This document shows positions 1 through 64,000 of a stretch of 64,000 bases of DNA, piece by piece. The notes beneath the pieces are model-generated. The model did not search any database and had not been told where the DNA came from. It worked only from the letters and a program-made list of their open reading frames with translations. Made by a program: the position numbers and the translations under genes. Location: NCBI GenBank assembly GCA_040222015.1, contig JAVJWO010000192.1, positions 33,013 to 97,012 of the forward strand, in the 5' to 3' direction. This DNA comes from Coleofasciculus chthonoplastes F2-STO-03 (lineage in GTDB: Bacteria > Cyanobacteriota > Cyanobacteriia > Cyanobacteriales > Coleofasciculaceae). How positions within the stretch are numbered: position 1 is the stretch's first letter; each line of letters opens with the position of its first letter.

Positions 1-1796
1 CCAATGAGCTGATCATTACCGTTTCCCCCTAGAAGAACGTCATCATTTTCTCCGCCCAGAATTCTGTCACTACCATCTCCACCGATGAGGGTATCATTGC
101 CATCGCCACCAACAAGACCATCATTCCCTGTACCGCCATCAATGCGATCATTACCTGCTTCACCGTAGAGGGTATCGTTGCTTCCTCGTCCTTCCAGTCG
201 ATTGTTGCCAGCATTACCAATGATGGTATTGCGGAGGTCATTACCGATGCCATTAATGTTATTGGTTCCAGTTAGGGTAAGCTTTTCAACATGGTTGGGC
301 AAGAAATAGGTTAAGTGGGAAAATACTAGATCTGTGCCTTCCCCACTGTTTTCCTCAACCCGATCACTGGTATTTCCCAGAATGTATGTGTCATTACCAG
401 CACCACCCCTGAGAGTATTAACTCCTGAACCTGCATCAAGGCGGTCATTTCCGTTACCGCCTTCTAGTATATCGTTGCCTCCAAAACCATAAAGTTCGTC
501 ATCGCCATCTAACCCTTGTAAAGTGTTAGAGTTGTTATTACCAATAAGAACATTCCTGAGATTATTGCCCGTGCCATTGATATTGCTTGCTCCAATCAGT
601 GTCAGATCTTCTAGGTTATTGGGCAAGATATAGGTAGCAGTCGAAAAAACTCTATCGTTACCCTCTCCAACATTTTCAATAATTATATCATTAGGACTAT
701 CAACAATATACCGATCACTCCCCAATCCACCAATTAAACTATCATCCCCTAAACCTCCGTCAAGTAAATCACCGTTGTCACCACCTTCTAAGGTATCTGC
801 TCCTGCCAAACCATACAGGTAATCAGCACCACCTAGACCTTGTAAGATGTTGTTGTTACTATTTCCTTCCAGAAAATTACTGAGTGCGTTGCCTGTGCCG
901 TTAATGGCAAGGCTTCCAGTTAGGATCAGATTCTCTAGGTTAGATCCCAAGATATAGTTAATAGAAGAAAAAACGGCATCAAGACCTTCCCCAGGATTTT
1001 CTTCAACTAGGTCATTGTCACTATCAACTACATAAGTGTCATTCCCTAAACCACCTCTGAGATTGTCATCTCCTGCTCCTCCGTCTAAGCGATCATCACC
1101 CTCACCGCCGTTGAGATTATCATCACCTGCTAATCCTTGTAAAGTATTGTTGCCGTTATTGCCTGTAATGGTGTTGGTGAGGTCATTTCCTGTACCGTTA
1201 GTATGGTTGGTTCCAGTTAAGAGCAATTGTTCTACATTAGCAGCCAGGGTATAGCTAACGGAAGCCTCAATTGTATCGATACCTTCATCGAGACGTTCGG
1301 AAACTCTATCATTAGGATTATCAACAATGTAGAAGTCATCACCCAGACCCCCCACAAGTCCATCGCTACCTAAACCGCCGTCGAGGGTATCATCGCCTCC
1401 AAGTCCATAGATCACATCATTGCCTGCCAATCCTTCTAGCAGATTATTTTCACCATTACCTATGATGGTATTTCTGAGGTTATTCCCTGTGCCGTTAATC
1501 GCTGTTCCGGTTAAAGTGAGTTTATCGACATCATTACCCAAAATATAGTCAATGGATGAACGGACTTCATCAACACCCTCTCCTGGATTTTCTATAACTT
1601 CGTCATCTGGATCATCAACGATGTAAATATCATTACCCAAACCACCCCTCATTTGGTCAGCACCTAAGCCACCATCCAGCACATCGTTACCATCCAATCC
1701 GCTGAGAATATCGTTCCCAGCTAAACCGAATAATAAATCATTAGCAGTCGTTCCGTCTAAAATGTCTGGCAGATTAGAACCAATTTTTGTCGCCAT
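1..1796 (-). CDS. RTX/hemolysin-type calcium-binding repeat surface protein (3' end runs off the window)
   Basis: Translated by hand from the ATG at 1796: MATKIGSNLPDILDGTTANDLLFGLAGNDILSGLDGNDVLDGGLGADQMRGGFGNDIYIVD... with many GGxGxDxL nonapeptides. It is absent from the ORF track, consistent with having no stop inside the window. Confidence 0.9.
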   Translation of the reverse strand, partial: MATKIGSNLPDILDGTTANDLLFGLAGNDILSGLDGNDVLDGGLGADQMRGGLGNDIYIVDDPDDEVIENPGEGVDEVRSSIDYILGNDVDKLTLTGTAINGTGNNLRNTIIGNGENNLLEGLAGNDVIYGLGGDDTLDGGLGSDGLVGGLGDDFYIVDNPNDRVSERLDEGIDTIEASVSYTLAANVEQLLLTGTNHTNGTGNDLTNTITGNNGNNTLQGLAGDDNLNGGEGDDRLDGGAGDDNLRGGLGNDTYVVDSDNDLVEENPGEGLDAVFSSINYILGSNLENLILTGSLAINGTGNALSNFLEGNSNNNILQGLGGADYLYGLAGADTLEGGDNGDLLDGGLGDDSLIGGLGSDRYIVDSPNDIIIENVGEGNDRVFSTATYILPNNLEDLTLIGASNINGTGNNLRNVLIGNNNSNTLQGLDGDDELYGFGGNDILEGGNGNDRLDAGSGVNTLRGGAGNDTYILGNTSDRVEENSGEGTDLVFSHLTYFLPNHVEKLTLTGTNNINGIGNDLRNTIIGNAGNNRLEGRGSNDTLYGEAGNDRIDGGTGNDGLVGGDGNDTLIGGDGSDRILGGENDDVLLGGNGNDQLI

Positions 1797-2011
1797 AATC
1801 GTTACCTATTAATATAAATGAACATTCAGTAAATACACTGAGAGAAGTTGCCACCACTAGTTGTCGATCTTGATGGGAGGTTTGTTTAATTCTAAAAAAC
1901 CTAAAAATTATTATCAACCATAATAGATTAGCAATTTTATGGTTTTTTGGCTCAAAATTAATTTATTATTTACATTAATTAAATAATCTTCATGAAATCA
2001 ATCCTATTTAT

Positions 2012-3004
2012 TTAATTAATTAAAAATAAGTTAATTTTCTTAAAGGATATAGTTTTCATATTTCTTTTAAACTGAGCTAATCTTTCGGCAAAAGAAAAGC
2101 CAAATAATCTATAAATAAAAATATAATTATTGGATATATTTGGATTAACTATCTCGAAATAATTATATCTTGAAGTTATTTCCTCAATAATAACATTTGC
2201 CCATTTGGGATTAAACAGCCAAATCAGTCTAGCACACTCAAAACGAGCTTGATTTATAGCATCCTGTCGCAACTGGCTTAGTTCATTTCTTGCTTCAAGG
2301 TATTGCTCAATTTTATCTTTAATTTCTAACCTCCGACGATATGTTTCTGAAGGATCTTTTCGACATACTGTTAACTCACTCCAAGCTCTGTATACCGCTC
2401 CTGGTGTATCAAAATATTTAAAGTGTTTTTCTGCCATCAGTAAACGCAAATACAACTCATTTTCTTGGCAACAGTTTTGGTGTTCATTCCATCCCCCCAC
2501 ATCTACAATAGCTTCTTTCCGCCAGAGAGAGCCTCCAGTTTGAGGCAGATGCCATCTAGCAAGTAAAATCCAGGGATCATGAGGCGGAGGTTCAGGAATT
2601 TGATCTACCTTTTGCCAAGAATGATTATCCTGATGATATTCTACAATAACTGGGCTGTAAATGACATCTGCATCAGCAACTTCCCCTAAAAACTGGATCT
2701 GTTTTTCCACTTTGTCTGGTAAGAGATAATCATCAGCGTCTAAATACTGTAGCCATTCGCCAGTACTAAGCTCCAAAAGTCTGTTCCTGGCTGCATTTCC
2801 ACCACGATTTAAACCCGTCTCCCAACGGATGCGATCACTAAAAGTTTTGATAATCTCTAAACTACCATCAGTTGAACCATCATCAACTACAATTACCTCT
2901 TTGTGAGGATAGGTTTGATTCAATGCGCTTTCTATTGCCTCGGCAATCCATTGCTCGGCATTATAACAAGGAATTAGAATACTAACTATAGGGTGGCTTA
3001 ACAT
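2012..3004 (-). CDS. GT2 family glycosyltransferase
   Basis: VSILIPCYN, VVDDGSTD and YLDADD motifs. Confidence 0.9.
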   Translation of the reverse strand: MLSHPIVSILIPCYNAEQWIAEAIESALNQTYPHKEVIVVDDGSTDGSLEIIKTFSDRIRWETGLNRGGNAARNRLLELSTGEWLQYLDADDYLLPDKVEKQIQFLGEVADADVIYSPVIVEYHQDNHSWQKVDQIPEPPPHDPWILLARWHLPQTGGSLWRKEAIVDVGGWNEHQNCCQENELYLRLLMAEKHFKYFDTPGAVYRAWSELTVCRKDPSETYRRRLEIKDKIEQYLEARNELSQLRQDAINQARFECARLIWLFNPKWANVIIEEITSRYNYFEIVNPNISNNYIFIYRLFGFSFAERLAQFKRNMKTISFKKINLFLIN

Positions 3005-3025
3005 ATATTTATAACTCTGAAAGAA

Positions 3026-4500
3026 CTAGATAGATCCAATTATTTTATCCAATAAATTATTCAAAAACAACTTGTCATTAATAATTAAATATAGTATTTT
3101 CTTATTCTTTTCTTTTTGTTCAACAGAGTTTATTAGAAATAAATTGCACAAATATTTTAACAATTTCTTGTATCTTAGAATACCTGTAAAATGTAGTGCA
3201 TGAAATGGAATGTCCAGCAAATCTGACCAGGCTATTTCACAAACATCTTTTGCTATTAATTTTTTTTTTTTTTCTTATAAGAAATTGGTAGATTTAACAT
3301 TAATTCAAAAAGCATTCTAGAATTCATGGGATAGAGGCTAAATTTTGAAATTTGATCGCATGAGTACATTACTCTACCCATGCAGCATCCCAACCTCTGT
3401 TCAATATACATTAAATCAAGAATTGAAAAAATATTCAACTCGGGCAATTCTAAGAGCCAACTACTTAACTCTTGAATAAGAATTGGATGAACTTCCTTGT
3501 AGTTAAGGCGGATAAGTAGATCTTGAGGATGAATTGATTTAGTCTTATCGTCTTGATCTTGCCAATAAAAAGCTCGTCCTACTTCTCCAGCAAAACCTGT
3601 TAGAAGAACCCGATCTATATAGTTAGGAGGATTGACAACATAGTTTAAGTCAAAAATTTCTGCTAAAGTTTTAGAAATGACAATATCAGGTTGATTTGTA
3701 TTGTTATTATAGGATGTACTAAACAAAATACTATCTACTAAATTGCGGGAACAAGCTAATAGCATTCGTGTATCTTTTCCCGATGTTAAGTTTAAATGCA
3801 GTGGATAATGTTTGGCTATCGCATTAATATGATTTGTGATAATCGCAACAATTTGTCTGATTGTATTATTATTATTTTTGAAGTTACTACTAACTTGCTG
3901 GATATCTTTTTGAGGCCAGTGACGTTTAACGTGCCAGTTTTGTAAATCAATATAATGATTAGGCAAAAGTACTTTTACTTGCTTCAGAGGCGTTAAACTA
4001 CAGGGATACCAATTTCCGCTGCTAGCCATCGCCTGTTTTATGATTTTTAGAGTTGATTCATCATGACGAGTAATTTTTTTCTCTAAAAGATTAGGTGTTG
4101 AAGCGATGACTGGACGATCTAAAGAATAAACTGCTGATAAAGAACCAGATGCATCTAAATATAATCTTTTTATTTCATTAGTGAGAATGATCACTAAAAA
4201 TCTACCACCTATTTTATTAAGCATTGACTCAATTAAATCAGTGTTTATTCCTTTAGAGAGTCTGGTATCTAAGTATAAATGCTCGAAAAGTAAATTACTT
4301 TTTTGGGTCTCGATAGGATAGCCTAATATCCAGCCTAAGTGTTGATCATCTTGGTCTAATATAGGTAGCACAGGTAAGGACGGATGAGATGAAAGTAGCC
4401 AAGAATATTTTTCCTGTATATTCCATCCATCTACAATAAATTCTGCATTTTGAGTTAGGATAAACTGTCCTTTTGAAGAATTAAGATAATTATTAATCAT
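3026..4500 (-). pseudogene. Hypothetical glycan-locus protein (loosely asparagine-synthase-like), frameshifted at an A14 run
   Basis: The 414-aa ORF ends YKKKKKN* at the T14 run 3260-3273. A second frame continues LIAKDVCEIAWSDLLDIPFH... into ORF 3026-3220. LTSGKDTR resembles an SGxDS-type motif. Confidence 0.65.
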
Positions 4501-4598
4501 TATTTACCGATCGAAAATTGTTTCACTAAATATCCTTTACAAATATATTTTACCTTAAATAAGTTCATTATTCAAATTCAGAAGTAGGATTAGGATGA

Positions 4599-5525
4599 TT
4601 ACAGATTCCACAACAAGTCATCTTGAACCTTGAAATCCTGAATTTTAGGTAAGTGGGAAGGATCATAAATGTGATACAAAGGAGTTTCTCCATAAAATGA
4701 TGCCCAAAGAGAAAAAGTACTCGGTGGACCTATGATATAGTCGCATTTTGATAATAAATATATGTCTTCAATTAAATGTCCAGAACCAAACACAATATCT
4801 TTAGTATTGTTGAATTGTTCTTTTTGCGGCACATCAGAACACACTATAAATAATATTTTTTTTGATTCCAAAACTGAATAAATGCTTTGTATTATTTCCT
4901 TGTAAATTGCTGTTGTATAAAAAAAGCGACCACTGTGCCATCTTTTATAATCACCTTGTCGTATGTGAATTCCTACGATATAGTCATATTTTTTATTAAG
5001 TTTATTAAGCCAATCTAGAAATTTTGTCACACGTTGCTGGTATATAGGCAAAGGAGAGAAGTATGATCTAATTTTAGCAGCATGCTTTATGACATTCGAT
5101 TCTGCGCGAAAATTCCAACCATTTAATACTCTAATTTTTTTAGATGTAAGTTGATCTAAAAAATCTCTTGATTCAAGGGAAAAACGATCTGACCAATCAA
5201 TGTTAATAAATTCAATATGGTGTTTATAGTAGTCACTAAAAATTCGATATTTATTCATTTTTTGTATTAATTTTCTAATTAAAAAAGCAGTTCTTCCTCT
5301 AAGCATCATCTTTTTAGAAATTGGAAAGTAAACTAACGAGTAAGGATAGCTACATAGTAAATTATTCTTAGTACCTATAAAAAATTCTGCATAATCATCA
5401 AAAGGTATATTAATCACCAAAAGATTATTCTCTATAGCACTAGCAATAACATGAGATGAAACAAGTAGACTATTTCCAAGTTGTCCAATTTTAGAGTTAA
5501 TAACTAGTATAGACCTAGGAAACAT
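4599..5525 (-). CDS. Alpha-1,2-fucosyltransferase-like protein (GT11)
   Basis: GQLGN, HIRQGDY and STFSLWASF motifs. Confidence 0.8.
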   Translation of the reverse strand: MFPRSILVINSKIGQLGNSLLVSSHVIASAIENNLLVINIPFDDYAEFFIGTKNNLLCSYPYSLVYFPISKKMMLRGRTAFLIRKLIQKMNKYRIFSDYYKHHIEFINIDWSDRFSLESRDFLDQLTSKKIRVLNGWNFRAESNVIKHAAKIRSYFSPLPIYQQRVTKFLDWLNKLNKKYDYIVGIHIRQGDYKRWHSGRFFYTTAIYKEIIQSIYSVLESKKILFIVCSDVPQKEQFNNTKDIVFGSGHLIEDIYLLSKCDYIIGPPSTFSLWASFYGETPLYHIYDPSHLPKIQDFKVQDDLLWNL

Positions 5526-5592
5526 GATGTTTATTGGTGCATTAATTAATATAGGGCGAATAAAGTTTAAATTTAAACTTTATTGATAAGTT

Positions 5593-6064
5593 TTATTGAT
5601 AAGTTTTTTTAAACCAAAAGCAACCACAACCATAAGTTTGTGTATCTGCAAGTTCGGGGTTGGCATGACGTATTAAACCACCATCGGCTAACTTGTCAGG
5701 TATAAGTGCAAACTCTTTTAAGTTGAGATCTAAAAAATAGTTAATTATTTGATTGTAAGAATAAATTCGGTGGGCATTAAAAATAACTTTTGGTTCTCCG
5801 ATAGGTACTACCAATAACAGGGACCCCCCAACTGCTAGTACTCTTTTGAGTTCTGTGATTGCTTTTAAATCTCCATCTGGATCTAGAGCTTCGCCATACC
5901 GTCCCAATCCGATATGTTCAACTACATGCATACAAGAAAGAGACCAAACACTAGCAGTGGCAAATGGCAATGCAAATATATCTGCTGATTCTACAGACAG
6001 ATTGTCTAAATCTAAATTGGGTAATCTATAGTCATAAAAATTGGTAGGTATAAATGCAGAAACT
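5593..6064 (-). pseudogene. DUF268-type SAM-methyltransferase-like gene, 5'-truncated by ISL3
   Basis: The frame VSAFIPTNFYDY...SLSCMHVVEHIGLGRYG...DGDLKAITELKRVL is open up to the IS end at 6065 and lacks the N-terminus. Confidence 0.8.
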
Positions 6065-7356
6065 GGTTCTTCGGTACTTATTATGCTAAACTATCAACTA
6101 AATGCCAAAACAATAAAGCTCTTTTTTTAAAGTTATAAAAATTGGTAAATCCAAAACCACAACGTTTTATTACCTTTAATCTATTGTTAATTCCTTCGAC
6201 GATGCCCTGGGTCGTTTTTTGCTCAAAATAGCCCACTATTTCCCCAAACCAGTTTTTGATTGTCTGAACTGTTTTGGGAAAAAATTTTTCAGCTTTTATC
6301 AGCCAGTCTCCTAATTTTATCGTCCCTTCTCCTACATTTTTACACTTTTCAAATATCTCCGTAAATTCTTCCTTGAGGGCGTGCATTATAGCTAGTTGAG
6401 GCGAAGTTTCTTTTATTTGATCTAATTTTTCTTTCTGTTTTTGTTTCAGGTCTTTTTCACTTCTTAGTAAAATATATTTCCCGCCCTTAAGACTAGAAAA
6501 AAGTTTCGATCTTGGTTCTATTCCCAGCTCTAAAGCTGTTCTCTTCTGGTCAATACGTCCTTGATTTAGTTCCTGATGTAACAACTTCGTTACATGAAAT
6601 CTATCCGCTGTTATCACCGCTTCTGGACAGAGTTTACGAAAGACACTTTTATACATTTTGTATAAATCCATGCTAACTTCTTCTATCTGTTCTAAAATTT
6701 CTGACCCCCAGGATTTTAACAATTCTTCAATCGCTTTTGATTTTCTCTCTGGAACTAAGCCGATTAATTTGCCTGTGTCTAAATCTACTAAAACTACTAT
6801 AAATTTTCCCTGTCCTTTGACTAAACTAATTTCATCTATTCCTAATCTTTTTAAAGACTTGAGATTAATCGGTAATTTTTTTTGACTAATTTGATTAATC
6901 ATTGATTCGACCTCAGATTCGGTTAAATTATTCCTTTGAGCTACATTGAGCAGATTGCTATTCACAACCTGTTCAGTAATCCATTGTGCATAGCGATCGG
7001 TATATTTTTTTCGTTTTCCCACAAAATTCAATTCCTCACTAAAGGGTTTTTGACAGTGATTACACTTAAATTGTCGGCGGTTAACTTTTAAAAATATTTC
7101 GGTTTCTCCCCAAGGTAAATCCTTAATTAAATGCCAATGATTTTGATGAAGACGATGGCTAGGTTTCTTACAAGTGGGACAAGCTGGCGTTTTAGATTGG
7201 GATTCAACTTCTAATACTAAGGCTTTTTCAAGGTTTTTTTTAGATTTGACTATGACGCCTTGCAAACCAAGAATTTGAGTAAGCTGTCTCTTCATTTGTC
7301 GAGCGTGTTTGTTAAGTTAGTAACTAACAGTTTAGCATAATAAGTCCTGAAGAACC
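6065..7356 (-). mobile_element. ISL3-family insertion sequence (1292 bp)
   Basis: Terminal inverted repeats GGTTCTTCGGTACTTATTATGCTAAACT (from 6065) and the reverse complement of 7329-7356 match at 26/28. No target-site duplication. Confidence 0.93.
6081..7295 (-). CDS. ISL3 family transposase
   Basis: CPxC/CxxC zinc finger, LGIDE, VSMD, DRFHV and EGINNRLKVIKRCGFGF motifs. Confidence 0.95.
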   Translation of the reverse strand: MKRQLTQILGLQGVIVKSKKNLEKALVLEVESQSKTPACPTCKKPSHRLHQNHWHLIKDLPWGETEIFLKVNRRQFKCNHCQKPFSEELNFVGKRKKYTDRYAQWITEQVVNSNLLNVAQRNNLTESEVESMINQISQKKLPINLKSLKRLGIDEISLVKGQGKFIVVLVDLDTGKLIGLVPERKSKAIEELLKSWGSEILEQIEEVSMDLYKMYKSVFRKLCPEAVITADRFHVTKLLHQELNQGRIDQKRTALELGIEPRSKLFSSLKGGKYILLRSEKDLKQKQKEKLDQIKETSPQLAIMHALKEEFTEIFEKCKNVGEGTIKLGDWLIKAEKFFPKTVQTIKNWFGEIVGYFEQKTTQGIVEGINNRLKVIKRCGFGFTNFYNFKKRALLFWHLVDSLA

Positions 7357-7843
7357 GTTTTTTATCTTCATCAAAGATCAAATCGAGAAAAGACTTGTAT
7401 AATTCTCCATTATCCGGCGAAAATAAAAAATTTGATATCAACTTTTCTTTGATTAAAGTCAACTCCTCATCCCAAAATAGTTTTTTGCCACATGCAGACA
7501 CATCTGCCTGACAATGTGTTAAAGCTTGAACTTGACATTCTATAGCTTTAGGTAAAAGTATATCATCACTATCGAGAAATTTAATATATTGACCTTCCGC
7601 TAATTTTAGTCCATGATTACGGGCAGCACATTGACCTTGATTTACTGTGTGTACAGCTTTTATATGGGGATTAATTTTTGAGTAGTTGTTTATTATATGC
7701 CAACTGTTATCAGTTGATCCATCATCGACAATGATAATTTCAAGATTTTGATAAGTCTGTTGAAGACAACCATCGAGAGTTGCGGGTAAATATTTTTCTC
7801 GGTTAAAACAAGGGATTATTAGAGACACTAAAGGTTCATTCAT
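7357..7843 (-). pseudogene. GT2 glycosyltransferase, 3'-truncated by ISL3
   Basis: VSLIIPCFN, DDGSTD and FLDSDD motifs. The last ~20 aa of the ORF (to 7292) are read from the IS end. Confidence 0.85.
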
Positions 7844-7865
7844 GTTACATGTTGTTTATTAAACG

Positions 7866-8834
7866 TTAAGGGAGATAGGATTGTATTTTTATTTTTCTAT
7901 TGGCGTATTTGCCAACTTTAGGAATAGCGATAATGTTTGTGTGCCAAGGGTAACTGTAAGTATTAGGATTAAGTAGAGGATATATAACTCCATATTCAAA
8001 TTCAGGAATAGGATTAGGATGACTCCTGTTCACATGATAAATATCAAATAAATCTAATGGAAGAAAATTTAAAATATCTTTTGGCTCAAAACTCAATCTG
8101 GATAGACCTAATTTATATATTTCAATAATAAATAGAGGGAGGGATGTTTTATCGAAGAGCAGATCACCTCCCTTTAATGCTAAAGGTTCAGCTCCCTCTA
8201 TATCCATCTTTACAAGAGCAACATCTTGAAATATTTTATGTTTTTCAATCAATTGGTTAATCGTAAAAGCTTTAACTGTCTTTTTTTGAAAAGCCTCTTT
8301 TTCTTTAGGGTTTATTCTTAAAGATTGCTTAACATCTACGCTGCCATCACGGCTCACCATAAAATCGACAAAACCATCTCGCTCAATTACACAACCTTGT
8401 TCTAAGGTAACTTGTCTTAAATTAAGTAAACGAACTGCCTTGTCCAAGTATTCAGAAGTTTTGGGTGATGCTTCCACAGCAATAATTTTTCCCTGACGAG
8501 AAACTTTATTAGCAAACAGTGCGGAGCAGTAACCTATATTAGCTCCTAGATCTAAACAATTATCATTTTTACATAGCCACGTTCCAGCAATTTTCAATTC
8601 AATATCTTCATACCATTCGTTTTGAAGATATAAATTAACTGAAGTATTGGATTCAGGGATGCAGATGAACTTGAACCCTGCCTTAGCTTTATATGAAAAA
8701 TTTTTGCCTTGTTGATAAGTAATTTTGTATTGCTTTAAATTTTTTTGAGTTTGCTTGTAAATAGCACTCCATGGGTTAGAGCTATTTCTAACTAAATATA
8801 AGGCTGACTTTAATTTTTTAGTTATTTTGTACAT
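7866..8834 (-). CDS. FkbM family methyltransferase
   Basis: LDLGANIG and KMDIEGAE motifs. Confidence 0.9.
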   Translation of the reverse strand: MYKITKKLKSALYLVRNSSNPWSAIYKQTQKNLKQYKITYQQGKNFSYKAKAGFKFICIPESNTSVNLYLQNEWYEDIELKIAGTWLCKNDNCLDLGANIGYCSALFANKVSRQGKIIAVEASPKTSEYLDKAVRLLNLRQVTLEQGCVIERDGFVDFMVSRDGSVDVKQSLRINPKEKEAFQKKTVKAFTINQLIEKHKIFQDVALVKMDIEGAEPLALKGGDLLFDKTSLPLFIIEIYKLGLSRLSFEPKDILNFLPLDLFDIYHVNRSHPNPIPEFEYGVIYPLLNPNTYSYPWHTNIIAIPKVGKYANRKIKIQSYLP

Positions 8835-8856
8835 TGCTATATACTATATCAATGGT

Positions 8857-9609
8857 TCATATTATGACAGAAAACTCTTTTTTAATTTGATTGCTCAAAG
8901 GTCTTATTCGTCGAAGTTTGCCCAGAAAATATCTGAATCCGTGCCATCTCCTAGTTTGATTATAAGCGCTATCATTATCTCCATGACCATAGACATAGAT
9001 AGCACCGGGAAATGGTAGAGGCATTAAAGGTGTTTCTAAAGCCTCTAACTTTTCTTCAATGATAGTATGACCATTCCGTAAAATAACACATTCATCAATC
9101 ATTCTATTATCTATATTTTGGGGGAATTTAATAAGTTTACTATTAACAATCGCGTTAGTGCCACAGTTAAAGTTATTGTCCCAATATATCCACTGACTAC
9201 CGTACTTATATCGATAGCCTTGCTTAAAAATCCAACCGTTGGCTTCTAGATTGGTGTTAGCATAGTGGGCTAATCTCCTGTTTACCAGATCATCCGCATC
9301 CATAATCATCACAAAATCGGGACATAATTCTCCTACTCTAATCATTCCCACAGCCAACTTTCTCCATTTATCTTGCATCGTCAGATTGGTATTTACTTGG
9401 GTGGGAGGTGGAAAGCCTACATTAATGATTTCCACTCGCTCATCATAGCTATGTTGTAATTTAGGAGTTTCATGACAAACCACAACAATCCTAAAGTCAG
9501 GATCAATTTGGTTATAAGCAGAACGGAGTGAGTTTTCAAAAATCCCTGAAACTCGTTCCCAATTTGTGGATATAGCCTTTGATTTGAGCGCCATTATAAA
9601 ACATAGCAA
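8857..9609 (-). CDS. GT-A fold glycosyltransferase-like protein
   Basis: MDADD (DxD) motif, NQIDPDFRIVVV segment and locus context. Confidence 0.7.
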   Translation of the reverse strand: MLCFIMALKSKAISTNWERVSGIFENSLRSAYNQIDPDFRIVVVCHETPKLQHSYDERVEIINVGFPPPTQVNTNLTMQDKWRKLAVGMIRVGELCPDFVMIMDADDLVNRRLAHYANTNLEANGWIFKQGYRYKYGSQWIYWDNNFNCGTNAIVNSKLIKFPQNIDNRMIDECVILRNGHTIIEEKLEALETPLMPLPFPGAIYVYGHGDNDSAYNQTRRWHGFRYFLGKLRRIRPLSNQIKKEFSVII

Positions 9610-9693
9610 GATTTATCTTCTCCTTTTATCTGATCATTAAAACTCAGTGTCAATTTTTTTTTGCTTTCTAGTGCTCAAGACAGAAAATTTTAT

Positions 9694-10797
9694 CTAGCAG
9701 CTAAGTGTTGCCTGGTAGAGCTTTGAGGTCTCTAGCCCTATTTTATTCCAATCAAGTCGATCACATGCTTGTTTCACTAACTTACTCAATTCTTCAAGAT
9801 TAACATAAATACTCTTCTTAAGCGCCTGTAGTAGCCCCTGCTCATCATTCGGATCGTACAACAGACTGTCCGCTGCTTCAAGAGTTTCTTGAATTCCCCC
9901 CAGCTTAGGAGCAATAATCGGTTTACTATAGGACATCGCAACAACCAAACTACTAGAAGTCAAGATGCTTTCAAAAGGTAGTACCACAATAGTTGCGGCA
10001 CTGAAAAATAGATGCATTCTGTCATCTTTCACAAACTCCGGATAAACGATAACTCCCTTGACTCCTGTCGTTAGGTGCGTTAGTTTCTTGCCGTATGCTG
10101 CATCTAGAGGTTTTCCTACAATCAGGAGGGTATCCCCTTCCAATATATCCGCCTTTTCAGCCCAAACTTTTAATAACTGTTCTATTCCTTTATAAGGTCT
10201 AAGCATGCCCTGATGGAGATAGATGCGTCCAGTGAGAGGTAACTTAAGTTTATCTCTTGCCAATTTCTCGTCAATCCGGGGACGGTAAACATTTCGATAA
10301 TGTCCAATTGGTATGACCGTAGCTTTGGTAATATCAAATCGATATTCCTGAGCGATCGCCTCTAAGGTTGAGTGATTATGTAAGATGATTCGATCCACCA
10401 ACTGCGCTAAAATACGTCTAGTCCAGAGATCTAATCTAGGAAACTTGGAATCATGGGAAATGCGATTGTGAACAGTCCACACTACCCTTACCCCAATCCA
10501 GCGAGTTATGAGGATATCGATTAAAAACTTAACACTGTAAACAAACTTTACCAGCCATCGATCACCCTTAGTATAGGGGCTGAGCCAGTGTAAATGCAAA
10601 ACATCGAAGGGTTGGGGACTAGTTTTAACTGCCCGAAATATAGGGAAAACTCGCCGATAACCCCAGGGAAAATACACCTGCACCCCATTTGACTCTAACG
10701 ATTGAGCTAAGAGCGTCTGGTAAGGATTATCGACCCGATAATCCGGCATCATTAATACTTGAATGGATCTATAGGGGACAGACTTCTCAGCACTCAC
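9694..10797 (-). CDS. GT4 family glycosyltransferase
   Basis: LHLHW, WTVHN, RPYKG and AMSYSKPII motifs. Confidence 0.88.
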   Translation of the reverse strand: MSAEKSVPYRSIQVLMMPDYRVDNPYQTLLAQSLESNGVQVYFPWGYRRVFPIFRAVKTSPQPFDVLHLHWLSPYTKGDRWLVKFVYSVKFLIDILITRWIGVRVVWTVHNRISHDSKFPRLDLWTRRILAQLVDRIILHNHSTLEAIAQEYRFDITKATVIPIGHYRNVYRPRIDEKLARDKLKLPLTGRIYLHQGMLRPYKGIEQLLKVWAEKADILEGDTLLIVGKPLDAAYGKKLTHLTTGVKGVIVYPEFVKDDRMHLFFSAATIVVLPFESILTSSSLVVAMSYSKPIIAPKLGGIQETLEAADSLLYDPNDEQGLLQALKKSIYVNLEELSKLVKQACDRLDWNKIGLETSKLYQATLSC

Positions 10798-11705
10798 TGA
10801 CTTAACTCCTTGAGAAATCCAGTTTTTACTAAATCTCTTATGCCTTCACTATACATTAAATGCCGGATTGCTCCAACATAGTGACGGCAAGGATAACTCT
10901 CAATTCCTTTTCCTAAACGAACATCATACTCCTCAGGTAATAATTCAACACCAAACTTTGAACTACATAGAGCAAAGAGGGTTTGCTCTATGCGCCAGAA
11001 ATGACCAATTATTCCCGGAAGACTTAGAAATTGCTCAATCCAGCCGAGATTCATCGATTTTTTGTGAATTAGTCCCAAGCCAGAGTTAAATCTAGGCTGT
11101 ATGGTAAATCCCATACGTTCTCTTACAACGGCTGAGTCAATGGTATAAGCGCTGGCTATATCTCTATTCACTGAGTTATATGAATAGGTAGGAGATTCTA
11201 TCCGCCTCAGCAACTCCGTCGGTTCCTGGAAAAATAATACATCGCTATCTAGCAGTAGCATGCGATCGCTCTCTAGATAAGCCACAAAGTCAAACACTTT
11301 GGGCGACAGGTGATTAGTCTGACGAAACTTCAGACAGCGTGGATAGGATTTGAGTCTTCCTAACATTGCCTCATTCGCTATTTTTCGAGCAATCAGGCGA
11401 GCATCTGGAAAGTGATACTGGAGGGTATGACACTGTTCATCTGTTAGTGTTCCATCATCATGGATGCACAGATTATAGTTCCGACCCGAGAAATGGTAAA
11501 ATGACTTTAACACCCAAATTAAGTTTAGCCAATCAGTTGAGGAAGTCAAGACATGGATTTCGCAGGTAGGGTGAGTTGTGTCCATCACTGGTGCAGAATC
11601 TAAAATTTTGCTTCTCACGGTATCCCTATAGTAGGCTGTGCGAAGACCATGCCTATATTTTTGTCTTATTTTTAGAAATGTAGAACCTAAAGATAAGTAA
11701 AACAT
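10794..11705 (-). CDS. Nucleotide-diphospho-sugar transferase-like protein
   Basis: IHDDG, LLDSDVLF, FNSG and EQT motifs. Confidence 0.65.
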   Translation of the reverse strand: MFYLSLGSTFLKIRQKYRHGLRTAYYRDTVRSKILDSAPVMDTTHPTCEIHVLTSSTDWLNLIWVLKSFYHFSGRNYNLCIHDDGTLTDEQCHTLQYHFPDARLIARKIANEAMLGRLKSYPRCLKFRQTNHLSPKVFDFVAYLESDRMLLLDSDVLFFQEPTELLRRIESPTYSYNSVNRDIASAYTIDSAVVRERMGFTIQPRFNSGLGLIHKKSMNLGWIEQFLSLPGIIGHFWRIEQTLFALCSSKFGVELLPEEYDVRLGKGIESYPCRHYVGAIRHLMYSEGIRDLVKTGFLKELSQ

Positions 11706-11721
11706 ATTGTATTATAATATC

Positions 11722-12723
11722 TTATTTTCTAAAAGTATTTTTTATTCTATTGATTTTTCCTATAAACAATTTACGCTTGCTTATTGGACTAGCTTGCATA
11801 ATTTCCTTGATTAACTTAATCATTAACTTAGAACTATTTTCTTGTTGTAGTGCATAGGTTTCTATTTTTCCTAGCACTTCATTTTTATTGTTTAAGGTAA
11901 AATTTATTTTATCTATTATTTGTTCATATTCAGTTGTTTCTAGACATAATTCTAATAAAGCAATATCAGACAATAATCTATATACTTTGTCATCGTAATT
12001 AATTGCAATAAACGGTTTCCGTAACTGCATAGCAAAAGTAATTGCATGATAGCGACATCCAACCATAATATGACTATGTAATAAAGGTATTAAAGAAAAT
12101 TCTTGAGGTACATTCGTGCAAAAATATTTTTTTAATAAATCAAAATCTCGATCCTTTCCGTAACATAAAGGAAATGGATATACATTCAAATTATTCATTT
12201 TATTTATCCATTTATCTGGTTCAAAAATTTTCCAAGGACAGGGTGTCAAATTCAATGCTATGCTTTCTGTTAAAGTTTTTTTATTGGTATGCGAATAAGA
12301 AAAATCTGCAATGGGGAAAGACCAACTAATATCTGGATAAACTTCTATTTTAGGATTATTGTCGAGCATTTTTTTGCTTGTAGTATCTCTAACAAAAAAA
12401 AACGATGAACGAGATATTAAACTACATAGATCATAATAAAGTGGCTCGTCTATATGATTAACTCCTATTCCTAAAACACCAATGTGAGCATGAATTTTTT
12501 TTATCCATTTATTAATATTTAACCATATACCAACTCTTTCAAATACCAATCCACCACCACCAATTAAGATCCAGTCAAAAGTATTTAAGTAATTTATTGG
12601 TGGAGGTAAATAGTGAGGCAAAAAGACCACTGTATTTCCCTGAAATATTCTAGTCAAACAATACTGAATTCTATCATCTCCTGCATTAAGAGAATTATAA
12701 TATCCAAATATAGCTATTTTCAC
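11722..12723 (-). CDS. Polysaccharide pyruvyl transferase family protein
   Basis: GYYNSLNAGD, IGGGG, VRD and RYHA motifs. Confidence 0.88.
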   Translation of the reverse strand: MKIAIFGYYNSLNAGDDRIQYCLTRIFQGNTVVFLPHYLPPPINYLNTFDWILIGGGGLVFERVGIWLNINKWIKKIHAHIGVLGIGVNHIDEPLYYDLCSLISRSSFFFVRDTTSKKMLDNNPKIEVYPDISWSFPIADFSYSHTNKKTLTESIALNLTPCPWKIFEPDKWINKMNNLNVYPFPLCYGKDRDFDLLKKYFCTNVPQEFSLIPLLHSHIMVGCRYHAITFAMQLRKPFIAINYDDKVYRLLSDIALLELCLETTEYEQIIDKINFTLNNKNEVLGKIETYALQQENSSKLMIKLIKEIMQASPISKRKLFIGKINRIKNTFRK

Positions 12724-12764
12724 TGTTTATAACTCCATAAAATTTCAACCATAACATCATTGTC

Positions 12765-13847
12765 TTACTTACGGCAAAACCATTTAAGCAGTCTTCTAAT
12801 AAAGCTAGGAGCAAATAAAATTTCTGGATAACTGAGAAAAATCATCAAGACTTTAGTCCATCTAACTAACGTTCTATCATGATTGGCAACGGATTTTTCA
12901 ATTTGATGCAATAAGATAGTATGATACAACCATTTCCCCTTAAGAGATAGACGTTTTGTCAAGCCTATTATCTGGTTGTTCCAAATAATAGGCTTGACAA
13001 TATGTAGTAATTCTGTTGCCACTTCTTCTTTATGAGTTGATTTTTGATGCGAGGTAAATCTGAAACAGGATAATTCTTCCTTTATAGTTCCGACAATACC
13101 ACCACCATTCAAAATCCTACACCAATAATCGTAATCCATCGCATAAAATAGCTCTTCTCTAAATAATCCCACTTTATCTGTGATTCGCTTTGTCCAAAAG
13201 ACTTCTGGTTGAACAAACTGTCGCTGTTTCCACCAAACGTCCCACAGATCTATAATTTCATCAAATCGAGTTATATTGCCAAACTGCTCACCAATCTTAT
13301 CCCCCTGTTCATTGACATATCGGCAGCGCCCGTGTATTAAATCAGTCTGTGGAAATTGACACCAGTGTTCAGCTACCTTCCAAAGCGTACCTGGCAAGTA
13401 GTAATCATCGCTGTTGAGATAAGCCAGAATCTCACCAGTAGCCCGTTCCAATCCTTTATTAATCCCATGAGCTTGTCCTCGATCCGGTTCGCTAACCCAG
13501 TAGGTAATCCACTTATCATACTTCTTGATAATCTCCACTGAATTATCCGTACTGCCACCATCAATAATAATATATTCTAGATTAGGATAACATTGAAGTA
13601 AGACTGATCGGATAGTCTCTTCTATAAATTGCCCTTGGTTATAACTAGGGGTAATAATACTTATGCTTGGCAATTCCGAGCCATCAGACATGCGTTGTGG
13701 AAGTCCTTCTGTCTGCTCTGTCCAGGGCCATCTATTCTTATCATACGGGGAAGGAGGTAAGTCCTCTTGGGATATGACGTTATTTAAGTTTCGCATGTTC
13801 CAATATTGAGCATTTACTAGTAAATAACTATATTTGGTAAAAGTCAA
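12765..13847 (-). CDS. GT2 family glycosyltransferase (true start may be downstream, at MRNLN)
   Basis: ISIITPSYNQG, DGGSTD and LNSDD motifs. Confidence 0.9.
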   Translation of the reverse strand: MTFTKYSYLLVNAQYWNMRNLNNVISQEDLPPSPYDKNRWPWTEQTEGLPQRMSDGSELPSISIITPSYNQGQFIEETIRSVLLQCYPNLEYIIIDGGSTDNSVEIIKKYDKWITYWVSEPDRGQAHGINKGLERATGEILAYLNSDDYYLPGTLWKVAEHWCQFPQTDLIHGRCRYVNEQGDKIGEQFGNITRFDEIIDLWDVWWKQRQFVQPEVFWTKRITDKVGLFREELFYAMDYDYWCRILNGGGIVGTIKEELSCFRFTSHQKSTHKEEVATELLHIVKPIIWNNQIIGLTKRLSLKGKWLYHTILLHQIEKSVANHDRTLVRWTKVLMIFLSYPEILFAPSFIRRLLKWFCRK

Positions 13848-14727
13848 ATTCTTCTACTTTCCAATAACTTTCTGGTAAATCCACCTTTTCTCTGACTATT
13901 CTCTTGCCTTTATAGTTATAAATTTTCCTAATTTTACTCCTAATTTTGGGAATATGATTAAGCCTAAATAATGAACATAGTCTTCGATTAACTTGAGGTG
14001 ACCATAAAAAAAAATCTCGGAGTTGATTTAGAGAGTGTTCTGCTTCATAAATATAATCTTCTACTTGACGACTCCTTTGATTGGCTTGAATACGAAATCC
14101 TCCTAATGGAGAATTTGTAGCATACAATTCTGCATGTAAATAGAATCTTGCCCACAGATCAAAGTCACCAGCTAGTCTATAGTTAGTCCGAATATGGCTA
14201 TCAACTTTTTGCCATAACCTTCTCCTCCAAAAGGTTGATTCTTGTTGTATCCAACCCAAGTTATTCTTGTTCTGAGGTATATAACAGCCATAAAGAAAGG
14301 CTTCCCTGGAATACCCTGGCATTTTGTGAAAAGCTTTACAGAAACCATGCCAATCCCAAAGACCTGGAGTAAGAGTAGTTAGCCACTCAACTTCGGGAAG
14401 TTCTTCAAATATACTCGATACAGTTTTTAATGTCCAAGGATAATACAAATCATCACTGTTTAACCATGCCATAATCTCACCAGTAGAATGAGCAAATCCT
14501 TTGTTAATCGCATCATATTGACCTTGATCAGGCTCACTGCACCAGAAGTGAAGATGGTCTTCGTACTTTCTTATGATTTCTAAGCTGCCGTCAGTCGAGC
14601 CACCATCAATAATAATGTACTCAAGATTAGGATGACTTTGAGATAATACACTCTGAATAGTTGCTTCAAGAAACTGATATTGATTAAAGGAAGGAGTCAC
14701 TATAGAAAACTTAGGAAATTTAACCAC
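13828..14727 (-). CDS. GT2 family glycosyltransferase
   Basis: FSIVTPSFNQ, DGGSTD and WLNSDD motifs. Confidence 0.9.
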   Translation of the reverse strand: MVKFPKFSIVTPSFNQYQFLEATIQSVLSQSHPNLEYIIIDGGSTDGSLEIIRKYEDHLHFWCSEPDQGQYDAINKGFAHSTGEIMAWLNSDDLYYPWTLKTVSSIFEELPEVEWLTTLTPGLWDWHGFCKAFHKMPGYSREAFLYGCYIPQNKNNLGWIQQESTFWRRRLWQKVDSHIRTNYRLAGDFDLWARFYLHAELYATNSPLGGFRIQANQRSRQVEDYIYEAEHSLNQLRDFFLWSPQVNRRLCSLFRLNHIPKIRSKIRKIYNYKGKRIVREKVDLPESYWKVEEFDFYQI

Positions 14728-14781
14728 TTTTTTATGTAAAACAATTTATAAATTTTAAGGCTTTATCCCAAAGCCAAATAA

Positions 14782-15393
14782 TCACTTAACTGCTTCCAAG
14801 TTTAAACTAACTGGATATAGCTCGCCATTAATGTTTTTTTCATAAGTAGAAAAATCATCAAAAGTCGTGTATTCACAAGACCCTGGTTGCCATTCTCTAA
14901 CAGTTTCAAACCCTGTTTTCAATAAAAGAGCCTCTAAATTTGATTTATTAAATGCTGTATAATGGAAATTATATTTATGATTTTGACCTCCCATTAGTTG
15001 CTCAATAATAGTATTAATATTATTTCCATTTTTTTTATATATATCCAGTAACAGGTCAAAATCGGGAACAGATAAACGTAGAATTCCACTTTTTTTCAAT
15101 ACCCTGAACCACTCTACTAATACAGAAGAAACACAATTATATTTGAAATGTTCTAAGCAATGAGACGCATATATTAAATCTACACTATTATCGTCAAAAA
15201 TAGACAAATTTTCTATGGGTCTGATGTAGTGAACATGAGCATCGGGTAAACCATCAATATTAATAAATTTTGGGTGATTTATAGAACCACACCCTAAATG
15301 TAAATTGATAATTTTCTCCTCTAAATCTGGTAAAGGAGGGCGAATAAAAAATCTCTTTATTTTTGCACCAATGGTTTTGATTTTCTGTTTCAT
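14782..15393 (-). CDS. Class I SAM-dependent methyltransferase
   Basis: LHLGCG, SHCLEH and RVLKKSG motifs. Confidence 0.85.
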   Translation of the reverse strand: MKQKIKTIGAKIKRFFIRPPLPDLEEKIINLHLGCGSINHPKFINIDGLPDAHVHYIRPIENLSIFDDNSVDLIYASHCLEHFKYNCVSSVLVEWFRVLKKSGILRLSVPDFDLLLDIYKKNGNNINTIIEQLMGGQNHKYNFHYTAFNKSNLEALLLKTGFETVREWQPGSCEYTTFDDFSTYEKNINGELYPVSLNLEAVK

Positions 15394-15446
15394 GTCAACT
15401 CAATTAATAACAAATTGTAACTGGAGAATAATCTTAATAAAGAATA

Positions 15447-16166
15447 TCATAAACTGTATCCCAATTTATGCATAGCATCTCCATGATATTTCCAGAACAA
15501 ATTTTCTAATGGTGGACTCATCTCTTGTTGCCAAGAATTTATCTTTCCTTTCCTAAAAAAATTAGGACTCTTAGTATGAAGTTCTTCAAATGATGGAATC
15601 GAATTATTTTGGGGTGATATATTTCTAGGAAGCTTTAGTGTGGTTACTGCTTTAGTAATTTGTTCAAAGGGATTGTTTAATAAATCTTCAAATTTAACTA
15701 AAAATGTGAGATCTTCTCGATGCATCCATTGGTTTACATTTTGACTCCAGCTTCCATAATCCTGTTCGGGGAAAATGATTAATTTTTTCAAGATTTCATT
15801 ATACTCATTCCACCCCAATAGTCTTTTGATTTTTACACGCCAACTATCTTGTCTTAAATTATGCCTAAATGACAAGATAAAATGGGCATAGGAAACTAGA
15901 GAGTCTCGTCCATCTCTAACTATATAAATAGCTGGATAATTATCAGATGGTAGATGATGAGTTTTTACAAAAAATATCTGTTCTGAAGCTTTCATTTCTG
16001 GGAACCTTAGATGTATATTATTATGTCCCACTATATCCGATACATCCAACTTATTCAATAAGGGATCATTATATATTGAATAGGTTTTAATTCCATATAT
16101 CTGCTTAAGCAAAATACGAAAAAATGTGTTTCCCGATCTTGGATATGAAGCCAGCCAAACAATCAT
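15447..16166 (-). CDS. Sulfotransferase
   Basis: PAPS-binding motifs SYPRSGNT and RDGRDSLVS, plus FFRKGK. Confidence 0.9.
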   Translation of the reverse strand: MIVWLASYPRSGNTFFRILLKQIYGIKTYSIYNDPLLNKLDVSDIVGHNNIHLRFPEMKASEQIFFVKTHHLPSDNYPAIYIVRDGRDSLVSYAHFILSFRHNLRQDSWRVKIKRLLGWNEYNEILKKLIIFPEQDYGSWSQNVNQWMHREDLTFLVKFEDLLNNPFEQITKAVTTLKLPRNISPQNNSIPSFEELHTKSPNFFRKGKINSWQQEMSPPLENLFWKYHGDAMHKLGYSL

Positions 16167-16195
16167 TATTTTATGACCATTACCAATAATTTAAA

Positions 16196-17482
16196 CTAAG
16201 CTTTTAATTCTTCTGTTCTATATGTTAAAGGCAAAGGAACTAATCCGTATAGATGATATTCAAAATATTTACCTGTACCAAACAGTTCACAAGCTGGAAT
16301 TGTTACTACTAAAATATCTTCTAATTTTAACAAATATTCTACTTTAGGTTTCGACAACCAAAGAGTAATTGTATAATCTCCACCTCCCAGATATTTTTGA
16401 ATATTGCTACATTCAAAAATGCATTTAGTTGTCTCTTCTAATTCATCAATAACATAATTTGTAAAATAAGGAGGCATTATCGTTGCCGAAATTCCGCTTA
16501 GACTGGATAGGCTTAAACCTACACCAACTTTTTGATAGTATCGTTTAGGTATCACATCAAACTCTATTTTTAGATCCCAACCCTTTTCCCAATAGTTAGG
16601 ATTTAAATAATATTTAATATTCGCAATTCCTATTTTATGTTTTTGGCTAAATTTAAATAAATTTCCATGATTTTGATTTTGTAATTCCCTGTTTTCTTTT
16701 ATAGTTTTTTGATAGTAGGCTGCTACTTCCTTGGCTAAACCTATTTCTTTTATTTTTCCGCCCTCTAAGAATATTCCCTTTAAACATAAAGATTCCAATG
16801 CTGCCATATTATGACTCACAAATAACACAGTCCGACCTTCTTGTCCCACATCCTCCATCTTACCCAAACACTTCTTCTGAAACTGAGCATCTCCTACCGC
16901 CAGCACTTCATCTACAATCAAAATCTCCGGTTCCAAATGCGCCGCTACCGCAAACGCCAACCGCACGTACATACCCGATGAATATCGCTTAACTGGTGTA
17001 TCTAAGAACTTTTCTACCTCCGCAAATGCTACAATTTCATCAAATTTATGCTTAATCTCCGCCTTGCTCATACCCAGAATCGCGCCATTGAGATAAATAT
17101 TTTCCCGTCCTGTCAATTCTGCATGAAACCCTGTTCCCACTTCCAATAAACTTGCTACCCGCCCTTTAATCCGAATCCTCCCCGTTGTTGGTTCTGTAAT
17201 CCGACTTAAAATCTTTAACAGTGTCGATTTTCCCGCGCCGTTACGCCCAATAATCCCAATCCTATCACCCTGCTTCACCTCAAATGATACATCCTTCAGC
17301 GCCCAAAACTCCTCATACGCCGGGTTAGCACTCTGTTTTCCCCACGGTTTCAGCAACCGTTGTCCAAGAGACTTCGCCCCATTAGCCATCACATCTCGCA
17401 GCGCCGTGTAACGTTCCTGCTGCTGGTGACCAATAATATATTTCTTACTGAGATTCTCGACCTGAATCACCGTGTCAGACAT
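16196..17482 (-). CDS. wzt: Polysaccharide ABC transporter ATP-binding protein with C-terminal carbohydrate-binding domain
   Basis: GRNGAGKST, YSSGM and DEVLAVGD motifs. Confidence 0.93.
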   Translation of the reverse strand: MSDTVIQVENLSKKYIIGHQQQERYTALRDVMANGAKSLGQRLLKPWGKQSANPAYEEFWALKDVSFEVKQGDRIGIIGRNGAGKSTLLKILSRITEPTTGRIRIKGRVASLLEVGTGFHAELTGRENIYLNGAILGMSKAEIKHKFDEIVAFAEVEKFLDTPVKRYSSGMYVRLAFAVAAHLEPEILIVDEVLAVGDAQFQKKCLGKMEDVGQEGRTVLFVSHNMAALESLCLKGIFLEGGKIKEIGLAKEVAAYYQKTIKENRELQNQNHGNLFKFSQKHKIGIANIKYYLNPNYWEKGWDLKIEFDVIPKRYYQKVGVGLSLSSLSGISATIMPPYFTNYVIDELEETTKCIFECSNIQKYLGGGDYTITLWLSKPKVEYLLKLEDILVVTIPACELFGTGKYFEYHLYGLVPLPLTYRTEELKA

Positions 17483-17518
17483 TATCCATTACCTAGTTCG
17501 CTTATCTACTGAAAATAT

Positions 17519-18340
17519 CTAGATTACATCTGCAAATGTACGTTCTACCTTACGAAAATACCACACCCCACTCGCCAATACTCCAAAAACCAATCCCAAT
17601 GAGAGGAGAAATCCTGGCATGTAAATTCTGGCTTCCCCACCTAAAATTGCCCAACGAAACCCATCGATTACCCCAACCATCGGGTTGAGTGAATAAACTA
17701 ATCGCCACTCTTGAGGCACAATTGTACTACTAAATCCCACGGGCGAAATATACAAACCAAACTGGACAATGAACGGGACAATATAGCGAAAATCCCGATA
17801 CTTCACATTCAGCGCCGCTAACCATAACCCAGCCCCCATTGATGCCGCAAACGCAATTATAATAAAAAATGGTAGTGTCAAAATTCGCCAACTGGGTAGG
17901 AAATCGTACCACGCCATTAAGCCTATCAAAATTATCCCCGATATCATAAAATCGACAAAGCTGACAATCACGGCACTGGCTGGCACAATCAAACGGGGAA
18001 AGTAGACCTTGGCAATTAGATTAGCATTACTAATCAAACTATTGCTGCACCCGGAAAGGGCATTGGAAAAAAACTGCCATGGTAACATCGCTGCAAACAC
18101 CAAAATCGGATAGGGAACTCCTTCAGACGGTAACTTGGCTAGTTTACCAAAAACTATCGTAAATACCACCATCGTTAAAAAGGGTCGAATTAATGCCCAG
18201 GCTATGCCAATGATGGTTTGCTTGTATCGTACTAGGATATCTCGCCATGCCAGAAAGTAGAACAGTTCCCGGTAACGCCACAAGTCTTTCCAATATTGTT
18301 GTTCGGTGTGACCTGCCTCAATTATCAGTTCTTGCGTCAT
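17519..18340 (-). CDS. wzm: Polysaccharide ABC transporter permease
   Basis: RDILVRYKQT, KVYFPR, six hydrophobic segments and the C-terminus FADVI. Confidence 0.93.
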   Translation of the reverse strand: MTQELIIEAGHTEQQYWKDLWRYRELFYFLAWRDILVRYKQTIIGIAWALIRPFLTMVVFTIVFGKLAKLPSEGVPYPILVFAAMLPWQFFSNALSGCSNSLISNANLIAKVYFPRLIVPASAVIVSFVDFMISGIILIGLMAWYDFLPSWRILTLPFFIIIAFAASMGAGLWLAALNVKYRDFRYIVPFIVQFGLYISPVGFSSTIVPQEWRLVYSLNPMVGVIDGFRWAILGGEARIYMPGFLLSLGLVFGVLASGVWYFRKVERTFADVI

Positions 18341-18638
18341 TGGTCATTTGTTATTTGTCCTTGGGTAGCTTTGCTTCAATCCTTTGATTTTAATGATATT
18401 TTTTACAAATGCCAATAACCTTAAAGTCCAATTGGAGTGGGCATTGACGGATTTTATGAGCGCACCTTGATCCTTGATGTCAACTTAAGTTGAGTCCAGG
18501 GCGACCCGAGCAAATTGAGTGGACACAGTTTTTGATTTGTGCAAGCGGGTCGCCCCTACAGGAGAATCAAGGGTGATAGGCTGCCCTTTGTCGTCAACGC
18601 CCCGACAACCCCAGATTATCCAGATTTTACAGATATCC

Positions 18639-18842
18639 TCAGTCCAGCTTCAACGCATTGACTGGCACTTCTTCCCAGGAACTGACGGTTCTCAGACGCG
18701 CCACCCAACCTGCTGATTTTTGCTCTTCTGTCAAGTTTTGCTGGAAGGATTCGTGGCAGTCTTTGGCTTGCGCCTCGTCATGACAAGCGATGCACGAATA
18801 AATCAGACCTCCGGGATCAACCTGTTCATTTACCCAAATCAT
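18639..18842 (-). CDS. Small conserved cyanobacterial hypothetical protein (67 aa)
   Basis: MIWVNEQVDPGGLIYSCIAC...VPVNALKLD, with GAGGAG upstream of the ATG at 18842. Confidence 0.75.
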   Translation of the reverse strand: MIWVNEQVDPGGLIYSCIACHDEAQAKDCHESFQQNLTEEQKSAGWVARLRTVSSWEEVPVNALKLD

Positions 18843-19090
18843 TGTATTCTCCTCATTCCTGAAACAGTTAATCAAAATCTTAAGTACCATGGCACTGACT
18901 GGCAGGCTGGTGGGCAATGCCCACCCTACGGTATATCCAGGGTTTGGGCAATCCTAAACTGGTTTATTTTAGTGCCATTTATCTTAAGTCGATCTACTTA
19001 TTTTGTAAAAGACTGGGATCACTGATAGCAAGAGGAAAAACACAGTTTTTGATATTTCATCAGCCTTTGCTACATACGTTGTAAACAAAA

Positions 19091-19588
19091 TTAAAGCTTT
19101 TTAAAGGTTTGTGTTGCTAGTTGGGGAAGTGCATCACCTGTAACTCGGCAAATGCGCCAGTCGGGTAGCACTGTAGCACCTAGACGCCGATAAAACGCGA
19201 TCGCAGGTTCATTCCAGTCTAGTACTGACCACTCTAACCGCCCACAATCCCGTTCTACCGCTAGTTGGGCAACATAGGTTAGCAACGCCTTCCCGATACC
19301 CTGACGCCGAAATTCCGGGCGCACGAATAAATCTTCGATGTAAATGCCCGGTTTGGTTAAAAAGGTGGAATAGTTAGAGAAAAACAGGGCAAAGCCTACC
19401 GTTTGCCCCTCAGACTCTGCCAGAATTGCCTCAATATAAGGTTTAGCCCCAAACAGGTGGTCTTGGAGAGCGTCCACCGTCCCTGTGACTAGGTGAGACA
19501 GCTTCTCATACTCAGCCAGTGCTTGAATGAGTTCAAACAGCACTGGCACATCTGTTGGGGTAGCTGGTCGTATCTTCAACTGCTTCAT
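19091..19588 (-). CDS. GNAT N-acetyltransferase (spermidine/diamine acetyltransferase-like)
   Basis: EDLFVRPEFRRQGIG and VLDWNEPAIAFY motifs. Confidence 0.9.
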   Translation of the reverse strand: MKQLKIRPATPTDVPVLFELIQALAEYEKLSHLVTGTVDALQDHLFGAKPYIEAILAESEGQTVGFALFFSNYSTFLTKPGIYIEDLFVRPEFRRQGIGKALLTYVAQLAVERDCGRLEWSVLDWNEPAIAFYRRLGATVLPDWRICRVTGDALPQLATQTFKKL

Positions 19589-19646
19589 GGTTGGTAGTTG
19601 GCACGAAGCGTGCCATCAGCGCTAAAGCGCTTACTACAAACCAATC

Positions 19647-20771
19647 CTAACTTAACCACCCTTTTAGGCGGCGAGCAACTTGAGGGCGGCGCAGCTTCCG
19701 CATGGCTTTACTCTGAATCTGACGTACCCGTTCGCGGGAAAGGTTGAACATGCGGCCCACTTCTTCTAAGGTGTAGGCTTCAGGCGTCGCCAGCCCATAG
19801 CGTAGAGAAATGACATCCTTTTCCCTTTCGGTGAGAACATCACTCAAGACATCGGAAATCTCTTGACGCATCATGGATTCGCTCATTTGCTGTTCGGGCA
19901 AGTGCAAATCGTTGTCTTCCAGTAAATCTACGAGTTCTGTATCTTCGCCTTTACCCACCCGATGGTTGAGAGAGAGCGATCGCCGACGTAATTGTAACAA
20001 CTGACGCAAGCTAGTGCAGCTAATGTCTAAGGCTTCTGCGAGTTCGGTTTCATCGGGAGTCCGTTGCAGTTTCTGCTTGAGTTCCCGTTGCACTTTTTTC
20101 AGCTTATTCAGCTTTTCGACAATGTGAATCGGTAAGCGAATGGTACGGGCGTCGTTGGCAATGGTACGGGTAATCGCCTGACGAATCCACCAATACGCAT
20201 AGGTGGAGAATTTGTAACCTTTGGCGGGATCGAACTTCTCCGCCGCCCGATTGAGTCCTAATGCGCCTTCTTGAATTAAATCTAGGAAAGGAACTCCCCG
20301 GTTAAGATAACGCTTGGCGATGGAAACGACTAAGCGTAAGTTGGAACGAATCATTTTACGCTTAGATATTTGTCCTCGGTAGAGGCGATTTTCAAATTGA
20401 CGTTCGGTCAGATCTAAAGCTTGAGCCAGTTCAGCGTTCGTTGGTTTGCGTCCCAACTCCTGGTGTAAGCGTTCAGTCATCTCGCCCATTTCTACCAGGA
20501 ATTGAACCTGAGTGGCTAACTCAATCTCTTCTTCTGGCTTCAGCAAGGGGTAACGCGCCATCTCCTTGAAGAAGGCTCCTACTGTATCATCAGAGCTAGT
20601 TTTATGGTAGCCAGATTGTCGGGTTTTTCCGGCACGAGTCTCTGTTTTGGAAAATTCGACTTCGACCTGATTTTGGTCATTATCTGAGATTTGCTCACTC
20701 TGAGGGTGAGAAAAATCCGTATCTTCTGTAAACTGACGAGTAGCAGTTGGGTTCAATTGTGCGATAGTCAT
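19647..20771 (-). CDS. sigE: Group 2 RNA polymerase sigma-70 factor (SigE-like)
   Basis: NLRLVVSIAK, DLIQEG, KFSTYAYWWIRQ and RERVRQI motifs. VGAFFKEMARYPLL recalls cyanobacterial SigE. The start at MTIAQ is inferred. Confidence 0.8.
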   Translation of the reverse strand: MTIAQLNPTATRQFTEDTDFSHPQSEQISDNDQNQVEVEFSKTETRAGKTRQSGYHKTSSDDTVGAFFKEMARYPLLKPEEEIELATQVQFLVEMGEMTERLHQELGRKPTNAELAQALDLTERQFENRLYRGQISKRKMIRSNLRLVVSIAKRYLNRGVPFLDLIQEGALGLNRAAEKFDPAKGYKFSTYAYWWIRQAITRTIANDARTIRLPIHIVEKLNKLKKVQRELKQKLQRTPDETELAEALDISCTSLRQLLQLRRRSLSLNHRVGKGEDTELVDLLEDNDLHLPEQQMSESMMRQEISDVLSDVLTEREKDVISLRYGLATPEAYTLEEVGRMFNLSRERVRQIQSKAMRKLRRPQVARRLKGWLS

Positions 20772-21293
20772 AGTTAGGTTTGAAGTAGGAGTGTTATGAA
20801 AGCAAGTGATCGGGTTTTTAGGCAATCCGTCAGTTAGACAGATTGAAATAGAGAGATAGAGCAGATGGACTGAATATAAATGGGTACTGTCAATGAAAAT
20901 TTTTCAACACTGGCTGTAGCTACGGGCTGTACAGCTCAACAAACATCAGAGATGATTGGAAAGAGAGTTGCCATTCAAGGCGCACCCCCATCTCTATATC
21001 TTCTCTATGTTTAGGATTAGAAAATACTGATTCTAAGGCTACCAGAAGCAATTTGGCTAGTTGTTGCCCTGATTACAAAATATTGAACAGCATAGATGTA
21101 TGGATTATAGCGGCAAAGTCAATGGGCTATATACAGAATCTCATACAGGTGGCTGTTTTCCTCTCTACCGATCGGGTGAAAATAAGCAATAAGCAGAGGG
21201 AGCTGGGGGAGCAGAGGGAGATTGAATTGATCATATTGTTATATTTTGATACTTTGCCCTAATGTCACTAACCCGCCCGGTCTCAATTATGTA

Positions 21294-21349
21294 TTCCCTG
21301 TTCCCTGTTCCCTGTTCCCTGTTCCCTGTTCCCTGTTCCCTGTTCCCTG
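21294..21349. repeat. Short tandem repeat (TTCCCTG)n, about 8 units
   Basis: Seen directly. The same unit occurs on the opposite strand at about 34437-34462. Confidence 0.95.
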
Positions 21350-21373
21350 AAAAATGACCAATCAAATTAGGAG

Positions 21374-22678
21374 ATGATGTTCGTGACCAAACCAACTCTC
21401 GTCGAGAATCCCGGAATTCCTGCTGAATCAACAGAGGGTGTATCGACTGCATACAATCCCAAGGATTTCGATACTAACGTGATGGGAACATATAATCGTT
21501 TCCCCATCGCCCTAGAACGGGGTAAGGGTTGTCGAGTTTGGGATACAGCCGGACGTGATTATCTCGATTTTGTAGCTGGGATCGCTACCTGTACCTTGGG
21601 TCACGCTCATCCGGCTCTGATCGAAACGGTGACGCAGCAAATCAAAACCCTGCACCATGTTTCTAATCTGTACTATATTCCTCCCCAAGGAGAATTAGCA
21701 CAGTGGATGGTTGAGCATTCCTGTGCCGATCGCGTCTTTTTCTGTAACTCGGGTGCGGAGGCGAATGAAGGGGCGATTAAATTGGCTCGGAAATACGCCC
21801 ACACGGTTCTAGAAATTGAGAAACCTGTAATTTTGACCGCGAATGACAGTTTCCATGGACGCACGCTAGCGACGATTACAGCAACGGGTCAGCCCAAGTA
21901 TCAAAAGAATTTTGACCCCTTGGTGCCGGGATTCTATTATGTGCCGTATAACGATATCGGTGCCATGGAAGATGCGATCGGAGAATTGGATGAAGGGGAT
22001 CAACGAGTAGCAGCGGTGATGTTGGAACCCCTGCAAGGAGAAGGGGGTGTGCGTCCAGGAGAGTTGGAGTATTTCCTGCGCTTGCGGAAAATCTGTGATG
22101 AGACGGGTATCTTGCTGATTTTAGACGAAGTGCAAGTGGGGATGGGTCGCACAGGTAAGTATTGGGGATATGAGAATTTAGGGATTGAGCCAGATATTTT
22201 TACCAGCGCTAAGGGATTAGCAGGCGGTGTTCCAATTGGTGCGATGCTGTGTAAGCAATTCTGTAATGTGTTTCAACCTGGGGATCATGCGAGTACCTTT
22301 GGCGGAAATCCTTTGGCTTGTGCGACGGCGTTAACTGTGGCTCAGACGTTGGAACGGGACGATATTTTGCACAATGTTCAAAAACGGGGCGAACAGTTGC
22401 GGACTCGTTTAAGAGCGATCGCGATGAACTATCCTCAGCTAATTACTGAGGTGCGCGGTTGGGGACTGATTAATGGGATGGAGTTGAACGCGGATGTGGA
22501 ACTGACGGCGGTGGATGTGGTGAAAGCGGCGATGGAAAAAGGATTGCTGTTAGTACCCGCAGGTGCCAAAGTGGTGCGCTTTGTCCCTCCTTTGATTGTC
22601 TCGGCTGAAGAAGTGGATGCAGCCGCAACAATCGTTGAACAATCTATAGCCAAGCTAGCTGCTTCCGTCAATAAATAA
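21374..22678 (+). CDS. argD: Acetylornithine aminotransferase
   Basis: CNSGAEANE, FHGRT, DEVQVG, AKGLAGG and HASTFGGN motifs. Confidence 0.95.
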   Translation: MMFVTKPTLVENPGIPAESTEGVSTAYNPKDFDTNVMGTYNRFPIALERGKGCRVWDTAGRDYLDFVAGIATCTLGHAHPALIETVTQQIKTLHHVSNLYYIPPQGELAQWMVEHSCADRVFFCNSGAEANEGAIKLARKYAHTVLEIEKPVILTANDSFHGRTLATITATGQPKYQKNFDPLVPGFYYVPYNDIGAMEDAIGELDEGDQRVAAVMLEPLQGEGGVRPGELEYFLRLRKICDETGILLILDEVQVGMGRTGKYWGYENLGIEPDIFTSAKGLAGGVPIGAMLCKQFCNVFQPGDHASTFGGNPLACATALTVAQTLERDDILHNVQKRGEQLRTRLRAIAMNYPQLITEVRGWGLINGMELNADVELTAVDVVKAAMEKGLLLVPAGAKVVRFVPPLIVSAEEVDAAATIVEQSIAKLAASVNK

Positions 22679-22874
22679 GGAGATTCGTCATTTGTCATAC
22701 TCGCTTCGCGAGAAGCAAGCTACGTCATTTGTCATTTGTAATTTGTGATAATTGAACGGTTAAGTCGGGGCGGGTTTCGTTATATCAAGGTGAAAACGAA
22801 ACGTTAGTGGTAAAACCCGTCCCTACACACTCTTCCTTATCTCCCTCATCTCCCCCAGCTTCCCCCGCTAGCCA

Positions 22875-23804
22875 ATGAAAAAAATCTGGTCATCGATAAA
22901 ACCCTACATTCGCTGGGTGATTCTGGGCGGAACGCTGTTTTTTATCGCTAAAGCTTTTAAAGATCATTGGCGAGAAGTTGCGGGAATTCGCATTGATCCC
23001 CAGGGATGGACAATGCTGGCGATCGCACTATTGGTGACGTTACTGGCACATATTTGGTCGGGTTGGGTTTGGACGTGGATTTTACAGGCGTTTAAGCAAC
23101 CTATTGAACCGCGTTGGGCGCTACAGGTTTATCTGAAAACGAATGTTGCTAAATATTTACCCGGTAATGTGTGGCATTTCTATGGTCGAATTGCAGCGGT
23201 GAGGGGGGTTGGAGGTTCTGTGGGTGCTGCTAGTATCAGTGTATTACTGGAACCTCTGTTAATGGCAGCTGCGGCGTTAGCGATCGCGTTATTTAGTGGT
23301 GGATTGGGTTGGATCAACACGGCATCCGATAGCCGAATATGGGGGTTACAAATTTTGGGCTTAGTTGTGGTGTTGTTGGGCGTTCATCCCCGAGTTCTCA
23401 ATCCTATTGTTCAACGCTTAAGCCGTTCCAAGAAGGTTACAGATACGGAAGAGTTCACTATTGAACGCTATCCCTTATTGCCATTGTTGGGTGAAATGGG
23501 CTTTTTGGGATTTCGGGGAACCGGATTTTTATTTACCTTACTGGCGGTAGGATCAATTACTCCGAGTCAGATTCCGTCGTTACTGAGTGCCTTTAGTTTC
23601 GCCTGGTTACTGGGATTAGTTGTACCTGGCGCACCGGGAGGGTTAGGGGTATTTGAAGCGACTGCGATCGCGCTTTTGGATCAGCAGTTGCCTGCGGCTT
23701 TCATCCTTACAGGGGTTGCCTTATTTCGCCTGGTTAGTATTCTGGCAGAAATCAGCGCCGCTGGACTAGCTATTATCAGCGAACGTTTGTGGACAAATCC
23801 ATAG
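22875..23804 (+). CDS. UPF0104 / lysylphosphatidylglycerol-synthase TM-domain (flippase-like) membrane protein
   Basis: KYLPGNVW and PGAPGGLGVFE motifs, multiple TM segments. Confidence 0.8.
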   Translation: MKKIWSSIKPYIRWVILGGTLFFIAKAFKDHWREVAGIRIDPQGWTMLAIALLVTLLAHIWSGWVWTWILQAFKQPIEPRWALQVYLKTNVAKYLPGNVWHFYGRIAAVRGVGGSVGAASISVLLEPLLMAAAALAIALFSGGLGWINTASDSRIWGLQILGLVVVLLGVHPRVLNPIVQRLSRSKKVTDTEEFTIERYPLLPLLGEMGFLGFRGTGFLFTLLAVGSITPSQIPSLLSAFSFAWLLGLVVPGAPGGLGVFEATAIALLDQQLPAAFILTGVALFRLVSILAEISAAGLAIISERLWTNP

Positions 23805-23829
23805 AATGTCGATGGGTTAGCAATCAATT

Positions 23830-23894
23830 GTAGGGGCGGGTTTTACCAATAACCTTTGGCTTTCAACCGATAACTTGACTAAACCCGCCCTCCT
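23830..23894. repeat. REP-like palindrome GTAGGGGCGGGTTT...AAACCCGCCC between convergent genes
   Basis: Related copies at about 22764-22826, 34500-34561, 42207-42580 and 49485-49548. Confidence 0.8.
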
Positions 23895-23903
23895 AGTGTC
23901 TCA

Positions 23904-24905
23904 CTAATTCCTACCCACCACCTCCCGCACTCGATAAATTGGTCTCCCTTGGGACTCGTGATAGGTTCGCATTAACACTTCTGCTAACAGACCAAAGCTA
24001 AATAACTGGACGCCTGCTAATAACAGAACAACAGCTAAAATCAGCAAAGGTCGGTCACCAATCTGCTGTCCAAAACCGAGTTTAAGTAGGGTTAAATACA
24101 GTCCTAATAACAATCCGACACCGAAGGAAAGCAAGCCAAATAGACCAAAGACATGCATGGGGCGAGTGAGGAATTTTTTCATAAAAAATACGGTCAATAA
24201 ATCCATCACCACACGAAAGGTTCGCCCCAATCCATACTTACTTGTACCATAACGACGGGCATGATGTCGCACGGGAATTTCACTAATTCTGGCTCCCTCA
24301 ATGTAAGCTAATGCTGGCAGAAATCGATGTAACTCGCCATAGAGATTCATATCCGCCACCAGTTCAGAACGGTAGGCTTTAAGGGAACACCCATAGTCAT
24401 GTAATTTGACGCCAGTCACTTTCCCAATTAACCAATTGGCAATTTTAGAGGGGAGGAGTCGAGTTAAAGCCGCATCTTGTCGTTCTTTGCGCCAACCACT
24501 GACTAAATCATACCCTTCTTCTATTTTGGCGAGTAAGGCGGGAATATCAGCCGGATCATTTTGTAAATCACCATCTATCATCACAATAACGCGAGCTTGA
24601 GCATGTTTAAATCCGGCTGACATGGCGGCGGTTTGACCGTAATTTCGGCGGAGAATCACCGCTCTTAAGTCTGAGCGGCTGCGTGCTAATTCGAGGAGGA
24701 GTTCGGTGGAACCATCCTGAGAACCATCATCGACACAGACAATTTCGTAGGCAAACTGATTGGCACTTAAACTGGTTGCTACAGAGTCAACCAGGTGGGG
24801 TATACTAGCGACTTCATTGTAAATAGGGACAACGACCGATAACGCTAGTGAATTTGATGGGGTGATCGGTTCTTGATAGTCCTTAAAGGATAATGAATCT
24901 GTCAT
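23904..24905 (-). CDS. Polyprenyl-phosphate glycosyltransferase (GT2, GtrB/ArnC-like)
   Basis: VDDGSQD, RNYGQTAA, DGDLQNDP and HRFLP motifs, two C-terminal TM helices. Confidence 0.9.
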   Translation of the reverse strand: MTDSLSFKDYQEPITPSNSLALSVVVPIYNEVASIPHLVDSVATSLSANQFAYEIVCVDDGSQDGSTELLLELARSRSDLRAVILRRNYGQTAAMSAGFKHAQARVIVMIDGDLQNDPADIPALLAKIEEGYDLVSGWRKERQDAALTRLLPSKIANWLIGKVTGVKLHDYGCSLKAYRSELVADMNLYGELHRFLPALAYIEGARISEIPVRHHARRYGTSKYGLGRTFRVVMDLLTVFFMKKFLTRPMHVFGLFGLLSFGVGLLLGLYLTLLKLGFGQQIGDRPLLILAVVLLLAGVQLFSFGLLAEVLMRTYHESQGRPIYRVREVVGRN

Positions 24906-24916
24906 ATTTTAATTCC

Positions 24917-26236
24917 TTATTGTCTTGACTCCATCGATTTATACAAGTTTGCACTTATCTTAGAGATAAAGGGCAAAGAAAGTACCGGGTACAACAGCCA
25001 TAAGGGAGGCAAATAGCGCAGGCTTTCGCGGAACGCTAAAAAGCCTTTGCGTTTTGAGCCGCTAGGGAGGACAAGATAAAGCAGTTTTTTATAGTCATCC
25101 GGGACAATTTCCGCCATGTTATCACTCTGGGTTGATTGTTGGGTCTGCAAATCCCTGAATGTTAGCCGATTAAACCAATTAAAGTAGGATAAAACGGTAA
25201 TGATAGTGAGACAATGATTATCTGATTTGTTATAAATAATTTCAGGGTTGTGAGTTAAACCATCAAGGCGACGACGTTCAGACACATTTCCGACTAATTC
25301 TGCCCAAGGAATAAAGACTGAATAGCAGGGAATATACTTTAGAAATGGAGCATTTTGAGCAATATATATTCCTGTATGGAAGCAAATCCCTAGAGGAATA
25401 TAAAACCAGATTAAACGGGGAAAAACTAGCACAAAGAAAAATGTTGCCTCAAACAGGATTGCCACCCAAGACGATAGCATAGCTAATGTATGTTGTCTGG
25501 CTAACCAAATCCCTAAGGGTCTATCCCAAACCAGCCCATCCTGCCACAAATAATATTGTAATGTATAGCCATTCATCCAATCGAGTCCTCCTTTAAGCAG
25601 CTTACTCATAGCTGAGTCTAGGTAGATAATTGCAAACATCCACTGGATGAGCAATAAGGGCCATCTAGCCAAGTGACTTTTTTCTTGCTGAATATCAAAA
25701 GTATCTACGCTTTTTCTCTGGCAATTTTGTCGAATACGACGCCGCAGATCGTCTAGGGATAAAACTTGACCAGCAGGACTCAAAGCCAAGATGACAAGCG
25801 ATATCATGACTAAGGCTTGAGAATGACTATACAAGGCACTGAAGGAGTATATATAAGCTTGAATCAATATATTCCCAATCGCAAATATAATTAAATTCAG
25901 ATTTGTTGACAGTCCAATTAAGCCGAATGTTCCTGTTATTATAGTTAACGCTAAAATTACTAATAGCAACACAACCGGAGGAGGATGATTTAGCCCAAAT
26001 GGTAAGAGTATAATCTTTAAAATGGGTAGCGGATTGTAAAGAAAATCCGGTAATTGAGAATTATTCACTAACTGACTCACTATAGTACCATCTCGACCTG
26101 GAACTAATAAATAGAAGAGTTGAGAGCCAACAATAATAATTCGACTAATGGCTAGATTAAACAAGGGGGTGAGTTTGAACCAATAGGTTGTCCACCATTC
26201 CCAAGGTACAGTTAGTTTATTAAACATCGGTATCAT
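24917..26236 (-). CDS. HTTM-domain membrane protein with a degenerate DCC-like C-terminal domain
   Basis: LSLD..R, YLDSAMSKL..G.DW..G and FH.GI motifs. The C-terminal IIYNKSDNHC...GFLAF resembles DUF393 without the full CxxC. Confidence 0.7.
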   Translation of the reverse strand: MIPMFNKLTVPWEWWTTYWFKLTPLFNLAISRIIIVGSQLFYLLVPGRDGTIVSQLVNNSQLPDFLYNPLPILKIILLPFGLNHPPPVVLLLVILALTIITGTFGLIGLSTNLNLIIFAIGNILIQAYIYSFSALYSHSQALVMISLVILALSPAGQVLSLDDLRRRIRQNCQRKSVDTFDIQQEKSHLARWPLLLIQWMFAIIYLDSAMSKLLKGGLDWMNGYTLQYYLWQDGLVWDRPLGIWLARQHTLAMLSSWVAILFEATFFFVLVFPRLIWFYIPLGICFHTGIYIAQNAPFLKYIPCYSVFIPWAELVGNVSERRRLDGLTHNPEIIYNKSDNHCLTIITVLSYFNWFNRLTFRDLQTQQSTQSDNMAEIVPDDYKKLLYLVLPSGSKRKGFLAFRESLRYLPPLWLLYPVLSLPFISKISANLYKSMESRQ

Positions 26237-26760
26237 TTTTTTCTCAATTCGGCAATTGGGTACTGTTTAACCAGTTGGGCTTCCGCTTCAATTACCTCGT
26301 CTTTGAGTAAGACGAGGGGATAGTTATACAATCGTAAATTGATTATTTTAGTGTGGTAACGACTTTCGTATAACTGGACAAAATTCATAATCATTTCTTT
26401 TTTTTCTAACCGTAGTGATTCTTTGAGTCCATACATAAAAACCCAGTAATTTATGCCTAAATCTTCTGGCTGAATCAGCACTTCAGTTGAATCATCTAGA
26501 GTGGCATAAATTGAATATTGCTTGATTGTATCTCCTTCATATTTGGCATAGTTGTACATCGGATAACTGACGAAGGGCCAGAGGCTAGGATCTGGAGGGG
26601 GTTTGAGCAGTTTATAAGGATATTGCAGTCGTCTAAACTTGGGCCAAAACCCTCTCAGATGTTTAGCGGTATAGAACTGTAGTCCGATGAAAAATAGGAT
26701 AACGATAGATAGAAGGTGGACAGTGAATTTATATGAATGTGTATGACTTAGTTTTGACAT
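26233..26760 (-). CDS. Hypothetical single-TM protein (SdpA-like partner of the HTTM protein)
   Basis: One TM helix, WPFVSYPMY motif, 4-nt overlap with the HTTM gene. Start MSKLS is inferred. Confidence 0.6.
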   Translation of the reverse strand: MSKLSHTHSYKFTVHLLSIVILFFIGLQFYTAKHLRGFWPKFRRLQYPYKLLKPPPDPSLWPFVSYPMYNYAKYEGDTIKQYSIYATLDDSTEVLIQPEDLGINYWVFMYGLKESLRLEKKEMIMNFVQLYESRYHTKIINLRLYNYPLVLLKDEVIEAEAQLVKQYPIAELRKK

Positions 26761-26795
26761 GGTAAACCAATTTTTATAATCGTTTGATTTAAATG

Positions 26796-28457
26796 CTACT
26801 TGACGAGTTTCCACAGTCGTGGGTTTTCTCGACGACGGGGATCAACAAAAACAGGCTCAAGTGTATAATTTTGATTTTGCTCTAACCAAGATTTTAATTC
26901 ATCATGAGGTCGGTAAACAAACACATCTTGAAACTGTGCTGGAATTTCCGGCAGAACATTTGGTTGAACGACAAACAAAATTCCTACATTTGGCTCAAAC
27001 TGACGAGTAAGGGGTAAAACTCTCCCCACAGCCCCCCCTTTACCCCAAAGCACATTTGATGGAACGGAATACAATATGAGGGGTTGTTCAGCTTGGTTAA
27101 CGATAGTCGCAATAGGGTGAACATGATAATTACCGCCTTTACTCCACCATCCATGGGCTTGAGTAATAATTAGATTAGATAAAATGCCGAGGGAAATCAA
27201 AGTAACAAAAATTACTTGCCATATTTTCTGTTGCCTAACTGACCGGAAATTGGTGGACATTTTGCTTGCAAAAAGGTAAGCAACAGACAACTGAAAGCCT
27301 AATAAACAAGGGATAACATAACGAGTCACTGTTGACCGTTGACCGCCTTTAATAAGGTCGGGGATGATTAAGGCTGCAGCCATAACTCCAATCAAGCTGA
27401 TAATAAAAAACCATACCCGTGCTGGAGTGTTTTTGCAAATAAAATAAATCGAATATCCCCCTAAAACAATCAGCGGCAAAATTAACCAATAGATAAGGGA
27501 TTTATTGTCACTCAATAAATAGCTGCAATCTGGACTGTTTAAAGGTAAACACCATCCTCTATCTAAGTCCACAAAAACACGGCTAACACTTAATCCCCAG
27601 GATTTAACTAAAGTTAATAGAGGCAATTTTTGGAAAACCCAACCCATTTGCTCTTCTAAGGGAGGTGGCGCCGTTATCGTATTGATTATCCAGGGAGAGA
27701 AGGCAATAACCCCAGCTAAAGAGGCTAAACTATAAGCAATAACTGTTTTATTAAAGCGAAATCTCTGAGTGACAGCGACATAAAGTCCATGAGACGCTGC
27801 GACAACAGTAAAAAACCAATGGGTGTAAAATCCTAATGTTAGAGTAATGGCGTAGATACTCCAACTTGTCTTTTTATTCAGGCGCATGGCTCTTAATAAA
27901 GCAGCACTGGATATTAAAATAGCCACTGTCAATAAACTATAAGGACGAACTTCCTGAGCATACAAAATATGGAAAGGTGAAATCGCCATCAGCGCCACGG
28001 CTACCCAGGCAACAAAGGGTGATTCAAACAGTTCTCGACAGAGCCAATAAATGCCAGGTAAAGCAAATAAGCTAATCAGAACTGAAAAGCTTCTTAGTGC
28101 TGCCACTGAACTGCCAAACCCAAGTGCCCAAACTCTGAGTGCGAGATAGTAAAGTGGAGCATGCTCAGTGTTTCCCGCTAAAACCCGAATCGTATCTCCC
28201 CAAGTTTTGGTCGGACTCGGACGCTGATACTTGAGCAAATCATCAGAATTAACGACTTCACCGGAAAAGATATCTTGAATAAATTCAGGTTCCGTATAGC
28301 CGAAAATTCGTAAAGATGAGTGGGTTTCATCAAGCCAGTAAACTTTCTGTTCGAGATGAACAAAGCGAAAAAACAGTCCTAAAACCAGTATCGTGATAAT
28401 TAATACGTTAAACCATTTTTTCTTCAATTTAAATGTATTATTAATGTAATTTTTCAT
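26796..28457 (-). CDS. GT39/PMT-like (GT-C) membrane glycosyltransferase
   Basis: YWLDE, EHAPLYY and YAQEVRPY motifs, many TM helices. Confidence 0.88.
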   Translation of the reverse strand: MKNYINNTFKLKKKWFNVLIITILVLGLFFRFVHLEQKVYWLDETHSSLRIFGYTEPEFIQDIFSGEVVNSDDLLKYQRPSPTKTWGDTIRVLAGNTEHAPLYYLALRVWALGFGSSVAALRSFSVLISLFALPGIYWLCRELFESPFVAWVAVALMAISPFHILYAQEVRPYSLLTVAILISSAALLRAMRLNKKTSWSIYAITLTLGFYTHWFFTVVAASHGLYVAVTQRFRFNKTVIAYSLASLAGVIAFSPWIINTITAPPPLEEQMGWVFQKLPLLTLVKSWGLSVSRVFVDLDRGWCLPLNSPDCSYLLSDNKSLIYWLILPLIVLGGYSIYFICKNTPARVWFFIISLIGVMAAALIIPDLIKGGQRSTVTRYVIPCLLGFQLSVAYLFASKMSTNFRSVRQQKIWQVIFVTLISLGILSNLIITQAHGWWSKGGNYHVHPIATIVNQAEQPLILYSVPSNVLWGKGGAVGRVLPLTRQFEPNVGILFVVQPNVLPEIPAQFQDVFVYRPHDELKSWLEQNQNYTLEPVFVDPRRRENPRLWKLVK

Positions 28458-28548
28458 AAAAATAGAGCGCGAATGGCTTCTAAGTTTAGAGCATGAGATG
28501 GTGTAATAAAAACTTTGAGATCTATTCCTCTCTCTTTACAGATTTTAC

Positions 28549-30420
28549 CTACTCTTCTCCCGAACAAGATTGCTGCCACTGATTTTTCTTCTCTAAATCC
28601 TGAGTTTCTCCGGGTGGAACAGTGCGTTCCTCGACAAAATAAATGTCTAAACTTTCTATCCGTTGGTTTCCCTGATGCTGTTCATTCCAAGTGCGACATA
28701 AATATTCAGCATAATAGGGATACAGCTTATTCCCGATCGCGCGATTCAGATTGATGAAGTAGGTTCGCCACTGCATATTGGGATACAGGGCATTGCGCTG
28801 CTTAATCGTTGGCTTATCCCAATTGACAGACCCCCCATTCCGCAAAAGGTCAACCTCGCTACCATCCTTCAGCTTCCCGACAATAACGTGCCAGCCGTCA
28901 TCTCTGGGTGGGGCTGGGGCGAAAATACTCCAGGATTGATCTAACCGCAATAGGCTACTAATCCAATCCAAGGAATTCAGTGTCCTCGATTTCATCACCC
29001 GGTCAATTTTGGCAAGAGTATTGGGATCGAGTGTCTGCTTTAGGGATCGCGCATCGGCTAAACTGCGGAAATTCCAAACGGTAACGTAAGCAAATAACAG
29101 CAAGGTGACGATGTTTAAGACTCTGGAAGACTGGACTTCCACCGGACGAAATTTTAACGGGGCGGTGAATTGACCCGCAACTTTACGGTTAGAAGCAATA
29201 GTCTCATAGAATTTTGTCCCTATCGCCATCAAAGGGCGCCAACGGAGAATATAAGCGAGGGGTTTAAATACCGGAGAAAGACTCACCACATAGGCGATTG
29301 CTTCCCACTTGAAATGCCTGTTCTCCTGCCAGTCTACCACGACCCAAGAGTTTTTCTCCTGCATATCGGCATAAATTGAGGGGTCATCCTGCGCCGTTTG
29401 TAAGGGGGTTTTGGGTAGGATTAAAAAGGTTCGCAGCAGATATACAACCTTTTTACAGAACCCACAATCGGCATCGTAATAAATCCTTAATCCTGCCCGT
29501 TGGGGGGTATACATTCGCTTAGAAAGGGCATCCCATACCTCAGTTGGGATAAACACCAACCAGACAAATATCCCTAATGCTGGAAACAAGCCGATATGCA
29601 GCGTCAAGCCAAACCCGATATGTAACAAGATAAACGTGATAATCGTGGCGCAGCGAAAAAACGTGGTGCGCCAGGGAATAAATAGAAATAGGGGTCCAAT
29701 CCACTCCAACACTAATGTGGCAAAGGTGGAAAAAACTAACAGGGGCGGGAAGTTCAGCAGGAATTGACCCAGTGGTGCAGCGTACTGGTCGAAACTTAAG
29801 GCATAATAGACGGCTGTGAGTTTGGGAAACCAGATATCGCTGGTTGTTTTAAACGCAGCGGAAAAGGCATAAACGTAATAAATTTGTAAGGTTAGCGCGA
29901 ATGTAGCCCCGGTGAGAATCCGCTTGGGTAACGGCTTACTGGATGAATTTAAGGCACTATCCACCGAGTAACACGCCCCTAGGGGTAAAAACATCATCCA
30001 GAACAATAGCGCCCGCAGCATATCATCTGCCGCAAATAATACGGTAGGATTCCGGTTGTGTAGGGAAATCAACAACACCCAAGACGCGATCGCAGCCAAC
30101 CGAGTCCTGTATCCTACAAGTAGGGTGACGGCAATTAACCCCGCCAACAAAAACACAACGCCTTGGATAAAGGGTTGACCCCCCAGTAGATGTACAGACC
30201 AATACCAGGGATTTAGAATCTCATTAATCAACGCTGTACGCGGTAATACCCCAGCATCGCTGTACAGTGTGGTAATATCCTTGGCACGGATGAGCAAATC
30301 GGCAATCAGGATAATCGCGACACCGATACGAAAAACAGCTAGCGATCGCAAATCAAACCCAAACAAGGGTTCAAGTTTACTCACCCACTTACTTTTCGGT
30401 TTCTGCACACTGGACGCCAT
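28549..30420 (-). CDS. HTTM (vitamin-K-dependent-carboxylase-like) membrane protein with an inserted DCC thiol-disulfide domain
   Basis: DLRSLAVFRI, HNRN, YYDADCGFC and LDQSWSIFAP motifs. Confidence 0.82.
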   Translation of the reverse strand: MASSVQKPKSKWVSKLEPLFGFDLRSLAVFRIGVAIILIADLLIRAKDITTLYSDAGVLPRTALINEILNPWYWSVHLLGGQPFIQGVVFLLAGLIAVTLLVGYRTRLAAIASWVLLISLHNRNPTVLFAADDMLRALLFWMMFLPLGACYSVDSALNSSSKPLPKRILTGATFALTLQIYYVYAFSAAFKTTSDIWFPKLTAVYYALSFDQYAAPLGQFLLNFPPLLVFSTFATLVLEWIGPLFLFIPWRTTFFRCATIITFILLHIGFGLTLHIGLFPALGIFVWLVFIPTEVWDALSKRMYTPQRAGLRIYYDADCGFCKKVVYLLRTFLILPKTPLQTAQDDPSIYADMQEKNSWVVVDWQENRHFKWEAIAYVVSLSPVFKPLAYILRWRPLMAIGTKFYETIASNRKVAGQFTAPLKFRPVEVQSSRVLNIVTLLLFAYVTVWNFRSLADARSLKQTLDPNTLAKIDRVMKSRTLNSLDWISSLLRLDQSWSIFAPAPPRDDGWHVIVGKLKDGSEVDLLRNGGSVNWDKPTIKQRNALYPNMQWRTYFINLNRAIGNKLYPYYAEYLCRTWNEQHQGNQRIESLDIYFVEERTVPPGETQDLEKKNQWQQSCSGEE

Positions 30421-30706
30421 AAACAGTAGACCTCACGGGATTTTAGTAATTGCCTCAAAAAACGATAATTTCCATACTTTGTCGGTGACTAGAAATAGAC
30501 CCAACTCCCGACCGGTTCAATACATAGTTCTCAAACCCTTACATAAGAAACTTGCTTCTCGCTCCCTTAAGTAGAATGGCACGCTCAATAAGCAAAGTGA
30601 TATCACCAAAACCTTTGATATACCGTAGGGTGGGCATTGCCCACCAGCCTCATCTGAGCGTGACATTCCCCAAAAGGTATGAAGAATGCCCAATGACCAA
30701 TAACAA

Positions 30707-31963
30707 TTAACGAACCGTTTTTCGTCTCCGTTTCCAGAATAGCTGTGCCAATCGTCGCCTTAAATTAACCAACCATTGACCGACCCAATGCTGCAACACT
30801 CGCCAGCGATGGCGCAGGGTGGGCAATCGCTGAAGATAGACGAATTGTCTAATAATACCAGCCAAACGACCGCTTATCTTCAGGGCAAAACTGGAAACCA
30901 CCGCCTCCCCTTTTCCCAAGGTCAACATTTCGCCTAAATGTAAATAGCGGAACGGCTTTAACCGTTTAAGCCTAACCGCCCGATACAGGTTTTTGGCGGC
31001 ACAATCTGCTTGTTGGTAAGCCACTTGTGCGGTTTTGGGGAGTTGACCTGGATAATCTTGAATTTCTGCCATATCCCCTAGGGCTAAGACTTCTGGATAA
31101 TCCACAACCTGTAAAGTAGGGTGGGTGAGTATCTTACCTTGAGGATTCTGCTGACAAGGGAGATGGCGTACCCATTCAATGGAACGAGTCCCCACTGTCC
31201 ATAACACCAGATCAACAGGCATAAGGGTTTTTCCGTTGGGATTAATCAGGGTAATTTGATCCGCTTCAATCGCTTCAACACTGGTTTCAAACTCCATCTG
31301 TACCCGACGGGCGGTTAAGGCGCGATAGGCGGATTTCTGGCTGTAAGGGGTAAAGGTTTTGAGCAATTGTTGACCCCGTTCTATTAGCCGTACTTGTCCC
31401 CGTTGTTGCAAGCGATCGCTCAGTTTACAAGCTAACTCTACACCACTCGGTCCTGCACCGATCACCGCGACGCGAATTTGGGGCAAATTAGACTGTTCTA
31501 ACTGCTTAAGCTTTTGGTTGAGGCGTTCTGCATCAGTAACGGTGCGAAAGGGATAAGCGTAAGTCAGGGGTACGCCCTCTAAGCGCATCTCGACACCAAC
31601 GGCTAAGACTAAATAGTCGTAATTTAGGATTCTCAGGTTTTGCCCTAATTCTGATAGTGTCTCTAATTGCAGCTTAACTTGACGTTTTTCTAGATCGACC
31701 GCCTGAATATTTCCTTGACAAAAGTCAATGGTTGTGTTTTTAATTAAATTCCGATAACGGGGGGCAATTTCCCAGGCTTGTAGTTCCTCGGTCACCCGTT
31801 CATAGAGCAAGGGTGTAAACACCAGATGATCTTTGCGATCGATTAAGGTAATTTTATACTTAGGTGATTTAAACAAGCGAAACCGTTGCAGGTACAAGGC
31901 GGTATAAAGTCCACCAAACCCCCCGCCTAAAATACAGATGTGATTCGAGGGTTCATGGTTCAT
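30707..31963 (-). CDS. Type II NAD(P)H:quinone oxidoreductase, NdbB-like
   Basis: ILGGGFGGLYTA, GAGPSGVELA and PKTAQVAYQQA motifs. Confidence 0.88.
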   Translation of the reverse strand: MNHEPSNHICILGGGFGGLYTALYLQRFRLFKSPKYKITLIDRKDHLVFTPLLYERVTEELQAWEIAPRYRNLIKNTTIDFCQGNIQAVDLEKRQVKLQLETLSELGQNLRILNYDYLVLAVGVEMRLEGVPLTYAYPFRTVTDAERLNQKLKQLEQSNLPQIRVAVIGAGPSGVELACKLSDRLQQRGQVRLIERGQQLLKTFTPYSQKSAYRALTARRVQMEFETSVEAIEADQITLINPNGKTLMPVDLVLWTVGTRSIEWVRHLPCQQNPQGKILTHPTLQVVDYPEVLALGDMAEIQDYPGQLPKTAQVAYQQADCAAKNLYRAVRLKRLKPFRYLHLGEMLTLGKGEAVVSSFALKISGRLAGIIRQFVYLQRLPTLRHRWRVLQHWVGQWLVNLRRRLAQLFWKRRRKTVR

Positions 31964-32907
31964 CGTTCATTGCTAAAGTCCAGTTCAGGAATTGCTCTCA
32001 GTTGCTTCACCAACTCCTTGGAACGAATTGTCCGAGATTTAGGGGTTAGGTGGTAGTGAGTATCGGCAAATAAATCAGAATCAGTTTTCATATTTAAAGA
32101 TTCTGGGTCATAAATTAATGGGGCAATTTTGGCTAACTTCTCTGCCGTTTCTTCCACATTAGCAACGGATTTCTCATCAGTGCGAGCATAGACCCAGGGT
32201 AAAGATAGCACTAATGTTCCGCCCTTGGCTTCAACCTGATCTCGAAATTGCTCAATTCGCTCAAGTGCGTGTTTAGTGATGGGTTGATTAATCGGTAATT
32301 CCCACCACTCTGCTGTGCGACGTTTATCATCTTCTGGGGCGGGATCACCATAGGCATTCACTCCATCCGAATAGTACCCCGTCATCTGTCCTTTTTGGAT
32401 GACATCTATCGTGGATTTAGTGATACCTCTGAGTGTGGCTGTACCCAGGAGTAGGGTATCTTGAGCCAATTGTTTCGGGGGAACGCCACCTAACCCCGGA
32501 CGTCCAATCGCCACACCAAATTGAGCCGAGCGATCGCCGAATCCATCCTCTGACCATAAAATGAGATATTCGGGAATCAGTAGCACAATATCTCCGTCAC
32601 GAACCTGATCAATAATACTGGGAAGAATCACATTTAAACCCACCGGTCCATCGATTCCCAAGTTCAACACCGGAATCCCCAATTTCTCTGACATCAACTC
32701 GGAATTAATCGTGTAATGCGCCCCTGAACCGCCAGTAATCAGCAACCGTCGCGGCGCTTCCACCTTCTCAGCTAAGGCAATTTTGTCTTCGTACATCATC
32801 CGGAGCCAGCTTAATTCTCCGCCATAGCGAGCATTGTAAATGTACCCGATTGTCCAGGCGACAACAGCTACCGCAATCCAACTGGTTAGTTTTAAGGGTT
32901 TCCACAT
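31960..32907 (-). CDS. Membrane-anchored SGNH/DltD-like acyltransferase
   Basis: N-terminal TM helix, ITGGSG (Ser nucleophile block), NLG and C-terminal DTHYH. Translationally coupled to the MBOAT gene. Confidence 0.7.
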   Translation of the reverse strand: MWKPLKLTSWIAVAVVAWTIGYIYNARYGGELSWLRMMYEDKIALAEKVEAPRRLLITGGSGAHYTINSELMSEKLGIPVLNLGIDGPVGLNVILPSIIDQVRDGDIVLLIPEYLILWSEDGFGDRSAQFGVAIGRPGLGGVPPKQLAQDTLLLGTATLRGITKSTIDVIQKGQMTGYYSDGVNAYGDPAPEDDKRRTAEWWELPINQPITKHALERIEQFRDQVEAKGGTLVLSLPWVYARTDEKSVANVEETAEKLAKIAPLIYDPESLNMKTDSDLFADTHYHLTPKSRTIRSKELVKQLRAIPELDFSNER

Positions 32908-34376
32908 CAGAATTCAAAGTAAATAAACTGAGACGGCTGATTCGCGGCGAATAGGATAGTTAATCCTAATAAAACTCGCGATACCCAAGGCAATAGTAAC
33001 AATTCATATTCAAACTTCCGTTTCTGCCAAACGGCGAGATGTTCCATGAATAACACCCCATTTGCCAGTAACAGCGTGACAATCAACACCGCGCCTTCGT
33101 TGAGACTGTAGGAACTCAAGAATTCGCCTAAATTTGATAACGAATACGCCCATGGGGTAACAATCGTGCGTAACTTTGAGAGCAATCGCAAAATATTCGT
33201 GTCCATAAAGAACAGACATCCCAGCGTCACTGAGCCAAAGGTTAGCGCCCAGGAGAAAAACTGAAACCGGGAGACTTGTTTTCCTTTCCCCATCAAGCGT
33301 TGAAATGGTCTACCTGTATATCGCAAAAGCAAGAGTAACCCCCCATGATACGCGCCCCAAATAATGAAGTTCCACGCCGCACCGTGCCAGAATCCAGATA
33401 AGGTAAAGGTGATGAATAAAAAGAAGGCAGCTAATTGTTTTTTAGACCCCATTAGGGGCAGAAACACATAGTCGCGAAACCAGTTATTTAGGGTAATGTG
33501 CCATCGCCGCCAAAACTCTTGGATACTGACAGAAGTATAGGGAGCCAGGAAGTTCACGGTTAGTTTTACTCCCAATATTCTCGCCACACCCAGCGCCATA
33601 AAACTATACCCGGCAAAATCAAAGTAGATTCGCAGGGTAAATAAGTAAGCAAAGAACCAAACAATCCAGGGATTGGCGGTTTCTTGTAAGTTAATGTAGG
33701 GGGCGATATTATCGGCTAGCACCAACTTCATAAAGAAGCCCAAAGAGAGCCAGCGTAATCCCAACTCAAAGTTTTCGGCTGTGAATTTAAACCGAAACGA
33801 TTGAATTTGGGGTAATAAGTCAGCCCGCCGTTCAATTGGTCCAGCGACAATTTGCGGAAAGAAGGCAATAAAGTTAATGTAATCCAGAAAGGCGATAGGT
33901 TTTTTATATTTGGGTCTGAGGGAATCAACCACAAATGCCACCATCTGGAAGGTGTAGAATGAGACACCAGGGGGAATCTGTTGAAAAATAGGTAAGGGAA
34001 AGCCTTGTTCCCAGTTGGTTCTGATTCCCGGTACGATGATGCCAAATACATCTTCGACGAAAAATGTCAAGTATTTGAGGTAGGCGAGGATCGCAATATC
34101 GGTAATAATTACAATCGCGGCAATTAACTTGGCATCATTTCCACGACGCCGAAGCATCAGCCGTACCATGAAGTAGTTGAAAACGATTTCAACGATAAAG
34201 ATGGCGAAACTGGAGCGACTGGCGTTCAAAAATAACATCAATGACATCACCGCCAAGCCGATGGTGTCAAAGTTGTCTCGCCACAGCTTCAGAGATTTGC
34301 CCACATAGCGAATGGCAAAGAAAGGAATGGCGTAAAGTAGTAGTATCCACCAGAAGGAAAAGTCAGAAAAATTCAA
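32907..34376 (-). CDS. MBOAT family O-acyltransferase (AlgI/DltB-like) with C-terminal FIYFEF
   Basis: PPGVSFYTFQ, FFPQIVAGPI, YFDFAGYS, FWRRWHITL and SGFWHG motifs. TTG start behind AGGAGG. Confidence 0.93.
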   Translation of the reverse strand: MNFSDFSFWWILLLYAIPFFAIRYVGKSLKLWRDNFDTIGLAVMSLMLFLNASRSSFAIFIVEIVFNYFMVRLMLRRRGNDAKLIAAIVIITDIAILAYLKYLTFFVEDVFGIIVPGIRTNWEQGFPLPIFQQIPPGVSFYTFQMVAFVVDSLRPKYKKPIAFLDYINFIAFFPQIVAGPIERRADLLPQIQSFRFKFTAENFELGLRWLSLGFFMKLVLADNIAPYINLQETANPWIVWFFAYLFTLRIYFDFAGYSFMALGVARILGVKLTVNFLAPYTSVSIQEFWRRWHITLNNWFRDYVFLPLMGSKKQLAAFFLFITFTLSGFWHGAAWNFIIWGAYHGGLLLLLRYTGRPFQRLMGKGKQVSRFQFFSWALTFGSVTLGCLFFMDTNILRLLSKLRTIVTPWAYSLSNLGEFLSSYSLNEGAVLIVTLLLANGVLFMEHLAVWQKRKFEYELLLLPWVSRVLLGLTILFAANQPSQFIYFEF

Positions 34377-34593
34377 TTAACGGCTTCCTCCTTTTTTGTC
34401 CTTTGTCATTTGTCATTCGTCATTTGTCATTTGTTAGGGAACAGGGAACAGGGAACAGGGAATAGGCTATAGAAATTTTATCTCCTATCTACCCTAACCA
34501 GGGCGGGTTTAGTCAAGTTATCAGTGTGTAGCCATAAATGATCTGTAAAACCCGCCCCTACAACGCTGCTCCCAGACGTGCCATGGCACGTTT

Positions 34594-35028
34594 CTACCCT
34601 CCCAATCCTTTCCAAAATCCACCCCAGCCTTTGCCGGATTTTTCGGATGCTTCGGGTTTCGCTTCTTTCGTCTCAGAGGCGGCGGGTTCGGCGTTATCTG
34701 ATGCGGCTGAAACATCGAATTCTTCGACTAAATATTGAGCCGATTTCTCAATCGTTGGATAATCCCAGAACAAGGTTGAAGGTAATTCCACCTCTAGCCA
34801 ATCTTCGAGTTCACCGACAATCGTTACCGCATCAATAGAGTCAAGTCCATAGCGGGTTAGGGGTTCGGTGACATCAATGTTTTTGGCGTCTAGGGACAGT
34901 TGTTCAACCAGTTGATTTACCATCCAGTTTTGAATCGCTTGGACGGAATCAACAGACTGATTGGTGGTTTCTACGTCACTTTGAACCATAACGTCATTAG
35001 GCTTGGAGTTGGAGTTCTGCACTTGCAT
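34594..35028 (-). CDS. Acyl carrier protein
   Basis: YGLDSI phosphopantetheine site and WDYPTI. The ATG at 35028 follows GAGGA and overlaps the 3' end of the upstream gene. Confidence 0.9.
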   Translation of the reverse strand: MQVQNSNSKPNDVMVQSDVETTNQSVDSVQAIQNWMVNQLVEQLSLDAKNIDVTEPLTRYGLDSIDAVTIVGELEDWLEVELPSTLFWDYPTIEKSAQYLVEEFDVSAASDNAEPAASETKEAKPEASEKSGKGWGGFWKGLGG

Positions 35029-36799
35029 GGGGTTTTTCCTCTTGTGTTTCAGTTTGGGCGAGTTGAATCGGTACAATGGAAAACATTTTGTTTTCCTGAT
35101 GCAGCTTCAGCAGGTGTTGTGCCACATTTTCACTGTACGCTTTCGGGACAGTGGGTAGGGTTCGCCAAGGGCGTAAACGGCGATAAAGTCCTAAGACTAA
35201 CCATTCTCCCTGAGCAAAAAAATCATCCAAGATGGTTCGGTTGTAAATCCAGGTGTGAACTGACGCGGCGGCGGCGTGTAAGTCGCAGTATTTTTTCGCC
35301 AGTTCAAAGAGTTCGGGATCTTGATCATGACCATGTTCAAATCCGGAGTTGGCAATGCGTTCATCGAAGGCGTCGAGTTCTTCTAGAACAATGGTCGTTA
35401 AGGTGATAATTTTTTCCAGTACGTCGGCGTCAACATCCGATGCTGTCTTCAGCGCCTGGAGTTGTTCCAGGGCAATTTCTAACCCTTGCAGCACATCGTC
35501 AGCCCCCCGACCAAATAATCCCAGCTTCTCTGGCTTAAAGGGTGGCACGGATTTTTCTAGGGAAAAAATGGTATCCAGACGAGATTGAATCCCCTCCATC
35601 GTCTTCTGCTTGCGTCTGGAGCGATATTTGGCAATTTGACGAAACTGGAGAATTAGGGCATGGAGGTTCACCACACTACTGCCATCAAACATACTGATAA
35701 TTGAATTATCCCGCAGCAGTTTCTGGAATATGCCGTAGTCATGCTCATCACGCATATAGAAGCGGGAACCGAGGACAACGTAAACACTATTAATCACCTC
35801 CTCTAGTTTGATGGTGACAAAGTATTTCACCACCGCCGCCCAAACTGAGAATTGTTCGGGGATAATATGAAAACCTCTGGCTGCACTAATGGTTTCGCAG
35901 TCACAAACCAACATATCAATAAAGGCATCGACTAAGGTTTGTCGAGGTTGGGGGATATCAAAAACCGTTTTGTTATAAATAACCCGGTCAATGGCAAAAT
36001 TCAGCGTGGTTCTCATCGCCGTATCAGCCGCACCATGAGAGAAGGCGGCGCATAACATCCGGGTAATTTGGAAGCCTTTGAGTGCTAGTTCTAACCCCGA
36101 ACCTTCGTCCTTTAAGCGCATTGCTTCGGGAATAAAGCAATCCTTAAACCCAATCCCGCTCATATCTGAAGCACGAATCCCATGGGTAAGGATTTTGGGC
36201 AGATGGTAATAGGTAGAGGGGTCAAGTTGCCGTTTGTCAACCATAAATAAGGAGAGACACCGAGCGCCCTCTTCACTGGTTTTGGCTAACACAAAGGTTA
36301 CGCCGGAACGGGTAGCCCGGTTAATGGGCCACTTTTCGCCATTGAGGAGATAGCCGCCCTCAACTTTTTTGGCCGTTACATCACCGCCAATCAAGTCACT
36401 CCCATGGGCTCGTTCGGAATAAGCCAGACACATTGTCCCCTTTTCCTCGCGGATAAACTGGGATAGTTTCTTTTTCTGGTCATCTGTCCCCGCCATCCAG
36501 GTCAGGAATGACCAGAACATCGTGGTGAATGCGATCGCGATCGTTTGATCTCGCCGTGACATCACCCGGACAAAGGCGACGAATTCCTCAAAGGAGGTAA
36601 ATTTGCCACCACAGTTTTCTGGCACATAGTAATCTTGCAGTTTCCAGTTATAAAGCCAATCCACTTCAGCTTCGGGAAACTCTTCGCTCTCATCCAGGTC
36701 CATCACCCGCTTAAAGGACATCGTACTTTCTGGATGACCCGGATCGCCCAAATCCCGTTCTAGCGCTTCTGCTATTTGATACTGTTTCAGTTGATGCAT
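34997..36799 (-). CDS. Acyl-CoA/acyl-ACP dehydrogenase
   Basis: AYSERAHGSD, LNGEKWPI, GIRASD and MFDGSSVVN motifs. Confidence 0.9.
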   Translation of the reverse strand: MHQLKQYQIAEALERDLGDPGHPESTMSFKRVMDLDESEEFPEAEVDWLYNWKLQDYYVPENCGGKFTSFEEFVAFVRVMSRRDQTIAIAFTTMFWSFLTWMAGTDDQKKKLSQFIREEKGTMCLAYSERAHGSDLIGGDVTAKKVEGGYLLNGEKWPINRATRSGVTFVLAKTSEEGARCLSLFMVDKRQLDPSTYYHLPKILTHGIRASDMSGIGFKDCFIPEAMRLKDEGSGLELALKGFQITRMLCAAFSHGAADTAMRTTLNFAIDRVIYNKTVFDIPQPRQTLVDAFIDMLVCDCETISAARGFHIIPEQFSVWAAVVKYFVTIKLEEVINSVYVVLGSRFYMRDEHDYGIFQKLLRDNSIISMFDGSSVVNLHALILQFRQIAKYRSRRKQKTMEGIQSRLDTIFSLEKSVPPFKPEKLGLFGRGADDVLQGLEIALEQLQALKTASDVDADVLEKIITLTTIVLEELDAFDERIANSGFEHGHDQDPELFELAKKYCDLHAAAASVHTWIYNRTILDDFFAQGEWLVLGLYRRLRPWRTLPTVPKAYSENVAQHLLKLHQENKMFSIVPIQLAQTETQEEKPHASAELQLQA

Positions 36800-36809
36800 A
36801 AACCTGTAC

Positions 36810-36868
36810 CGAATGACGAATTACAAATGACGAATGACGAATGACAAATGACGAATGACGAATGACAA
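36810..36868. repeat. Short tandem repeat (GAATGAC/AAATGAC)n
   Basis: Seen directly. Similar arrays lie at about 22686-22740, 34395-34433, 40267-40297 and 42927-42958. Confidence 0.9.
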
Positions 36869-36871
36869 ACC

Positions 36872-38713
36872 CTAAGATTTAGGAACTTGTAATTGCTTCG
36901 CCAACGCATCGACTTCTCCCTGGAGAGTACGGAACTTGCTCGTCAGTTTCGGATTTTCACTCCAATCCGCAATCACACCCAGTTCTCCATTCAGGAACTT
37001 GGTTCTCGCCGCACGGCGCTGAATCTTACCACTTGAGGTTTTCTCAATGGTTCCCGGTTGAACTAAGACAACCGCATACGCCGGGATTTCATGTTCCTCA
37101 GCAATAGCTTGGCGAATATCACCAATCACTTCCTCAAAGTTGACATCTTGAGTTCGACGTTCAACCTCCTGCAACGTAATCAACCGTTCCTCACCGCCAG
37201 CCACGATCGAAAATGCCGCCCCATAATCCGGACGCAAGGCGGAGTGAACCTGCTGCACCGTCCATTCAATATCTTGCGGATAATGGTTAGTGCCTCGGAT
37301 AATAATCAGGTCTTTAATCCGACCCGTAATAAACAGTTCACCCTCCCGCAAAAATCCTAAATCCCCGGTTCGCAAGAACGGACCATCCCCCGTATCTGCA
37401 AGATTTGCCTGAAAGGTTTCTTTTGTCGCTTCTTCTCGTTGCCAATACCCTTGGGCGACACTGGGATCTTTCACCCAAATTTCTCCTACTTGATCCGGTT
37501 CACATTGGGTCAATGTATCAGGATTAGCGATAACCACTTGGGTATCACAAACCAGACGCCCGCAACTGGGTAACATCCTGACTCCCTCTTGGGGACTGGA
37601 TAGGGGAACAATCCGATTTTTTTCTAACGCGGATGCATCTAGGATACAGAGAACCGGCGGGGTGAGTAATGGCTTACTTGATACCAGCAGCGTATCTTCG
37701 GCGAGTCCATAAGCAGGGGCAAAGGCATTCCAGCGAAACCCGCATTGTTCAAAGGTTTCAAAGAACGCCTGCATCACTTTCGGGTTAATCGGTTCCGCCG
37801 CATTGCCCGCTGCTTGCCAACTGCTTAAATCCAGTTTTGCCAGTTGTTTGGGTTTTGCCCGCCGCACGCACAAATCGTAGGCAAAGTTAGGGGCTTGGCT
37901 ATGGGTTGCCCGATAATGGGTAATTGCCCCTAACCAGCGCATCGGTTGCTTAATAAACGAGAAGGGCGACATCACATAACAGGGCGTACCGTTATAGAGG
38001 GGTTGGATCATGCCTTGGACTAACCCGTAATCGTGGAAGTAGGGCATCCACGTCACGGTAGCGCTTTCTGAATCGTAACCGCAGGCTTCATTCAGATAGC
38101 CGGAATGGAACATCAGGTTATGGTGAGATAGCATCACTCCCTTGGGTGTGGAGGTAGACCCTGATGTGTACTGAAGATACGCTAGATCATCCCGACTGGT
38201 TTTTGGATCTTGCCAGGATTCAGCTAGATTCAGATCCACCTGTTCCGTATCCAGCCATTGGATATGGTCAAATTCGGGAAAGTCCTCTCGTCCATTCTCC
38301 AACAGAGACAGAATTCGACCTGTGGTTAAACAAATCGAGGCTTGAGCATCCTGGACAATCGATCGCAGTCTGGGTAACGTGCGCTTCATCCGTCCCCCAT
38401 CCGGAGGCGGTACCGGAATCGCGATAATTCCCCCATACAAACAGCCACAAAAGGCAGCAATCACCTCTAATCCTTGGGGATACAGGAGTAACGCTCGCTC
38501 TCCTCTAGCACTGTGCTGTTGTAGCCAAGCGCCAATCGCCCGGGCTATACGGTCAAGTTCCGTGTATGTGAGTTCGGGTCCATCTGGCTTACCATCAACG
38601 AGAAACTTATAGGCTAATTTGTCTGGCTGCTGACGCGCCCTCCAACGCAGCAATTCTGTCAGTGTCGAAAATTCAGCTAGGGAAACTGTAGAACTAGCAG
38701 GGTTTTGAACCAT
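36872..38713 (-). CDS. Fatty acyl-AMP ligase (FAAL)
   Basis: YLQYTSGSTSTPKG, YGLAE, FAAL-type insertion LDASALEKNRI, RTGDLG and KTSSGKIQR motifs. Confidence 0.92.
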   Translation of the reverse strand: MVQNPASSTVSLAEFSTLTELLRWRARQQPDKLAYKFLVDGKPDGPELTYTELDRIARAIGAWLQQHSARGERALLLYPQGLEVIAAFCGCLYGGIIAIPVPPPDGGRMKRTLPRLRSIVQDAQASICLTTGRILSLLENGREDFPEFDHIQWLDTEQVDLNLAESWQDPKTSRDDLAYLQYTSGSTSTPKGVMLSHHNLMFHSGYLNEACGYDSESATVTWMPYFHDYGLVQGMIQPLYNGTPCYVMSPFSFIKQPMRWLGAITHYRATHSQAPNFAYDLCVRRAKPKQLAKLDLSSWQAAGNAAEPINPKVMQAFFETFEQCGFRWNAFAPAYGLAEDTLLVSSKPLLTPPVLCILDASALEKNRIVPLSSPQEGVRMLPSCGRLVCDTQVVIANPDTLTQCEPDQVGEIWVKDPSVAQGYWQREEATKETFQANLADTGDGPFLRTGDLGFLREGELFITGRIKDLIIIRGTNHYPQDIEWTVQQVHSALRPDYGAAFSIVAGGEERLITLQEVERRTQDVNFEEVIGDIRQAIAEEHEIPAYAVVLVQPGTIEKTSSGKIQRRAARTKFLNGELGVIADWSENPKLTSKFRTLQGEVDALAKQLQVPKS

Positions 38714-38995
38714 CTTTATATAACCTTATCTAAGCAGTTGGCTGGGGCTAAGTCTAAGACCTTGTCGCCGCGATCGCTCCATTCATTCGTAGTCGGTGTT
38801 TGATTCGCCACCTTAGCTCAGCTACCCCGATCCGCACGCACATTTAACTCATCTTAAAAATTGATAACAAAACGTGACATAATTATTCTTCTTCCAGTGC
38901 TTTAGATCATTATGGCGTAATATTTATGAATGATACTAATTCTCTATAAAGTTTTGGTAAAGTTTTTACGGTCATTCGTCATTCGTCATTTGTAA

Positions 38996-40150
<1,155 letters not shown>

Positions 40151-40151
40151 T

Positions 40152-40261
40152 AGCTGGGGGAGCTGGGGGAGCAGAGGGAGCAGAGGGAGCAGAGGGAGCA
40201 GAGGGAGCAGAGGGAGCAGAGGGAGCAGAGGGAGCAGAGGGAGCAGAGGGAGCAGAGGGAG
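40152..40261. repeat. 9-bp tandem repeat (GGGAGCAGA)n, about 12 units
   Basis: Seen directly after the vte1 stop codon. Confidence 0.95.
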
Positions 40262-40346
40262 TCAACGAATGACAAATGACAAATGACTAATGACAAATTT
40301 TTTGCTGAAGTTGGGGATCAGGCAAGACTAGAGAGAGAGTATTGGG

Positions 40347-40352
40347 TATAAT
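40347..40352 (+). promoter_or_regulatory. -10 box (TATAAT) of the tRNA-Arg promoter
   Basis: Perfect TATAAT 14 nt upstream of the tRNA 5' end. Confidence 0.55.
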
Positions 40353-40403
40353 GGTTGAATTGAAATGGGGCTGTGGCTCAGATGGATAGAGCAAGCGCCT
40401 CCT

Positions 40404-41271
40404 GAAAAATCGGGCACCGCCAGGGAAACCTGACGAGTGAATGTAGTCAAATTCAAGGAAGCCTAAGTCTGATAACAGATACGGTAATCTTGAGCCAAGC
40501 CGATGCGTTTGAGTTTAAGTCAATCTGGCAAAACTCCACTCTAAAAACGAATCGGAAGGTGCAGAGACTGGTTTAAGGACACCGATAAAAGATGGACTAT
40601 AATGTCTCATCGAAAGTAGAGCAACGCGGTATTCTGGCTGGACTGTTATTAGGTGATGGAAAAAGAAATCAAAACAATTTCTTGATCCAGAATTCATCGA
40701 AGTATGAGGAGTATCTCTTATTTAAGAAAAAGCTTCTCGAACAAATAACGGGTAAATCAGTCAGCATCCGACGCTGGAGTACAAGGAAGGGCTATGAGCA
40801 GATTCGCTTAGAACCAAAGTTGATTCCCCTGACACGGGTTTTAGTTAAGAGGCTTTATCAAGCGGGAACCAAAACAATCACCCGAACGTTCCTAAATTTC
40901 TTAACTCCCCAGGGAATAGCGATTTGGTTTATGGATGATGGGTCTAAGTCCTTCCCGAAAAAAGACGGAAAGGTTCATGCTTTGACGCTTAATCTGAATA
41001 CTTATCTCTCTAAAGAACAAAATGAGATCATTGTTGCTTATTTTGCCGAGGTTTGGGGATTTAAGTGGGGGCTGAGTAAAGCCAAAGGTCTTTATCGTCT
41101 GCGAATGGGAACGAAGGAAGGAAAACGGTTTTTAGCGTTCATTCATCCTTACATCCACGACAGTATGCTCTATAAAGTACAAACGTCCTTAAACAGAACG
41201 GCTACCACCTAAAGGCGATACGCCCAAGGTGAAGGAATAGTCCAGAGAGTGAGGAAACTCACACCAATCTG
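40404..41271 (+). ncRNA. Group I self-splicing intron (IC3-like, 868 nt) inserted after anticodon position 36
   Basis: The 5' exon ends in U with P1 CCUGA/UCGGG. Core elements: P AAATTCAAGGAA, Q AATCTTGAGC, R GTGCAGAGACT, S AAGGAATAGTCC. P3 GTAGTC/GGCTAC, P8 CACCT/AGGTG, terminal G at 41271. Confidence 0.93.
40592..41212 (+). CDS. Intron-encoded LAGLIDADG homing endonuclease (two-motif, LAGLIDADG_2 / I-SceI-like)
   Basis: Motif 1 ILAGLLLGDG and motif 2 GIAIWFMDDG, with C-terminal IHDSMLYK. Located inside the group I intron. Confidence 0.9.
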   Translation: MDYNVSSKVEQRGILAGLLLGDGKRNQNNFLIQNSSKYEEYLLFKKKLLEQITGKSVSIRRWSTRKGYEQIRLEPKLIPLTRVLVKRLYQAGTKTITRTFLNFLTPQGIAIWFMDDGSKSFPKKDGKVHALTLNLNTYLSKEQNEIIVAYFAEVWGFKWGLSKAKGLYRLRMGTKEGKRFLAFIHPYIHDSMLYKVQTSLNRTATT

Positions 41272-41587
41272 AAGCGCTAGGTCGCCGGTTCAAATCCGGC
41301 CAGTCCCGTCAGTAAGAGAATATCAGTAGACCGAAAAGTTTTCGGCTCAGATTGCTCTAGGAGCATGTAGAGACGCGCCATGGCGCGTCTGGAGAGTATC
41401 AAAATCTGTACGGACTAACAGAGGGTGAGAGTGGAAAGTTTTGAGGGGATCGTGGAACTTTTATAGTAATGGATTGCATTGCGGTTAAGCGTACCTTTAG
41501 ACTGGTATCTTGCGATGTAGGGGGGATTTCCAGGTTCCGCCCAAAAGAGCGCTCCTCCTTGATACCACCTGATTCTTCTGTTTATTC

Positions 41588-42202
41588 ATGCTTTTGAGGA
41601 TTTCTGTGCGTCAACGGCGATACTTGTTTTCGCGATCGCGGCGCTCTAAGGTTAGATTACTGTCCTGGTTGATGCCGATTTTGGCGGTTTCGCTATTCTG
41701 TGGCTATAAGCAAATTCAAAGTTATTTGATCCAGCCGGAAGCTATTTTGGTTTTAGGGGGAGAAGAAGAACGAGAACTGTTTGCGGCTGATTTCGCTCAG
41801 CAGCACCCCAATCTCCATATCTGGGTATCGTCCGGTAGTCCATCATGGTACACCCAAAAGGTATTCGCCAAGGCGGGAATTCCCCGCAACCACCTGCATA
41901 TTGATCGCCGTGCTACCGATACGGTAACCAACTTTACGACGTTGGTGGATGAGTTTAAAGCCCAAGGAATCGATGGTGTCTATTTGATTACAGCAGATGA
42001 TCACATGCTACGGGCGCGGGTAATTGGTGAAATTGTGTTTGGCAGTCGCGGAATCATGATTAAACCTGTCCCTGTGTCGTTAGGACGTGATCCAGAACCG
42101 ATTGAGAAATCCCTGCGGGATGGTGCAAGAGCGTTATTGTGGGTAACTACGGGATATACTGGGGCGACTCTGGGTCAGACATCGAATTTTTTGAAAAAAT
42201 AG
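41588..42202 (+). CDS. YdcF/DUF218 family protein
   Basis: ILVLGG, ATDTVTNF and ITADDHMLRA motifs. Confidence 0.85.
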   Translation: MLLRISVRQRRYLFSRSRRSKVRLLSWLMPILAVSLFCGYKQIQSYLIQPEAILVLGGEEERELFAADFAQQHPNLHIWVSSGSPSWYTQKVFAKAGIPRNHLHIDRRATDTVTNFTTLVDEFKAQGIDGVYLITADDHMLRARVIGEIVFGSRGIMIKPVPVSLGRDPEPIEKSLRDGARALLWVTTGYTGATLGQTSNFLKK

Positions 42203-42604
42203 GTGAGGAGGGCGGGTTTTGTTGTTCCGTTAGTGGTGAGGAGCTGAATTGATTCCCTAAACCCGCCCCTACAATTGTGGCTAAACCCAGCAATGTTTCA
42301 GAATTTTTTGAAAAAATAGGTGAGGAGGGCGGGTTTTGTTGTTCCGTTAGTGGTGAGGAGCTGAATTGATTCCCTAAACCCGCCCCTACAATTGTGGCTA
42401 AACCCGCCCCTACGATTGTGGCTAAACCCAGCAATGTTTCAGAATTTTTTGAAAAAATAGGTGAGGAGGGCGGGTTTTGTTGTTCCGTTAGTGGTGAGGA
42501 GCTGAATTGATTCCCTAAACCCGCCCCTACGATTGTGGTTAAACCCGCCCCTACGATTGTGGTTAAACCCGCCCCTACGATTGAGGTTGAACCCAGCAAT
42601 GTTT
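42184..42604. repeat. Triplicated intergenic unit (117/141 bp) with nested 24-bp repeats TAAACCCGCCCCTACGATTGTGG
   Basis: Units start at 42184, 42301 and 42442. Confidence 0.92.
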
Positions 42605-42897
42605 TAGGTGGCGAGTTCTTGCACTAAAACATAGGGTTGTACAATCAAAGCTTGAAACCGTTTACTTTGATCGCTATTCCAATCGGCTAATTGATTCGCA
42701 AACGGTTTGTGAAGCTGTTGGTTACTAATCCAAGACTGGACAGACAAGGTATCATCATTCGCGATCGCGACTCCAACATCCAGTATATCTAACTCTGGCT
42801 TCACCACGATCACCACATCTCGTAAGGAGTGAGGAACCAGCCAATCCCAGGCGGCTTCATCGACAGATTGGGCGAGTTCAGCTTTTAAATCTTGCAT
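42604..42897 (-). CDS. DUF2288 family protein
   Basis: W..L.PH..RD and FQALIVQPYVLVQE motifs. Confidence 0.85.
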   Translation of the reverse strand: MQDLKAELAQSVDEAAWDWLVPHSLRDVVIVVKPELDILDVGVAIANDDTLSVQSWISNQQLHKPFANQLADWNSDQSKRFQALIVQPYVLVQELAT

Positions 42898-42946
42898 GAG
42901 TTATCGAAGGACATAAAACAAAGGACGAATGACTAATGACTAATGA

Positions 42947-44560
42947 CTAATGACTAATAGACATCGCCGCATCCAAATGTTTTAATAATGTACCTTGAGG
43001 TAAAGACCCTTGTAAATGACTCCAAGGCAATATTTGTTCTGTTGACCAATTGTCATGTACATAAAAATCCAATTCTGGCAACTTGCCTTTTAATTGCTTA
43101 AACGCCCGCCGAAAACTTCCCACGGAGTCGCCATAATGCCGTGTTAATTCTAACAACTCCGACAATCGGCGATCGCCTCTGGAGATTAGCGCCTGAATTA
43201 CTGACCAATTATAGCTTTCCGGGCGAAAGTCAATCCCCTGCGATCGCAAGGTTTTCTGCAAATACTTTAACCGCTTCTGGGCAGCAGAATTCACGCCAAA
43301 CCATTGAAAGGGGGTATGGGCTTTAGGTACAAAGGTACTGCATCCTAGGGTTAAGCGTAAACCTGGGGCGGCTTTTTTGATCGCCTGCATCATGGCTACT
43401 GTTTGTTCCACATCGGACATTTCTTCGCGGGGAATACCCACCATCCCATACAGCTTGAGTGCCTTTAATCCCCCAGCCTTGGCATTAATTGCCGCCTGGA
43501 TGATCTCCTGATTATTCAATTTCTTATTAATAATTTGCCGTAATCGTTCCGAACCACTTTCTACAGCAATAGTAATTGATCGCGTGTCCCGTTTCGACAA
43601 GGTTTCAGCCAGTTTTGGCGTAACGGTATTGGTTCGCACTGAGGCAATACTCAAGCGGACATCATCATAGTCTGGTTTGGCTAGATAATCCAGCAAGACT
43701 TCAAACTCTGGATGCTGAGTTACCGACGCCCCGAGTAAGCCAATCCGCTTAGTTACCGTCAATCCGCGTTCAATCGCTGGAATCAACGAATCCGTTGCAC
43801 TTGGCGTGCGAAAGGGCAAGGTTAAATAACTAGCTAAACAAAAGCGGCACATTTCTGGGCAACTGCGTACCACTTCCACCATGTAAATATTTTCCCAAGC
43901 GGCTTTTTCGGTAACAACGGTGGAGGAGGATAAGGTATTACCGCGATAGGTTTGCTTGGTGACTGTGGCCCGAATCTGGGAATCGACGGGTTGAATGGAT
44001 GCGATCGCGCCTGTTTGATCCTGATAGGTTACCCTATACAGACTGGGAACATATATCCCTGGAACTTGGGCTAAATGCCGCAATTTTTCGGTTCTATCGG
44101 CGTGGCGAACCTGTTTATAAGCGTCAATGAAATCCCCTAATAGGGTTTCCCCATCCCCTAACAAGATCAGATCAAAGAAATCGGCAAAGGGTTCTGGGTT
44201 TGCGGTGAGTACGGGTCCGCCACCAAACACGAGGGGATGGTGATCCTCTCGTTGCGCGGATCGTACCGGAATCTCTAAGGATTCTAGTAAGGACAAAATA
44301 TTGACATAATCGAGTTCCCATGATAAGGAGAATCCGATTAATTCTGGCTGTCGGGGCAATGGTTCATGACAATCGGTAAACAAGCGGCTTACTTGTAAGT
44401 CAGATCGCTGGGCTAGGGTTGCCCAAACAACTTGATAGCCTAGGCTGGTGATTCCTACGGTGTAGTCATTGGGAAAGGCAAAGATAGTGGGAATAGCATC
44501 GGTTTCCGGGGTAGTTGGTGTAAAGAGTAGGCGTTCAGCGGTAAAGGCAGAAGCAGTCAC
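42947..44560 (-). CDS. B12-binding-domain radical SAM protein
   Basis: CPEMCRFC, AFPNDYTVGITSLG and FVPKAHTPFQ motifs. The GTG start at 44560 is inferred. Confidence 0.88.
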   Translation of the reverse strand: MTASAFTAERLLFTPTTPETDAIPTIFAFPNDYTVGITSLGYQVVWATLAQRSDLQVSRLFTDCHEPLPRQPELIGFSLSWELDYVNILSLLESLEIPVRSAQREDHHPLVFGGGPVLTANPEPFADFFDLILLGDGETLLGDFIDAYKQVRHADRTEKLRHLAQVPGIYVPSLYRVTYQDQTGAIASIQPVDSQIRATVTKQTYRGNTLSSSTVVTEKAAWENIYMVEVVRSCPEMCRFCLASYLTLPFRTPSATDSLIPAIERGLTVTKRIGLLGASVTQHPEFEVLLDYLAKPDYDDVRLSIASVRTNTVTPKLAETLSKRDTRSITIAVESGSERLRQIINKKLNNQEIIQAAINAKAGGLKALKLYGMVGIPREEMSDVEQTVAMMQAIKKAAPGLRLTLGCSTFVPKAHTPFQWFGVNSAAQKRLKYLQKTLRSQGIDFRPESYNWSVIQALISRGDRRLSELLELTRHYGDSVGSFRRAFKQLKGKLPELDFYVHDNWSTEQILPWSHLQGSLPQGTLLKHLDAAMSISH

Positions 44561-44690
44561 AAGCAGCGTTTTGTGGCAATGAGGTTTGTGCTTTCTATTG
44601 TAAGAATCTGGCACACTGATTTCACGGATTTTTGGAGAGGGTAAGGGTGGGGCGTTTGGGGGTATTTAGCCAATAGTCTTTATATGATGA

Positions 44691-45008
44691 GTGCGATCGC
44701 AACACTGATTTCGCGGATTTATAGAAACGGTAGCGGTGGGGAGTGAGAGGTTAACCCCCTGATTTCACGGAGGAGTTAGTTCTCTATAGCCAGAAGCTGT
44801 AAGTATGAATTGTCGGGGAATATTACGTCCTCTGTGTCAATCTGTGTCCTTCACGATTGAATCTTCTCTTTAGTGTCATTCAATCGGTGTAATCTGTGTT
44901 TTGGCAGTGAGCAGGAAAGAGTCTATAGGCGGGCACATTTCCCCATGATGAAATAGTACCTAAAAAATTAGCCAAAGTCAAGCCCTCTATCGTAAAAATA
45001 GAAGTGCG
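44691..45008. repeat. ~320-bp imperfect direct repeat, copy 1 (copy 2 at 45836-46163)
   Basis: Both copies begin GTGCGATCGCAACACTGATTTC, end AAAAATAGAAGTGCG and share long identical blocks. Confidence 0.9.
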
Positions 45009-45039
45009 GTGGAAATGAAGTGCGATCGCCATCTTGTTG

Positions 45040-45375
45040 TTAAACCACTCCATAGCCCGTATATTCTCGCATTTGGGGAGCCTGAAATCCTAGAATAATA
45101 TCGTCTTTTGGAACCCCTCGCTCTACAAGCTCTTGAGCCACTCTCATTTCCGTCATATTCTGCTCAATCCAAATTTTTCCCTCCTTAATATCAAAATGTA
45201 AAACACAACCATAAACTCGCCGATGACCATCCCATCCCACATTCATAACCATGTAATGGTCTTGTTTTGTATCAAAAACCGTATAACAATCAATCTTACC
45301 ATTCGCGATTGGGATAGCAGCATAATCCGTCAACACCGACTGAATGATCTGGCGATAAGACTCTAGGGTATCCAT
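45040..45375 (-). CDS. xisI: XisI family protein
   Basis: DHY.VMNVGW, GCVLHFDIK.GKIWIE and GVPKDDIILGF motifs. Confidence 0.92.
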   Translation of the reverse strand: MDTLESYRQIIQSVLTDYAAIPIANGKIDCYTVFDTKQDHYMVMNVGWDGHRRVYGCVLHFDIKEGKIWIEQNMTEMRVAQELVERGVPKDDIILGFQAPQMREYTGYGVV

Positions 45376-45560
45376 TGTAAAATTACCTCTTGAATTGGGT
45401 CATAAACAATTTGTTTAATCTGATATCTCTCTACAGATATTTGGGCAAATTCCCGCTTAAAAAAAGATTCATAAATACCGATAGGCACTGCCAAATAGAG
45501 AATCCGATTTGGGTCGCTGATTTCTCTCATCAAGCCGATAATTCAAAAACTGTCCTAACT
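45363..45560 (-). pseudogene. xisH: XisH 3' remnant (5'-truncated and frameshifted)
   Basis: LGQFLNYRL, then a +1 shift, then EISDPNRILYLAVP...YDPIQEVILQWIP*, overlapping the xisI start. Confidence 0.85.
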
Positions 45561-45835
45561 CTGATTTTACTTAACATTTTAGACAAGTGCGATCGTTCTT
45601 TGAGTTGGGATGAAGGGAGATAGTGCGATCGCTGTAGGGTGTGTTAACGCAAGTGTAACGCACCATCCAAACATAAAACGGTGCTTCTGCGGCGAGAAAA
45701 TCCCCAATTTTTTAACATTAACCCAAGCCAGCGCCTAACGCACCCTACGGGATCAATAATTCATGCGATCGCGCTTTAGCTGCACCCCATCGGATAACAA
45801 GGCTCAATCCCTTCCCACTCAGTACATTGATGATC

Positions 45836-46163
45836 GTGCGATCGCAACACTGATTTCACTGATGAGAGAGAAACGGTAGCGGTGGGGAGTGAGAGGTTAA
45901 TCACACTGATTTCACGGAGGTGTTAGTCCTCAATAGCCAGAAGAAGATTAGATTATCGGGAAATTATTAAGTCCTCTGTGTCAATCTGTGTCACTCAATA
46001 TTAAGTCTTCTCTTTAGTGTCACTCAATCTGTGTAATCTGTGTTTTGGAAGTGATCAGGAAAGAGTCTATAGGCTGGCACATTTTCCCATGATAAAATAG
46101 TAACTAAAAAATAAGCCAAAGTCAAGACCTCTACCGATAAATAAGGGTAAAAATAGAAGTGCG
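45836..46163. repeat. ~320-bp imperfect direct repeat, copy 2
   Basis: Aligns by eye with 44691-45008. Confidence 0.9.
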
Positions 46164-46200
46164 ATCGCCTTAGGCTTGAAATAAAGTGCGATCGCCCCAT

Positions 46201-46410
46201 CAATTGGTTCGCCGAACACTTTCAATCAGCTTTATATTAGCTCTCTCGCCATTCATTCACCAATATCTCAACTTCAACGCTATTCTCATGGGTAAGCTTG
46301 TTCATAACCTCATTGACATCGGGTTCAAGATAAATGGGAAAACTGAAAACGGCATCAGGATGAAAAAACTTGCCACGTTCACCCTTAGAAAAATCATAGT
46401 CTGCTTTCAT
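46201..46410 (-). pseudogene. BrnA/CopG-like antitoxin, frameshifted near the 3' end
   Basis: MKADYDFSKGERGKFF...IYLEPDV...LVNEW, then a shift in a GA microsatellite. The other frame continues RANIKLIESV. Confidence 0.6.
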
Positions 46411-46422
46411 TAATTCCCCTCC

Positions 46423-46458
46423 CTATTTAGTCGAGTCCCAATCAAAGCTATAACGCAA
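46423..46458 (-). pseudogene. BrnT-like toxin stub (first 11 codons only)
   Basis: TTG-RYSFDWDSTK* behind a GAGGTAAGGA RBS, directly upstream of the antitoxin-like gene. FxWDxxK resembles BrnT N-termini. Confidence 0.45.
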
Positions 46459-46868
46459 TCCTTACCTCACTCCCTGCCTAGGCTACAACAATTTTAACTG
46501 CCCTTGCGATCGCTGATCTGGGTTGAAATGAAGTGCGATCGCCTCATGGTGTCCGAACTGGCCCCCAATCCCAGTATCCCTCGGTACGGTAGGATTTTTT
46601 CAAGAGTTGAGATACAATTTGAGCGCTGGATTGACTTAAACCGCTTAAAAAGAAAAAATGATAATCATTGACAAACAAAATCGATTGAACCCCGGATACA
46701 CCTCAACGCCAACGAAACCGATGCTAGGATGACGCTAGATTGCCAAGTCTCACGCATCGGGATTTTACTGAGAAGGAAGCTTGGTTTCATCTATCCGGCA
46801 AATTTTGATCCCAAGCCCTAAAATAAGCAAAAGGTCATGGCGGCTTGTGGTTTAATTGAGGAGTTCAA

Positions 46869-49439
46869 GTGTCAAATTCTATCCCAAAGCACGAAGATCC
46901 ATCAAGTCAGTTTAATTCGGAGGCGGTAACGGAACAACCAACCCAGACTGCCTCAGAGGATCAGATTCAACCAGACTCCCAGCCAAAACCGTCACCACGC
47001 TTGGGTCTGGTAAGACGATGCCGCCGGGGTGTAACGGTGACGATGAATGGGATCAAGGGAATTCAGAGTACCCTGGTTAAGTCATTGGTCGGACCCCCTC
47101 CTATCTATCGTCGGCGTAAGTTTTGGGTGGGGATAGGAATGGTGGGGATCAGTGGCGGTGCGATCGCCTTCGGTTTGGGTTGGCAAGCCCTGGAAGAAAC
47201 ATTACCGGAGTCCACAGATGATGTGCTGACCTATATCCGGGATGAGACGATTACCGTAAAAGCAGCCGATGGTACGATTCTCCAGCAAATTGGACCAGCG
47301 ACTCACGATAATCTAAAAATATGGGAAATTCCGGACAGGCTAAAACAAGCGTTTATTTCGATAGAAGATCAACGCTTTGAAAATCATAGTGGACTGGATT
47401 ACCAAGGGATTGTCCGGGCGGCATTCTCCAATCTGTTAGCCAGAGATGTGGTGGAAGGCGGCAGTACGATTACCCAGCAATTGGCGCGGATTGTCTATTT
47501 TGATCAGCAACAAACCCTAGGTCGCAAGCTCAAAGAAATTCGGATGGCGCAAAAAATTGAGCAGGATTTGGAGAAAGATCAAATCTTGGAGCGCTATTTG
47601 AATCTGGTGTATTTGGGGTCTGGGGCGTATGGCGTCGCGGATGCGGCTTGGGTGTACTTTAGTAAACCCGTCACAGAATTGACCTTAGCGGAAATGGCAA
47701 CCTTGGCAGCCTTGCCACCCGCACCGAGCGAGTATTCTCCCTTTATTAATAAAAAAATAGCCCAAGAGCGGCGGAATGTGGTGCTGCGCCGGATGCAGAA
47801 AAATGGGTATATTACCGAGGGAGAAGCAGACGCCGCGATCGCGACTCCCTTAAGGACAAAGCGCAGCAACCCCAAGCGTTTAGACCGACAGGCGTCTTAT
47901 TTTACTGAATATATTCAACAAGAACTGCCGAAATACGTTCCCCCCGATGTTTTAGGTAAAAAGGGATTGATTGTGGAAACAACTCTCAATCCTCAGTGGC
48001 AAAGGGCAGCAGAAGTGGCGGTGGCAGAGACAATAGAAACCTATGGCAAATACCAACGGTTTGAACAAGCCGCATTAGTAGCAATTGATCCGCGTAATGG
48101 TCAAATCAAAGCCATGGTGGGGGGTAAGGATTTCTTTGATCAGCAATTTAACCGGGTGACGCAGGCACAACGCCAACCGGGTTCGACATTTAAAACATTT
48201 GTTTACACAACCGCGATCGCGGCAGGTTTCTCTCCCTATCAAAGTTATGAGGATGCCCCCTTTGTCGTTGATGGTTATGAACCCAAGAACTATAGTGAAA
48301 CGTTTCGCGGTTGGACTTCGATTCGGGATGCTCTCACCCATTCCGTTAACATTGTGGCAGTGAAAACCTTAATCAAGGTGGGTTGGGACCCGGTGGTGGA
48401 AATTGCCGAGAAAATGGGGATTGAATCGACCCTGAACAAAACCTATTCTCTGGCTTTGGGGGCGTCAGAAGTGAATTTATTGGAGTTGACCAGTGCTTAT
48501 GGCACATTAGCCACTCAAGGCGTACAGGTCCATCCCCATGGGATTCGCCGCATTCTGGATCGACAGGGTAAGGTGATTTATCGAGAACAGATCCAACGCG
48601 AGCGTGCCATTGACGAAGACACTGCCGCGATTATGACCTGGATGCTCCGCAAGGTGGTAACCTCCGGAACAGGAGGGAACGCTCAGTTACGCGATCGCGC
48701 CGTGGCGGGCAAAACAGGTACGTCAGACGAAGCCCGTGACCTCTGGTTTATCGGCTACATTCCCCAATTAGTGACTGGCGTTTGGCTGGGTAATGATGAT
48801 AATAAACCCACTTGGGGAGCCAGTAGCACCGCCGCCATCACTTGGCATGAGTTCATGGAAGAAGCCGTCGAAAATATGAGGGCGGAAGACTTTCCAGATC
48901 GACCTGATAAATTAGAGGGTAGGGAAGGGACGATTGAAGCCAAGCCGATCAAGCCGAAAAAAACCTATACCAAGAAATCCAATACAACAAACCAGACTAG
49001 CTCTAGAAGCAGACGGAGAAGCCGCAGCACTTCGACTTACAACAGCCGATCAACCTCTCGCTCCACCAGTCGTAGTTATTCCCCACGACGTTCAAGCAGC
49101 AGCAGAAGCAGTGGTGGAAGCAGTCGCAGTAACACCAGGAGCCAACCTGCACCCGCCCGTTCCTCCCGTCGCCAAGCCCCGGTTCGCAACACAGCGCCCA
49201 GCAACCCACCACCCAGACGGTCAGCACCTGCACCCAAACCCGCTCCACCAGCCCCAGCCCCAGCCCCAGCCCCAGCAGCTCAACCGGCAGCGGTTTCGGC
49301 TCCCCCTGTCCGCAATACTGTCCCAGCACCAGTAGCACCGCCCCCAGCGCCTCCAGCCTCGCGCAAAGCTGCACCTGCACCCGCTCCGGCTGCGCCAGCA
49401 CCTGCACCCATCACTGCTCCTCCCGCGTCTGAAGAGTAA
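46869..49439 (+). CDS. Class A penicillin-binding protein (PBP1A family)
   Basis: EDQRF, GGSTITQQL, RK..E, STFK, SVN and KTG motifs, plus an S/R-rich then P/A-rich tail. Confidence 0.93.
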   Translation: MSNSIPKHEDPSSQFNSEAVTEQPTQTASEDQIQPDSQPKPSPRLGLVRRCRRGVTVTMNGIKGIQSTLVKSLVGPPPIYRRRKFWVGIGMVGISGGAIAFGLGWQALEETLPESTDDVLTYIRDETITVKAADGTILQQIGPATHDNLKIWEIPDRLKQAFISIEDQRFENHSGLDYQGIVRAAFSNLLARDVVEGGSTITQQLARIVYFDQQQTLGRKLKEIRMAQKIEQDLEKDQILERYLNLVYLGSGAYGVADAAWVYFSKPVTELTLAEMATLAALPPAPSEYSPFINKKIAQERRNVVLRRMQKNGYITEGEADAAIATPLRTKRSNPKRLDRQASYFTEYIQQELPKYVPPDVLGKKGLIVETTLNPQWQRAAEVAVAETIETYGKYQRFEQAALVAIDPRNGQIKAMVGGKDFFDQQFNRVTQAQRQPGSTFKTFVYTTAIAAGFSPYQSYEDAPFVVDGYEPKNYSETFRGWTSIRDALTHSVNIVAVKTLIKVGWDPVVEIAEKMGIESTLNKTYSLALGASEVNLLELTSAYGTLATQGVQVHPHGIRRILDRQGKVIYREQIQRERAIDEDTAAIMTWMLRKVVTSGTGGNAQLRDRAVAGKTGTSDEARDLWFIGYIPQLVTGVWLGNDDNKPTWGASSTAAITWHEFMEEAVENMRAEDFPDRPDKLEGREGTIEAKPIKPKKTYTKKSNTTNQTSSRSRRRSRSTSTYNSRSTSRSTSRSYSPRRSSSSRSSGGSSRSNTRSQPAPARSSRRQAPVRNTAPSNPPPRRSAPAPKPAPPAPAPAPAPAAQPAAVSAPPVRNTVPAPVAPPPAPPASRKAAPAPAPAAPAPAPITAPPASEE

Positions 49440-49745
49440 AGTGTTGAGTGTTGACCCTTAACGACCTTCGAGGGAACCTGATTGGTAGGGGCGGGTTTAG
49501 GGACTTTCGTTTCACTATTGACGATAACGTTGGTTCAAAACTCGCCCTCATCTCCCAGACGTAGCATGCTACGTCTCTACATGGCTCCCCCATCTTCCTA
49601 ATCTTCCGTATCTCCCTAATCTTCCGTATCTCCCCCATCTTCTGTATCTCCCCCAACATCTTGGTCACCGCAATTCGGTCTCAGGGGTGATAGATTCTCC
49701 GGAAAGTTTTGATAGGATAGCCAAAATAGGATAAGGAGTGAATCT

Positions 49746-49961
49746 ATGTATTTGAATTTATTGATGGAAGCAGGAGCGGCTCAAGCTTCTAAATTTCCAT
49801 TCTCGTTTACATTGGTCTATGTGATCGGCTTTATCGCCGCTGTTGTCCTTGGCTCTATCGCCTGGTATAACTCCAAGCGTCCAGCCGGCTGGGAAAATAA
49901 AGAACGTCCTGACATTGTACCCAAGGTTGATACACCAGAGAATTCCAGCCAACAGAAATAA
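49746..49961 (+). CDS. psb35: Photosystem II assembly protein Psb35
   Basis: Single TM helix followed by GSIAWYNSKRPAGWE; AAGGAG RBS. Confidence 0.75.
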   Translation: MYLNLLMEAGAAQASKFPFSFTLVYVIGFIAAVVLGSIAWYNSKRPAGWENKERPDIVPKVDTPENSSQQK

Positions 49962-50103
49962 AGGCTAAATGGGGAGGGATTTACCGCAAATATGTATATG
50001 AACTACCCAGACCTACAACGTTTAGGTCTGGGTTTCTACAACCCGACCAGTAGGACTGTATTTCTGACCCAACTTAAGTGCACCTCCACACCTGGAGCCC
50101 CCA

Positions 50104-50664
50104 TTAATCTGGAAGCACCGCATGGTCATTATTCCGCAAACGCCTCAGGAGCCAATCGAATCGGGCTTGGGCAAGGGGTACATTATCAACGACTTCTTGG
50201 GATAACTCTTCAGTCTCATTCTCGTCCTTAAGCCAATCGGTTTTGGCATAACCCAGATATCGCACCGTACCCCGTAATCGAGTAGACAGAAAAATCGCGA
50301 TCGCACGATAGAAGCGTGAGGCAAATCCTTGGTCTTTTTGCAGTTTTTCCAGGAGATGATGACGCGGAATGGATAAAATCAGAGAGGTTTCCACCGCCTG
50401 AACCGTAGCCGAGGGAGGACGAGTATCCGCAAAAGACATTTCCCCGACAACCGCACCACTGGTTAATCGAGCGATTGTCTTGCCTTGCAATGCTGAAACT
50501 GATACCGATAAGGTTCCCTCTAGCAGAATCAGCAGAGTATCGATGGGTTGACCTTCCTCAATTAGGATGGTTCCTGCGGTAACTTCCTTTCGGTGTCCCA
50601 CAGCGATCATCCAATCCATATCATCGTCATTTAGTTCACCGAGTAAAAAAAATACTTTTTTCAT
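50104..50664 (-). CDS. Cyclic nucleotide-binding domain protein
   Basis: GEMSF...PSATV phosphate-binding cassette. Confidence 0.88.
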   Translation of the reverse strand: MKKVFFLLGELNDDDMDWMIAVGHRKEVTAGTILIEEGQPIDTLLILLEGTLSVSVSALQGKTIARLTSGAVVGEMSFADTRPPSATVQAVETSLILSIPRHHLLEKLQKDQGFASRFYRAIAIFLSTRLRGTVRYLGYAKTDWLKDENETEELSQEVVDNVPLAQARFDWLLRRLRNNDHAVLPD

Positions 50665-50747
50665 TTGTTATTCGTCATTCGTCCTGGGTGGAAACCTGCC
50701 GGATTGGTTAAAATTATAACTTTTAACAAAGTTGACATACACCCTGA

Positions 50748-52145
50748 CTAAGGACTAAAATTTTGCCAACAGAGCTGACGGAAATCATCACCTCGATGTT
50801 CAAAACTTTGATACTGGTCAAAACTCGCACAAGCCGGTGACAGTAAAACCACACGCGCCTGATCCTGTTTGGCTAATTCGGCAGCTCTAGGAACCGCTCG
50901 CGCCATGGTTTCCACAATTTCATAACGATAATAACCCACCTCCTGCAAGCGTTGAGCAAATGCTGGTGCTGCTTCACCAATCAGTAAAACAGCCGCCGCT
51001 TTCACTTGGATTGTGTTCAACCAGTGGGTATCATCTCCCGCTTTGGCTTCACCCCCAGCAATTAAAATAGCAGGACTGTCAACAGCCGCTAATCCCACTT
51101 GCGCCGCATCATAATTAGTGGCTTTACTATCATTAATAAAGTCAATGCTCTGCCAGGTGATAATATGTTCGAGGCGATGAGGAACACCAGGAAAATTGGT
51201 AATAGCCTCAACAATTGCCTGTTTCTCAATCCCAGCTAACCGCGCGGCGGCGACTGCCATGAGTAAATTCTGCTGATTGTGATATCCCACCATCCGCAAG
51301 GAATCCACAGGAACAATTGGTTCCGATTCCACCATCACCCAGCCATTTTCAATATAAACCCAAGGACGAGGCGTCGCGTCACGACCCTTTACACTTGTCC
51401 AGTACGCCTTTGAGCAATGAGTTGTCCCCAACTGACGTAAATAGGGGTCATCACCGTTAAAGACTTGATGGTGCGATCGCGACAGCAGCTTGGCTTTAAT
51501 AGTGTAGTAATTTTCCAGCGTCTTGTGGCGGTTCAAGTGATCCGGCGTAAACGTTGTCCACACCCCAATTGTTGGACCTAAATCCCGTGACGACTCAATT
51601 TGATAACTACTAATTTCTGCAATCACCCAGTCAATTTGGGATTGGGGTAGTTTCTCAGGTAGAGACCGTCCATGGAAGGTCTCTAAGGGCTGCGCTAAAG
51701 CCAATTCACACGCCGCATAGCCGATATTACCGCAGGCAGGCGCATGGAAACCCGCCGCTTGAAAAATAGCTGCAATCAAAGCCGTTGTCGTGGTTTTACC
51801 ATTCGTCCCCGTAATCCCCACCCAAGGAGAGGACTTGAGATAACGCCAAGCCAATTCCATCTCGCCAATGGTATCAATCCCGCGATTCCTGGCTTCAATT
51901 AAAACCGGGATATCCCAAGGAACACCGGGACTCACCACAATCAATTCAGGTAAATCCCCATCGCCAAGGGTAAGAGAATACCCCAGTTTCACCGTAATTC
52001 CCTGAACATTAAGGACTTGTTGTTGCTGTTGCAGAGAATCAGAGGTTTTGCTATCACTGACGGTTACCGTCCACCCATCCTGTTTCAGGAGTCGTGCGGC
52101 GGCTATTCCGGAGCGTCCCAGACCAATGATGTGAGCGTTGGGCAT
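50748..52145 (-). CDS. murD: UDP-N-acetylmuramoyl-L-alanine--D-glutamate ligase
   Basis: [24 protein letters not shown] and [10 protein letters not shown] motifs. Start MPNAH is inferred. Confidence 0.95.
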
Positions 52146-52421
52146 AACCTGATGATGGTTTGTTCGTTTAATTCTAACTACCATGTAGAGACTCCTCATG
52201 CAACGTCTCTACAGTCCAGGGACTAACAATTCTACCAGAAGATAGCTGTCTGATTCTGGGTGAAGTGCGAGATTGAAAGAGACATCCGCCGTCATGAATC
52301 GGGAATTACGGGATATCGTGACCATGGCAGAGTTTAAGGACGTTCCCTTGGAACCTCTCTACATGTATAATGTCGAAGGTCATCGAATAATTTTCGTTGA
52401 CATCAAACAAGGTTTTGTATC

Positions 52422-52835
52422 ATGACTCTTAAAATGAGTGTCGCTGACTTAATCTGGGTTCGTAGTAGGCACTTTAGTGCCAGAAGCGCTTTAGCGCTTA
52501 CTACAAACATTTCTCTTAAACGTCTGGCAGCCGCAATTAGTTTAACCCTACTGAGTTGGACGCTACCCACGAAGGCGCAACCCTTATCCGAGCAACAACT
52601 TCCCTCCAGTATCGATCAACTCACCAATCCGGCACAACTCCGACGATTTCAACAACGCCTCCAGCGAGAACAGCCCCTTTTGTATTTATTTTTACAATTA
52701 GAATCGGCTCAAACTGAAAACTTGCAACAGAAAGCCGAACAAGAAATTCGACAAATGTTGCAACATCCGCCATCGCTACAACAGCAATTATTCCAGCAAC
52801 AAATACGAGGAACTTTGGAGCTGGACGACTTGTAA
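52422..52835 (+). CDS. Hypothetical Gln-rich protein, possibly secreted
   Basis: 137-aa ORF with a signal-like segment ending TKA-Q. A REP-like element lies in its 5' part. Confidence 0.5.
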   Translation: MTLKMSVADLIWVRSRHFSARSALALTTNISLKRLAAAISLTLLSWTLPTKAQPLSEQQLPSSIDQLTNPAQLRRFQQRLQREQPLLYLFLQLESAQTENLQQKAEQEIRQMLQHPPSLQQQLFQQQIRGTLELDDL

Positions 52836-53294
52836 AGATTGTATTTAGTCGCAAAATAAATTCAATTAGGTTCCCCTGAAATAATTATTCTATTTTTTAT
52901 CGGCAAAATATTGTAATGTTTACCTGGAGCGTTGATCTCTTGTTATTAGAGAAAATAATCCAGATACCAAACATTGATAATTTTTATGTATCATATAAAC
53001 ACCAAAACAAATAGTATTATTTTATGGATAAAACAAAATCAAAGTAAACGTTAAGTATTGTTAATTCGATTGCCTAATTCACTAATAAGGCTCTATTAAT
53101 GGAACAAGGTAGAGAACATCGTGAGGACAATCTATTCAAATAGACAGCACGATGTTACGTTGAAACCCTGCGATCAGAATAAACAAACATACAGCAAATT
53201 CAACGACTACTGAATAAGGGGTTGCTAACCATTTCGCACAAAAAGAAAATGCTCCAAAGTAGCACTTTAGTCAAATAGTCTTGGAGAGCAAACA

Positions 53295-55403
53295 ATGTCA
53301 CAAGTGTTCACGGTTCAAAACCGGAAAGACAGCGGACAAGGTTCCTTAAGAGATGCGATCGCGCAAGCCCAGTCAGGAGATACAATTAAATTTGCCTCTC
53401 GTCTGAAAAATAAGACCATTAAGCTGACCAGTGGTCAACTCGAAATTGATAAAGACCTAACAATTGATGGGTCTAATGCTCAAGGTTTAACCATTAGTGG
53501 GAATAACGCCTCCCGCGTTTTTTTCCTTCAAGGTAATCCCACATGGGAACACGTAGACGTAACCCTGAGACATCTAATTATCGCCGATGGAAAAACGACA
53601 GAGAAAGGTGAAGATGGTGCAGGGGGAGGAGTTTGGGCGCAAGGTCAAGCAACTCTAACGGTAGAACATAGCGAATTCAAGAATAACCATGCTAACGGTG
53701 AAGGCGGCGGTGCAATTTATGCCCGTTGGGGTAGTACCTTGACAGTGATTGGCTCTAAGTTTGAGGGAAATAGCACCTCAGCAATTGGACAATCCGGTAA
53801 AAAAACAGAACGAGGTGGAGGTGCGATCGCGCTTGGTAGTATTGGCACTACCGTCGTTAAGGATAGCGAGTTTATCAACAACACTGGAGTTAGCGGTGGC
53901 GCCATTAATACTCTCTTAGGCGACTTGACCGTAGAAAATTCTACGTTTACCAACAATAGCTCAACGGATGCTGGTGGTGCAATCTATACAGATGGCGCTT
54001 CAAAAACCCCTGATAATAAAACCTCCGGCAAAATTGAGATTCGTAACAGTCGCTTTGATGGGAATACAGGGGTAGGAGAAGGAGGAGGATTGTTTCTGTA
54101 TGTTTACGATGGTGATACCGTCATCGTTGAAGATAGCACGATTATTAACAATCAGGTCACTGAAAATGCCAAAGGAGCTGCCGTTGGGGGTGGAATACGG
54201 CAGGGTAATGGCGTGTTTATCCTCCGCAACACGACGTTGGCTAACAATCAATCCGAGAAACAAGGAGGTGGCTTGTGGATAGGGGGCAGTATTTCAGATG
54301 TCACAATTGACAACAGTATTTTCTACGGAAACCGGGCTGAGTCAGCGGATGGAGAAAGTGGTTTAGGCGGTGCGATAACCCTGTCTAATGGCTCTAGTCC
54401 TACTAAAATTACCAACACAACCATTGCCAATAATTATGCCGGGTTTATGGGGGCAGGATTTTGGGGAGGTGGCTCCAATGTTAAACTCAAAAATACCCTG
54501 GTTGCCGATAATTTTGCCTATAATGGTGGCAATGGTTGGAATATTAACCACCACACAGCCGAAGTTTTCAAAGATGGGGGCGGTAACTTTCAGTCAGAAG
54601 ATCCCAATCCTAACGATACGAAGGTAACAGCTAAGGTCAAGCTGCTTGACCCGCAATTGGGAGACTTCACCGATAATGGGGGTGCCGTACAAACCGCCCC
54701 GATACCAGGCAATCCAGAGGTGACAGGGGGTGCTACACTGGCGCCGACAGCAGGCGGCAATAGTTTGAGCAATAATGAACTCCAGTTAGTCGCAGCGGTT
54801 GCTGATCAAACGACTGATGTAGACGAACCCTTGAGTTTTGATGGCAATAATCACGATACTACACCTGCCCAAAATGACCCCATCCTCATCTCTGAAGGAG
54901 AGCCTGAACTCATCAACTTGGAGGATCAAACCAGTTCGGTATCCGCGAAGTTTTTCAATATTGAGAGTGATGCTGGCTTTGACAATTCTGTCGGTTTTTA
55001 TGCGGTTGAAAATGAGCAAGGAGATGTGAAAGATAAAGTAACAGGTGAACTGATTAGTCCAGATGAGGCAGGGTATGCTGAAGCAGCTTTAGCTCAACAA
55101 GTTGTTGGCGACATGAACCGAAATACCGGGATATTTGAAGCCGAATTCCAGGCAGGAACCATTTTAGCGCCTTACATTATCGCGAATGGTACAACAGAAG
55201 AATGGTTGGAAACGAATCCAAATAATCAGCGCCTTGGCTGGAACGATCCCATTGCCTATTTTTCCTATTTAGGTGCTAATCCTGATGGGAAAGATCACGT
55301 CAGTCTACTGGGTGAGAACAAGTTTGGTTTTGAAGATTGGTTTGGTGGCGGTGATATGGATCATGATGATATCACCTTCGAGGTTGATTTAACGGTTGCC
55401 TAA
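53295..55403 (+). CDS. Secreted beta-helix (GGAI/POMP-repeat) protein with C-terminal DUF4114
   Basis: DSGQGSLRDAI, repeated FxxN/GGAI, and C-terminal ANPDGKDHV..FGFED..GGGD.D.DD. Confidence 0.85.
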   Translation: MSQVFTVQNRKDSGQGSLRDAIAQAQSGDTIKFASRLKNKTIKLTSGQLEIDKDLTIDGSNAQGLTISGNNASRVFFLQGNPTWEHVDVTLRHLIIADGKTTEKGEDGAGGGVWAQGQATLTVEHSEFKNNHANGEGGGAIYARWGSTLTVIGSKFEGNSTSAIGQSGKKTERGGGAIALGSIGTTVVKDSEFINNTGVSGGAINTLLGDLTVENSTFTNNSSTDAGGAIYTDGASKTPDNKTSGKIEIRNSRFDGNTGVGEGGGLFLYVYDGDTVIVEDSTIINNQVTENAKGAAVGGGIRQGNGVFILRNTTLANNQSEKQGGGLWIGGSISDVTIDNSIFYGNRAESADGESGLGGAITLSNGSSPTKITNTTIANNYAGFMGAGFWGGGSNVKLKNTLVADNFAYNGGNGWNINHHTAEVFKDGGGNFQSEDPNPNDTKVTAKVKLLDPQLGDFTDNGGAVQTAPIPGNPEVTGGATLAPTAGGNSLSNNELQLVAAVADQTTDVDEPLSFDGNNHDTTPAQNDPILISEGEPELINLEDQTSSVSAKFFNIESDAGFDNSVGFYAVENEQGDVKDKVTGELISPDEAGYAEAALAQQVVGDMNRNTGIFEAEFQAGTILAPYIIANGTTEEWLETNPNNQRLGWNDPIAYFSYLGANPDGKDHVSLLGENKFGFEDWFGGGDMDHDDITFEVDLTVA

Positions 55404-55424
55404 ATTTTCTGACCCGATTGGGTT

Positions 55425-55452
55425 GTAGAGACGTAGCATGCTACGTCTCTAC
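55425..55452. repeat. Perfect 28-bp REP-like palindrome GTAGAGACGTAGCATGCTACGTCTCTAC
   Basis: Related copies at about 41367, 49556, 51659, 52185 and 61257. Confidence 0.9.
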
Positions 55453-57593
55453 TTGACGATCGCGCTAAATTCTGCTAATACTCTAGCGTGGTTTCGCAGT
55501 AACCCTAATAGGTTCAACCGATTGCGCCGAATCTCTGGATTTTCGTCCATCACCATGACCCCAGCTTCCTTATCATCAAAGAAGGTGCTTACAATTGGCG
55601 TAACTTCTGCTAATGCATCAACAATTTGCTGATAATTCCGCTCTTGTTGTGCCGCTTGGGTACGGGGAACTAAGGCAACTAATGCCTGATAAAAAGCTGG
55701 TTCACTTGATTTTTCAAACAAATCGGGACGCACAACCGCTTTGGGATCTAACTGTTGTAAATCTAAGTCTCCTTGCATCGATAACCGCGCCGAACGATTC
55801 ACGGTTTCGTAGATTTCATCCAGCTTGCCGTTATTCCGAATCCCTTGCAAGAACAAAGCGCGATCGCGAACATCTAACACGTCTTTTAATGCCCGTTGGG
55901 TATACTCGCGATCGTTCTCACCCAAAACCGCATTCACTAAGTCATAATCAATCCTCTGTTCGTCTTGCAGCAAGGTACGGATACGTTGGATCAAAAACTC
56001 TTGCAAGGCTTCAACGGGCGATGATTTATCGGAATAGGTGGCGACAAAATCCGCAGAAATATCGTGCAATAGCTGATCTAAATTAATCCCTAAATTCCCT
56101 TCCCAGGTAATATTAACCACCGCATTTGCCGCACGGCGTAAGGCAAAGGGGTCAGAGGAACCGGTGGGAATCATGCCTAATCCAAAGATACTCACCAATG
56201 TATCTAAACGATCAGCCAATCCGACTACTTGACCGAGTAACGTTTCTGGTAACTTGTCCCCAGCACCTCTAGGTAAATAATGCTCAAAAATCGCCGTAGC
56301 TACCGCCTCAGATTCGCCACTCGCCAGAGCATACTTTTGTCCCATGACACCCTGTAATTCAGGGAACTCATAGACCATTTGGGTGACTAGATCTGCTTTA
56401 CAAAGGGCAGCAGCGCGAATAATATCATCCCCTTGTGTTTTTGATACCGCCAATTGTGCCGCAATCCGGGAGGCTGTTTTTTCGATGCGCCCCACTTTCT
56501 GACGCATTGACCCTAATTCATCTTGGAAGGTGACGGTTTCTAACTTGGGTAAATAATTCTCTAGGGGTGAGGCTAAGTCTGTTTTATAGAAATACTCGCC
56601 ATCCGCTAAACGGGCGCGAATCACTCGTTCATTTCCGGCGGCGATAATCTCAGATTTTGCCGGATCACCATTGGACAGGGTAATAAAATGAGGCAGTAAT
56701 TCAGTCGCTGTTTCATTCTTGAATACGGGGAAGTAGCGCTGATGTGTTATCATCACCGTTTTCACCACTTCTGGCGGTAGGATTAAGTATTCTGGATCAA
56801 ATTGACCAACTACGGCGGTGGGATATTCGACTAAATCAGTGACTTCATCCCATAATTCCTCATAGAGTAGGGTATGACCGTTGAGTTTTTGTGCGGCTGC
56901 CTGAACTTGGTCTTGGATGATTTGTTTGCGCCGATCGCGTTCTACAATCACAAAGGCGGATTCTAAGGATTGCACATAGTCCTCGGCGTGGGCAATGGTT
57001 ACCGATTCGGGGTGTAAGATCCGATGTCCACGGGATGTGCGATCGCTCTTAATCGTTTCTGAACCATTGACTAATTCAATCGGCAACACTGTATCATCCA
57101 GCAGCGCCACCAACCAGCGAATTGGGCGAGAAAACTTTAAGTCTCCATCCCCCCAACACATAAACCGCTTCCCTTGTAAGCCAAAAATCCATTGGGGGAT
57201 GACTTCGGGGAGAATTTCAATCGCCGAACGACCGATTATTTTCTTGACAACAAAGACAAATTCCCCTTTCTGTGTGTCTCGGATTTCTAAATCATCGAGA
57301 CTAACTCCCTGTTTACGGGCAAACCCTTCGGCGGCTTTGGTGGGTTTCCCGTCTTTAAAGGCGGCTTTGACTGGAGGACCTTTAACTTCTTCTTCGCGAT
57401 CAGGTTGTTGGCGAGGTAATCCCTGAATCAGTACCGCTAGACGGCGAGGTGTGCCGTACACCTGGATACTGTCAGGAGTCAGTAGTTGTTCGTCAAGACT
57501 TTTTGACAGGCGCGACTGCCATTGTTGAATCGCACTCTCGACGAAATTTGCAGGTAATTCTTCTGTACCGACTTCTAGTAAGAATGTGGGCAT
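55449..57593 (-). CDS. glyS: Glycine--tRNA ligase beta subunit
   Basis: [23 protein letters not shown] and [12 protein letters not shown] motifs. Confidence 0.97.
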
Positions 57594-57747
57594 AATGCGA
57601 TCGCGCTTCGTGGACTTGGGTTGGGTGTTAGGAGGATGAACGGCTAGCAGAGTATAGTGGCTGCCAGTTTTCCTAGTTTAACCCTATTCCTGACATCCTC
57701 ACCTACCAAGGGTTTGGAAACCTATCAGGGGTTTGGAAACCAAACCC

Positions 57748-58332
57748 CTACCGAGGTGGCAACATCTGCGTTACTTCGATGCTCAAATGCGGAAACTGTA
57801 ATGGAGAAATCCGATCATTTTCCGCCAGGATTATCTCTTGCTGATACCCTTGCGGAGTTGGTTCTCGAAAAACGTGCAGTTGACGTCGCTTGAGGTTTAG
57901 TACCCAATACTCTTGAATTTCAGAGTTGGCATAATCCTTTGCCTTGATACCACAGTCTGTATTGAGTGTCCTATCGGCAACTTCAATAATCAGATAGATT
58001 TCTGAGGGGTGAGGGTGATGATCCAGGTAGCGTAAGACATCGGGCATAACCACCGCCACATCGGGTTCAGGTTCTGAGCGATCGCTTAATGTTACGGGAA
58101 GTTGCGTCCTGACTAACACTTGTTGTCTTAAGTTATCTTCTAACAGCAATCGGGTTAGGGTAATGGCTGTCGCATGGGGCGTTCCTTGGGGACTCATTTT
58201 TCGGATAATCTGTCCGGCTATTAACTCTACGGGTTGATCAGGTGATAAAATACCCACTTCTGCCATCCGGTGATAGTCTTCAACTGTCCACAGGTGTAGA
58301 GGGATTTGGGTTTCGTGTTGGCTTATTGGCAT
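57748..58332 (-). CDS. Uma2 family endonuclease
   Basis: TVEDYHRM, EPEPD, IEVAD and EYWV motifs. Confidence 0.9.
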   Translation of the reverse strand: MPISQHETQIPLHLWTVEDYHRMAEVGILSPDQPVELIAGQIIRKMSPQGTPHATAITLTRLLLEDNLRQQVLVRTQLPVTLSDRSEPEPDVAVVMPDVLRYLDHHPHPSEIYLIIEVADRTLNTDCGIKAKDYANSEIQEYWVLNLKRRQLHVFREPTPQGYQQEIILAENDRISPLQFPHLSIEVTQMLPPR

Positions 58333-58624
58333 CAGTTTTATTTAAGCTACCTGTAGGGGCACGATAATATCGTGCCCTACCATAATCAATGGCGTGTGTG
58401 CTTAAGTCCTACATTTATAGCATTACGGGGTACGGAAAGGACATTTATCTGTTGCCTGTGACACACCGAGCGTGTTACCGAGCGAAGCGTTCGACTGAGC
58501 GCTCACGCCGAAGTCCGAGGTGTTCCCCATTCCCTCATCTCAACCGTTAACTTTAATTTTGTCCGACGACTTAGAGGATAAGATAACGGCTAAACCTGTC
58601 TCTTTCCTGAGGTCGATTGAGTGT

Positions 58625-60865
58625 ATGTGGGCAACACTGAGAAAACAACTCTGGCGATGGCGGGGTGTGTTTATTGCTGCTCCTACTGTAGCGGGAATCG
58701 TCATCGGGTTACGCTGGGCGGGATGGCTGCAAGAACTGGAACTCGCCGCCCTGGATCAATTTTTTCGCTGGCGTCCAGCCGAAGCGATTGACTCACGGAT
58801 TGTGATTGTTGAGATTAATGAACAGGATATCCAAAAACTCGGCAACTGGCCCCCCTCAGATCGGACACTTGCCCAATTACTAAATAGGCTCAAACAACAA
58901 CAACCCAGAGCCATTGGTTTAGATCTATATCGGGATTTACCTGTAGAACCTGGACATCAGGAATTGGTCGAGGTGTTTAAATCAACGCCGAATTTAATTG
59001 GGATTCGTAAAGTAGCTGGGGATGCGGAGGGAACAGCAGTTAATCCACCACCAGGATTGAACGAATTGGGTCAGATTGGCGCAAATGATTTGGTGGTGGA
59101 TAGTGATGGTAAAGTTCGTCGCAGTTTACTATCTCTGGGAACTCCAGCCGGGGAGATTATCCCTAGTTTTAGTACGATGTTAGCGTTGACCTATTTAGAG
59201 GCGGAAGGGATTACGCTTGAGCAAGTCGATGAGGCAGGAACTCAGTATCGGTTAGGTCAAGCTATTTTTACCCGTTTCAATAAACATGATGGGGGCTATG
59301 TTCGCACCGATGCGGGTGGATTTCAGATCATCTCTAATTTCCGCAATCTCAGGCAAGGGTTTCAGTCGATTTCGTTCACGGATGTATTAGAGGGAAAAAT
59401 ACCAAAAGATTGGGGGTATGATCGCGTGATCTTGATTGGGATTACGGGAGAAAGTGTCGCGGATAACTTTTTCACACCTTATAGTCGGGGATTGGTGAGT
59501 CGATCAGCCGGGGTGGAAATTCATGCTGATGTCGTGAGTCAGATGCTAAGTGCGGCGTTAGCAGGGCGTCCCCTGATTCAGGTTTGGTCGGAACCCTGGG
59601 AAATCCTGTGGATCGTGGTTTGGACGGTAGTGGGGGCGATATTGACCTGGGGACAGCGCTATCAGGGGGGTGTGACTGTGCGATCGCCTGTTAAGGTGGT
59701 GAGTCTGATTTTAGTGGGCGGTGGCTTGGTGGGTGGCTGTTATTGGGCGTTTTTGCAGGGGTGGTGGATTCCCGTGGTGCCGCCGATTCTGGGGTTAACC
59801 GGGTCTGCGATCGCGATTATTGGGTATGTGGCTTACGGTGCGGGTCAGATGCGCCGCATATTTGGTCGCTATGTCACTGATGCGGTGGTGGCGAATTTGC
59901 TGGAGACGCCTCAGGGATTGCGCTTGGGTGGAGAAAACCACCAGGTTACGATTCTGTTTTCCGATTTAAGGGGATTTTCCGCCATGTCCGAACGAGTGTC
60001 ACCGGAGACAGGGGTGAGGGTGATTAACCATTACTTGGAGGTGATGACGGATGTGGTTGATCAGTATCAGGGTGTGATTAATGAGTTCATGGGCGATGGG
60101 ATTCTGGTCATGTTTGGTGCGCCGATTGAGCGAGAAGACGATTCCCAACGCGCGATCGCTTGTGGGATTGCTATGCAATTGGCGATGGCTGAGATTAATC
60201 AGTACAATGAAACCCTAAATTTGCCCCCCTTAGAAATGGGAATTGGCATTCATGGGGGAGAGGTATTAGCTGGAAATATTGGATCAAAGAAACGGGCAAA
60301 GTATTCTGTAATTGGTAGTCCAGTTAATTTGGCATCCCGAATTGAATCCTATACGGTGGGTGGACAAGTTTTAATTTCCGAGGAGCTGTTTAAAAAGGTA
60401 GGTTCAATCCTCCGAGTTGATGGAGAACTTCACGTTCACCCCAAGGGATTTTTTGAACCAATCACGATTTATGAAATTGGGGGAATAGGTAGCAATTTTA
60501 ATTTGTTTTCACCAAAACCAGAGGACGATTTTGTCGTTTTAATGCAGGAAATTCCAATATACTACACGGTTTTAAAGGGGAAGCATTTGGAGGAGATAGT
60601 CTGTCAGGGGAAAATTGTCAAATTATCTGCTCATGGGGCTGAAATTTGCAGTAAACAGCCGATAGAGTTGTTCAGTAATCTAAAGATTAATTTAGTCATG
60701 GGTACAAAAAAAGCAAAAGGATTAGGAGATATTTATGCGAAAGTCGTGGAGAAATCGGTAGATAGTCCAAGTCATTTTGGTATTCGATTTACAGGTATTC
60801 CTCCAGAAATCGCTGCCTTACTTTATTATTTCCGTCAGTTTTCCTCAGATGGCAATAATCCATAA
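58625..60865 (+). CDS. CHASE2-sensor class III adenylate/guanylate cyclase
   Basis: CHASE2 (IGLDLYRD, DSDGKVRR), three TM helices, FSDLRGF, GDG and NLASRIE. Start MWATL is inferred. Confidence 0.92.
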   Translation: MWATLRKQLWRWRGVFIAAPTVAGIVIGLRWAGWLQELELAALDQFFRWRPAEAIDSRIVIVEINEQDIQKLGNWPPSDRTLAQLLNRLKQQQPRAIGLDLYRDLPVEPGHQELVEVFKSTPNLIGIRKVAGDAEGTAVNPPPGLNELGQIGANDLVVDSDGKVRRSLLSLGTPAGEIIPSFSTMLALTYLEAEGITLEQVDEAGTQYRLGQAIFTRFNKHDGGYVRTDAGGFQIISNFRNLRQGFQSISFTDVLEGKIPKDWGYDRVILIGITGESVADNFFTPYSRGLVSRSAGVEIHADVVSQMLSAALAGRPLIQVWSEPWEILWIVVWTVVGAILTWGQRYQGGVTVRSPVKVVSLILVGGGLVGGCYWAFLQGWWIPVVPPILGLTGSAIAIIGYVAYGAGQMRRIFGRYVTDAVVANLLETPQGLRLGGENHQVTILFSDLRGFSAMSERVSPETGVRVINHYLEVMTDVVDQYQGVINEFMGDGILVMFGAPIEREDDSQRAIACGIAMQLAMAEINQYNETLNLPPLEMGIGIHGGEVLAGNIGSKKRAKYSVIGSPVNLASRIESYTVGGQVLISEELFKKVGSILRVDGELHVHPKGFFEPITIYEIGGIGSNFNLFSPKPEDDFVVLMQEIPIYYTVLKGKHLEEIVCQGKIVKLSAHGAEICSKQPIELFSNLKINLVMGTKKAKGLGDIYAKVVEKSVDSPSHFGIRFTGIPPEIAALLYYFRQFSSDGNNP

Positions 60866-61280
60866 TGCAAAATATTTAAAATCATAATTTAAATCAAAAT
60901 TATCCCAAGAAGAAAGGGAGTTGGTTAAACTAATTCGATATTATTTCAAATTTTTGTAGGGGCGACCCCCTTGCATCAATAAACAACACCAGTCTATTCA
61001 ATTGGGTCAGGTCGCCCTCTTCTCAACCCACCAAATTATTGCAAAATTATAGGGTGTGTTAGTGCAGCGTAACGCACCATTTATCAACTGAAATTGGTGA
61101 TTTTTCGGGCGCACGTCGGTGCGCCCCTACGGTTCCTTCGCCGTAATTCTAATTGAACAAATTCCCTGTCTCAATCCACTGCACAAGCCTATAATAATGG
61201 ATGGGTGCGATACCAGAAGAGGTGGGTTAAAGAAAGAATCAGCAATCCTGTCAATTGTAGAGACGTTCCATGGAACGTCT

Positions 61281-64000
61281 CTACGGGGCAGAAACCTGAC
61301 AATTGACCGAATTTTGCCAACCGCCGTGAGGCGTTCCATTAGGAACATAAGCCGTCAACACCACATTTCCTTCAGCATCAATAATCCAACCTTGGGCTTC
61401 GATAATCTGTTTGGGAGGATGAGAAATAGGAGAATTATTCCCGTCTACTTGTCCTTCTATTTCCTCATCTTCTTCCCTGGGTATCACCATGCCAAAATCA
61501 TCTTGTACTAAATCAGGACTGAATAAATCCGTCGGGTTTTCAGGTAAACCACCTCGTCCAGTGACAGTAAATTGACTCTGACGATTACTAGCAGCACAGG
61601 TTTGGTTAATTTGTCCAGAGGGATCAACTAAAGTGCTGGGTAATTGAGTCAGTCCCCGACTGGGGTCAAGGGATACATTGCGTATGACTTGACCAGGATT
61701 GCCAAACTGAGAACTGGCATCAATATCATTAGTACGATTTCCCTCAATGGCGGGACGTTCTTCAATGCCGAAAATGCCTTCACCTGTAATGGTAATCCGA
61801 CCCCCATCACCCCGTTCAGCACTGGCAATAATATCACTGCCGTTAACACCTTCTGGGGGTAAAGCTAAAATAAAAATGCTTTCTATGTCAATATTACCGC
61901 CATTGGCATCACCAGAGGCTTTGGCAGAAATCAGGCTTTCATTGGTCATAATTAACGTGTCTAAGTTTTGTAGACTAATATTCGCCCCGCCTTCTACACC
62001 ACTGATTCCAGTTTCTGCGGTGAGTTGACCTTGGTCTAACTGTAGGGAGTTTGCCTGAATCGTTAGATTTCCGGCTTGTCCAGAAGGACTACTCACAGTT
62101 ACAATTGCCCCATCTCGAATAGCCATACGCCCCGTGTTAACGGTTAAATTGCCAGCAATACCGCCTTGAGTGGCTTCAACAGATAGACCACCTACTCCAT
62201 TTAAGTCTACTGATTCAGTGGCATTGATACTTAAACTTCCGGCTGTACCTGTTTGACGGGTTTCGGCAGAAATACCAGCGCCATTATTCAAGGTTAAAGT
62301 CTTAGTTGCAATTTCTACCCCCCCAGAATTCCCCTGGGCTCCCGATTCGACTATACTTGAAATACCACTGATAAATCCTTGAGTATCTTTCCCATCTAAT
62401 AAGATATTATCAGTCGCTCGAATTACGACCGAACCTGCATCTCCTTCTCCCAATGTAGAGGCAGAAATACCAGCGCCATTATTCAAGGTTAAAGACCCAC
62501 TCTCGATTTCTACTCCTCCAGAACTCCCCTGCGCTCCCGATTCCACTATACTTGAAATACCACTGATAAATCCTTGAGTATTTTCCCCATCTAATAGGAT
62601 GCTATCAGTCGCCCGAATTACGACCGAACCTGCATCTCCTTCTCCAAAAGTAGTGGCAGAAATACCAGCGCCATTATTCAACGTTAAAGAGCCACTCTCA
62701 ATCTCTACTCCCCCAGAATTACCCTTGGCTCCCGATTCGACTGCACTAAAAACACCACTACCTAATCCTTGGCTATTTTCCCCATCTAATACAATGCTAT
62801 CAGTCGCTCGAATTAAAACCTGACCAGCATCTCCTTTTCCCCAAGTAGTGGCAGAAATACCAGCACCATTATTTAACCTCAACGACTGACTCTCAATGTC
62901 CACTCCTCCAGAATTCCCCTGGGCTCCCGATGCTACTTCACTCAACACACTACTACCGAATCCTTGTCTACTTTCACCATCCAATAAGATATTATCAGTC
63001 GCTCGAATTACAACTGAACCTGCATCTCCTTCTCCCAATGTAGAGGCAGAAATACCAGCACCATTATTTAACGTCAACGACTGACTCTCAATGTCCACTC
63101 CTCCAGAATTTCCCTGGGCTCCCGATGCTACTTCACTCAACACACTACTACCGAATCCTTGACTATTTTCTCCATCCAATAAGATATTATCAGCCGCTCG
63201 AATTACGACCTGACCTGCATCTCCTTCTCCAAAAGTAGTGGCAGAAATTATAGCGCCATTATTCAAGGTTAAAGACCCACTTTCAATTTCTACTCCTCCA
63301 GAATTCCCCTGGGCTCCCAATTCGACTGCACTAAAAACACCACTACCTAATCCTTGAGTATTTTCCCCATCCAATAAGATATTATCAGTCGCTCGAATTA
63401 CGACCTGACCTGCATCTCCTTCTCCAAAAGTAGTGGCAGAAATTTCAGCACCATTATTCAACGTTAAAGACTGACTCTCAATTTCCACTCCCCCAGAATT
63501 CCCCTGCGCTCCCGATGCTACTTCACTAAACACACCACTGTTGAATCCATGAGTATTTTCCCCATCTAATATAAGGCTATCAGTCGCTCGAATTACGACC
63601 GAACCTGCATCTCCTTCTCCTAAGGTAGAGGCAGAAATACCAGCGCCATTATTCAAGGTTAAAGTCCTAGTCGCAATTTCTACCCCCCCAGAATTCCCTT
63701 TTGCTTCTGATTCCACTAGACTTGAAATACCACTGATAAATCCTTGAGTATTTTCCCCATCTAATAGGATGCTATCAGTCGCCCGAATTACGACCGAACC
63801 TGCATCTCCTTCTCCAAAAGTAGTGGCAGAAATACCAGCGCCATTATTCAATGTCAAAGATCCACTTTCGATTTCTACTCCTCCAGAATTCCCCTTGGCT
63901 CCCGATTCGACTGTACTACCAACACCACTGCCGAATCCTTGTCTATTTTCCCCATCTAATATGATGCTATCAGTTGCCCGAATCACAACCTGACCTGCAT
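61281..64000 (-). CDS. Filamentous haemagglutinin-like (TpsA-type) exoprotein, 5' end outside the window
   Basis: About 11 tandem 54-aa repeats (GNSGGVEIESGSLTLNNGAGISATTFGEGDAG), FTVTGRGGLP, EAQGW and a terminal Cys. Confidence 0.9.
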   Translation of the reverse strand, partial: AGQVVIRATDSIILDGENRQGFGSGVGSTVESGAKGNSGGVEIESGSLTLNNGAGISATTFGEGDAGSVVIRATDSILLDGENTQGFISGISSLVESEAKGNSGGVEIATRTLTLNNGAGISASTLGEGDAGSVVIRATDSLILDGENTHGFNSGVFSEVASGAQGNSGGVEIESQSLTLNNGAEISATTFGEGDAGQVVIRATDNILLDGENTQGLGSGVFSAVELGAQGNSGGVEIESGSLTLNNGAIISATTFGEGDAGQVVIRAADNILLDGENSQGFGSSVLSEVASGAQGNSGGVDIESQSLTLNNGAGISASTLGEGDAGSVVIRATDNILLDGESRQGFGSSVLSEVASGAQGNSGGVDIESQSLRLNNGAGISATTWGKGDAGQVLIRATDSIVLDGENSQGLGSGVFSAVESGAKGNSGGVEIESGSLTLNNGAGISATTFGEGDAGSVVIRATDSILLDGENTQGFISGISSIVESGAQGSSGGVEIESGSLTLNNGAGISASTLGEGDAGSVVIRATDNILLDGKDTQGFISGISSIVESGAQGNSGGVEIATKTLTLNNGAGISAETRQTGTAGSLSINATESVDLNGVGGLSVEATQGGIAGNLTVNTGRMAIRDGAIVTVSSPSGQAGNLTIQANSLQLDQGQLTAETGISGVEGGANISLQNLDTLIMTNESLISAKASGDANGGNIDIESIFILALPPEGVNGSDIIASAERGDGGRITITGEGIFGIEERPAIEGNRTNDIDASSQFGNPGQVIRNVSLDPSRGLTQLPSTLVDPSGQINQTCAASNRQSQFTVTGRGGLPENPTDLFSPDLVQDDFGMVIPREEDEEIEGQVDGNNSPISHPPKQIIEAQGWIIDAEGNVVLTAYVPNGTPHGGWQNSVNCQVSAP

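Follow-up and report, generated by a model that had tools for sequence, protein, structure and literature searches.

A co-inherited cyanobacterial gene set encoding a putative carrier-fed MBOAT–SGNH acyl relay and a membrane protein of gamma-carboxylase fold

Seven genes of Coleofasciculus chthonoplastes F2-STO-03 that are inherited together probably encode a single envelope-modifying pathway, in which a fatty acyl-AMP ligase (FAAL), an ACAD-like flavoprotein, a dedicated ACP and an MBOAT–SGNH pair are joined by an NdbB-like quinone reductase and a membrane protein of gamma-carboxylase (GGCX) fold. The characterised bacterial MBOAT–SGNH relays, in the accounts consulted, have so far been described with acetyl or D-alanyl cargo only; a long-chain, carrier-fed relay would explain fatty acid attachment to surface glycans in some cyanobacteria. 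Among the thousands of uncharacterised bacterial homologues of gamma-carboxylase, one would also be placed in a defined pathway with a candidate supplier of quinol, which makes the role of these homologues directly testable. The pathway can be tested in Nostoc PCC 7120 (MBOAT gene alr4060).

Gene layout and co-inheritance

The window (the whole 64 kb stretch of host DNA that was analysed) contains a five-gene core at 31960–38713, entirely on the minus strand (Table 1). The sequence-only reading had described five co-oriented, partly overlapping genes and no PKS/NRPS in the window, and both observations hold: the ORFs are present at the flagged place, the ACAD and ACP genes overlap by 32 nt and the MBOAT and SGNH genes by 1 nt, and no PKS/NRPS domain was found among the 48 window ORFs scanned. 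The gaps between FAAL and ACAD (72 nt) and between ACP and MBOAT (217 nt) both hold 7-nt tandem repeats. An alternative TTG start of the ACP at 35076 would give 160 aa. The five genes are real, but their delimitation missed two co-inherited ones and the unit is larger: the NdbB-like (NDH-2) gene overlaps the SGNH stop by 4 nt and is followed by the gene for the HTTM-DCC1 protein of gamma-carboxylase fold.

Table 1. Features of the locus (window coordinates).
Feature	Position	Strand	Basis
FAAL, 613 aa	36872..38713	-	PF00501 E 1e-64; NCBIfam, PDB matches
ACAD-like flavoprotein, 600 aa, Asp372	34997..36799	-	PF02770/PF00441/PF02771
Stand-alone ACP, 144 aa from ATG	34594..35028	-	PF00550, GLDS
MBOAT, 489 aa, TTG start, His331, C-terminal FIYFEF	32907..34376	-	PF03062
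SGNH-fold protein, N-terminally anchored, 315 aa	31960..32907	-	Model and fold search
NDH-2-type NAD(P)H:quinone reductase, extra copy, NdbB-like	30707..31963	-	PF07992
HTTM-DCC1 membrane protein, 623 aa, GGCX fold, CGFC thioredoxin-like domain	28549..30420	-	
Variable downstream block: PMT_2 (GT-C), 193-aa protein, shorter HTTM-DCC1, ArnC-like GT2	23904..28457	-	Pfam/NCBIfam

Co-occurrence was evaluated in 301 genomes of the phylum, host included. FAAL, ACAD, MBOAT and close HTTM-DCC1 copies (at least 53% identity) were each found in the same 17 genomes, with the FAAL and MBOAT E-value cut-offs set by choice to exclude paralogues and only four candidates per genome scored for FAAL. The positives span seven families; the system occurs in named Microcystis, Nostoc/Anabaena and Coleofasciculus records; FAAL orthologues in the 16 positives among the 300 other genomes are 62–68% identical. 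SGNH was present in the 17 genomes and in one more, an assembly of 450 contigs that had SGNH and NDH-2 and gave no ACAD match. The figure of 17/17 overstates independence, because the genomes are related and the block may be transferred as a single unit.

The five genes are contiguous in seven of the 16 other positive genomes and all seven genes in six; in the remaining nine the genes lie in three or four places, FAAL, ACAD, ACP, MBOAT, SGNH and HTTM all being kept. Six of eight genomes from the host's genus have a deletion or truncation of the operon SGNH. The operon HTTM is gone or a remnant in all five of these six in which the region is visible, and all six carry a second SGNH–HTTM pair (60–63%) elsewhere. 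In one genome the block is absent from the syntenic site save for a broken HTTM. NDH-2 lies directly downstream of SGNH in 42 of the 68 metagenome loci with room to show it.

Putative acyl loading and MBOAT–SGNH relay

FAAL models ranked at the top of the NCBIfam matches of the adenylating enzyme, behind one NRPS/PKS model, and its top PDB matches were FAAL-type adenylating domains. A DltA identity was rejected, since FAAL models and FAAL structures score instead. The host genome encodes three further FAALs, each with its own ACP directly behind. The GxDS serine is invariant in orthologues of the operon ACP, and a basic, aromatic C-terminal tail, present in 18 of 21 aligned orthologues, is predicted to be a membrane-binding helix.

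The catalytic motifs had been read as intact, which does not apply to the ACAD. Asp372 of its MFDGS motif aligns to the Glu of IYEGT in solved ACADs; FDG is invariant and the Asp is found in 19/19 orthologues. At what we take to be the position of the LCAD/IVD Glu, Thr246 stands before a conserved Arg, and the canonical ACAD test found the catalytic Glu absent at both the MCAD (YEG) and LCAD/IVD positions. The protein may still be active: in ACAD10/11 the catalytic residue is an Asp, and the same is predicted for LvaC (PMC12440821). With Asp in place of Glu an unsaturated product is uncertain, and the earlier wording of a 'probably unsaturated' fatty acid is further weakened by the homologous trio A1S_0112–0114 of Acinetobacter (Ac-505), which is linked to a hydroxylated chain. 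As far as described in PMC5376624, the Ac-505 product chain is hydroxylated, without unsaturation, and the ACAD reaction was not established in Acinetobacter. This trio has the same FAAL–ACAD–ACP gene order as the host; the locus compared, judged from its gene content, appears to be the A1S_0112–0119 cluster. It and a similar Ralstonia PKS/NRPS cluster each encode a long ACAD in which FDG replaces YEG (34–37% identity to that of the host), and their ACP feeds NRPS/PKS modules, whereas in the host locus MBOAT and SGNH follow the ACP.

DltB is the only PDB sequence match of the MBOAT, which is shortened at the stretch matching what is presumably the DltC-binding part of DltB. His331, which aligns to the His of DltB GFWHG, and F484, Y486 and F489 are present in 22/22 orthologues, as is a C-terminal FxYxxF motif on the MBOAT itself. 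In PatA this His and FxYxxF are demonstrated relay residues (PMC12148441). The Tyr shuttle thus lies inside the MBOAT tail, and the protein is therefore of PatA/AlgI type and not DltB/DltX; it scored 191 bits against the DltB equivalog TIGR04091 (cut-off 375), and no separate DltX-like microprotein was seen among small co-oriented ORFs of at least 30 aa at the locus. What the locus has in common with the Dlt pathway (via PMC12148441) is an adenylating enzyme, a carrier, an MBOAT, a Tyr intermediate and an SGNH-like transferase in one place; it differs in having a FAAL and not a D-alanine ligase, no separate DltX, an extra dehydrogenase and a diderm host.

A complex of MBOAT and ACP was predicted with a score of 0.44 (best control 0.00; at least 84% of contacts agree between runs, partner pLDDT at least 78), but the look-alike DltB–DltC complex has already been solved, and the prediction may echo it. 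Among solved pairs 116 of 157 reached the mark for this score, as did two of 215 mismatched pairs, and the range from the mark to 0.60, in which 0.44 falls, contains 18 of the 157 solved pairs and both mismatches. The model lends weak support to docking.

The SGNH-fold protein has no Pfam match. SGNH proteins lead both fold searches with its predicted model (pLDDT 90), with a best Z of 13.5 (rmsd 4.2, 187 aligned) and Z of 10.7 and 9.9 against PatB and DltD, respectively. The predicted triad Ser61/Asp282/His286, with D-x3-H spacing, is kept in 33/33 sequences. The pair is of PatA/AlgI type, having the His, the FxYxxF motif and an adjoining anchored SGNH-fold partner. The PatA/PatB and AlgI/AlgJ/AlgX O-acetyltransferases (PMC12148441) share with it the MBOAT His, the same-chain FxYxxF Tyr shuttle and the membrane-anchored SGNH-fold partner. 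PatA uses acetyl-CoA as donor, whereas in the host locus the genes for FAAL, ACAD and the dedicated ACP are co-inherited with MBOAT and SGNH, which suggests that the fatty acyl donor is carrier-bound, and two redox genes are present in addition. The original proposal of a carrier-fed MBOAT–SGNH relay for fatty acyl groups gains support from the co-occurrence in 301 genomes and from the separate ACPs of the host's other three FAALs.

The gamma-carboxylase-fold protein and its candidate quinol supplier

The HTTM-DCC1 protein was modelled with a pLDDT of 96.5. The top 16 Foldseek matches of the model were all GGCX (E 1e-5), GGCX was the only VIA match with Z of at least 8 (Z 15.6, rmsd 6.6, 323 aligned; next 7.4) and a profile match to GGCX had E 4e-5. 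In the HMMER alignment Lys191, Trp197, Glu239 and Phe279 correspond to GGCX Lys218, Trp223, Asp263 and Phe299, of which Lys218 and Asp263 activate the quinol, and are conserved in 124, 125, 116 and 121 of 125 sequences, respectively. The Glu-substrate residues Asn159/His160 and the quinol-binding Asn290 of GGCX are not kept and align to Gly/Ala and Phe columns. The family is large, with 4,020 representatives at an E of 1e-30 or lower, and more distant copies are found without the system, also in unrelated archaeal contexts. The shorter HTTM in the downstream block retains the Lys, Trp and Glu in its alignment to the first (probability 96%). The fold and the equivalents of Lys218/Trp223/Asp263(Glu)/Phe299 are shared with GGCX and its relatives MloH, viral epoxidase-desaturases and a DUF5819 plus HTTM-DCC1 pair (PMC12647623, PMC13486548, PMC12186529, bioRxiv 10.64898/2026.08.19.745780). 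The host protein differs from them in its inserted DCC1 CxxC domain, and its gene accompanies those of the putative acyl-transfer relay and of the NdbB-like reductase, not genes for Gla proteins, an NRPS/PKS or a VKOR.

The nearest paralogue group of the operon NDH-2 is NdbB/NDC1 (PMC12223511), with 42–48% identity and the same NDH-2 architecture; the operon gene is a second, faster-evolving copy outside the universal clade. In a tree, the 17 operon-linked copies and two others fell outside the universal NdbB clade of 12 sequences (100/100 support), which is the closest clade and is annotated as demethylphylloquinone reductase in databases. Two NdbB-like genes were present in all five positive genomes checked; four of five negatives had one only and the fifth also had a second.

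Proposed pathway, acceptor and alternatives

The proposed pathway would begin with the FAAL, which would charge the dedicated ACP with a fatty acid, and the Asp-type dehydrogenase would alter the bound acyl chain; the MBOAT would move the acyl group from the ACP to its own C-terminal Tyr, from which the SGNH Ser would take it and, beyond the cytoplasmic membrane, pass it to a glycan. The NdbB-like reductase would supply reduced quinone to the gamma-carboxylase-fold enzyme, which would tailor the acyl chain or the acceptor in a quinol-dependent reaction. The analysis directly shows motifs, predicted folds, gene content and co-inheritance. ACP loading and the His–Tyr–Ser relay are likely by analogy with characterised relatives. 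Least certain are the ACAD reaction and that of the HTTM-DCC1 protein, which may carboxylate, oxygenate or only turn over quinol; vitamin K chemistry of this protein on the pathway product is slightly less likely than not. Still more speculative is a cyanobacterial vitamin K cycle for the envelope, in which a dedicated phylloquinone reductase would serve a gamma-carboxylase-like enzyme, and this enzyme would carboxylate or oxygenate the relay-delivered acyl group, giving an unusual acidic lipid substituent on a surface glycan; if true, a vitamin K-dependent reaction would act on an envelope lipid or glycan instead of a peptide.

The neighbouring genes suggest that the acceptor is somewhat more probably a glycan or glycoconjugate than anything else. 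The sheath, EPS or LPS named in the sequence-only reading are candidate acceptors, which acylation might make amphipathic. GT-C and GT2 glycosyltransferases recur beside the core, as do a DegT amino-sugar transaminase, a cupin and an FkbM methyltransferase. The genes of the downstream block, which adjoin the core mainly in close relatives, are candidate acceptor-building genes outside the conserved core; a GT-C of the LA_3751 family occurs in ten of the 17 positive genomes and in three others. The acceptor of the relay may instead be a lipid or small molecule (glycolipid, lipid A, lipid-linked sugar or secreted lipo-metabolite) and not a polymer, which we consider unlikely. No single glycan-synthesis gene and no polymer gene shares the profile of the core in the 301-genome sample, and GT-C/GT2 pairs like those nearby belong to families that use lipid-linked sugars. 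One genome has a second ACAD–ACP–HTTM–desaturase locus without MBOAT or SGNH, and the FAAL–ACAD–ACP trio is an NRPS/PKS starter module in Acinetobacter and Ralstonia. Against this, the recurring neighbours include no exporter, condensation or thioesterase gene, and the characterised MBOAT–SGNH pairs covered in PMC12148441 all acylate envelope polymers. It is very improbable that the pair is an ordinary acetyl-CoA-dependent O-acetyltransferase linked for historical reasons to a FAAL–ACAD–ACP trio that feeds a PKS/NRPS elsewhere. PatA, with the same tail, does take acetyl directly from acetyl-CoA (PMC12148441), NRPS/PKS-type adenylation domains exist on other contigs of the host genome and ACAD–ACP is unlinked from MBOAT–SGNH in four of the 16 genomes; yet all nine split-operon genomes keep every part, the other host FAALs have ACPs of their own and separate MBOAT paralogues (about 35%) in the host genome and relatives could cover acetylation.

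For the redox genes, NDH-2 might stand in for the missing ETF and re-oxidise the ACAD as its electron sink, with the GGCX-like protein only recycling quinol or acting as a CxxC redox partner and the product unchanged; we regard this as unlikely. No ETF (PF01012) was found in the host or in five of five other positive genomes, with a search control that matched in 10 of 14, and NDH-2 stays beside ACAD–ACP–MBOAT where SGNH and HTTM leave the operon. The loss of the GGCX substrate-binding residues also fits, as does the proposal in PMC13486548 that viral GGCX homologues are epoxidases only. NDH-2 nevertheless keeps the NAD(P)H-binding GxGxxG motif and so has an electron source of its own. Its gene elsewhere accompanies SGNH or HTTM in other genomes, away from ACAD, and HTTM is swapped along with SGNH, the acceptor-side enzyme.

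In Nostoc PCC 7120 the FAAL gene is presumably alr4057. When sigJ was overexpressed, this gene rose 2.49-fold along with polysaccharide genes (PMC2779892), as one gene among many.

Gene content and motifs of the operon

The operon (see table) is a real, conserved variant of MBOAT–SGNH envelope acylation, is larger than the sequence-only reading had seen and is apparently undescribed so far. It resembles a hybrid in which an NRPS/PKS-type lipid starter module leads into a PatA/PatB-type relay, followed by a vitamin K-type redox pair. No published description of an MBOAT with FAAL, ACP or ACAD in such a system was found in a search that lay outside most subscription journals, and, judged by titles and abstracts, none of the papers matched for MBOAT/SGNH/tyrosine deals with it. 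MBOAT and acyl-CoA dehydrogenase were named together with cyanobacteria in one algal genome paper.

Features of the operon, its surroundings and related loci
Feature	Location	Strand	Description
FAAL	window 36872-38713	-	core
ACAD	window 34997-36799	-	core
ACP	window 34594-35028	-	core
MBOAT	window 32907-34376	-	core
SGNH	window 31960-32907	-	core
NDH-2	window 30707-31963	-	NdbB-like quinone reductase
HTTM	window 28549-30420	-	HTTM-DCC1 membrane protein, 623 aa
Shorter HTTM-DCC1 and preceding protein	window 24917-26814	-	439 aa; preceding protein of 193 aa at 26233-26814
Small ORF	window 38716-38811	-	31 aa
Tandem repeats	window 34395-34466, 36810-36869, 38971-39022		7–9 nt
Wzm/Wzt cluster	window 2012-18340	-	low GC (about 32–39%)
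LAGLIDADG_2 endonuclease gene	window 40592-41212	+	stand-alone
Second ACAD–HTTM locus	L039:3030-7964 (genome G277)		outside window
Tandem MBOAT	L037:8971-12098 (genome G195)		outside window
GT-C/cupin/DegT/GT2 genes	L008:7602-15322; also L105-L117		outside window
Second MBOAT and anchored protein	L006:1-2120; also L009, L010, L021, L151		outside window

Five minus-strand ORFs were found where five co-oriented genes had been reported, and domain scans confirmed that a PKS/NRPS domain is absent from all 48 ORFs scanned in the window. The nearest named relatives were Coleofasciculus assemblies (90–94%). Four of the core proteins matched AMP-binding/FAAL, acyl-CoA dehydrogenase, PP-binding and MBOAT domains, respectively. 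The fifth gave no Pfam, NCBIfam, PDB-sequence or plasmid match, and its assignment as SGNH therefore rests on fold: in each of two fold searches a model built from 33 sequences (pLDDT 90) found SGNH hydrolases, PatB (Z 10.7) and DltD (Z 9.9) among them, and Ser61, Asp282 and His286 were present in 33/33 aligned sequences.

The MBOAT protein terminates in FIYFEF, and FxYxxF forms the end of 22/22 orthologues. In PatA the catalytic His is used to acylate the Tyr of FxYxxF and the group is then passed to PatB; in Dlt the motif is instead carried by a separate DltX (PMC12148441, in excerpt). Because the Tyr motif closes the MBOAT itself, as in PatA, the protein was classed as PatA/AlgI-like; it also scored below the DltB cut-off. 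The relay had earlier been called Dlt-like, but the operon lacks three defining features of Dlt and is not a member of that system. Structurally its MBOAT–SGNH pair agrees with PatA/AlgI-type pairs; its donor is predicted from gene context.

The catalytic motifs, all described as intact from sequence, deviate in the ACAD, which carries MFDGS at the site of IYEGT in solved ACADs (Asp in 19/19 orthologues). Asp is catalytic in ACAD10/11, but there 4-phosphoacyl-CoA is converted to 2-enoyl-CoA with no plain dehydrogenation (PMC12440821, in excerpt). The same FDG-type ACAD was found in FAAL–ACAD–ACP trios preceding NRPS/PKS genes in Acinetobacter and Ralstonia, and the excerpted account of the Acinetobacter product describes a chain that is hydroxylated and in which unsaturation was not observed (PMC5376624). 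The Asp and this product weaken the proposal of a probably unsaturated acyl group.

The small ORF lies directly upstream of the FAAL; several relatives have the two joined in one reading frame (646 aa), and one extra base at 38717 is seen in RNA contigs from relatives. The ATG used here for the FAAL is also the start of most orthologues. Short tandem repeats occupy the gaps between the operon's genes and match many other places in contigs of relatives.

Co-inheritance, linkage and expression

One even set of 301 genomes of the phylum, the source genome included, was searched at E-value cut-offs of 1e-40 (ACAD), 1e-230 (FAAL), 1e-110 (MBOAT) and 1e-20 (SGNH). With the FAAL and MBOAT cut-offs chosen by the analyst so that paralogues (about 50% and 35%, respectively) were left out, and with only four FAAL candidates scored per genome, ACAD, FAAL and MBOAT orthologues occurred in an identical set of 17 genomes from seven families (the positive genomes); SGNH orthologues occurred in these and in one fragmented genome. 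The loci of the 16 other positive genomes were inspected, together with seven of eight unlinked FAALs and seven of eight unlinked HTTM genes. The five core genes were contiguous in seven; in the remaining nine they were spread over three or four places and all were kept. That the genes persist even where the operon has split argues most strongly for a single pathway. The cluster-conservation search suggested by the sequence-only reading bore out a five-gene set that is retained as a whole, although the unit proves larger by NDH-2 and HTTM.

The usual order, FAAL–ACAD–ACP–MBOAT–SGNH–NDH2–HTTM, was complete in the source genome and in 6/16 sampled genomes, and likewise in 12 of 80 loci from metagenomes, which were picked by SGNH (relatives of at least 45% identity only) and are not independent, many being near-identical relatives. 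Directly upstream of SGNH, 67 of these loci showed a gene (MBOAT in 42, LA_3751-family GT-C in 19), and 68 showed one directly downstream (NDH-2 in 42, HTTM protein in nine). Each of the other three FAALs of the source genome has its own ACP directly behind it.

The idea that five same-genus genomes lack the upstream genes but have SGNH and HTTM was dropped, as ACAD–ACP–MBOAT is in fact kept; the FAAL is kept in the four with the region visible. At a locus outside the window (L037) the operon-type MBOAT is duplicated in tandem (65% and 63%).

Scans for promoters and terminators gave chance-level counts (19 versus 26.5 and 20 versus 16.6). In RNA from close relatives (four runs) single contigs span FAAL–ACAD–ACP, MBOAT–SGNH and SGNH–NDH-2. 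Three of the four runs had depth in 30/30 bins; with depth in all bins and no silent control, the bridging contigs were therefore not counted as evidence of transcription.

The HTTM-DCC1 protein and NDH-2

HTTM copies of at least 53% identity were present in all 17 positive genomes and confined to them; another four genomes had weaker or broken copies only, and in one of these (G311) the rest of the block is absent at the syntenic site. Of eight same-genus genomes, six have a deleted or truncated SGNH in the operon. In five of these six the HTTM of the operon could be assessed, and each time it is absent or reduced to a remnant; a second SGNH–HTTM pair lies elsewhere in all six, so the two genes are exchanged together.

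Searched singly, the HTTM protein matched no PDB sequence, but a profile of 125 sequences did. With the model built from these (pLDDT 96.5), the first 16 Foldseek matches were all GGCX (human γ-glutamyl carboxylase), and VIA gave GGCX at Z 15.6 (r.m.s.d. 6.6, 323 aligned; next match 7.4); the middle domain matched thioredoxin/GST folds. In the profile alignment Lys191, Trp197, Glu239, His267 and Phe279, kept in 124, 125, 116, 104 and 121 of the 125 sequences, correspond to GGCX Lys218, Trp223, Asp263, His287 and Phe299. Lys218 and Asp263 act in quinol activation, D263E retaining 25% activity (PMC13486548, in excerpt); Phe299 makes a stacking contact with CO2, and the Glu substrate is bound by Asn159/His160 (PMC12647623, in excerpt). 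GGCX Asn159, His160 and Asn290 have no conserved counterparts in the HTTM protein, in which Arg123 and Asp132 are instead near-invariant. Judged by the helix order of its model, Lys191 would lie on the periplasmic side and the CGFC domain on the cytoplasmic side. MloH, a bacterial GGCX relative, carboxylates an NRPS/PKS intermediate (PMC12186529 and bioRxiv 10.64898/2026.08.19.745780, both in excerpt); no literature linking HTTM proteins to this acyl-transfer system was found.

NDH-2 is an extra NdbB-like copy: two such genes were present in 5/5 positive genomes checked and a single one in 4/5 negative genomes. In a tree of 36 rows, none left out, the universal copies formed a 100/100 clade excluding the operon copies; their database names include demethylphylloquinone reductase, the NdbB role (PMC12223511, in excerpt). 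No ETF was found in the source genome or five other positive genomes; the source genome has two VKOR-family genes.

A shorter HTTM-DCC1 protein (Lys, Trp and Glu kept; no CxxC) and a preceding single-TM protein are encoded between GT-C and GT2 genes, resembling a split DUF5819 + HTTM architecture (bioRxiv 10.64898/2026.08.19.745780, in excerpt); the preceding protein, at best a possible DUF5819-like partner, gave no alignment with the long HTTM's C-terminal domain (probability 0.4%). A second locus in G277 (L039) contains an ACAD (63%), an ACP without membrane tail, an HTTM-DCC1 gene broken by a single stop, and a fatty acid desaturase gene, with no MBOAT and no SGNH. This locus ties HTTM to acyl-chain chemistry and is reminiscent of viral epoxidase–desaturase fusions.

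Proposed route and acceptor

Judged by its family, the FAAL would adenylate a fatty acid and load it onto the ACP. The ACAD would alter the acyl-ACP. The ACP, likely membrane-held via its basic aromatic tail (18/21 aligned orthologues), would then offer its acyl chain to the MBOAT. Modelling of the MBOAT–ACP complex, for which DltB–DltC is a solved look-alike, lends weak support (0.44 versus 0.00 for the best control, contact agreement at least 84%, partner pLDDT at least 78), the mark being passed by 116/157 solved and 2/215 mismatched pairs and at this level by 18/157 and both mismatches. As in PatA/PatB, His331 would move the chain to Tyr486 and then to Ser61 of SGNH, which would acylate an extracytoplasmic acceptor. 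Least certain is a predicted quinol-dependent tailoring of the product, in which quinone reduced by NDH-2 would be used with O2 by the GGCX-like enzyme.

The recurrence nearby of GT-C, GT2, DegT, cupin and FkbM genes, and of a second MBOAT next to an uncharacterised anchored protein, makes a glycan the likeliest acceptor; the glycan-gene neighbour profiled across the sample did not fully match the genome profile of the operon. A weak sign in the same direction is that alr4057, the PCC 7120 FAAL as judged from accession order, was raised 2.49-fold, alongside EPS genes, by sigJ overexpression (PMC2779892, in excerpt). The Wzm/Wzt polysaccharide cluster, about 10 kb from the operon, is a possible acceptor source; no conserved linkage between the two was seen. 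It comprises glycosyltransferases, a sulfotransferase, methyltransferases, a pyruvyl transferase and an ISL3 transposase.

Two neighbours were rejected as core: the LA_3751 GT-C/DegT/cupin module, the occurrence profile of which differs, and tocopherol cyclase, which adjoins the operon only in close relatives (five loci). LA_3751-family GT-C, WbuC-like cupin, DegT amino-sugar transaminase and GT2 genes recur as a module beside a second SGNH copy; in the source genome the LA_3751-family GT-C is on another contig (C36), with no close cupin or DegT. The second MBOAT is distant (about 35%, tail FLYFQF), often lies directly downstream of the operon and probably forms, with the adjoining anchored protein, an acetyltransferase pair for the same glycan. 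The LAGLIDADG_2 gene adjoins tocopherol cyclase and is also present in three same-genus loci.

Follow-up and report, generated by a model that had tools for sequence, protein, structure and literature searches.

A group I intron with a LAGLIDADG open reading frame in the sole tRNA-Arg(CCU) gene of Coleofasciculus chthonoplastes F2-STO-03

We consider it probable that the sole tRNA-Arg(CCU) gene of Coleofasciculus chthonoplastes F2-STO-03 contains a complete group I ribozyme, that the open reading frame (ORF) of this intron still encodes a homing endonuclease, and that the family to which this protein belongs has a second role. The gene lies in a window of 64,000 nucleotides of contig JAVJWO010000192.1, the window being the whole stretch of DNA that was analysed. 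What was observed here is the anatomy of the gene, the conserved structure of the RNA, the family and fold of the protein, and data on distribution and selection; splicing, cleavage, homing and a maturase role are inferred.

When joined, positions 40367-40403 and 41272-41308 give a 74-nt tRNA-Arg(cct) with a regular cloverleaf (ARAGORN). The 5' exon (40367..40403, forward strand, as are all features described below) comprises the 5' strand of the acceptor stem, the D arm, the 5' strand of the anticodon stem, the loop bases C-U and the anticodon CCU. The 3' exon (41272..41308) comprises the loop bases AA, the 3' strand of the anticodon stem, the variable loop, the T arm, the 3' strand of the acceptor stem and the discriminator G. 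The insert of 868 nt (40404-41271) begins directly after U40403, which is the third base of the anticodon, and its last base is G41271. The locus proposed in the first-pass annotation (40367-41308) is thus correct to the base, as judged from the sequence and from the tRNA called on the spliced exons. The 5' exon recurs at 44 other loci, and compensatory changes are present in the tRNA stems of the exons across the 45 loci of the intron/exon alignment. A TATAAT hexamer (40347..40352), read from the sequence, lies 15 nt upstream of the position where the tRNA begins and may be the -10 box of its promoter; the promoter scan is silent at this hexamer because an adequate -35 is absent. The sole call of this consensus scan (40576-40603), inside the intron and downstream of the ORF start, was dismissed because one site was found versus 1.5 expected by chance.

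The other arginine tRNAs of the genome are ACG, CCG and UCU only, according to ARAGORN. No intron-less copy of tRNA-Arg(CCU) was found by ARAGORN and a search for the junction pattern in this assembly, which is rated 99.99% complete; a one-mismatch match to the junction (G000:C41:31958-31972) is a chance match, with no tRNA there. Since the gene is single, an AGG-reading tRNA-Arg(CCU) would arise only by splicing, and the earlier statement that this tRNA depends on splicing is borne out to that extent. Without its intron mode, ARAGORN called zero tRNAs in the window. With the intron mode applied to the whole genome, it returned six 'intron' calls, which look like artefacts or miscalls and were not used; a tRNA-Leu intron locus was miscalled as tRNA-Ser and the split tRNA-Arg(CCU) gene was missed. 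Part of the stretch is contained in 14 RNA-labelled sequencing runs, three of which hold 0.55-0.67 of the sampled words; neither splicing nor expression is deduced from these runs.

The insert (40404..41271, 868 nt) belongs to the small group I introns of bacterial tRNA genes, and is located at the site 'Arg.5Ug' of Williams 2020. Indeed, (i) helix P1 (40401..40414) is formed by the exon CCU and the intron GA pairing with UCGGG, is 100% paired, and includes the U40403-G40412 wobble that marks the 5' splice site and is found in 45/45 sequences; (ii) the P2 hairpin (40415..40439) is closed by a GAAA tetraloop (40425-40428) and shows both-side changes in six of its nine pairs; (iii) the 5' strand of P3 (40443..40448) pairs with its 3' strand (41200..41205), again at 100%, the pair A40445-U41203 of the window and nine other sequences versus G-C in 35 being a compensatory change. 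The P4-P5-P6 domain (40453..40560) consists of P4 (40453-58 with 40488-93; 4/6 pairs compensatory), of P5, with a CCUAAG...UACGG receptor-like motif and a stem in which 4/5 pairs are compensatory, and of P6 (40494-96 with 40558-60, plus 40500-04 with 40551-55; P6a 5/5 compensatory). A lineage-specific extension of P6 (40501-40534) is a block unique to the window in the alignment with ORF-less introns, and is common to close ORF-bearing relatives. The 5' strand of P7 (40564..40570), with a bulged A40565, pairs with 41238..41243, the 3' strand placed by the covariation alignment; it is 100% paired, a G-U pair being replaced by C-G in two sequences and by A-U in six. By analogy, we take this strand (40564..40570) to be the guanosine-pocket site.

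The ORF occupies the loop of an additional hairpin, here called P7.1, which is placed between P7 and P3'. The 10-bp stem of P7.1 is formed by 40571..40580 and 41185..41194, the latter strand lying within the final codons of the ORF; seven of the ten pairs are compensatory and 88.4% are paired. The stem is present in 17 of 25 ORF-less introns and missing in eight, and the loops of these ORF-less hairpins are short and divergent, a scar of ORF loss and an original landing site not being separable from them. The 3' strand of P3 also lies within the ORF (codons for A-T). The P8 hairpin (41206..41231) carries a CCUAAA receptor-like motif whose UAA is the stop codon of the ORF (41210-41212); its four outer pairs are 100% paired and 4/4 inner pairs are compensatory. 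The intron ends with P9.0 (41244-46 with 41268-70), a P9 hairpin with a GAAA tetraloop (41249-41262), and the omega G (G41271), its terminal base.

The Rfam search suggested by the first-pass annotation was negative at the gathering score, the intron (40404-41271) giving no match, and positive at a relaxed threshold. Two pieces of RF00028 (Intron_gpI) were then retrieved, at 40446-40606 (38.6 bits, E 4.8e-8, model positions 53-154) and at 41128-41262 (11.4 bits, E 6.9, model positions 159-251); they flank the ORF, by which the model is split. The gathering cut-off of RF00028 is 50 bits, and the intron of the window falls short of it because of its 600-nt insert, as the six ORF-less related introns tested all pass (54.5-83.5 bits). 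When 45 homologous introns are aligned, the cells of helices P1-P9, including the P3/P7 pseudoknot, are 97.4% paired, versus 29.6-40.8% in slid controls with partners moved by 1-3 columns. Compensatory changes on both sides affect 39 of 94 pairs, and none of 500 shuffles reached the observed value on any of five measures. P3 and P7 each combine complete pairing with compensatory changes, the core of the window's intron is intact (63/63 pairs), and both the GAAA tetraloops of P2 and P9 and the terminal G are found in 45/45 introns. The split matches to RF00028, this covariation and the canonical spliced tRNA support the claim that tRNA-Arg(CCU) is interrupted by a group I intron.

The ORF (40592..41212) encodes a LAGLIDADG protein of the I-SceI type in 206 codons plus stop, open throughout. 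It sits in the P7.1 loop and runs into the ribozyme core, with which its final codons and its stop overlap. Inspection of the sequence before its AUG revealed no convincing ribosome-binding site. The protein matches the Pfam family PF03161 (LAGLIDADG_2) from end to end (E 5.2e-37, 127.8 bits versus a cut-off of 25), residues 12-180 covering profile positions 1-168 of 168. Motif 1 is LAGLLLGDG (D22) and motif 2 is AIWFMDDG (D116), with an Asp at both catalytic positions; D22 and D116 are presumed to be catalytic from the known D44 and D145 of I-SceI and the alignment. The PF03161 match and the two conserved Asp agree with the earlier description of an intact two-motif ORF of 206 aa. The AlphaFold model (pLDDT 93.4, pTM 0.89) predicts a single-chain pseudo-dimeric alpha-beta-beta-alpha-beta-beta-alpha fold, consistent with LAGLIDADG endonucleases, and its top PDB matches by Foldseek are I-WcaI (TM 0.77) and I-SceI (TM 0.74), with a probability of 1.00.

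A tRNA-Arg(CCU) intron is present in 50 of 400 genomes sampled across the phylum and, within the family, in 49 of 51 genomes, 16 of which carry the ORF-bearing form and 33 the ORF-less form; the ORF-bearing intron is also carried by all eight other species of the genus. For cyanobacteria, these counts do not support the expectation that tRNA-Arg(CCU) introns are sporadic and ORF-less. They also bear on a very improbable explanation, in which the tRNA gene was killed by insertion of a mobile gene, no working intron exists and AGG is read by tRNA-Arg(UCU) alone. Standard tools call neither tRNA nor intron, a tRNA-Arg(UCU) gene is present in the genome, and this tRNA could in principle read AGG by wobble; however, retention of the arrangement in 49 of 51 family genomes is unexpected for a dead gene, and this explanation is also opposed by conserved exons with compensatory tRNA-stem changes across 45 loci and by a ribozyme core conserved with covariation and intact in the window.

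As all eight other species of the genus have the ORF-bearing intron, there is no empty target nearby, and homing, if it occurs, leaves no visible trace in the present distribution. In other cyanobacteria, ten out of ten exon-only matches examined are intron-less tRNA-Arg(CCU) genes, and eight of these show 0-1 differences over the 30 bases that surround the insertion point. At least 180 clusters of related proteins exist, many of them labelled LAGLIDADG or DNA endonuclease in NCBI; Coleofasciculus PCC 7420 has a protein with 95% identity to that of the window. A homologous ORF occupies the same hairpin in an intron of tRNA-Leu(UAA) (locus L083). Four changes of ORF presence are needed on the ribozyme tree, only one of which is forced by its starred branches, and this tree does not decide between gain and loss of the ORF.

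Both catalytic acids are present in only 44 of 121 relatives of the protein, and 54 have neither; 77 lack one or both, and endonuclease activity is therefore evidently dispensable in this family. Relatives with neither acid are still full length, and 48 of the 121 have exactly 206 aa. The dN/dS values range from 0.07 to 0.25 in all 14 computable pairs, and are 0.18, 0.24 and 0.16 between copies devoid of both acids, which hints at a second role, perhaps that of a splicing helper. On the protein tree, at least 15 changes separate 'both acids' from 'not both', and clades with neither acid are deep, one clade of 55 rows having 50 such members. In the 20-row starred clade around the window's protein, nine members have both acids, five motif 2 only, three motif 1 only and three neither; relative P0005, which is 87% identical to the window's protein, has lost both. 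In Oscillatoria acuminata and Laspinema (P0049, P0043), the naturally dead protein is of the Q/R type. The Coleofasciculus clade has both Asp at 8/8 DNA loci. The ribozyme cores of ORF-bearing introns are 99.4%, 97.1% and 94.9% paired, versus 97.6% in ORF-less introns; with cores intact, the RNA of ORF-bearing introns displays no sign of dependence on the protein.

It is conceivable, but on balance doubtful, that the protein persists chiefly because it assists, as a maturase, the splicing of the intron that encodes it, cleavage by this copy being vestigial or already lost through causes unrelated to the two catalytic residues. The acid-less yet full-length relatives (54/121), their deep clades (50 of one 55-row clade), the dN/dS of 0.16-0.24 between acid-less copies and the fixation of intron plus ORF in the eight other species of the genus, with no empty site to invade, would all be in line with such a function. 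LAGLIDADG maturases and bifunctional enzymes are moreover established, bI3 maturase and I-AniI being among the fold matches obtained here, and passages of Hausner 2014 (PMC3984707) mention a bacterial 23S-intron LAGLIDADG protein whose activity resembles that of a maturase. On the other hand, both Asp are kept by the window's protein and by the whole Coleofasciculus clade (8/8 loci), no decay is seen in the ribozyme cores of introns that bear the ORF, and the ORF-less introns of the same family, occurring in 33 of 51 genomes, manage without the protein.

A purely selfish and active homing element, of no benefit to the host, whose ORF persists by re-invasion and whose dead copies are stages of decay, seems rather unlikely. 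The mixed acid states of the 20-row starred clade are what recurrent inactivation would give, the ORF is patchy between genera of one family (16/51), its homologue in the tRNA-Leu(UAA) intron hairpin (L083) points to movement between introns, and intron-less targets of identical sequence are available in other cyanobacteria. Decay, however, predicts frameshifts, stops and dN/dS values near 1, whereas conserved lengths and values of 0.07-0.25 were found even among dead copies, and large acid-less clades have diversified while remaining intact.

Most likely, the protein encoded in the window still cleaves the uninterrupted tRNA-Arg(CCU) gene, and homing would follow. Given the fixation of the intron throughout the genus, and the purifying selection that acts on relatives devoid of the catalytic residues, the family probably also has a role independent of cleavage, which could most plausibly be to help its own intron to fold, i.e. 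a maturase role. In this scheme, a precursor would be transcribed from a promoter just upstream of the tRNA, and the intron would fold into P1-P9, with its two GAAA tetraloops docking into the receptor-like motifs of P8 and P5. A guanosine would attack after U40403, and G41271 would then direct ligation of the exons into mature tRNA-Arg(CCU). The C-terminal codons and stop of the ORF also serve as the 3' strand of P7.1, as P3' and as the first part of P8. The protein would cut the uninterrupted gene at or near ...GCGCCTCCT/AAGCGC..., and repair of the cut would copy the intron in.

Introns of tRNA-Arg(CCU) were reportedly first described in Agrobacterium tumefaciens by Reinhold-Hurek and Shub in 1992, and are said to have been surveyed in alpha-proteobacteria by Paquin et al. 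in 1999. Unlike these classical introns, which are short and not known to carry an ORF, the intron described here has a 206-codon LAGLIDADG gene, an extended P6 and a cyanobacterial host. It resembles the tRNA-fMet intron of Synechocystis PCC 6803 (I-Ssp6803I) in being a cyanobacterial anticodon-loop group I intron with its own endonuclease directed at a tRNA gene (predicted in the present case), but differs in the tRNA and in the insertion point. I-Ssp6803I has a PD-(D/E)xK fold, and a LAGLIDADG protein thus belongs to a different nuclease superfamily. With the Azoarcus pre-tRNA-Ile(CAU) intron, the intron described here shares the helix set, the bulged A in P7, insertion after the anticodon, and GAAA tetraloops in P2 and P9 with receptor motifs in P8 and P5; unlike it, the Azoarcus intron is not known to have the hairpin between P7 and P3' or an ORF. 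Crystal structures of this Azoarcus group I intron (IC3) exist, as stated in a passage of PMC3984707. With the 'Arg.5Ug' class (Williams 2020) the C. chthonoplastes intron shares the tRNA, the site behind the last of the three anticodon bases, U at -1, G at omega and a small IC3-type core. Excerpts of PMC5733544 name, for cyanobacteria, only the introns of tRNA-Leu and tRNA-fMet.

The protein shares with I-SceI and I-WcaI (PDB 1r7m, 6x1j) the PF03161 domain, a two-domain single-chain fold (TM 0.74-0.77 for the model) and LAGLIDADG helices that each terminate in an acidic residue; its motif 2 is WFMDDG, as in I-SceI. It is only 21-24% identical to them and shorter (206 aa versus 224-235), and its host is a bacterial tRNA intron whereas that of I-SceI is a mitochondrial rRNA intron. 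Across the family, catalytic residues were lost while ORFs were retained and constrained, a pattern resembling that of LAGLIDADG maturases and bifunctional enzymes such as bI3 maturase (2ab5) and I-AniI (1p8k); the copy of the window, however, keeps both Asp, and its fold matches bI3 maturase less closely (TM 0.59).

The length of the intron is not in itself new, since split tRNA genes with introns of up to 922 nt have been catalogued, together with the comment that protein genes may be present in those above about 400 bp (Williams 2020, bioRxiv 10.1101/2020.01.27.920355). The literature searched, with most subscription journals lying outside its coverage, yielded neither a description of the present endonuclease nor any account of a LAGLIDADG endonuclease from an intron of a bacterial tRNA gene, and the arrangement, common to many related cyanobacteria, has apparently never been studied at the bench. 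As standard tools for tRNAs and RNA families miss the gene, annotation would record tRNA-Arg(CCU) as missing from genomes of the genus and from 49 of the 51 family genomes. If active, the protein would be a compact I-SceI-type enzyme of 206 aa whose natural target lies in a tRNA gene that is conserved universally. Introns that are ORF-less, that have an active-looking ORF or that have a dead but conserved one occur at one site in related genomes, a natural evolutionary series that makes it testable how a homing endonuclease gene survives once its intron is fixed. A more speculative and rather unlikely reading is that the LAGLIDADG proteins of cyanobacterial tRNA-Arg(CCU) introns are maturases, or are repeatedly becoming so, with a bifunctional copy in the window, able to cut intron-less tRNA-Arg(CCU) genes as well as to assist ribozyme folding, and a family that moved between tRNA-Leu(UAA) and tRNA-Arg(CCU) introns. 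If the maturase reading is true, these proteins would represent the first case of a bacterial tRNA intron with protein splicing cofactors, and their family, with its many changes of acid state, would be a natural series of endonuclease-to-maturase transitions.

The exons at 40367-40403 and 41272-41308, once joined, give 74 nt that ARAGORN folds into a regular tRNA-Arg with anticodon CCU. The insert of 868 bases begins after the third anticodon base, U40403, and its final base is G41271, so that the first-pass annotation's description of bases 40367-41308 agrees with the sequence. ARAGORN in normal mode reported no tRNA in the whole window. In the assembly (7.72 Mb, 219 contigs, rated 99.99% complete), it finds 52 uninterrupted tRNA genes, among which the arginine anticodons are ACG, CCG and UCU, and CCU is absent. 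A whole-genome search for the 15-base exon junction, one mismatch being permitted, returned a single match, which is not a tRNA. As the assembly encodes no intron-less copy, tRNA-Arg(CCU) can be obtained only by removal of the insert from its sole gene, and the dependence on splicing proposed by the first-pass annotation is upheld. The second group I intron of the genome (L001, G000:C217:8535-8797; 84.3 bits) lies in tRNA-Leu(UAA), measures 263 nt by the Rfam match and carries no ORF; a single PF03161 gene is encoded in the genome, that of the tRNA-Arg(CCU) intron.

Repeats were also noticed in the window. Directly upstream of the tRNA gene (40158-40261) are 11.6 tandem copies of the 9-nt unit GGGAGCAGA, which overlap the 3' end region of a 366-aa ORF (39050-40150) and its downstream spacer, and which are followed by 4.4 copies of the 7-nt unit AATGACA (40268-40298), the repeat region spanning 40158-40298. 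On the minus strand, a 150-aa ORF (42147-42599) consists of repeated TIVGAGL...GNQFSSSPLTEQQNPPSSPIFSKNSETLLGLA units and is probably repetitive DNA, not a gene.

The insert was identified as a group I intron on the basis of Rfam matches and of helices conserved in 45 introns, as the first-pass annotation had proposed. At gathering scores, Rfam gave no match in the whole window, and only at a relaxed threshold was the group I model RF00028 matched, in two pieces lying one on each side of the ORF (40446-40606, 38.6 bits, E 4.8e-8, model positions 53-154; 41128-41262, 11.4 bits, E 6.9, model positions 159-251). All six ORF-less relatives tested score above the curated Rfam cut-off (54.5-83.5 bits); the window's intron falls below it solely because about 600 nt interrupt its match to the model. 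Named genomes supplied 16 homologous cyanobacterial loci (L003-L018) and 400 sampled genomes of the phylum supplied 30, one of which is the window's own; the 44 loci with both exons were entered into the alignment, L017 being left out as it comprises only the 3' exon and ORF residues 56-206. The resulting alignment (A1, 45 sequences) contains 25 introns without an ORF (204-319 nt) and 20 with one, including that of the window (832-895 nt). A structure of 94 pairs was written from the window's sequence and then counted on A1: standard pairs occupy 97.4% of 4121 cells, a figure favoured by deriving the structure from one aligned sequence, and slid controls are 29.6-40.8% paired. This derivation has less effect on the compensatory counts: 39 of the 94 pairs change on both sides, and compensatory cells number 304, compared with 30-72 in the slid controls; all five structure measures exceed those of all 500 shuffles.

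Every core helix has alignment support. In brief, these elements include: P1, with the pair U40403-G40412, U-G in 45/45; P3 (40443-48 with 41200-05), 100% paired, with an A-U pair in the window versus G-C in 35 others; P4, P5, P6 and P8, with several compensatory pairs in each; P7 (40564 and 40566-70 with 41238-43, A40565 bulged), 100% paired, one pair varying between G-U, A-U and C-G; GAAA loops on P2 and P9 in 45/45; and a terminal intron G in 45/45. P5 and P8 also hold CCUAA(G/A)...UA(N)GG-like motifs, which we take to be the tetraloop receptors of the Azoarcus-type IC3 ribozyme. P6 is extended in the window's lineage (block 40501-40534), and all 63 intron pairs outside an extra hairpin are intact in the window.

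This extra hairpin, a 10-bp stem (40571-80 with 41185-94) placed between the P7 5' strand and the P3 3' strand, holds the ORF in its terminal loop, as revealed by the alignment of ORF-less with ORF-bearing introns; the first-pass annotation had not placed the ORF within the ribozyme. Compensatory changes affect seven of the ten pairs of the hairpin. Of the 25 introns that lack an ORF, 17 have this hairpin and eight do not, and in these eight P7 joins P3' directly. The ORF starts 11 nt past the stem, its last ten codons double as the hairpin 3' strand and P3', and its stop UAA (41210-12) is the UAA within the CCUAAA motif of P8. Residues 201-206 have a pLDDT below 50 in the AlphaFold model, which fits a C-terminal tail dictated by the RNA rather than by the protein. 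In two Hassallia-type loci (L018 and L040), the conserved ORF ATG is replaced by ATA and the frames are open upstream through the ribozyme 5' half (256 and 249 aa, ATG inside P2), so these ORFs may start within the ribozyme core. Another ORF-bearing intron (L064, G364:C223; 895 nt; K/K at the catalytic positions) contains insertions of 24 nt in the P5 loop and of 39 nt close to the ORF C-terminus.

The ORF itself (40592-41212, 206 codons) matches Pfam LAGLIDADG_2 (PF03161) over the full profile (E 5.2e-37) and is intact, as first annotated. An AlphaFold2 model built from 43 sequences (mean pLDDT 93.4, pTM 0.89) has two alpha-beta-beta-alpha-beta-beta-alpha halves. Foldseek against the PDB ranks I-WcaI first (6x1j; TM 0.77, 24% identity) and I-SceI next (TM 0.73-0.74, 21-22% identity), and a sequence search of PDB chains returns the same I-WcaI and I-SceI (E 5e-6 and 1.2e-5). 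The LAGLIDADG helices end in D22 (LAGLLLGDG) and D116 (AIWFMDDG), both kept and presumably the metal-binding catalytic residues, as in I-SceI. From the modelled fold, the likeness to these two enzymes and the two aspartates, the window's protein looks like a competent monomeric endonuclease.

The intron had been considered sporadic, a view that is not supported. Fifty of 400 other genomes of the phylum match the 5' exon and at least 63 nt of the intron (matches starting at query base 1 and extending to base 100 or beyond); close relatives of the ORF occur in five of the 400 (58-71% identity, E 7.6e-77 or better), and nine further genomes encode 26-31% relatives in longer frames elsewhere. Within the family, the intron is present in 49 of 51 other genomes and the ORF in 16 of 51, 15 at full length and one cut by a contig end; 33 genomes match the locus ends only, including the unpublished G405, without which the counts are 48/50 and 16/50. 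Two of the 51 show no tRNA-Arg intron, G422 (core-like match only) and G002 (no match). G002, rated 100% complete, is the only family genome of the 51 in which the 942-nt locus, exons included, is unmatched, its gene being either lost, divergent or unassembled. All eight other species of the genus contain the full 942-nt locus (93-97% identity). In the protein database, 180 of 318 candidates are relatives with an E value of 0.001 or lower, and the 120 listed share 57-97% identity with the window's protein. Among the matches listed, named relatives are nearly all cyanobacterial, the closest named genomes being Coleofasciculus (PCC 7420 at 95%); Symploca, Lyngbya, Oscillatoria acuminata, Laspinema, Desmonostoc, Phormidium and Spirulina are also represented, and several entries bear the annotation 'LAGLIDADG endonuclease' or 'DNA endonuclease'. 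The window's intron is the local representative of a large family that is for the most part unannotated.

Targets are also encoded in nature. An uninterrupted tRNA-Arg(CCU) was found in 10/10 examined genomes that had matched the 5' exon only, and in eight of them the 30 bases around the insertion point show 0 or 1 difference from the window's joined exons; a homing site thus exists, though outside the genus. One intron-less gene (L111, G092:C1:2026880-2027120) has an upstream tandem duplicate of its first ~58 bases and 16 bases of upstream sequence.

Catalytic residues are frequently lost in the family. In a set of 121 proteins, the window's own plus the 120 cluster representatives listed, D or E is found at both catalytic positions in 44, in motif 2 alone in 13, in motif 1 alone in 10 and at neither in 54, where the commonest pairs are Q/R (14), V/K (10), A/K (7), K/K (4) and W/K (3); protein length is conserved all the same, being exactly 206 aa in 48/121. 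The four acid states need 21 changes on a quick maximum-likelihood tree built with the two catalytic columns masked, and one 55-member clade of this tree contains 50 proteins with neither acid, over long branches. Decay predicts a dN/dS of about 1 and frameshifts. Nei-Gojobori dN/dS, calculated on the first 194 codons to exclude the ribozyme-overlapping part, is 0.07-0.25 in all 14 pairs with estimable dS (two more pairs are saturated), including neither-acid pairs (L015-L016 0.18, L041-L047 0.24, L015-L041 0.16) and pairs of the window's clade (0.07, 0.13, 0.25), which argues for selection on a cleavage-independent function. This pattern of substitutions suggests that the protein family has an additional role needing no DNA cleavage. 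LAGLIDADG maturases suggest by analogy an obvious candidate role, in which the protein would help the intron that encodes it to fold: the Foldseek matches include bI3 maturase and the bifunctional I-AniI, and a bacterial 23S-intron LAGLIDADG case with maturase-like activity is cited in a passage of PMC3984707. Against a strict dependence of the ribozyme on the protein stand two observations: most of the introns have no ORF, and ORF-bearing introns have cores paired as well as those of ORF-less ones (both acids 99.4%, n=10; one 97.1%, n=5; none 94.9%, n=5; no ORF 97.6%, n=25; figures biased to the window's clade, from which the structure was taken).

The gene is not confined to tRNA-Arg(CCU). 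A 30-protein clade of the maximum-likelihood tree mostly retains both acids and includes P0097, from a Pyrinomonadaceae MAG, which is 59% identical to the window's protein and is the only relative named outside cyanobacteria among the matches listed. A metagenome scan with P0097 gave 26 loci, of which two were inspected. The closest (L083, metagenome contig, 871-1852; 77% to P0097) is a tRNA-Leu(UAA) gene interrupted between U34 and A35 by a group I intron of 859 nt, with the ORF in a hairpin directly after P7 and the N-terminus MDYNVSSK of the window's protein; its motif 1 reads LLGYGG, the first catalytic acid being gone. The other, more distant homologue (L084, metagenome contig, 480-1300; 51% to P0097) lies inside a group I intron (RF00028, 47.9 bits), and no tRNA is readable in its flanks. 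A homologous ORF in the same hairpin of another tRNA's intron indicates a transfer between related tRNA introns, either of the gene alone or of hairpin and gene together.

Arg.5Ug is one of four classical split-tRNA types (Williams 2020, bioRxiv 10.1101/2020.01.27.920355). In the literature covered, mostly outside subscription journals, neither a LAGLIDADG gene inside a bacterial tRNA intron nor an ORF-bearing cyanobacterial tRNA-Arg(CCU) intron was found described. Section 11 and further passages of Hausner et al. 2014 (PMC3984707) do not mention a LAGLIDADG-bearing tRNA-Arg(CCU) intron, and the consulted parts of a 2025 intron/HEG database paper (PMC11835236) mention tRNA for chloroplasts only.

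In summary, there is good support for reading the insert in the only tRNA-Arg(CCU) gene as a group I intron that carries an intact LAGLIDADG gene, and cleavage and mobility of the window's copy are plausible, since both Asp are present and targets occur elsewhere. Group I introns that carry homing endonuclease genes are known; what is new is the host gene, together with an unusual position of the ORF.
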